Positions 1 to 20,322 of a stretch of DNA of 20,322 nucleotides are shown here, piece after piece. The position numbers were made by a program, and so were the translations under genes. Position 1 is the first letter of the stretch. Every line of letters begins with the position of its first letter. Origin of the DNA: Silvanigrellaceae bacterium (GTDB taxonomy: Bacteria; Bdellovibrionota_B; Oligoflexia; Silvanigrellales; Silvanigrellaceae); assembly GCA_049423385.1 (NCBI GenBank), contig JBMSQQ010000064.1, forward strand, positions 1-20,322, read 5' to 3'. Under the pieces are notes generated by a model. The model was given only the letters and a program-made list of their open reading frames with translations, was not told the origin of the DNA and did not search any database.

Positions 1-158
1 AAGTAGCTCTTGCCACCCTCAGCGTTTACAAAAGCAGGGTTCTCCGTCAGATTGTCGAAAACGTCGCGCGTCGAGCCAGCAAGCGAATCCGTAGCCGTTG
101 AAGCGAAAGAAAGGCTTGGAGCGAGAAGCGAAACGAAAACAAAACGTTTATGCAACAT
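1..158 (-). CDS. Partial (runs off window) putative secreted protein, N-terminus MLHKRFVFVSLLAPSLSFASTATDSLAG...
   Basis: Read by hand: ATG at 158 (minus) with AAGGAG 8 nt upstream; open to the window edge; signal-peptide-like N-terminus (basic, hydrophobic, SFA-S). Confidence 0.7.
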   Translation of the reverse strand, partial: MLHKRFVFVSLLAPSLSFASTATDSLAGSTRDVFDNLTENPAFVNAEGGKSY

Positions 159-276
159 GAACCATTCTCCTTGTTGGTGGGTTGCAGGGAAATGTTAACA
201 TGACAATTTCCCGGGAACCAAAAAATCTTACAAGGAATTTTTCAAACTGATCGATCCACAGGCAAGGAGCACATCC

Positions 277-1638
277 GTGAAACAGCACCTGCGCACTCTC
301 TCTTCATGCATCTCTCTTTTCTCTCTCGTTCATGCAGGACAAGCACTTTGCGCCGACTCCAAGGAACAACCGTTCGAGTTTCACAGCTACGGTCGGCTTG
401 GCTTTTCGACCAACGAAAAATTGACTGATGCGGGCCGTGATCAAGGTGATGGCGCATTTGGGCTTCCCACCAGTCGTCATGTTCGTGATTTGAATTATTT
501 GCGCATTCAGCTGCTGGGAAACATGAGCACGAAGGCAAAATTCAATCTTGAAGCGCAATTCGACAATCTCGCCCACCAGACCAACAATTGGAACGGAGCC
601 GGGCTCAATCTGCGCAATGCCTACTTTCAATTGCCACTCAACTCCGAGAGCGAAGGTTGGGTGGGAGCGCGCCGCCTTGAGTTTGAAGATGTGCGCCTGT
701 TCGACAAGTTCCCGCTCAGCGACACCACATTTTACGGTGCAGGCTTCACAACCCCAATCGCAGGTTCAGCAACGACCGTTGCAATTGGCTTCAAGAACCT
801 GGAAAACAGCCCGCTGCTTGTCGCCAAGGATCCCAACAACCCTGCTGCAGACAACGACAGCGTCGTGACCCAACGCCGCGACACATCGCTTTTCGTGCGC
901 CACGACATTTCACTCGACAGCAACATGGCGATTCGTCCAACCCTCATTCTCAGCCGCACCGGCAAGTATTTTCAAAACGGCGCGCCGCTGGACAACTATT
1001 CAACCGTGTTGGCAGACAAATCCGGCATCGCATCCAATGAAACACCAAAGCCAGTCGTCACCGGAAAACTCGGCGCGGTGCTCTCGCATTGGGGAAATGA
1101 AGGTTGGGGCAACCACTTCGTTTGGGCTGAGCAGCGCAGTGCTGCAGGACAAGTGGGGAGCACGGACAAGGACACCATCTACGGCCTGGCGACCTCGGGC
1201 GATTATGAAGGATTGAGCGACAGTGATGTTGGCCTGATGTACAGCGCCATCGTTCAGGTCACTCAGTACAAGAACGCACAACCCAAATACTCGCTCAAAG
1301 ACAATGCCTACGTTGCCAATGGTGACTCAACATCCAAGCGCAATACGCTTGTGGCGGTTGGGCTTCAGCCGGTGTACTACGCAACGCCCAATCTGCACCT
1401 GGCCCTGGATCTCAATCACACCCTGTCCACAAAAGTGGGTGCCGAGTTCGCCAAGCCCAACATGACTTTCATCACGCCAATTGTTCGTTATGCCACCAAC
1501 AAGAACGCTTTGGCCACGCCACAACTCTTCACATCGGTGACTTACGGCATCTATGAATCCAAGGCGCGCTTGTCGTCGACGGGAACTCCGAGCAAGACCT
1601 CGCTCACAACCCAAACAGGTTGCGAATTCTGGTTTTAA
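277..1638 (+). CDS. lamB: LamB/maltoporin-like carbohydrate outer-membrane porin
   Basis: Signal peptide; N-terminal FEFHSYGRLG resembles LamB DFHGYARSG; WVGARR and DVRLFD segments resemble LamB WAGKR...DVHMID; alternating beta-strand pattern; C-terminal aromatic beta-signal CEFWF; AAGGAG before GTG. Confidence 0.75.
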   Translation: MKQHLRTLSSCISLFSLVHAGQALCADSKEQPFEFHSYGRLGFSTNEKLTDAGRDQGDGAFGLPTSRHVRDLNYLRIQLLGNMSTKAKFNLEAQFDNLAHQTNNWNGAGLNLRNAYFQLPLNSESEGWVGARRLEFEDVRLFDKFPLSDTTFYGAGFTTPIAGSATTVAIGFKNLENSPLLVAKDPNNPAADNDSVVTQRRDTSLFVRHDISLDSNMAIRPTLILSRTGKYFQNGAPLDNYSTVLADKSGIASNETPKPVVTGKLGAVLSHWGNEGWGNHFVWAEQRSAAGQVGSTDKDTIYGLATSGDYEGLSDSDVGLMYSAIVQVTQYKNAQPKYSLKDNAYVANGDSTSKRNTLVAVGLQPVYYATPNLHLALDLNHTLSTKVGAEFAKPNMTFITPIVRYATNKNALATPQLFTSVTYGIYESKARLSSTGTPSKTSLTTQTGCEFWF

Positions 1639-1678
1639 GGCGGAAGCCCACTGAAAGTGGGCAGTCTTGCACCGCCTT
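1637..1678. terminator. Putative bidirectional terminator hairpin between convergent genes
   Basis: GCCCACT-GAA-AGTGGGC (1646-1662) nested within AAGGCGG...CCGCCTT (1637-1643/1672-1678), filling the gap between two stop codons. Confidence 0.55.
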
Positions 1679-3108
1679 TACCTTGATGACTTCGAGAGAA
1701 TCTTCAGCACCTCTGAACGAACAACGCCAAAATTGCTTGTGAACCATGCCGAAGCGGCTACGTTCTTCGCATTGAGTTCAGCGCAGCGACTGAAATTCTC
1801 CGCACTTTCTTTGGCAGCTTCCTGACCTTTTGCAGCCTGACAAAAACGGTCTCCCGTTTGAACAGCGAGTTTTTCAACGAACTGTTCCGAAAATTTTCTG
1901 TACTGGAGAGAAAGCCAGCTGGTCACTGACAAAAACTTTGCCTCGGCGGGCATGAGGCCGATGTCGGGCAGGTTCTGGTCATGGGTCACGAAGGTGTTTT
2001 CTTTCTCCTGGGCAAGCGACAACGACGACTCTTCCGCGGTTTTGGCCACGAGCTGCGCGTTCAGGCGCAGCTTTTCACGATGTTCAACGGCAGGATAATT
2101 GTAGGTTTTGGGTTCCATGCGGAACTTGGTCACGGGACGCGTCTTCTGCACCGGCCGTTCCACGGTTTGCTGTCGACCATCCTTGAAAACCGTGACGTAT
2201 TCCTTGTCGTCGTACTGCTCGTAATCCTGGTAGGGCACCTTGAGTTTGTAGGAATGGCTCTTGATGGTCGCCCGGGTCGAATAGTCGCGTGAATAGTCTC
2301 CCGACACGGCCAGGGTCAGGGTGTAAGGAGATTCAGAAGCATACAGGCCCACTGCCTGGATTCTCCCTTCGACCTCATTGCGGAGCAGCTCCATTTGCGT
2401 TTGCCCATTGCCATCAAAGTTTCGGAAATCGAGGTTGCCGGTAAAGACAATTTTCGAAAACCTGAAATCCTTCTGAGAATCCAATGGCACTCCAGACGGC
2501 GAAGAACCGTAATAAGCGCAGACGGCCTTGGAAACCGCATTGAACGAAAAGCTCGTGCTGCTCACCCACGCCTGGAGCGCCTGGCACAATTGCTGTCCTT
2601 CCTTTCGAATATCCTCGAGCAACTCTACCGAATAAGAACCAAATTGCTTGGCCTCGCGGATGTGGTCGAATTCATTCCAATAGGATGTCGCAACTATGGG
2701 CCGGTGCTCGCTGATTTTCTGTTGAATCATCGAGGTGAGAAGGCGACGGCCATTGCGCACTTCCTCCTCGGCGCTCACAAGCTCGCCGGATTGGAATTTG
2801 CTGACATCCCAGACCGAGATCTTCTCCAACAGTGTTTCAAGTCTTTCGAGTGCACCCTTGCCGTTGCCGGACATTCTCATCAGGCGAATTGACACCAATT
2901 CCTTGCGCCAGATTTCCGAGCGCGCCTTGGCCAATCCTATTTTTGCATCTGCATTGTCGGGCTCGGATTTCAAAATCTGCTCGTAGGCATCACCTGCTTC
3001 CTGAAAGAGTCCCGCTTCAAGCAATTTGTTGGCTTTGCCAAGTTGAGTGGTACAGCCGGCCAACGCAACGAATCCCAGGATGCCTGCAGAACGAATCATT
3101 TGATGCAC
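1678..3108 (-). CDS. Lipoprotein with N-terminal TPR-like repeat, function unknown
   Basis: GTG start with GGAGG; lipobox LAGC; TPR-like AGDAYEQILKSEPDNADAKIGLAKA. Confidence 0.75.
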   Translation of the reverse strand: MHQMIRSAGILGFVALAGCTTQLGKANKLLEAGLFQEAGDAYEQILKSEPDNADAKIGLAKARSEIWRKELVSIRLMRMSGNGKGALERLETLLEKISVWDVSKFQSGELVSAEEEVRNGRRLLTSMIQQKISEHRPIVATSYWNEFDHIREAKQFGSYSVELLEDIRKEGQQLCQALQAWVSSTSFSFNAVSKAVCAYYGSSPSGVPLDSQKDFRFSKIVFTGNLDFRNFDGNGQTQMELLRNEVEGRIQAVGLYASESPYTLTLAVSGDYSRDYSTRATIKSHSYKLKVPYQDYEQYDDKEYVTVFKDGRQQTVERPVQKTRPVTKFRMEPKTYNYPAVEHREKLRLNAQLVAKTAEESSLSLAQEKENTFVTHDQNLPDIGLMPAEAKFLSVTSWLSLQYRKFSEQFVEKLAVQTGDRFCQAAKGQEAAKESAENFSRCAELNAKNVAASAWFTSNFGVVRSEVLKILSKSSR

Positions 3109-3139
3109 TTAGAACCTCCACGCCATTCCCTCGGCGCAT

Positions 3140-3613
3140 TCAACTTTCTGCTTTCTTCCGTGCCTTCAAAAGTAGTCTGGTCAGGACGCGATCAAAGGCC
3201 TCGGCAAATTTCTTCTTGTCCAGGGCGCCATAGGCCGCTGGCCCTCCGGTCACCATGCCAGCCCCACGCAGCCCCTCCATGAGATCACGTGTGGCAAGAC
3301 GCTCGCCAATATTTCCGGAATCGAATTCTACACCGCGCCGGCTGATGGTCGAAACATTCTGCGTCACGCACCTGTGAGCCAGGGGAATATCGTCGGTCAC
3401 AACAAGGTCGTCGGGCGTTGCGTTGTCGGCGATGTAGTCGTCGGCAGCATTGAAGCCTTGGTTGACCACAATCATCTGCAAGTGAGGATGGGCTGGGAGT
3501 CGCACCCAACGGTCCGCCACCAGGACGACCGGAATCTGTGTCCGCAAAGAGGCCTTGAAGACGCACTCTTTCACATCATTTGGGCACCCATCCGCATCGA
3601 GCCAAATCCGCAT
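3140..3613 (-). CDS. yaiI: YaiI/YqxD family protein (DUF188, PIN-like)
   Basis: MRIWLDADGCP, FNAADDYI, DLVVTDDIPLA, NIGERLATRDLM, TGGPAAY motifs; 157 aa. Confidence 0.92.
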   Translation of the reverse strand: MRIWLDADGCPNDVKECVFKASLRTQIPVVLVADRWVRLPAHPHLQMIVVNQGFNAADDYIADNATPDDLVVTDDIPLAHRCVTQNVSTISRRGVEFDSGNIGERLATRDLMEGLRGAGMVTGGPAAYGALDKKKFAEAFDRVLTRLLLKARKKAES

Positions 3614-3819
3614 GTTCCTGTGTCACTCCCGTGGAAAGTGTTTTCCATTACTCTATATGCAAAATCGGCGAAATTCAGTCATTGGCCGAAATTCGACCAA
3701 CACCCGCTTCGGGACAGCACAATTCCGGCCAGCCAGCCTGTCGAGCATGGTCTGTTCAAATTTCGGCACATGGGAATCATGAGAATTTCTAATACCTGTT
3801 TGCTTGGCATGGTCATTGC

Positions 3820-3863
3820 TGTTGGTCGAACAGATGCTCGAAGCATCGACCAACAAAAAGGAG
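3820..3863 (+). promoter_or_regulatory. 5'-leader stem-loop abutting the RBS of the small peptide gene
   Basis: TGTTGGTC (3820-3827) pairs with GACCAACA (3848-3855); inner stem GATGCT/AGCATC (3833-3838/3842-3847); followed by AAGGAG (3858-3863). Confidence 0.5.
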
Positions 3864-3870
3864 TTATCCC

Positions 3871-4026
3871 ATGACAGTTCTATCCCTTGCACTCGCATTC
3901 GCTTCCAACAAAAAATCAAATAATGCCCGCCTCAGTCGCACCGCATCGGTCGAAAAGAACATCCGCGCCCTGAGACGCGTCGGTTCGACCCGGTTCGTCA
4001 TGATCGAAATGGGCTCACAGGGCTAA
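3871..4026 (+). CDS. 51-aa cationic peptide, putative RiPP precursor: MTVLSLALAFASNKKSNNARLSRTASVEKNIRALRRVGSTRFVMIEMGSQG
   Basis: Translated by hand (shorter than any ORF in the track). AAAAAGGAG 7 nt before ATG; TAA at 4024-4026; 52 nt upstream of and co-oriented with the HExxH gene. Confidence 0.75.
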   Translation: MTVLSLALAFASNKKSNNARLSRTASVEKNIRALRRVGSTRFVMIEMGSQG

Positions 4027-4078
4027 TCAAGAAGTCCTCATCCACCAACCCCAAATTCAGGATACACCGAGGAACAGC

Positions 4079-4981
4079 ATGCTTGGCCTTTATTCCTACC
4101 CCGAAATTTGCCAGTCGCTTTTGAATCTTGCCGACCCCGAAACATTGGCCGCCCATGGCTACACGAACCTTGGCCTTCGCATGGCAATCCAGGCCAGGGC
4201 TCAACAATTTGAGCCCGAGCTGCCAATCTGGAACACCGACAGTGCGGTGTTGATCGCTTCTAGCCAAAGGGAACTCGAAATGCGGCGACTGTTCTCGGGT
4301 CACAGCGAATTGAATGATCTTGGCCAAGCAACCGCGATCGACAGCTCCTTCTCGACAGAGGAACGAACATTCAAACTGCAACAGCTCCGAACGGCACTTG
4401 ATTTGATCAAATCACTGGATCCCAACCTGTCCGAAATTTTCCATGTTGTGGTCTCGTGCATTTTCACGTCCAGCTCATTAATGGCGGGAGGAGGAACATC
4501 CTCGGCAACGCCAGGAGTGATCTGGGCCAACCTGCGCCCGCACTGGAGCAGTTGGGATGTGGTTGAATTCCTGGTTCACGAGCTGACACACAATATTTTG
4601 TTCTTTGACGAATTCTCGGAGTTGCATTACCTCGACCACGCCAAGCTTTCGGATCCGACGACTTTTGCACAAAGCGCAATCCTCAAGCGCGCGCGACCGC
4701 TCGACAAGGTTTTTCACAGCATCATGGTCGGCATTGCGGTTTTGAACCTGCGAGCCAACTCTGTCCTGCAGTGCCACAACAATGGTTCATCACTTGCCAT
4801 GACCACAGGAATTCATCCCGACTCACTCACGCTGATTGCACAGATTCGCGCATCCATTGCATCTGTGGATGAGAACCGTCATGCACAAAGACTGCTCTCA
4901 GGCAGGGGCTTGGATTTGTTGAATCGGGCACGCCGTCGCATCGAGGAGTTTGCCAACGTTGGTGTCGCGCTGGCGATTTAA
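4079..4981 (+). CDS. aKG-HExxH-type peptide-modifying enzyme (putative Fe(II)/2-oxoglutarate peptide hydroxylase), stand-alone
   Basis: GGTSSATPGVIW strand, E-F-L-V-H167-E-L-T-H171, then SAILKRAR206P207LDKVFH213. This is the HExxH + RP + third His layout of the aKG-HExxH family. No signal peptide; GAGG RBS. Confidence 0.8.
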   Translation: MLGLYSYPEICQSLLNLADPETLAAHGYTNLGLRMAIQARAQQFEPELPIWNTDSAVLIASSQRELEMRRLFSGHSELNDLGQATAIDSSFSTEERTFKLQQLRTALDLIKSLDPNLSEIFHVVVSCIFTSSSLMAGGGTSSATPGVIWANLRPHWSSWDVVEFLVHELTHNILFFDEFSELHYLDHAKLSDPTTFAQSAILKRARPLDKVFHSIMVGIAVLNLRANSVLQCHNNGSSLAMTTGIHPDSLTLIAQIRASIASVDENRHAQRLLSGRGLDLLNRARRRIEEFANVGVALAI

Positions 4982-4997
4982 GTTTGGAGATTTTAAA

Positions 4998-6371
4998 ATG
5001 TTGCGAACACTCTTTTCCTCACCTGCATTTTTCCTTGCCTTGTTGTTTGTCATTCTTCAACAGGGAACCGTGGCGTCTTCCACATGGTTCCTTGCGCGTG
5101 TCACTGCAAACACGCAATCCACCTCTGAGGTTTTACCTTGGTTGGTGGGATTTTTGCTGAGTCTTGCGTTGCCCTATGTTCCCGGTGTTTTGGCTGTTCG
5201 CCAGGTGGCCCGGATGAAGAATTCGGCACAACGAAAGATCCTCGACCTTTTGCGAATTACCATCGAAGGCAAGACAACCCTCCTTTCCAACAAGGAGGAA
5301 CGGGAGAGAAGATTTGTCTTTCTCCAGCGTGAAGGCGAAGATTTTGTCGCACACTCGTGCGACGCCGGTTTCGATTTCACGCAAACAATTTTCAATGTCG
5401 TACTCAACATTGCAGCGCTTGTAATTGTTGTTCATCCGGCACTTCTTCCGGCCTATGTGGCAAGTTTGGCACTGATGAGTGCAGCCACACACCTTGGAAA
5501 GAATCCACTCACAACGGCAACCCGGGAACAACGCGAAGCCCTTGTGGGGTTCGACGCGGTTCAACTCACTGCCTGGGAAAACCTGACGATTGGCAATTCA
5601 ACCAACACATCGCGCTGGAATTCAACCCTTGAGTCACGGTTCGACAATCTGGCACAAAGACGCCTCAAACTCACAACCCTGCGCGAAATCACAAGTCTAT
5701 TGTCGACCTGGGCTGCAATGATTCCAGTCCTTGCTGCAAACATCTGGATGGTGACAAAAGCTTCATCCCCTGCCGAACTCGCTCTGCTTGTTGCAACCTT
5801 GCCCCGTCAGCTGATGGTGCTCAATCATCTGCACATCGTCAGCAGCTGGTCTGGATTTTTTCACGAACTGAGTGAGCGCTATCAGGGACTCAAAGCTGCA
5901 CTTTCAGAAGTTTCCGCGAACGCCCGAAGGGAACACGACAGCAACATCCGGTTCAACGAGCTTAAGATTTCGCAGGTGGGCGATTCAATCACCGCAGCTG
6001 GCCTCGAAACCGAAAGCAACCCCGAAAAGATGGCCTTCTGGGCGAAGAAGGCCCAGCAAGGACGATTCCGGATTGAGGGTGGCAATGGCACCGGAAAATC
6101 AACGCTGTTGCGCTCGCTGAAGGAGTCGCTGGGCCGTGATGCCTTTTATCTTCCGGCCGAACACTCCGCCCTCGATTTTCCGGTTGCCGGTGGCCTGAGT
6201 TCCGGACAACGTGCCCGCTCGATTCTCGAAAACCTCAAGATTTCAGCTCCGCGCGTGCTTTTGCTCGACGAATGGGATGCCAACCTGGATATGCACCATC
6301 GGAAATTGCTGGACCAGTTCATCAGCCAGCTCTCGGAAAAGCACCTGGTCCTTGAGGTCAGGCACAATTGA
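4998..6371 (+). CDS. ABC exporter, fused transmembrane domain + short ATP-binding domain
   Basis: ATG 4998 with GGAGA; about 5-6 hydrophobic segments; Walker A GGNGTGKST, signature LSSGQ, Walker B/D-loop LLLDEWDANLD, H-switch EVRH. Confidence 0.88.
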   Translation: MLRTLFSSPAFFLALLFVILQQGTVASSTWFLARVTANTQSTSEVLPWLVGFLLSLALPYVPGVLAVRQVARMKNSAQRKILDLLRITIEGKTTLLSNKEERERRFVFLQREGEDFVAHSCDAGFDFTQTIFNVVLNIAALVIVVHPALLPAYVASLALMSAATHLGKNPLTTATREQREALVGFDAVQLTAWENLTIGNSTNTSRWNSTLESRFDNLAQRRLKLTTLREITSLLSTWAAMIPVLAANIWMVTKASSPAELALLVATLPRQLMVLNHLHIVSSWSGFFHELSERYQGLKAALSEVSANARREHDSNIRFNELKISQVGDSITAAGLETESNPEKMAFWAKKAQQGRFRIEGGNGTGKSTLLRSLKESLGRDAFYLPAEHSALDFPVAGGLSSGQRARSILENLKISAPRVLLLDEWDANLDMHHRKLLDQFISQLSEKHLVLEVRHN

Positions 6372-6455
6372 TGAAGCCGATTGTTTCCGTGTGGCGACAA
6401 GTTTTGATACAAAACTCTTTCGCAGCTTCGCCACCGGAACACAAAAGGCAAAACA

Positions 6456-7934
6456 ATGTCCGAACAAAACCCAAAGTCATCGCCCGGCTGGAATCTTCAG
6501 CACAGCTACGCCGAACTTCCAGCTGTTTTTCATTCCAACGTGTCTCCCACTCCGGTGTCGAGTCCCCGGCTGGTGGTACTCAACAAGCACTTGGCTTCAA
6601 GCCTGGGGCTGAATGCAGAGCTTCTGGCTTCGGGTGAAAATGTGGAGATTTTTTCGGGCAACAGGTTGCCCGAAGGAGCAAACCCGATCGCACAAGCCTA
6701 TGCGGGACATCAGTTCGGCGGTTTCACGATGCTTGGCGATGGCCGGGCGATTCTGCTGGGCGAACAATCCACGCCCGAGGGCGACACGTTCGACATTCAG
6801 CTCAAAGGCCCGGGACCCACTCCCTATTCGCGTCGGGGCGATGGCAGGGCCGCACTCAAACCCATGCTTCGCGAATACATCATCAGCGAAGCCATGCACG
6901 GCTTGAATATTCCAACCACACGCAGTCTTGCCGTCGTCAGCACCGGTGAGTCTGTCATCCGCGAAGACATTCAACCTGGTGCAATCCTGACCCGTGTGGC
7001 ATCGAGCCATATCCGCGTCGGAACTTTTGAATTTGCGCGGGCACAGGGTCAGCCGGAAGATTTACATGCACTCATCGAGTACACCCTCATCCGGCATTTC
7101 CCGGAAGGCTTCGCCACCGAGAATCCAACCCTTGCGCTGCTTGAAGAAGTGGTTTCCCGGCAAGCGCACCTCGTTGCCCGCTGGATGCACTTCGGCTTCA
7201 TCCACGGAGTCATGAACACAGACAATATGTCGATTTGTGGCGAGACCATCGACTACGGCCCCTGCGCATTCATGGACACCTACAACCCCGCGACCGTTTT
7301 CAGCTCCATCGATCGCGAGGGGCGCTACGCGTATGCGAACCAGCCGCGCATTGCCTTGTGGAACCTCGAGAGATTTGCCGAAACACTCCTGCCCTTCTTG
7401 GACGAGTCGGAAGACAAGGCCGTCGAAACAGCGCAAAACGCGTTGGAAAGCTTTGCCGACATCTACAACGAAGCATGGCTCAACGGCATGCGTTCGAAAT
7501 TGGGATTGTTTGACGCGATGCCGGAAGATTCAGCCCTGGTGACAGAATTCCTTGGCTTGCTGCACAAGACCAATTCCGATTACACCAATTCATTTCGCTC
7601 GCTCACACAGTACCCCACGGGTTTTCCCGAAAGCCCGCTCTTTTCGTCTGCGGAATTTTCAGCTTGGAACAAAAAATGGAGCGAACGTAGACAACAGCAA
7701 CACAAATCCGAGAAATATGTGGTTGAACTGATGCGGCGCAACAGTCCAAGCGTGATTGCCCGCAATCATCGGGTTGAGGAAGCACTTTCTGCCGGCGAGA
7801 AAGGCGATATTGCGCCAATGGAACGGCTGCTCAAGGTGTTGGCAACACCTTTTGAAGACTCTGTCGAGCATGCCGAATTCAGCCGCGAACCCGGACCAGA
7901 CTTCATCGGCTACAAAACGTTTTGTGGCACTTGA
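6456..7934 (+). CDS. selO: Protein adenylyltransferase SelO (YdiU/UPF0061 family)
   Basis: YAGHQFG, LGDGRA, QLKGPGPTPYSRRGDGRA, PTTRSL, GFIHGVMNTDNMSI, IDYGPC, C-terminal TFCGT. Confidence 0.96.
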   Translation: MSEQNPKSSPGWNLQHSYAELPAVFHSNVSPTPVSSPRLVVLNKHLASSLGLNAELLASGENVEIFSGNRLPEGANPIAQAYAGHQFGGFTMLGDGRAILLGEQSTPEGDTFDIQLKGPGPTPYSRRGDGRAALKPMLREYIISEAMHGLNIPTTRSLAVVSTGESVIREDIQPGAILTRVASSHIRVGTFEFARAQGQPEDLHALIEYTLIRHFPEGFATENPTLALLEEVVSRQAHLVARWMHFGFIHGVMNTDNMSICGETIDYGPCAFMDTYNPATVFSSIDREGRYAYANQPRIALWNLERFAETLLPFLDESEDKAVETAQNALESFADIYNEAWLNGMRSKLGLFDAMPEDSALVTEFLGLLHKTNSDYTNSFRSLTQYPTGFPESPLFSSAEFSAWNKKWSERRQQQHKSEKYVVELMRRNSPSVIARNHRVEEALSAGEKGDIAPMERLLKVLATPFEDSVEHAEFSREPGPDFIGYKTFCGT

Positions 7935-7939
7935 ACCGA

Positions 7940-8416
7940 TTATTCGCAGACCAATTCTTGAAAGCCGGAAAGACTTGGAGCAGAGAAGTGCTCCTGCATT
8001 TCGTCAAGAAAAATATCGCTGGCACCCGAGCGTTCACGCAATTTGCGCAAAACTTCGGCCAGACGCTCGATTTGCTCGTCGCTCCATTCTTCACCCGGCT
8101 TGAAATCAATCCTCAGGGCGTTCTCCAAAACTCCCAATCCCAGGTCGGGCAATCCGTAGGATTTCTTCACCAACAAATGTCGCCCAGATTCCACCATCTG
8201 GATAATCTCCTGCAGCGTGTACTTGTCTGAAAGCAATTCACGCTTGCGGGAGCCTTCGCGAGCCATGGAACTCGCAGCCAGATTGGCGTTGGCAATCAGA
8301 ATACCGATGGCTTTTCTGAGTCCTTCCGGCGACGCAAATGACAGCGAAATTTCTGGAAGCGTGCCATCGAATTCTCTCATCTGTTGCTTGAAACATTCCA
8401 CGTTGTCCATATCCAT
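7940..8416 (-). CDS. Hypothetical acidic protein (158 aa)
   Basis: Protein-like composition; fills the gap between selO and the protease; no recognised motif. Confidence 0.6.
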   Translation of the reverse strand: MDMDNVECFKQQMREFDGTLPEISLSFASPEGLRKAIGILIANANLAASSMAREGSRKRELLSDKYTLQEIIQMVESGRHLLVKKSYGLPDLGLGVLENALRIDFKPGEEWSDEQIERLAEVLRKLRERSGASDIFLDEMQEHFSAPSLSGFQELVCE

Positions 8417-8552
8417 GTTTCTTTCCCGCTGGCTGAAAAATTCAAATCAGAATCGAATGAAGGGATTCCCACTCCTCCAGATTAACCCCAGACAATCATG
8501 GAGCCAACAACAACAATCCGCCACGCACTGGAAACAATGCCCGGTTTCATTT

Positions 8553-9341
8553 ATGAATCTCAACATGAGAAAATCATTCGTCTTGAATTCCATGATTGCG
8601 AGTCTTTTGGCGGGCTGTGATGGCGGTTTTGCACCCCATCCGGAAGCCGACCATTTCATGCCGAAGTCATTGAAAAATCAGGATGTGGAAGAAAAAATCA
8701 TCGGCGAAAACAATCTCATTCCGGTGACCGCGAGCGCCGACAACCTCCCGGTCGAAATGCGCCATCTTGTTGACGCTGTAGGCCAACTCAACTTGGGCTG
8801 CACCGCAACCCACATCGGTTCCGGTCTCGTTCTGACCGCAGGTCATTGCATTTCAAAAAGCCCACGCAGCAGCACAAACAGCTGCAGACATCTTGGCGTG
8901 GTTTGGGGAAATCGTGGGGGCAATACACAGCTCTCGGCTTCCAAATGCCTGGAAGTGAAAATACGGGTCTACAATGACACCCTCGATTATGCGCTTTTGA
9001 AAGTTGAGAACCCGCCCGCTGCCTTCATTCCGGTTGAAACTGAGCCGACAACACTCACCACGCCCGCGACGATGTTGAGTCACCCACGCATGCGACCGCT
9101 CGAGTGGTCTGGAATTTGCGGATTGTCCGTTTACGAAGATCCAAAGCGTGCATCGGAAAAATTCTTCCACTCGTGCGATTCCGAAGGCGGAAGCAGTGGT
9201 GCAGCAATATTGTCGCGCGAGTCATTGCGAATCATTGGAATTCACAATGGTGCCAGCGACGAACTCAATTATGGAATTTTCATCACAGCAATAACTGATC
9301 TTGCAAAGTTGATCACCTCGGCAGACATGGTGGCACACTGA
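8553..9341 (+). CDS. Trypsin-like (S1) serine protease lipoprotein
   Basis: Lipobox LLAGC; KIIG pro-peptide junction; catalytic triad motifs LTAGHC, DYALL, CDSEGGSSGA. Start is 8553 or 8565, not 8217. Confidence 0.88.
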   Translation: MNLNMRKSFVLNSMIASLLAGCDGGFAPHPEADHFMPKSLKNQDVEEKIIGENNLIPVTASADNLPVEMRHLVDAVGQLNLGCTATHIGSGLVLTAGHCISKSPRSSTNSCRHLGVVWGNRGGNTQLSASKCLEVKIRVYNDTLDYALLKVENPPAAFIPVETEPTTLTTPATMLSHPRMRPLEWSGICGLSVYEDPKRASEKFFHSCDSEGGSSGAAILSRESLRIIGIHNGASDELNYGIFITAITDLAKLITSADMVAH

Positions 9342-9655
9342 TGGATTGGCTTTATTTGTTGATGGCAGGCTTTTTTGAAGTGGGCTGGCCCGTGGGCATG
9401 AAGTTGGCGCAAAATGGTCAACACAGGATTGCAGCAATTGCTTTTTCGGTTTTCTGCCTTGCCGCGAGCGGCTGGCTTCTTTGGCTCGCACAAAAAACAA
9501 TCCCGATGGGAACAGCCTACGCCGTCTGGACCGGCATTGGCGCAGTGGGGGCATTCCTTGTGGGAATTTTTGTGTTTGGTGATCCGCAGTCTTTTGCCCG
9601 TTGGGCAGGCGCAGCCCTCATTATTGGCGGAGTCGCGTTGCTCAAGGCGAGCTGA
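9341..9655 (+). CDS. sugE: SMR/DMT family efflux transporter, SugE/Gdx-like
   Basis: 104 aa, four TM helices, G10/E13/W16, IPMGTAYAVWTGIG motif. Confidence 0.88.
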   Translation: MDWLYLLMAGFFEVGWPVGMKLAQNGQHRIAAIAFSVFCLAASGWLLWLAQKTIPMGTAYAVWTGIGAVGAFLVGIFVFGDPQSFARWAGAALIIGGVALLKAS

Positions 9656-9711
9656 GCTCGATTGGCGTTGATTCGTGCATCACGAATTTGCGTTGCGCCC
9701 TCGAACCAGCC

Positions 9712-9912
9712 TCAACGCCGAAAAAACCACATCAACAGACTGAGCAAAACACTCAACAGCAGGCTGGTGGCAAGCGGAAAATAAAAAGAAAAATTTCCCC
9801 GCTTGAAGACGATGTCTCCCGGAAGGTTGCCAAGACCAAGGCTTTCCCTGTACTGCCAAAGCAGACCGATGATAAAAACCAGTGCCCCGGCAATCATCAG
9901 AATCTTGCCCAA
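9712..9912 (-). CDS. DUF2905 family small membrane protein
   Basis: TTG start at 9912 preceded by GGAGG; MGKILMIAG...LGNLPGDIVFKRGNFSFYFPLATSLLLSVLLSLLMWFFRR. Confidence 0.85.
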   Translation of the reverse strand: MGKILMIAGALVFIIGLLWQYRESLGLGNLPGDIVFKRGNFSFYFPLATSLLLSVLLSLLMWFFRR

Positions 9913-11117
9913 GTTCCACCTCCAGTCGATGCCAACCCCGCACTCAGCAGAACCACCAACCATGAGGGCCATCGAGCCCATTTCAAAAGCACAAGATTGA
10001 CGGCGACCAAAACCAGGGAAAAATAATGATCTCCAGCGACTGATGCAACCGAATCCATGACGACGGAAGCGAGCAAGCCCACCACAGTCGCATTTATTCC
10101 CGCAAGAGCGCAGTGGACCGCAGCAAATTTCCTGATCGATTTCCAAAGCGGAAAAATACCTGGCAACAGCAAAAACGAAGGTGCAAAAATACCCACGGTG
10201 GCAATGGCAGAAGCAAGACCAGCAGTGCCGATGCCTGCACCGGCAGGAACACTCGCAGCGCCAAGAAAAGTTGCAAATGAAAAGAGTGGTCCTGGAACGG
10301 CCTGAGCTGTTCCATAGCCAGCCAAAAAGGTTTCTCTCTGGACAAGTTGACCAGCAATAAATTCATTCTCAAGCAATGGCAAAACCACATGTCCCCCACC
10401 AAACACCAAAGCACCAGAGCGGAAGCATTTGTCGAACAGGATGAGCAAGGGGTTCTGCACCATGCGTGCTGCAGCCGGAAGGGCAAACAACAGCAAAAAG
10501 AAAACAGAAAGAAACAAGATACCCAGATGAGTTTTGAAGCGAATCAGATTCAATTCCTGAGGCACATTCATCGATTTTCGCAGGAAAAAAATCCCAAAAA
10601 CCGCTCCGGCAAAAATCATTGCGATATTTGCAAATTGAAATTCGACAGCAAAGGCCAAAAGAGCCACTGCGGCTGCAAGAACTTTACGTGGCTGGTCTGG
10701 GCACAACGAAACAGACATCGAATGCAGCGCATCTGCAACAACCGCGATTGCGGCCAACTTGAGACCATGCAACATTCCCGATGGAATTGCCAAAGGATAC
10801 GAGATTGCAGAAAAGCCTGCAAAAAACATGATGACTGCTGAAGGAAGAGTGAAGCCAATCCACGCGGCCGCAGCACCCCAGCCCCCCGCCCGGGTCGAAC
10901 CCAAAACCATTCCAACCTGACTGCTGGTGGGGCCCGGAAGTGCCTGACAAAGCGCAACAGTGCTGGCAAAGTCTGACTCGGAAATCCAACCCTTTTTGCG
11001 CACAAATGTTTCATGGAAATAGCCCAAATGCGCAACCGGACCACCGAAGGAGCGGATGCCGAGCTTCAGAAAAACAAACAGCACTTCGATAAAAACGCCA
11101 AGTCCCTGCATGACCAC
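9897..11117 (-). CDS. chrA: Chromate efflux transporter, long-chain CHR family
   Basis: SFGGPVAHLGYF, CQALPGPTSSQVG, GALVFGGGHVVLPLL, AQAVPGPLFSF; two homologous halves. Confidence 0.95.
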   Translation of the reverse strand: MVMQGLGVFIEVLFVFLKLGIRSFGGPVAHLGYFHETFVRKKGWISESDFASTVALCQALPGPTSSQVGMVLGSTRAGGWGAAAAWIGFTLPSAVIMFFAGFSAISYPLAIPSGMLHGLKLAAIAVVADALHSMSVSLCPDQPRKVLAAAVALLAFAVEFQFANIAMIFAGAVFGIFFLRKSMNVPQELNLIRFKTHLGILFLSVFFLLLFALPAAARMVQNPLLILFDKCFRSGALVFGGGHVVLPLLENEFIAGQLVQRETFLAGYGTAQAVPGPLFSFATFLGAASVPAGAGIGTAGLASAIATVGIFAPSFLLLPGIFPLWKSIRKFAAVHCALAGINATVVGLLASVVMDSVASVAGDHYFSLVLVAVNLVLLKWARWPSWLVVLLSAGLASTGGGTWARF

Positions 11118-11191
11118 ACCTTACTTTAAAAGATCAGATGGGTCATGCACGGCTGTGCGTCTCTTTGAAAAGGCAAATTTTCAGCGGTCAA

Positions 11192-11995
11192 TCACTTGGC
11201 CGCGGGAAGCGCTGAATACATTTTATTGATGCCATCAATGTCGAGCTGGTTTGGCCAAACAATACCTTTTTCATAGTCGAAATTACGGTAAAAACAGCGC
11301 TCCATGAACGATGTTGGATTCCAGGGGCCAATCTGCCTGTCACCAGCTTGCGGATTCTCGTCGAATTCAACGCACTTGTTGTCCGAATGCGCATCTTCAT
11401 GACGCATGCCAATCGCGTGGCCAAACTCGTGAAGACTTGACGAAATCATCAGATTCTTTTTTCCGACCGCGCTCAGCCGATTGCGGATGTCGTTGAAATA
11501 GGGACTCGCATCCCGCCCTGTCATGCTCAAGATGATTCCCGCTCTTCTTCCAAGCAACCAATTCTTCGCGTTGGCCGTGTCGACATTGATACGGGGATGA
11601 CCAGGGTAACCCGCGAGAGCCCTGTTTGTTGAGACCACGAAAGATTTCGTCTCGCGGTATTTGGGATTCGAACCGCTCCCGGGGTCATCATAGATGAATA
11701 TTCTGAAGTCGGCGCCATAGCCGCCGTCTGGACAAGCCCCCCATCCAGTGAACCTCAATTTTGTTTTTGCAAACGCCTTGCTGACAGTCGATTGAAATTC
11801 GCTGCGGAAGTCCTGGGTGTCATCCGAAATCACTTCCCAACACACGGAAACATTTGAGCTCCTCAATTTCGAGGTGGCATAAAAGATCGATTCAACTTGT
11901 GAATCGCCACCTTCTTTCAGTGAGGGACGACAGCCGTTTGCCAGAATCGCAGCCGTCAGCAGAAAGCCAACTGCAGAAAAATACCGAGGATTCAT
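11192..11995 (-). CDS. Secreted zinc metalloprotease lipoprotein (metzincin-like)
   Basis: Lipobox-like LANGC; HEFGHAIGMRHE (HExxHxxGxxH) zinc motif; Met-turn-like SFME; DIDGINKMY C-terminal helix; GGAGG RBS. Confidence 0.85.
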   Translation of the reverse strand: MNPRYFSAVGFLLTAAILANGCRPSLKEGGDSQVESIFYATSKLRSSNVSVCWEVISDDTQDFRSEFQSTVSKAFAKTKLRFTGWGACPDGGYGADFRIFIYDDPGSGSNPKYRETKSFVVSTNRALAGYPGHPRINVDTANAKNWLLGRRAGIILSMTGRDASPYFNDIRNRLSAVGKKNLMISSSLHEFGHAIGMRHEDAHSDNKCVEFDENPQAGDRQIGPWNPTSFMERCFYRNFDYEKGIVWPNQLDIDGINKMYSALPAAK

Positions 11996-12101
11996 TGCAG
12001 AACCTCCAATTGCCCACTTCGCTCAATTCAAAAAGACGAGAAGCGTATCGGAGTTTCACTGATGAAAAATTATTGAAATCAAAAATTACCCAGTAAGTCC
12101 A

Positions 12102-12115
12102 AGCGGATATCCGCT
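12102..12115. promoter_or_regulatory. Perfect 14-bp palindrome AGCGGATATCCGCT (operator or weak hairpin)
   Basis: Self-complementary; lies between the rfbD stop and the metalloprotease start. Confidence 0.3.
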
Positions 12116-12129
12116 ATAAAACTCAAAAA

Positions 12130-13026
12130 TCAAGAGATTTTTTGTACCATTTCGAGCTGGTCTTTCCAGTCCGGAAGACGAACACCAAACGTGGTCGCAC
12201 ACTTGTCATTGGAGAGAATCGAATTGGCAGGACGCTTGGCCGGAGTTGGATATTCAGCCGTTGAAATGGGTATGACTTGTTTGCATTTGATTTCGTCCTG
12301 GCGTGGATCGCTTGCAACAATTTCACGTGCGAAGTCGAACCACGAACACGAACCCGCTGCACTCATGTGATAAACCCCACTGCGGGCACCCACGAATTCC
12401 ATCAGCGCTCCCTCCTTGCCGACAAGCCCCTGAGCAACAATCTGTGATGTTGCCAAAGCAATCATGCGGCTCCAGGTCGGTGAACCCAGCTGGTCTTTCA
12501 CCACTTTGAGTTCCTCTCGCTCACGCGCCAACCTGCGCATGGTCTTGTAGAAGTTGGCGCCAAAATGTCCGTAAACCCAGGCGGTGCGAAAAATAAAATA
12601 GGCACAGCCGCTGTTGCGAATTGCTTCTTCACCCTCAAGCTTTGTGCGGGCATAGACGCCTTGTGGTCCGGTGGGATCGGTCTCTTTCCAGGGAGCACTT
12701 CCACTGCCGTCGAAGACGTAGTCGGTTGAATAATGAACCAATGGGATTGCTGATTTTTTACTCAGTTCTGCAAGCAGTGCAACCGCATCCACGTTCAACA
12801 ACTTTGCCGCATCCGGCTCACTTTCAGCCTTGTCGACAGCCGTGTAGGCCGACGCGTTGATCAGCAAATCCGGGCGAAAATCAGCAACAAGTGCACGAAT
12901 TTTGGCAGGATTGGTGGCATCCGCAAGTTCACGCCCGGCGCACAACACCTGACCCAACGTCGGCAGGGTTTGAGCCAATTCGTTTGCCACTTGTCCGTTG
13001 CGTCCCACGACCAAAATCCGTTTCAT
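12130..13026 (-). CDS. rfbD: dTDP-4-dehydrorhamnose reductase
   Basis: ATG 13026 with [55 protein letters not shown]. Confidence 0.96.
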
Positions 13027-13105
13027 GCCTGTCCTCCGCAGGGTCTGCAAAGCCCCAAACTTGGAGCAAACTCTGCCATGTGGTACGCAACAAGTCACGA
13101 TTGTG

Positions 13106-13138
13106 TGTGGAAAACATGTGGAAAACCCGTGGAGAGAC
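13106..13138 (+). repeat. Direct repeats TGTGGAAAAC x2 plus a degenerate third copy, 11-bp period, DnaA-box-like
   Basis: TGTGGAAAA at 13106-13114 and 13117-13125 (reverse complement TTTTCCACA fits TTWTNCACA); CGTGGAGAG at 13128-13136. Confidence 0.5.
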
Positions 13139-13139
13139 T

Positions 13140-14186
13140 ATGAACAAGACCATTCTTGTGACCGGCGGAGCAGGCTTTATTGGCTCAGCCGTTGTGCGCC
13201 ACCTCATGGCCAGCAGCGATTACAACATCGTCAACGTCGACAAGCTCACCTACGCCGCATCTCCCGAATCGGTCGGAAACGCACAAAACAGCTCGCGCTA
13301 CACACTTCTGCAAACAGACATTTGCGACCTCGCTGCACTGCGCAAAGCGTTTTCCACCCATCGCCCGGCAGCGGTGATGCATCTTGCCGCCGAAAGCCAC
13401 GTCGACCGTTCAATTTCGGGTCCTGGCGCCTTTGTGCAAAGCAACATCGTTGGCACCTACAACATGCTCGAAGCCGCCCGCGAATATTGGAACGGCCTTT
13501 CGGAAGGCGACAAGCGCAGCTTCCGCTTTCATCACATTTCAACCGACGAAGTGTTTGGAACGCTGGGCGACTCCGGATACTTCACAGAAACCTCGCCGTA
13601 TCAACCAAACTCGCCTTATTCCGCGAGCAAGGCATCTTCCGATCACCTCGTGCGTGCATGGCATGAAACGTTTGGATTGCCTGTTTTGGTGACCAACTGC
13701 TCCAACAATTACGGCCCATGGCAAGCCCCCGAAAAACTCATTCCGGTGGTGATTCTTTCGTGCCTGAATGGCAAACCGATTCCCGTGTATGGCGAAGGCA
13801 AAAATGTACGCGACTGGTTGTTCGTGGATGATCACGCACGTGCGTTGGTCTCCGTGGTTGAAAAAGCAACGCCTGGGAGCACCTGGAACATCGGCTGCCA
13901 CAACGACGTTCCCAACCTCACCATCATTCGCAAAATCTGCGCGCTGATGGACGAACTCTCACCCAACAAGGCGAAAGTGAAAAAGCACGAAGACCTGATT
14001 TCTTTCGTGAAAGATCGTCCTGGGCATGACTTCCGCTACGCCATCGATCCGAAAAAGATCGAAACCGAACTGGGCTGGAAGCCGCTTGCAGATTTCGACG
14101 CTCACCTGCGCACGACTGTGAAGTGGTACCTCGAGAACCAAGCTTGGTGCGACAAGGCGCTGGCACGAATCAAAAGCGGGATGTGA
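13140..14186 (+). CDS. rfbB: dTDP-glucose 4,6-dehydratase
   Basis: ATG 13140 with [66 protein letters not shown]. Confidence 0.97.
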
Positions 14187-14231
14187 TTTCGCGGAAAGTA
14201 AGTCTACGGCAGGCGATTCCGCGCATTCCAA

Positions 14232-14840
14232 TCAGAGCTTGAAATATTCCATCACCTTTGTGGCGAACGAAAAAGCCACGCTTGCGACCGAAATGAAATA
14301 ACCCCAACTGGTCAAGTGAAACAGGTGGCCAAGCACGACCATCAAACCGTCGCGCATCAAGAATCCCAATGAAAAAAATGTGATTGCCAACGCGGGAAGA
14401 GTGTTGGTGAATGGAATCACCGGAGGAATGGGCAGCGCAAGTGCAATGGCTGCCAGAATCATGGCCACCGTGGCCAAGACCTTCGAGATTCCCGACACCA
14501 GATATTCGGCCCGAGGCTTGAGGTATTTTTCAATGCGTACAGCGTAGCTGTGACTCTTCTCGGCGAGCATCGAAACGGTCTTGCCGCTCAGCGTGATGCG
14601 ATCGGCGAGCTGCGGCAGTGGCAATGGTCGCGGCCAGCCAATTCGAATCGTCAGCAGGATGATCGCAAAGCCAAATGCCGTCGAAATTCCAGGAATGGGC
14701 ATTGGAAAAAGAAATGGAAGACACAGAAATATAATCGTCAGAGGAGCTCCATCATCGCCAAAGAGCTCGTCTATGCGACGCAAGGTCAGAGTCGATTCCG
14801 GATGCACGCTTCTCATTGTTTCCAAACGCTTCGAAACCAC
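14232..14840 (-). CDS. exoD: Exopolysaccharide synthesis ExoD family membrane protein
   Basis: LPFLFPMPIPGISTAFG, RIEKYLKPR, LPIPPVIPFTNTLPA, LMRDG motifs; probable GTG start at 14840 (start uncertain). Confidence 0.85.
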   Translation of the reverse strand: MVSKRLETMRSVHPESTLTLRRIDELFGDDGAPLTIIFLCLPFLFPMPIPGISTAFGFAIILLTIRIGWPRPLPLPQLADRITLSGKTVSMLAEKSHSYAVRIEKYLKPRAEYLVSGISKVLATVAMILAAIALALPIPPVIPFTNTLPALAITFFSLGFLMRDGLMVVLGHLFHLTSWGYFISVASVAFSFATKVMEYFKL

Positions 14841-14977
14841 GTCGTCCCCCAAAACAATCCTGACGCCAATAGATAATTCAGGAACCAAACAGAACGCAAA
14901 TCAATGTCGCCGATGAGGCACAGTCTTGATTCCTGAAAAGATTGTGAAACCAACACTCCGCCTTGCACCCCGATTGA

Positions 14978-16057
14978 ATGAAGCTGCCTTGGAAGTCCGC
15001 TCAACAGTTTACAGGGAGCCCAACCTTGTCATCGGAAAAGCCGACCAAACAAACCGACATTTGGAAAGGACTGAGCCTGCTGGGCCTCACATTCAATCAT
15101 CTCTTGCTTTGGCCTTGCAGCAACCTCTCGTTCGCCTTGAACTTCACTTATCAAAGTGTTGGATGGGTGTCGTTTGCCTCTGTTTTCTTTGCCATTGCCG
15201 GAATCCAGTGGGGACGCCGGGCGGAAAATCAAACACCCCAACAACTATTACACTGGAATTTCAAAAGAGCGATCAAACTCTTTGCCTGGGTGGGTTGTGC
15301 CACCGCCATTTTCACTCTCGCAAATAGGACGTCTCTTCTTGAACCGGCTCCATGGCAACGACACTTGATCTGGAATGCACCCTCAACAGTTCTGAGGGCG
15401 ATTGCAGGTTTCCAGCTGCCCTGGCTTTTGGACGTCATTTGGCTACACGCCTGGCTGGGTGTGTATGCAACAATTCTTTGGAGCTTGCCCAAAATCCGCA
15501 GCTCCTCTCTTTGCATCGCGCTTGCCAGTGCCAGTGTCTGGCTGCTTTCGCAGGCCGGCTCCTTCGACTTCCAATCTCAACTGTTCAGTGCACCTTCATG
15601 GCATGCATGGACAGGATGGCAGCTCTTGTTTGTGGGCTGCGCACTGAGCCAACGCCCGGATGTTCAGGCTATTGTAAGCCATTTTCAAAAGAACAGTGCG
15701 CGGTTGATTATCATTATCGCCGCCATTGCGCTTTTGATATCGAAGCACACCCTGAGCAAAGCAAACGTCGACCCGTTTCTACAAACTCAAAAATTTGGAC
15801 CTTTATTTGCAACCAACACAGTCTGTTTTTGCCTGCTCTTGGGCGAACAAAAATTTCCGCGCATGCCAAACATCGTTGCAACGTTCGGGAAAAGAAGCCT
15901 GCTTTTCTACTCGATGCAGTGCGTGGTCATTTATACACTTGGAAGCCACACCACCTTTGCTCAAAATCAAAAAATCTTGTCGCTCTGCTTCGTGATTTTT
16001 GTATGTTTGGCATTGCCCGCATTCTGTTGGCTTTTTGTTCGGCGGAGGTCCCGATGA
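14978..16057 (+). CDS. opgC: OpgC-like membrane acyl(succinyl)transferase (AT3-related)
   Basis: DIWKGLSLLGLTFNH (cf. DxxRGLALxxIxxxH), GWVSFASVFFAIAG, WQLLF, GKRSLLFY; about 10 TM segments. Confidence 0.65.
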   Translation: MKLPWKSAQQFTGSPTLSSEKPTKQTDIWKGLSLLGLTFNHLLLWPCSNLSFALNFTYQSVGWVSFASVFFAIAGIQWGRRAENQTPQQLLHWNFKRAIKLFAWVGCATAIFTLANRTSLLEPAPWQRHLIWNAPSTVLRAIAGFQLPWLLDVIWLHAWLGVYATILWSLPKIRSSSLCIALASASVWLLSQAGSFDFQSQLFSAPSWHAWTGWQLLFVGCALSQRPDVQAIVSHFQKNSARLIIIIAAIALLISKHTLSKANVDPFLQTQKFGPLFATNTVCFCLLLGEQKFPRMPNIVATFGKRSLLFYSMQCVVIYTLGSHTTFAQNQKILSLCFVIFVCLALPAFCWLFVRRRSR

Positions 16058-17031
16058 ATCTTCGCTCTCTTCGTCAGAGAAAAAATATCATTGTCGCGGC
16101 CGACACACAGGCCTTTGCGACTGTTGTCAGAAATTCCGACACAGCATGGCGCAACCGCACCCAGGTGATTCCAATTGCATGCACGCAGGAAGTGGTGAAT
16201 GTCCTTCCCAATTCAAGGAATACTCTGATCGTCGTGGATCCCCATTGCAAACTTGATCGCGCGCAGGAAGACCTCATCAATGAAACACTCGCGTGTGGAG
16301 CACAATGGTGCACGCTGAGCATGTATGAAGGCATCCAGAAAGGAATCGCCAATATCCGAGGTTTTTCGGATGTGTTGGAATGGGTTCATTGGCAAGACCA
16401 CTCTTTGGCAGAACACCTGTGGGACAAAACCACATGCCTTGCCCGGAGACTCACAGCTCTCGGGCTTCTCATGACACTCTCGCCGCTGATGGCAGCTCTA
16501 TGGGTCTGCATCCGAATCACCAGCCCCGGACCTGCACTTTTCAGGCAGCGACGCGTGGGTCACCACGGAAAACAATTTGAGCTCGTCAAATTCAGAACAA
16601 TGCACCTCAATGCCGAGGCAAATGGACCGCAATGGAGCAAGGGAGACGAAGACCCAAGGCTCTTCCCTCTTGGAAAGTTTCTGCGAAAAACGCATCTCGA
16701 TGAACTTCCTCAGCTGTGGAACATTCTTTGCGGACATTTGTGCTTTGTGGGTCCGCGACCCGAGCGACCCGAATTCCACGATTGGCTCAAGAATCACATC
16801 CCGCATTTCAATATAAGAACGCGCGTGAGGCCAGGACTGACTGGCTGGGCGCAACTCAAATCGGGTTATGCATCGAGCGTCGAAGAATCCAAGACAAAAG
16901 TGGCGCACGACATCTTTTTCATTCGTTCGAAACAGACTCATCTTGTTGCATTGATTGTCATCCAGACTGCCCGCAAATGCCTGTTTGAAATTCTCTCGTC
17001 TGTTTTCAGTCGAATAAAAAAAGTGCGGTGA
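16054..17031 (+). CDS. Priming sugar transferase (phosphoglycosyltransferase, Bac_transf family)
   Basis: ATG 16054 (ATGA overlap, GGAGG RBS); SPGPALFRQRRVG, KFRTM, DPR, GKFLRKTHLDELPQL, VGPRPERP, RPGLTGWAQ. Confidence 0.92.
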   Translation: MNLRSLRQRKNIIVAADTQAFATVVRNSDTAWRNRTQVIPIACTQEVVNVLPNSRNTLIVVDPHCKLDRAQEDLINETLACGAQWCTLSMYEGIQKGIANIRGFSDVLEWVHWQDHSLAEHLWDKTTCLARRLTALGLLMTLSPLMAALWVCIRITSPGPALFRQRRVGHHGKQFELVKFRTMHLNAEANGPQWSKGDEDPRLFPLGKFLRKTHLDELPQLWNILCGHLCFVGPRPERPEFHDWLKNHIPHFNIRTRVRPGLTGWAQLKSGYASSVEESKTKVAHDIFFIRSKQTHLVALIVIQTARKCLFEILSSVFSRIKKVR

Positions 17032-17055
17032 AAAGTTACCCACACGGAGCTGAAC

Positions 17056-18177
17056 ATGCAGGTCGTTCATGTGCTCAACTGCGGAACTGTCAGTGGCCCC
17101 GAGATGCTCGTGCTGCCGGAGTTGGCCAACTTTCCCTGTTACACCGTCGTATGGAATCTCGCTGAAAAACGCATAAAGTCGGCCTTCGACCCGCTCGCGC
17201 GTCTCTGTGCGACGTTGAAGGTTCCCGTTTTGTCGTTTGAAATTTCATCAAGATTCGATGTTTCGGCAATTCTCAATTTGACCCGCACACTCGAGACACT
17301 GCCGGATGGTGCCATTGTTCATACACATGACGTCAAAGCCAGCATTTATGTCTGGTTGGCAAGCTTTCTTGTAAAGCGACGCAAATTGCATTTTGTGGCG
17401 ACTCACCATGGCGCCATGGCAAGACCCAATCGACTTTCGCGCATGTACGAGCGTCTTTTTGTTTCGCTTGCAGGCCATTGCGTGGACCTGTTTCTCTGTG
17501 TGAGTGAAAGCGAATACGACCTCCTCACCTCTCGCGGATTTCGAGCTTCAATCTTGCGTCTTCACCGCAATGGCATCGAGCGTCCGTTGTTGAAATGGTC
17601 CGAGCGCAGGGCTCTGTCAAAAGGTGAAAAATTGAAACTGCTGATGGTGGCGCGTCTTTCTCCCGAGAAGAACCACGCCCGTGCACTGGCGGTTCTCCAG
17701 AAGTTCAATTCCCTTTTCGAAGGTCAATGGAGTCTTGACATCTTCGGCAACGGCTCACTCTTTGATGAACTTCAAAATTCGGTTCACTCGGCTGGGCTCC
17801 ATCGAAAAGTATTCTTTCGAGGTTATCTTCAGGAAGCCTGGAGGGAATTTGATTCCTACGACTGCCTCCTGATGTTTTCAACCGGCGAGGCAATGCCCAT
17901 CACCTTGCTCGAAGCCGGATGGCGCTGCACACCGGTGTTCTCCTCTGCTGTGGGTGGAATTCCTGAAGTCTGTGGTCCGGAAGGCGGTCGGCTGTTTCAA
18001 CTTGAGGAATCCGACGATTCCATTGCCCGGAAGCTTCTCGATTTTGTTTCAAGCAAAGAACTTGTTCGCCGCACCGCCGAACGTTTACAGGAGAGGGTCA
18101 CCACACATTTCTCAGGTCGTCGTTGGCGCAATGAACTCTTGACCCACTACAACGGATTGCTGGGAGCAGACCAATGA
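17056..18177 (+). CDS. Glycosyltransferase family 4 (GT-B fold)
   Basis: IVHTH, ATHHG, CVSE, HRNGI, VARLSPEKNH, EAMPITLLEA, VGGIPE. Confidence 0.92.
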   Translation: MQVVHVLNCGTVSGPEMLVLPELANFPCYTVVWNLAEKRIKSAFDPLARLCATLKVPVLSFEISSRFDVSAILNLTRTLETLPDGAIVHTHDVKASIYVWLASFLVKRRKLHFVATHHGAMARPNRLSRMYERLFVSLAGHCVDLFLCVSESEYDLLTSRGFRASILRLHRNGIERPLLKWSERRALSKGEKLKLLMVARLSPEKNHARALAVLQKFNSLFEGQWSLDIFGNGSLFDELQNSVHSAGLHRKVFFRGYLQEAWREFDSYDCLLMFSTGEAMPITLLEAGWRCTPVFSSAVGGIPEVCGPEGGRLFQLEESDDSIARKLLDFVSSKELVRRTAERLQERVTTHFSGRRWRNELLTHYNGLLGADQ

Positions 18178-19043
18178 GACTCTTTTACTTCTTCATTTCA
18201 CTCCTGGTCTGTGCTGGCATTGAAACGACGCTTCTTGCCAATGGAGCAGCCCAGACATTGGCGCCCGGAAGTGTTATCAGACTCTCTTCCGCAAATGAAC
18301 AGAGTATGAACGTGACCATCGAACTCGATTGGAACGGCGACGCCGCTGTACCATTGTGTGGAAAAATGCGTCTTGCAGGGCTATTACCGGATGATGCTCT
18401 TGAAGAACTTCGTCTTTGCCTCGCTCGTTTTTTCAAAAAAAAGCTGGAGCTCTCGATTCAGGAAACAAGTCCGCGTCAGCTCGCCATTCGCATTGGCAAA
18501 CGCGGAGAAGCTCCTAAAGAAATTCGTGCTGCAGAGCGGGTATCGATTGCTTCGCTGATGGCGAAGGAGGGTCTGCCTGTTGAGGAGAAGACGATCATCC
18601 GCCTGCTGTCTCCTTACGGAATGGACCTTGTTGCCTCCGCGACATCCAAGGTTTGGTCGCAGCCTTTTCAATGGCGCGGGGGCGAGTCGGTTGTTGTCGA
18701 GACAGCATCTGACCTCAAGACAAACGAAAGCTTCGACGTGCTTGGCGAAGTGCGAAAGCCAGGAAAGTATCAGTACAAGCCATCGCAAACAGTCATCGAT
18801 GTGCTGAGGGATGTTCAAGGCCCCACCCCGCAGGCCAGTTTTGATTCGGTCTTTATTTATCGCCATATGAAGAGCGAAAAAATCGAGACGACCTGGGACG
18901 ACAAATCCCACAAGATAGAACCCGGTGACATCATCCTCGTGCCCAGTCAAAAAGAAGGTGTGTTCGACAAAAGCCTCAGGTGGAGCAGTTCTATTCTTGC
19001 CATCGTCAACACCATGTTCCTCATCCTGCTTGCCCGACGGTGA
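18174..19043 (+). CDS. Polysaccharide export protein, Wza-like (Poly_export + SLBB domain)
   Basis: LAPGSVIRL...DWNGDAAVPLCGKMRLAGL; VLGEVRKPGKY; IEPGDIILVP; C-terminal hydrophobic/amphipathic helix; ATGA overlap with GT4. Confidence 0.85.
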   Translation: MRLFYFFISLLVCAGIETTLLANGAAQTLAPGSVIRLSSANEQSMNVTIELDWNGDAAVPLCGKMRLAGLLPDDALEELRLCLARFFKKKLELSIQETSPRQLAIRIGKRGEAPKEIRAAERVSIASLMAKEGLPVEEKTIIRLLSPYGMDLVASATSKVWSQPFQWRGGESVVVETASDLKTNESFDVLGEVRKPGKYQYKPSQTVIDVLRDVQGPTPQASFDSVFIYRHMKSEKIETTWDDKSHKIEPGDIILVPSQKEGVFDKSLRWSSSILAIVNTMFLILLARR

Positions 19044-19048
19044 GCGGA

Positions 19049-20101
19049 ATGAACCTCTTTCTTCTTGCAACCCACATCTTCTGGGAGACGATCAGGCACA
19101 GAAAGAAAATATTCCTGTCTGTTTTTCTTTTGATTTTTGCAATCACGGCATTCGTGATTCGCAAACTTCCAAAGCGATACCAATCCACTGCCCTGTTCAA
19201 CTTCCATTCCGATTTCTCAAAAGTTCCCGCCAGCAGCGAGTTCTACAGCGAAATGTACGACCCAAATGAAATTCGGGCAGAAAAGGAAGCAATTCTACTG
19301 GGAGTGCTGTCGGATGATTTTCTTTTTGAGACGGCAGAAAAATATCTGGGGTCGGATGCGGCAAATCACGAGTGGCTCGTCCAAGGTCTGCGCAAGGACA
19401 TTCGCTTCGTGCCTTTGAGCAGAACAACATACCAACTCGTTGTTATTCAGCGTTCGCCAGACGATGCCGAGAAAATAGCCTGGGATGTGGTCGAACAGCT
19501 CGAGCAAAATCTTCGCAGCGAACGACTCATCCGCATGCAGGCTGTTTATGAATCCATCACGCAACAACTCAATGAACTCACCATTGGCGAACAAGACAAA
19601 AACGTTGCTGTGCAGTGGGATGCGGCACGTCTCAAAATAGAAAATGAGATTCACAAACTTGAGTCACTCTACACTGCGGAACATCCGCGACTGATAAGGC
19701 TCAGGGCTCAATTGGAAAATTTGCGCGGTGCAAAGCAAATGAACAACACAGGCCCTCTTGCCAAAGGGCACCTTGAGAACTGGGCATCCCTGCGTGGCAT
19801 TCTCATCACACGGCAGGCCCTCCTGCAGGTCGCGATTCGCATGGAAGAAAAGGGTTCCATTTCACACATCAAGCTCGTCAAGGAACCAGACCATCCTCTT
19901 TGGCCAGTGGAGCCCAAAAAGAAACTCCTGCTTGTCTCGGCGGCAATCACGTCCACTGTTGTGGCAGCGGCAGTGTCTGCTTGCTGCAGCGTGGCTTCCG
20001 ACATTCATGCTCTGTTTCCCCATCTGAAGGATTCCTGGAAGCGCTTTCGAAGCGCGATCGCTGAAAGGAAGAAAAATACCAGTGACCGGGAGGATTCCTG
20101 A
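19049..20101 (+). CDS. Polysaccharide chain-length determinant / co-polymerase (Wzz/GumC-like)
   Basis: N-terminal TM followed by PKRYQSTA; coiled coil with YTAEHPRL; Pro-rich EPDHPLWPVEPKK before a second TM. Start is ATG 19049 or GTG 19040. Confidence 0.85.
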   Translation: MNLFLLATHIFWETIRHRKKIFLSVFLLIFAITAFVIRKLPKRYQSTALFNFHSDFSKVPASSEFYSEMYDPNEIRAEKEAILLGVLSDDFLFETAEKYLGSDAANHEWLVQGLRKDIRFVPLSRTTYQLVVIQRSPDDAEKIAWDVVEQLEQNLRSERLIRMQAVYESITQQLNELTIGEQDKNVAVQWDAARLKIENEIHKLESLYTAEHPRLIRLRAQLENLRGAKQMNNTGPLAKGHLENWASLRGILITRQALLQVAIRMEEKGSISHIKLVKEPDHPLWPVEPKKKLLLVSAAITSTVVAAAVSACCSVASDIHALFPHLKDSWKRFRSAIAERKKNTSDREDS

Positions 20102-20322
20102 GTGTGGCAAGAAGAACAGTTTGCACTCAAAATATTCCCGGACGCCGCGCACTATGTGATGTGGCTTGGGATTGGCCTGCTCATTTGGTGCCTGCTCAAA
20201 CCCTTCCCTGACAAGACTTCTGAAATCGTCTGGAATTGGGCCTCGGGCATCCTCTCGGTTATGGTCGCTTTTTTTTCAGCAACAGGTTTGGGCCAGAATG
20301 GTTTAGTTCTCTGTGCAGCAAT
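20102..20322 (+). CDS. Partial integral membrane protein of the EPS operon (MWQEEQFALKIFPDAAHYVMWLGIGLLIWC...)
   Basis: GTG immediately after the upstream TGA with GGGAGG RBS; open to the window edge; hydrophobic. Function cannot be assigned. Confidence 0.65.
   Translation, partial: MWQEEQFALKIFPDAAHYVMWLGIGLLIWCLLKPFPDKTSEIVWNWASGILSVMVAFFSATGLGQNGLVLCAA

Follow-up and report, generated by a model that had tools for sequence, protein, structure and literature searches.

A putative minimal RiPP-type cassette with a stand-alone aKG-HExxH enzyme and a compact ABC half-transporter in a Silvanigrellaceae bacterium

Between the yaiI/DUF188 and selO genes of a Silvanigrellaceae bacterium lie three co-oriented genes (3871-6371), namely a 51-codon ORF, the gene for a stand-alone aKG-HExxH protein and the gene for an ABC half-transporter, which raises the question whether together they specify a ribosomal peptide, its modification by a single oxygenase and its export. 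The intergenic gaps are 52 nt (small ORF to HExxH gene) and 16 nt (HExxH gene to ABC gene) and each gene has its own RBS. These coordinates, gaps and RBSs, as well as the position between yaiI and selO, had been given by an earlier sequence-only reading of the window (the whole stretch of DNA that was analysed, 20,322 nt) and were recovered exactly on re-reading the sequence. The trio is probably a self-contained minimal RiPP-type cassette, consisting of a precursor, one oxygenase and an exporter, and the features of the locus are as follows.

3140-3613, minus strand: yaiI/DUF188, flank of the cassette
3858-3863, plus strand: RBS AAGGAG of the precursor gene, 7 nt 5' of the ATG, read from the sequence
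3871-4026, plus strand: precursor peptide gene, 51 aa, with putative leader (residues 1 to about 36) and putative core (about 37-51)
4069-4074, plus strand: RBS GAGGAA of the HExxH gene, read from the sequence
4079-4981, plus strand: predicted stand-alone aKG-HExxH-type peptide oxygenase, 300 aa, from TIGR04267 and AF2/Foldseek
4577-4591, plus strand: HELTH motif (H167, E168, H171), residues 167-171, presumed metal ligands
4694-4720, plus strand: RPLDKVFHS motif (R206, P207, H213), presumed 2-oxoglutarate and third-ligand region
4986-4989, plus strand: RBS GGAG of the ABC gene, 8 nt 5' of the ATG at 4998
4998-6371, plus strand: compact ABC half-transporter, 457 aa, starting with the ATG at 4998
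6078-6104, plus strand: Walker A GGNGTGKST, residues 361-369, from the homologue alignment
6195-6209, plus strand: ABC signature LSSGQ, residues 400-404, about 34 residues past the Walker A lysine
6258-6290, plus strand: Walker B, catalytic Glu and D-loop LLLDEWDANLD, residues 421-431, from the homologue alignment
6354-6368, plus strand: H-loop EVRHN, residues 453-457, at the extreme C-terminus of the ABC protein
6456-7934, plus strand: selO, flank of the cassette

A longer start of the ABC gene, a TTG at 4950, was also considered, but it overlaps the HExxH gene and receives no support from the homologue alignment. Further along the window, a trypsin-like gene is located at 8217-9341, 1.8 kb downstream of the cassette.

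A Pfam scan of the 19 window proteins revealed neither radical SAM nor C39 peptidase nor any further tailoring gene, in agreement with what had been claimed for the cluster from the sequence, and neither MNIO nor nitroreductase was found in the window. The three genes encode no peptidase family or C39 domain, with the ABC protein beginning with TM1. When the whole genome was searched, the cassette enzyme was the single TIGR04267 match (61.4 bits).

The small ORF is, as judged from its conservation, a real gene. Its 51 codons are maintained with zero indels in five genomes at 51-59% identity, and over peptide residues 28-48 pN amounts to 0.02-0.32 as compared to a pS of 0.48-0.86, with pN below pS in all 10 of 10 pairs. 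Retention of the 51 codons without indels and the excess of pS in every pair place the gene arrangement beyond chance. The substitution pattern indicates that the C-terminal third of the peptide is under purifying selection, centred on residues 28-48. Upstream of the peptide ATG, AAGGAG or AGGAGG is present in four of the five clade members and a weaker AAAGGAA in the remaining one (L090). Invariant positions within the window clade comprise the leader stretch N30-I31-x-A33-L34-R35 and the core residues R41-F42-V43-M44 and G48, the core reading ..V-G-S-T-R-F-V-M-I-E-M-G... The 51-aa peptide would thus serve as a ribosomal precursor, whose N-terminal two thirds, especially the N-I-x-A-L-R helix (residues 30-35), may constitute the leader docking on the enzyme, while the last 15 or so residues would constitute the core.

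The assignment of the second gene product to the aKG-HExxH proteins holds, since it scores 60.5 bits on NCBIfam TIGR04267 (IPR026337), whose cut-off is 40, with residues 104-228 aligning to profile positions 2-126 of 177, and contains both HExxH and RP..H. The best Foldseek match of its AF2 model (pLDDT 90.3, pTM 0.91) is 8s5f, the ChlB HExxH alpha-KG oxygenase (E 7e-8, probability 1.00, TM 0.54; 12-14% sequence identity in the structural alignment), followed by 22ob (SjiH; E 7e-6); no PDB chain was found by sequence with a profile of 27 enzyme homologues. Conserved across these 27 homologues are HExxH, D177-E178, H183, P207, H213 and H246-P247. HELTH is nearly invariant, missing only from the pseudo-enzyme-like P0012 and P0014, and H167, H171 and H213 are found in 25 of the 27, P207 in all 27 and R206 in 24 of 27. 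We take H167, H171 and H213, along with the RP motif, to be the Fe and 2-oxoglutarate ligands.

A different function of such a protein would be that of a hydrolytic metallopeptidase, serving as leader peptidase of an unmodified secreted peptide in a bacteriocin-like peptide/protease/exporter system. The HExxH motif and the zincin-like fold would suit this function, as would the lack of another protease in the cassette and the ability of PflC to hydrolyse a truncated substrate, which the available part of PMC12636437 describes. However, Zn peptidases appear in the Foldseek search of the enzyme model only at E values of at least 0.09 and TM of at most 0.26, as against 7e-8 to 7e-6 for 8s5f and 22ob; the curated aKG-HExxH model is passed while the Pfam scan of the protein gave no match and no peptidase family; and RP..H and HP, conserved in addition, are motifs typical of the aKG-HExxH family alignment. 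A role as metallopeptidase is hence very improbable, and the modelled fold is of the ChlB HExxH type rather than that of an ordinary Zn peptidase, as the sequence-only reading had anticipated.

Up to now, in the available parts of the literature considered, hydroxylation of His, Asp, Phe, Gln and Pro within RiPP precursors is described for aKG-HExxH enzymes (PMC13060819), and in the published pathways they always work together with further maturases, for example rSAM, MNIO or Asn-synthetase-like enzymes (PMC12636437, PMC13060819, PMC12707348). ChlBH (8s5f; Morishita et al., Nat Chem 2024) is an aKG-HExxH beta-hydroxylase of triceptide/cyclophane RiPPs (via PMC12636437, as far as available) and resembles the window enzyme in TIGR04267 membership, as its best structural match, in the HExxH metal motif and in having a ribosomal peptide as substrate. 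However, ChlBH forms part of a fusion with a radical SAM cyclophane synthase and requires a pre-formed cyclophane (PMC12636437, same part), whereas the window enzyme stands alone, without an rSAM gene in the window. A cyclophane-forming radical SAM/SPASM partner, either fused or adjacent, was not found, there being no Radical_SAM match among the window proteins; nor were longer relatives of the 300-aa enzyme found, a result of little weight as evidence. Further members of this enzyme family are BpmH/BipH (biphenomycin) and PesO (nitrilobacillin), described in the accessible parts of the sources as RiPP hydroxylases acting on Phe or Pro (PMC12707348, PMC13060819, PMC12257519), and the bip cluster, according to its partly available description, has a JmjC oxygenase, as do some relatives of the window cassette. 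These enzymes are accessory in multi-enzyme clusters with MNIO, B12-rSAM, arginase, an Asn-synthetase-like enzyme and dedicated peptidases (PMC12707348 and PMC13060819, in the parts available), unlike the window, where the HExxH protein is the only tailoring enzyme, and the FRFRS and R(V/T)DN precursor motifs given for these systems in the same partial descriptions are unrelated to the window precursor. A cassette with a sole tailoring enzyme represents the simplest system for the action of aKG-HExxH enzymes on an unmodified linear peptide and for leader reading.

Computation further predicts the docking of the peptide on the enzyme, with a complex score of 0.88 as compared to 0.01 for the best of three controls. 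Among solved complexes 116 of 157 attain the mark for this score, as against 2 of 215 mismatched pairs, counts that are only rough, with self-made alignments. Between the complex runs at least 90% of the contacts coincide, and the partner pLDDT is at least 72. In the predicted complex, peptide residues 26-35 contact enzyme residues 40-44 and 178-182, and peptide residues 37-47 contact enzyme residues 164, 167-168, 171, 207, 209-210, 213 and 245. This model supports binding of the precursor to the enzyme, its score being the model's own confidence and no measurement.

Within the proposed minimal cassette, the enzyme, a putative non-haem Fe(II)/2-oxoglutarate oxygenase with zincin-like fold, would oxidise the core, most likely by side-chain beta-hydroxylation and less likely by an oxidative backbone cut of the PflC/PosC kind. 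PflC and PosC of Pseudomonas are stand-alone aKG-HEXXH enzymes that make an oxidative cut at a C-terminal motif (PMC12636437), and several likenesses to the window system emerge from the available part of this source: the stand-alone HExxH enzyme, a conserved motif near the precursor C-terminus, transporters in a cluster without a protease gene, and a leader-dependent activity, which for the window system is presumed. The pfl/pos clusters differ in also carrying an MNIO-nitroreductase fusion and a GNAT gene, both absent from the window, and in having precursors of NHLP type that contain a Gln run and ARMD (PMC12636437, same part), whereas the window precursor is a 51-aa peptide with the ..RFVMIEMG.. 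core, in which the Gln run, ARMD and an NHLP-type leader are absent. It is conceivable, but rather unlikely, that the same cassette follows this other chemistry, with the HExxH enzyme cutting the backbone oxidatively after alpha-C-H abstraction, either trimming C-terminal residues to leave a C-terminal amide or removing the leader, and with hydroxylation absent or secondary. PflC/PosC remove the C-terminal ARMD oxidatively and can hydrolyse the same site (PMC12636437, same part); the conserved motif of the peptides here is likewise located 3-14 residues from the C-terminus, with Arg or Asn before an invariant Met in many of them; and the cassette contains no protease gene. However, all other characterised members named in the literature considered, as far as it was available, are hydroxylases (PMC13060819), and the PflC/PosC cut needs the motif Ala (PMC12636437, same part), whereas the window clade has Glu or Asp at the corresponding core position and its precursors are without the Gln run or NHLP-type leader. 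For the preferred hydroxylating cassette, the absence of any protease-encoding gene means that the leader may be kept, cut by a housekeeping protease or cut by the HExxH enzyme.

The third gene product contains a type IV exporter-like membrane domain (approximately residues 1-305) followed by an NBD of only about 110-135 aa. Its AF2 model (pLDDT 85.5) has the six-helix exporter membrane-domain fold, and Foldseek matched it to BmrCD, MsbA, TmrAB, PCAT1, McjD and TAP (E 6e-9 to 3e-7, probability 1.00). These matches have about 550-590 aa as compared to 457 aa here, making the window protein about 110 residues shorter. Pfam ABC_membrane gave no match to this protein, and ABC_tran, covering only residues 358-376, scored 24.2, below the gathering score of 25. 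The NBD is not a full-size one with helical subdomain and Q-loop, being without most of this subdomain, and the distance from Walker A to the signature is about 34-40 residues as compared to about 91 profile positions in CcmA models. Yet Walker A, signature, Walker B with catalytic Glu, D-loop and H-loop are all conserved among 28 homologues, in which N363, G364, G366 and K367 of Walker A, S401 and G403 of the signature, and D424, E425 and W426 of the Walker B region are invariant, D427 to D431 as well as E453 and H456 of the H-loop are at least 90% conserved, and most chains stop within a few residues of the H-loop. An exporter NBD of about half the usual size with all catalytic motifs would represent a natural minimal ABC ATPase of mechanistic interest, although such a short NBD might not be a competent ATPase. 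McjD, PCAT1, TmrAB/TAP and MsbA-like proteins agree with the window protein in the fold of the membrane domain and in every NBD catalytic motif; the window protein differs in that its chain ends at the H-loop and is without a C39 peptidase domain. Another likeness to type IV ABC peptide exporters is that its gene adjoins a peptide-modification gene.

As the last step of the proposed pathway, a homodimer of this compact half-transporter would carry the product over the inner membrane, and the product may serve as a signal or an antimicrobial. Transport could also be separate from the fate of the peptide, which would be modified but would act in the cell or at the membrane, with the ABC protein functioning as importer, sensor or immunity pump. 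Some ABC proteins of type IV fold do import, YbtPQ and IrtAB being among the fold matches; the NBD is atypically short; and outer-membrane or periplasmic adaptor genes are absent near the cassette. Against such a role, in the congener G007 loss of the ABC gene accompanies that of the peptide core and of the enzyme ligands, the ABC protein is fused to the enzyme in L033, PCAT1, McjD and TAP, which export peptides, are among the closest fold matches, and related loci without the compact ABC gene carry MFS efflux-type genes instead. Absence of export is thus very improbable.

Genome neighbourhoods were compared in 80 related loci of many phyla, taken from a species-representative genome collection. 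The HExxH gene is adjoined by a compact ABC homologue of 445-490 aa in 56 of these 80, arranged as a co-oriented downstream gene in 52, as one fused ORF (L033) and convergently in three. Four of the 24 loci without the ABC gene are cut by a contig end, so that it is missing from 20 of 76 uncut loci, and loci without it use other partners, for example MFS transporters. Other family members have added JmjC oxygenases, methyltransferases or other enzymes. A peptide profile built from 14 upstream ORFs, iterated once and searched against 20,646 stop-to-stop frames, matched the frame that directly precedes the HExxH gene: 53 of the 80 loci gave such a match at E<0.01 and 68 at E<1, with the first off-site frame appearing only at E 1.4. 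Homologues thus keep both the upstream peptide and the ABC gene, as a reading of the trio as RiPP-like had implied, and with this linkage and a fold other than that of Zn peptidases the RiPP-like interpretation is supported. The further suggestion of a distinct RiPP type calls for refinement, since the trio does not stand alone but falls in a divergent sub-clade within a family of cassettes that is widespread and uncharacterised.

Peptides of this wider family end in ..[N/R]-M-I-A-[F/Y]-[D/E], whereas in the window clade three of the best-conserved core positions following the invariant Met, namely Ala, the aromatic residue and Asp/Glu, are replaced by Glu, Met and Gly. By sequence comparison, the window clade is a divergent branch of the wider cassette family with the core ..RFVMIEMG. 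Without the family Ala, aromatic residue and acid, this core offers no obvious target; another residue may be targeted, and the reaction may even be of another type. Wider-family precursor profiles fail to detect the window-clade peptides at E<=10, and the hhalign profile-profile link between the two is weak (probability 29.6%, E 5.7e-4), with the window M-I aligned in register with the wider precursor family. Because of this weak link, it is chiefly by position, by architecture and through intermediates such as L025 that the peptide is taken as a homologue of the ..MIA[F/Y]D family.

The cassette was found in Photorhabdus, Acinetobacter (including a plasmid), Moraxella, Vibrio, Bordetella, Cupriavidus, Ralstonia and Legionella, and also in Chlamydiae, Cardinium, cyanobacteria and Bdellovibrionota. 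Public annotation labels its parts as 'hypothetical protein' or 'ATP-binding protein', and no description of this cassette was found in the searchable literature. Given such a wide spread under these annotations, a whole natural-product family may be unnoticed. A more far-reaching proposal, which we regard as speculative, is that the trio represents a new class of RiPPs whose sole class-defining maturase would be an aKG-HExxH oxygenase, modifying a short C-terminal core around the invariant Met and releasing the product by oxidative cleavage, in combination with an unrecognised minimal-NBD type of ABC exporter. The product could be a small diffusible signal or antimicrobial of predatory, symbiotic and pathogenic Gram-negatives, with the window clade re-tuned to a Glu/Met/Gly core as compared to Ala/aromatic/Asp.

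Within the genus the cassette is patchy, with a match in 5 of 12 other genomes, one decayed and one a contig-end fragment. The yaiI-selO slot is occupied alike in two congeners (L001 and L002), other flanks are present in L003, and an empty yaiI-selO site exists in the congener L092, a pattern in keeping with the cassette moving as one piece. In the same slot, G007 has a decayed copy, in which the peptide is truncated before the core, the enzyme has lost HExxH and H213, and the ABC gene is absent. Linkage of the three genes and their co-decay are thus observed computationally. At the locus of a Cardinium endosymbiont (L070) the peptide and the ABC gene are present but the HExxH gene is split; the window, whose peptide core is different and divergent, has the three genes in intact form. 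That the window cassette itself is an inactive relic in the course of being lost, as in G007 and Cardinium, would be consistent with the patchy occurrence, the empty site and a core that has left the family consensus, but is extremely improbable, since the three ORFs are intact and each has an RBS, the enzyme and the ABC protein retain all catalytic motifs, and purifying selection acts on the peptide core across five genomes, whose enzymes are only 61-88% identical.

Between yaiI and selO, genes for a 51-residue peptide, a stand-alone aKG-HExxH enzyme and a compact ABC half-transporter are arranged in the same orientation, with intergenic gaps of 52 and 16 nt and with a Shine-Dalgarno-like sequence ahead of each start:

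3140-3613, minus strand: yaiI (DUF188), one flank of the trio
3858-3863: AAGGAG, ahead of the peptide gene start
3871-4026, oriented as the other two cassette genes: peptide ORF, 51 codons
4069-4074: GAGGAA, ahead of the HExxH gene start
4079-4981, co-oriented: aKG-HExxH enzyme gene, 300 codons
4986-4989: GGAG, ahead of the ABC gene start
4998 (ATG) to 6371, co-oriented: ABC gene, 457 codons
6456-7934, plus strand: selO, the other flank

The sequence-only reading had described this tightly spaced trio, each gene with its own ribosome-binding site, as a minimal RiPP-like system without radical SAM, C39 peptidase or other tailoring gene. Both the layout and the absence of such partners are confirmed, as a Pfam scan of 19 window proteins revealed no radical SAM enzyme, C39 peptidase or other recognisable peptide-tailoring enzyme. 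The remaining genes of the window encode a porin-like protein, a TPR lipoprotein, a trypsin-like protease, a chromate transporter and a polysaccharide cluster. A sigma-70 promoter scan of 3500-6600 returned no sites, none of the 8 terminator-like sites in the same interval (4.2 +/- 2.2 in shuffles) is convincingly positioned 3' of the operon, and Rfam gave no match at E<=1 within 3400-6600.

Conservation within the window clade indicates that the small ORF is a real gene. Orthologues of the peptide precede the enzyme gene in the related loci L001, L002 and L003 and in the metagenome contig L090, whose enzymes are 88%, 62%, 61% and 72% identical to that of the window, respectively. The five peptides are each exactly 51 residues long and align without gaps, with N30, I31, A33, L34, R35, R41, F42, V43, M44 and G48 invariant, and residues 28-48 exhibit pN of 0.02-0.32 vs pS of 0.48-0.86 in 10/10 pairs of the five sequences. 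AAGGAG or AGGAGG is found 7-8 nt before the peptide ATG in four of the five members and a weaker AAAGGAA in L090, which also carries a variant core, ..RFVMMDLG. The metagenome scan yielded only 3 loci, and neither Pfam nor NCBIfam assigned a family to the window peptide and 8 related peptides.

When prokaryotic species, each represented by one genome, were scanned with a pattern, 91 enzyme relatives emerged, the best 80 of which were kept as loci. A profile made from 14 upstream short ORFs picked by coordinates, when searched against 20,646 stop-to-stop frames from these 80 loci and the window, matched 45 frames at E<0.01 (14 of them seeds), all on the plus strand and ending directly upstream of the HExxH gene. 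After one iteration, the upstream frame was found in 53/80 loci at E<0.01 and in 68/80 at E<1, with the first frame elsewhere appearing at E 1.4. In 56 of the 80 loci, the HExxH gene has as its neighbour a homologue of the window ABC protein (445-490 aa), which is co-oriented downstream in 52, part of a single fused ORF in one (L033) and convergent in three; the other 24 loci lack the ABC gene, and 4 of these are truncated by a contig end within 700 nt downstream of the enzyme gene. The expectation that homologues would have a conserved short ORF upstream and an ABC gene downstream was thus borne out on both sides. Carriers include, among others, Photorhabdus, Acerihabitans, Moraxella, Acinetobacter, Vibrio, Bordetella, Cupriavidus, Herbaspirillum, Paraburkholderia and Legionella, as well as Chlamydiae, Verrucomicrobiae, Calothrix, Cardinium, Fimbriimonadia and several Bdellovibrionota.

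Peptides of this wider family are 40-90 aa long and comprise an amphipathic N-terminal segment, a (Q/E)-x-N-(V/I) region and a C-terminal core, in which 3-14 residues follow an invariant Met.

Residue preferences in 51 distinct cores anchored on the invariant Met (with a few wrongly placed anchors in Bordetella-type tails)
Position -2: Leu, 26/51
Position -1: Asn, 22/51; Arg, 11/51
Position +1: Ile, 31/51
Position +2: Ala, 40/51
Position +3: Phe, Tyr, Trp or His, 39/51
Position +4: Asp or Glu, 43/51

Neither the seed nor the iterated family profile detected the window-clade peptides at E<=10, and hhalign of the two groups gave a weak match (probability 29.6%, E 5.7e-4). This weak alignment pairs N-I..A-L-R of the clade with N-V..M-R of the family and ..F-V-M-I with ..V-R-M-I, bringing the Met-Ile pair into register. 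Given this register and the existence of intermediates such as the L025 peptide, which ends ..R-F-V-M-I-A-F-D.., the window peptide shares the position, architecture and invariant Met of the family. At positions +2, +3 and +4, the window peptide has Glu-Met-Gly and L090 has Asp-Leu-Gly, as compared to Ala-aromatic-acid in the family, and it is mainly due to this departure from the consensus that the target residue cannot be named.

The enzyme has no match in Pfam, and scores 60.5 bits against the NCBIfam aKG-HExxH-type peptide beta-hydroxylase model TIGR04267 (curated cut-off 40), being its only match in the 3.47-Mb genome. Among its 82 homologues in the protein collection (165-525 aa), 27 were aligned, revealing as invariant or near-invariant H167, E168 and H171 of the HExxH motif, D177-E178, H183, P207-L-D-K-V-x-H213-S and H246-P247. 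Since a PDB sequence search with this 27-sequence profile gave chance-level matches only, the fold was searched using an AlphaFold2 model (pLDDT 90.3, pTM 0.91). Foldseek matched it to the HExxH domain of ChlB, described as a 'novel alpha-ketoglutarate dependent oxygenase' (8s5f; E 7e-8, probability 1.00, TM about 0.5), and to SjiH (22ob; E 7e-6), and the first of the Zn peptidases, the fold that would have spoken for an ordinary peptidase, appeared at E 0.09. By model score, motifs and predicted fold, the product of 4079-4981 is assigned to the aKG-HExxH family, as originally supposed. Papers on TMcin deal with another HExxH protease. Three distinct clusters of 297-aa proteins, P0012, P0013 and P0014, share 45-46% identity with the window enzyme; P0012 and P0014 were aligned, and in both the ORF is intact, HExxH is replaced by V-G-C-I-S-K and H213 by Arg, which could reflect either a retained pseudo-enzyme or recent decay in several genomes.

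A complex of enzyme and peptide, predicted from our own alignments (five sequences for the peptide), scored 0.88, the best of three controls reaching 0.01, with contact agreement between runs of at least 90% and partner pLDDT of at least 72. The pass mark was reached by 116/157 solved complexes and 2/215 mismatched pairs, rates that hold only roughly here because own alignments were used. To our knowledge, no structure has been solved of a stand-alone HExxH enzyme bound to its precursor, and hence a pass obtained from a memorised structure seems unlikely. Predicted error is lowest for contacts between peptide residues 26-35, which form the invariant leader helix, and enzyme residues 40-44 and 178-182; peptide residues 37-47 contact enzyme residues 164, 167-168, 171, 207, 209-210, 213 and 245, that is, the HExxH and RP..H site. 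The predicted complex lends support, short of proof, to the peptide being the substrate of the enzyme.

In the proposed mechanism, the precursor, encoded by a real gene, would dock on the enzyme via its leader and the enzyme would then oxidise the core. Beta-hydroxylation would be the default, since His, Asp, Phe, Gln and Pro are hydroxylated by the characterised members of the family (PMC13060819). Oxidative cleavage of the peptide backbone is a serious alternative: PflC and PosC, whose clusters are also devoid of a protease gene, cut off a conserved C-terminal tetrapeptide oxidatively and are able to hydrolyse the peptide at the same position as well (PMC12636437). The product would presumably be exported by the compact ABC protein acting as a homodimer, and may serve as a signal or an antimicrobial.

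The ABC protein is predicted to contain a six-helix membrane domain (AlphaFold2 model, pLDDT 85.5), and its fold matches the type IV ABC exporters BmrCD, MsbA, TmrAB, ABCB8, IrtAB, PCAT1, McjD and TAP (E 6e-9 to 3e-7). Across 28 homologues, Walker A (G-x-N-G-x-G-K-S), a Y-L-P-A motif, the signature (S-[ST]-G-[QE]), Walker B with the catalytic Glu and D-loop (L-L-D-E-W-D-A-N-L-D) and an H-loop (E-V-R-H) lying right at the C-terminus are conserved. However, the matched exporters are about 110 residues longer, the spacing from Walker A to the signature is about 34-40 residues vs about 91 profile positions in CcmA models, and Pfam ABC_tran scores just under its gathering score (24.2 vs 25). Due to these differences, the protein is regarded as exporter-like and not as a standard member; its nucleotide-binding domain lacks the greater part of the helical subdomain.

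Comparison of congeners suggests that the cassette behaves as one unit. The yaiI-selO slot also holds the cassette in L001 and L002, and that of L003 lies between unrelated genes; an enzyme match occurs in 5 of the 12 other genomes of the genus. In the congener G011 (L092, G011:C204:1-2106), the site is empty, about 216 nt separating yaiI (148-606, minus strand) from its neighbour selO (from 823). In another, G007 (L086, G007:C159:24491-28375), the slot contains a decayed cassette at about 636-2425 of the locus: the peptide ORF of 43 aa stops ahead of the core, the enzyme homologue (297 aa, 45% identical to that of the window) has lost HExxH and H213, and there is no ABC gene, selO following 30 nt after the enzyme ORF. 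Such a joint loss of all three functions is expected of interdependent parts. The selO match of L092 is split in two pieces at 1221, which may reflect a frameshift.

The enzyme family and the RiPP logic are already known. In the literature searched, no description was found of a trio whose only maturase is the HExxH enzyme, of the precursor family or of the compact ABC partner, bearing in mind that the similarity networks or supplements of the van der Donk preprints may include the cluster as an uncharacterised node. Identity with a biphenomycin-like cluster was rejected, as its precursor motif FRFRS is unrelated to the window precursor.

RiPP clusters typically combine a constant core with accessory genes that vary. 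Extra JmjC/cupin oxygenase genes are present in 18 loci of Burkholderiales and Vibrio (L027-L030, L032, L035, L036, L039-L041, L045, L052, L055, L058, L059, L061, L063 and L067). In Vibrio the extra gene separates the enzyme gene from the ABC gene, and elsewhere it follows the ABC gene; the conserved core of the precursors at these loci is longer, ..W-N-M-N-Q-P-L-N-M-I-A-Y-E-D-Q... Some family members also encode methyltransferases, a B12-radical SAM enzyme, a GNAT or MFS transporters. A methyltransferase gene directly 3' of the HExxH gene in Photorhabdus, Arcicella and Oscillatoria loci (5747-6625 in L010, L011 and L013 of Photorhabdus, 5744-6610 in L019, 5646-6524 in L026) suggests O- or N-methylated product variants.

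Two to three tandem HExxH paralogues are found per locus in L021, L037, L047, L068, L069, L071, L079 and L080, belonging to Bdellovibrionia, Amoebophilaceae, Streptomyces and Nocardia; the actinobacterial ones lack the compact ABC gene, and among two of them that were checked, L047 has an MFS gene in its place, and so has L022. In Bordetella sp. 02P26C-1 (L033, 4767-7031), a single ORF of 754 aa covers both the HExxH and the ABC part, owing either to genuine fusion or to an assembly error of one base, and in the Bordetella loci L031, L054 and L057 they are called as two abutting or overlapping ORFs; a search for longer relatives found no other fused form at E<=0.001, which is weak evidence. 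In a Cardinium endosymbiont (L070, 4869-5747), two ORFs, an N-terminal one of 108 aa and another for the C-terminal part, make up the split HExxH gene, and a 41-aa peptide gene and the ABC gene are retained.

In the window itself, a trypsin-like serine protease gene (Trypsin_2, E 3e-10; 8217-9341, plus strand) lies 1.8 kb downstream of the cassette, separated from it by selO and an unknown 158-aa gene; its product was considered as a leader protease and set aside. A polysaccharide-type cluster, seemingly unrelated to the cassette, spans 11192-20101 with genes for an RmlD-like reductase, a dTDP-glucose/GDP-mannose dehydratase-like enzyme, ExoD, a Bac_transf sugar transferase, a GT4 glycosyltransferase and a Poly_export/SLBB protein. 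Two cassettes lie on replicons recorded as plasmids: that on the Acinetobacter plasmid NZ_CP127913.1 (L097) adjoins two transposase genes and a RepB gene, and that on the Ralstonia megaplasmid CP021449.1 (L098) has a JmjC-type fourth gene, with all genes annotated as hypothetical. Public labels for the parts of these cassettes are 'hypothetical protein', 'HEXXH motif-containing putative peptide modification protein' and 'ATP-binding protein'.

Follow-up and report, generated by a model that had tools for sequence, protein, structure and literature searches.

A three-gene, sigma54-type cassette in a Silvanigrellaceae genome probably encodes a small ribosomal peptide, a stand-alone HExxH oxygenase and an exporter

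The aKG-HExxH enzymes were recognized only in 2024. According to the portions of PMC13060819 and PMC12636437 that describe them, their ribosomal peptide substrates are modified at His, Asp, Phe, Gln and Pro residues, and one of the enzymes also cuts the peptide backbone oxidatively. ChlB-HExxH, as presented in part of PMC12636437, is fused to a radical-SAM cyclophane synthase, hydroxylates Asp and His, and needs a pre-installed cyclophane. In the PflC/PosC systems of Pseudomonas, a run of Gln residues is beta-hydroxylated and the C-terminal ARMD is cut off oxidatively, leaving an amide (PMC12636437, section on these enzymes). BpmH/BipH belong to biphenomycin biosynthesis and have a Phe-derived substrate residue, and PesO, from the nitrilobacillins, hydroxylates Pro, as given in the corresponding passages of PMC13060819, PMC12257519 and PMC12707348. 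In all four published systems (ChlB, BpmH/BipH, PflC/PosC and PesO), the HExxH enzyme is one of several enzymes, at least in the parts of PMC12636437 and PMC13060819 that deal with them, and the reactions of the family, in the words of one section of PMC13060819, "at present cannot be predicted".

We analyzed a 20,322-nucleotide stretch of DNA from a Silvanigrellaceae bacterium (hereafter the window), which corresponds to contig C64 of a 3.47-Mb assembly of 183 contigs (G000). A short open reading frame (ORF) of 51 codons (P0001) is followed 52 nt downstream by a gene for an HExxH protein (P0002) and then by an ABC protein gene (Table 1). Comparative genomics, selection analysis and structural modeling make it probable that the three genes work together as a cassette under sigma54 control, the first yielding a small ribosomal peptide, the second modifying it and the third exporting it, with a product whose chemistry is a prediction. 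The cassette is bordered upstream by a DUF188 gene on the opposite strand and downstream by SelO, a trypsin-like gene and an SMR pump. Neither a sensor kinase nor a binding protein is encoded next to it. Farther along, positions 11192-20322 carry an ordinary surface-polysaccharide set that includes an RmlD-like reductase, an NAD-dependent dehydratase, ExoD, an undecaprenyl-phosphate sugar transferase, a GT4 glycosyltransferase, a Wza-like exporter and a Wzz-like protein, and a 267-aa ORF at 11192-11995 (minus strand) gave only a faint matrixin-like match.

Table 1. Positions, in the window, of the cassette genes, their control elements and the segments of the candidate peptide.
Feature	Position	Strand	Basis or remark
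Sigma54-type -24/-12 element, TGGCAT-N5-TTGCT	3805..3820	+	51 nt before ATG; upstream alignment
Ribosome-binding site AAAAAGGAG	3855..3863	+	ends 7 nt ahead of the peptide ATG
Candidate precursor peptide gene P0001, 51 aa	3871..4026	+	ATG 3871, TAA 4024-4026
Peptide: N-terminal docking segment, residues 1-12, M-[TS]-x-L-[ST]-x-x-L-x-x-A-[SA]	3871..3906	+	pN/pS, complex model
Peptide: unconstrained linker, residues 13-25	3907..3945	+	pN ~ pS; hypervariable in alignments
Peptide: recognition helix, residues 26-36, S/A-V-[ED]-x-N-I-x-A-L-R-x	3946..3978	+	alignment, complex model
Peptide: candidate core RFVMIEMG, residues 41-48 (modification site inferred)	3991..4014	+	near-invariant in near clade
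Peptide: variable tail SQG, residues 49-51	4015..4023	+	alignments; absent from confident model contacts
Stand-alone aKG-HExxH-type peptide oxygenase P0002, 300 aa	4079..4981	+	TIGR04267; HELTH codons 4577-4591
ABC exporter, 457 aa, six long helices and a compact nucleotide-binding domain	4998..6371	+	homologue starts

The class-level and phylum-level samples consisted of the same 131 genomes, and the enzyme profile matched in 11 of them at E <= 1e-5. A co-linear ORF of 41 to 51 aa with a ribosome-binding site was present directly upstream of the HExxH gene at nine other loci (G012, G003, G009, G007, G010, the metagenomic locus L013, G123, G060 and G065), with AGGAG-, GGAGG- or AAGGA-type sites at the matching place. 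At the five same-genus loci G012, G003, G009, G007 and G010 and at L013, the ORF encodes 43 to 51 aa that are 27-59% identical to the window peptide. The peptide gene, the HExxH gene and the 457-aa ABC gene occur together in G000, G012, G003 and G009, and likewise at L013, where the contig ends inside the ABC gene. More distant cassettes combine a 47-aa peptide, an enzyme and an MFS exporter (G123) or, in another family, a 41-aa peptide, a 289-aa enzyme and an ABC protein of 451 or 458 aa (G060 and G065). The three genes travel together while the genes that flank them change from locus to locus. Two other metagenomic contigs were seen, one with the same peptide and promoter sequences as G003 (L014) and one that is cut inside the peptide gene (L012). 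G014 and G049 were left out of the cassette count, the former for its in-frame stop and other context, the latter for its larger MNIO operon. In G014, a weak HExxH-like match with an in-frame TAA lies on the minus strand of contig C26 at about 5056-5733, with an MFS gene upstream, and may be a broken relative (L025). In G049, the RiPP-type operon on contig C115 at about 2690-8640 (L026) contains an MNIO of the MbnB/TglH/ChrH family, PhyH and TauD dioxygenases, a weak HExxH-like protein and an MFS protein.

Kin of the peptide proved few and closely related. A search with the single peptide sequence found only itself, and neither Pfam nor NCBIfam gave a match. The exact 51-aa product is nevertheless present in a protein collection, and a 57%-identical homologue is deposited at NCBI as a hypothetical protein. 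A profile built from nine peptides recovered 18 small proteins in public collections, all within the three known clades, and scans of genome contigs and metagenome contigs yielded close relatives only (four and three loci, respectively). Longer or fused forms of the peptide were searched for and none was found, a null result of little weight.

The codon pattern of the ORF was analyzed in five 51-aa orthologues (10 pairs). Codons 26-48 showed pS values of 0.50-0.85 against pN values of 0.02-0.32, and codons 1-11 gave pS 0.38-0.83 and pN 0.08-0.40, while the two measures were about equal in codons 12-25 (pS 0.55-0.92, pN 0.37-0.79). Variable sites at codon positions 3, 1 and 2 numbered 43, 31 and 24. 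This pattern suggests that the peptide frame is translated, with both ends constrained and the linker free. Because the same ORF with a strong ribosome-binding site recurs at nine other loci and pS exceeds pN in codons 26-48, we regard the ORF as a gene; on these comparative sequence grounds, it is real and under protein-level selection. Amino acid conservation in syntenic loci was clear, and the refuting condition named in the sequence-only reading of this DNA, the absence of such conservation, did not apply. Many small ORFs arise by chance, and the frame might be untranslated or might act on the HExxH gene solely in cis, as an upstream regulatory frame. We disfavor this explanation as scarcely credible, since it has to contend with region-specific purifying selection on the amino acid sequence, with a ribosome-binding site, length and frame kept in 10 loci, with the 18 related small proteins listed by gene callers in public data, and with a predicted binding model that passes against controls (see below). 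No RNA run was found that contains the locus. DNA contigs from a second study did not differ from the window in the peptide ORF, with five differences across positions 3700-5100, of which two are non-coding (3744 and 4051) and three are inside the enzyme gene.

All the features that had been read from the sequence were found again. The ribosome-binding site AAAAAGGAG is spaced from the ATG as had been claimed, the stretches TVLSLALAFA, SVEKNIRALRRVG and RFVMIEMGSQG are all part of the 51-aa translation, and the peptide contains nine Lys/Arg and two Glu residues, with no Cys, Trp, Tyr, His or Asp and no Gly-Gly. It also lacks Pro, and its single Gln falls in the variable tail. Its cationic character applies to the window peptide and does not extend to the family: near-clade peptides have net charges between +7 and 0, and those of the two distant clades carry -5 and -2. 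A signal peptide at the hydrophobic N-terminus was considered by eye and rejected: the complex model has this segment docked on the enzyme, and residues 2-11 are amphipathic in the homologues, the window copy alone being hydrophobic.

The region ahead of the peptide gene is conserved as well. Alignment of the upstream sequences revealed the motif TGGCAY-N5-TTGCT, which we take to be the sigma54 -24/-12 consensus and which matches once in the window, versus 0.12 matches expected. The element precedes the peptide ORF in nine of 10 distinct loci (G000, G012, G003, G009, G007, G010, L013, G065 and G060), its start lying 64-71 nt from the ATG, and these alignments indicate that a promoter element in front of the peptide gene is conserved. 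The exception is G123, which has TTGACA-N17-TAATAA instead, as judged by eye. An rpoN gene is present on contig C13 of G000 (RpoN, 408.7 bits; cut-off, 277), and the genome contains 24 TGGCAY-N5-TTGCW sites versus four for the reversed control; a sigma54-type regulon is present in this genome. No activator (enhancer-binding) gene was found next to the cassette. A simple sigma70 scan of positions 3500-6500 gave no promoter, and an Rfam scan of the window gave no match. An RNA hairpin or attenuator in the 52-nt spacer between the peptide and enzyme genes was also considered and dismissed (z-score, 0.03).

The HExxH protein matched NCBIfam TIGR04267 (IPR026337) with 60.5 bits (cut-off, 40; E 2.1e-16) over 125 of the 177 profile positions, and a six-frame search with the same profile (61.4 bits) identified it as the only TIGR04267 gene in the genome, unfused to any other domain; Pfam gave no match to the protein. 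The HELTH motif occupies residues 167-171, with H167 and E168 found in 59 of 60 aligned relatives and H171 in 58, and the HExxH motif and at least 20 further near-invariant residues are common to all three clades. The AlphaFold2 model of the enzyme (pLDDT 94) was most similar in Foldseek to chains of 8s5f, the ChlB HExxH crystal structure (E 3.7e-8; TM of about 0.5 over 220 columns, identity of about 15%), followed by 22ob (SjiH). A search of the PDB with the enzyme sequence profile returned nothing significant. Profile and predicted fold together place the neighboring enzyme in the aKG-HExxH family. Its relatives form 382 clusters at 50% identity (E <= 1e-10), mostly of 280-300 aa.

HExxH is also the classical metalloprotease motif, and the protein could in principle be a zincin-type peptidase that processes or destroys the peptide, either as a leader peptidase or for immunity, the product then being an unmodified secreted cationic peptide. 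Several observations would fit such an enzyme: PflC hydrolyzed a truncated substrate (as described in part of PMC12636437), weak fold matches to M1 and other zincins appear below the top matches, and the window peptide is cationic and amphipathic. However, the profile match is to the oxygenase family and exceeds the curated cut-off, and 8s5f and 22ob are the only strong fold matches (E <= 1e-5), with M1 and other zincin peptidases at E of about 0.1 or higher. The positive charge is, moreover, not conserved in the distant clades, and the peptide has neither a signal peptide nor a double-glycine site. We therefore rate the peptidase explanation as very improbable and retain the oxygenase assignment.

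A model of the peptide bound to this putative oxygenase was next considered, with Fe and with alignments of the enzyme (60 rows) and the peptide (10 rows) as inputs. The complex reached ipSAE values of 0.91, 0.91 and 0.90, versus 0.00-0.02 in three controls, and the runs agreed in at least 64% of contacts, with a partner pLDDT of at least 73. The ipSAE mark is reached by 116 of 157 solved complexes and two of 215 mismatched pairs, counts that are only approximate here because our own alignments were used and Fe was included. In the model, the enzyme is touched by peptide residues 2-9, 11-12, 20-21, 23-24, 26-28, 30-31, 33-35 and 37-46. Peptide residues 2-9 and 11-12 contact enzyme residues 7-30 and 115-123, and the lowest-error pairs join V27, E28, N30, I31, L34 and R35 of the peptide to enzyme residues 40-44 and 178-182. 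The contact list of the enzyme also includes 135-143 (the Gly-rich loop), 164, 167-168, 171, 207, 209-210, 213 and 245. Peptide residues 37-46 touch the HExxH region, as read from contact lists without coordinates, and residues 47-51 are not among the confident contacts. The central helix, which had been proposed as the recognition element, is the best-placed docking element in this prediction, and a second docking segment appears beside it at the peptide N-terminus. Binding and its geometry are thus supported by the model, and the earlier suggestion that the peptide is a candidate substrate of the adjoining aKG-HExxH enzyme gains from the complex model, synteny and conservation alike. By synteny, selection and modeling, a RiPP-type precursor is the most likely identity of the 51-aa ORF.

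A natural comparison is offered by a lineage that has lost the catalytic residues. The G007 enzyme homologue (L005/L011) is 45% identical to the window enzyme and has GCISK where the latter has HELTH. Twelve of 25 sites that are near-invariant over 60 relatives are replaced in it, including H167, E168, H171, R206, K210, H213 and H246, and R40-Q43, D177 and E178, against which the peptide helix is held in the model, are retained. Its peptide, 43 aa long, ends after R41 and has no counterpart of residues 42-51, and the locus has no exporter gene, SelO being directly next. P0022 is a second diverged HExxH-less protein. The HExxH-less, apparently catalytically dead lineage, to which the G007 locus and the proteins P0022, P0023 and P0014 are assigned, has an open frame, the docking residues and a peptide reduced to its leader. 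It may be a pair that now only binds, without catalysis, or it may be beginning to decay. Since it keeps the enzyme frame and the peptide leader, binding might have a non-catalytic role.

These observations bear on whether the small protein could accompany the HExxH protein as a stable partner or a regulatory subunit, such as a clamp, chaperone or inhibitor, rather than serve as its substrate, and not be exported. The predicted interface is very large, with 133-147 contacts that involve about 40 of the 51 peptide residues, in the dead-site lineage the enzyme frame is still open and both sides of the docking contact, enzyme residues and peptide segment, are retained, and the conservation of the "core" is unusual for a RiPP, all of which would suit a permanent partner. 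On the other hand, residues 37-46 follow the HExxH and Gly-loop residues in a substrate-like manner in the model, the lineage without the catalytic residues is precisely the one that lacks block 42-51 and the exporter, and an ABC or MFS exporter gene comes next in every intact-enzyme locus with downstream sequence. The characterized family members, as covered in parts of PMC12636437 and PMC13060819, all modify peptides. A pure partner role is thus distinctly unlikely in our judgment, and a precursor that is bound, modified and exported remains the preferred reading.

The distribution of conserved residues helps to separate leader from core in this candidate precursor. Among ten near-clade peptides, M1, L4, L8, A11, N30, I31, L34 and R35 are invariant and T2, V27, A33, R41, F42, V43, M44 and G48 nearly so. 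Helix 26-36 is retained in every near-clade peptide, including those with another core or with none. The sequence-only reading had named the terminal EMGSQG as the candidate core and had asked whether an xGSQG-like tail is the conserved part. When short ORFs upstream of HExxH genes were aligned, as it had recommended, the helix and RFVMIEMG proved conserved and the xGSQG tail did not. Residues 49-51 differ among homologues (SQG, SMG, ARA and ART), P0013 has 16 residues after the Gly, and the conserved block is R41-G48, which is highly conserved rather than hypervariable. Ser49 and Gln50 are poor candidates for modification because residues 49-51 vary. In G010, the peptide (L007:1300-1455; L007/L027) keeps the leader and has all codons of residues 41-48 replaced without a frameshift; its partner enzyme is truncated after 34 residues by the contig end. 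At the level of sequence, a kept leader with a swapped core is the leader/core pattern of RiPPs. The G007 and G010 patterns thus suggest that core, catalytic residues and exporter go together, whereas the leader goes with the docking site, a co-loss seen in a small sample of kin genomes, namely one genome with DNA context and two proteins without context.

The relation between the near-clade and distant-clade peptides is less firm. The only match across clades is [RKQ]-[FY]-[VN]-M-I, which pairs RFVMI with RYNMI (hhalign E 0.1, a weak match), and homology between near and distant peptides, based on synteny and this five-residue match, is weakly supported. MAFFT gives another register between the clades, in which KNIRAL is set against YNMIAY and N30 faces the Asn of YNMIA/FNMIA. 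We tentatively favor the hhalign register (RFVMI with RYNMI) because it leaves a stretch that can reach the active site in all clades, whereas in the MAFFT register the distant peptides would have nothing that reaches it.

The third gene is likely to serve export. Its longest ORF spans 4950-6371, and homologues begin at the residue that matches its M17 (ATG 4998). The ABC proteins of G060 and G065 are 28% identical to the window protein and share its short form. The nucleotide-binding domain is unusually compact: in the numbering of the long ORF, Walker A lies at 377 and the LSSGQ signature follows at 416, with just some 30 residues between the two motifs, while Walker B is found at 437 and the switch His at 472. 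BmrCD, the PCAT1 core and MsbA, its structural matches, exceed the protein in length by about 110 aa, and these fold matches are only indicative because model confidence was low (pLDDT 64). Pfam and NCBIfam revealed no peptidase domain on the ABC protein, and the window peptide showed neither Gly-Gly nor another cleavage motif for leader removal. No protease was consistently linked to the cassette across the compared loci. The trypsin-like gene at 8217-9341 (plus strand) was considered as a leader peptidase and rejected because it is unlinked to the cassette, being elsewhere in G003, G009, G007 and G010. This gene has no NCBIfam match and several paralogues in the genus, and in G012 alone it stands in the same place, with stop codons.

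We propose that the 51-aa product would be the substrate, that is, the precursor, of the stand-alone Fe/alpha-ketoglutarate HExxH oxygenase. Residues 1-12 and helix 26-35 would act as a leader that grips the enzyme at two places, its N-terminal helices (about residues 7-44) and the end of the HExxH helix at D177-E178-F179. Residues 37-46 would thereby be drawn along the Gly-rich loop (135-143) and across the metal site formed by H167, E168, H171 and H213. At least one residue of R41-G48 would then be oxidized, most likely by beta-hydroxylation, after which the ABC protein would export the product. Phe42 would be the first candidate target, followed by Met44, Ile45 and Glu/Asp46. Phe42 is the most conventional choice because Phe is a reported substrate and the position is F or Y across clades in the favored register. 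The oxidation of the peptide, the residue concerned, the removal of the leader and the role of the product are all inferred. It had been argued from the sequence that the peptide lacks the residues hydroxylated by characterized enzymes; it indeed has no His or Asp, but the argument is outdated, as Phe, Gln and Pro now count among the substrates (PMC13060819, in its account of the family). New chemistry by the HExxH enzyme is possible without being required.

A more far-reaching version of the same proposal would see in the cassette an undescribed RiPP family whose single, class-defining enzyme is the HExxH protein, with chemistry new to this enzyme family, a sigma54-controlled exported signal and a sister module that binds without catalysis. 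We consider this version doubtful. In it, an unactivated aliphatic or thioether side chain might be oxidized at Met44 or Ile45, which are invariant across clades, or the backbone might, speculatively, be split oxidatively at the conserved Gly48. Scission at Gly48, if true, would remove the variable tail of 3 to 16 residues and leave a C-terminally amidated ...RFVMIEM.

A search of article full texts found no paper on the cassette or the peptide family. If the proposed pathway is correct, the cassette would be a minimal system of one 51-aa peptide, one enzyme, one exporter and one promoter, with a leader and a core that are clearly separable and with natural controls in the dead-enzyme lineage and the core-swapped peptide. 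It would offer a directly testable case, with a peptide free of Asp, His and Pro, for an enzyme family whose reactions are unpredictable, and since the relatives of the enzyme fill 382 clusters, the answer may apply to a large unexplored group.

Among the described systems, ChlB-HExxH and the ChlH-type enzymes of cyclophane/triceptide-type RiPPs share with the window enzyme the NCBIfam family, the best structural match and a ribosomal peptide substrate, which in the window is a candidate. Unlike ChlB, which is fused to a radical-SAM enzyme, the window enzyme stands alone and its peptide has no Asp or His; no Radical_SAM match, as would be expected of a radical-SAM/SPASM maturase by the cassette, was found among the 20 window ORFs scanned. 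The PflC/PosC enzymes with their substrates PflA/PosA are similar in that a stand-alone aKG-HExxH enzyme acts on a leader-bearing peptide near its C-terminus, that the residues beyond the conserved C-terminal block can vary with little consequence, and that the cluster has transporters and no protease gene, just as the window cassette has no linked protease. In contrast, PflA has a nitrile-hydratase-like (NHLP-type) leader, a Gln run and an ARMD end, whereas the window peptide has one Gln and no ARMD, and the PflC cluster adds an MNIO-nitroreductase and a GNAT, both absent from the window cassette. PesO and BpmH/BipH are, like the proposed activity, aKG-HExxH tailoring hydroxylases of RiPPs, but in the systems as partly covered by their sources, they are accessory to MNIO, rSAM, peptidase and other enzymes. 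The window HExxH enzyme would be the sole tailoring enzyme of its cassette and, therefore, the one that defines the product.
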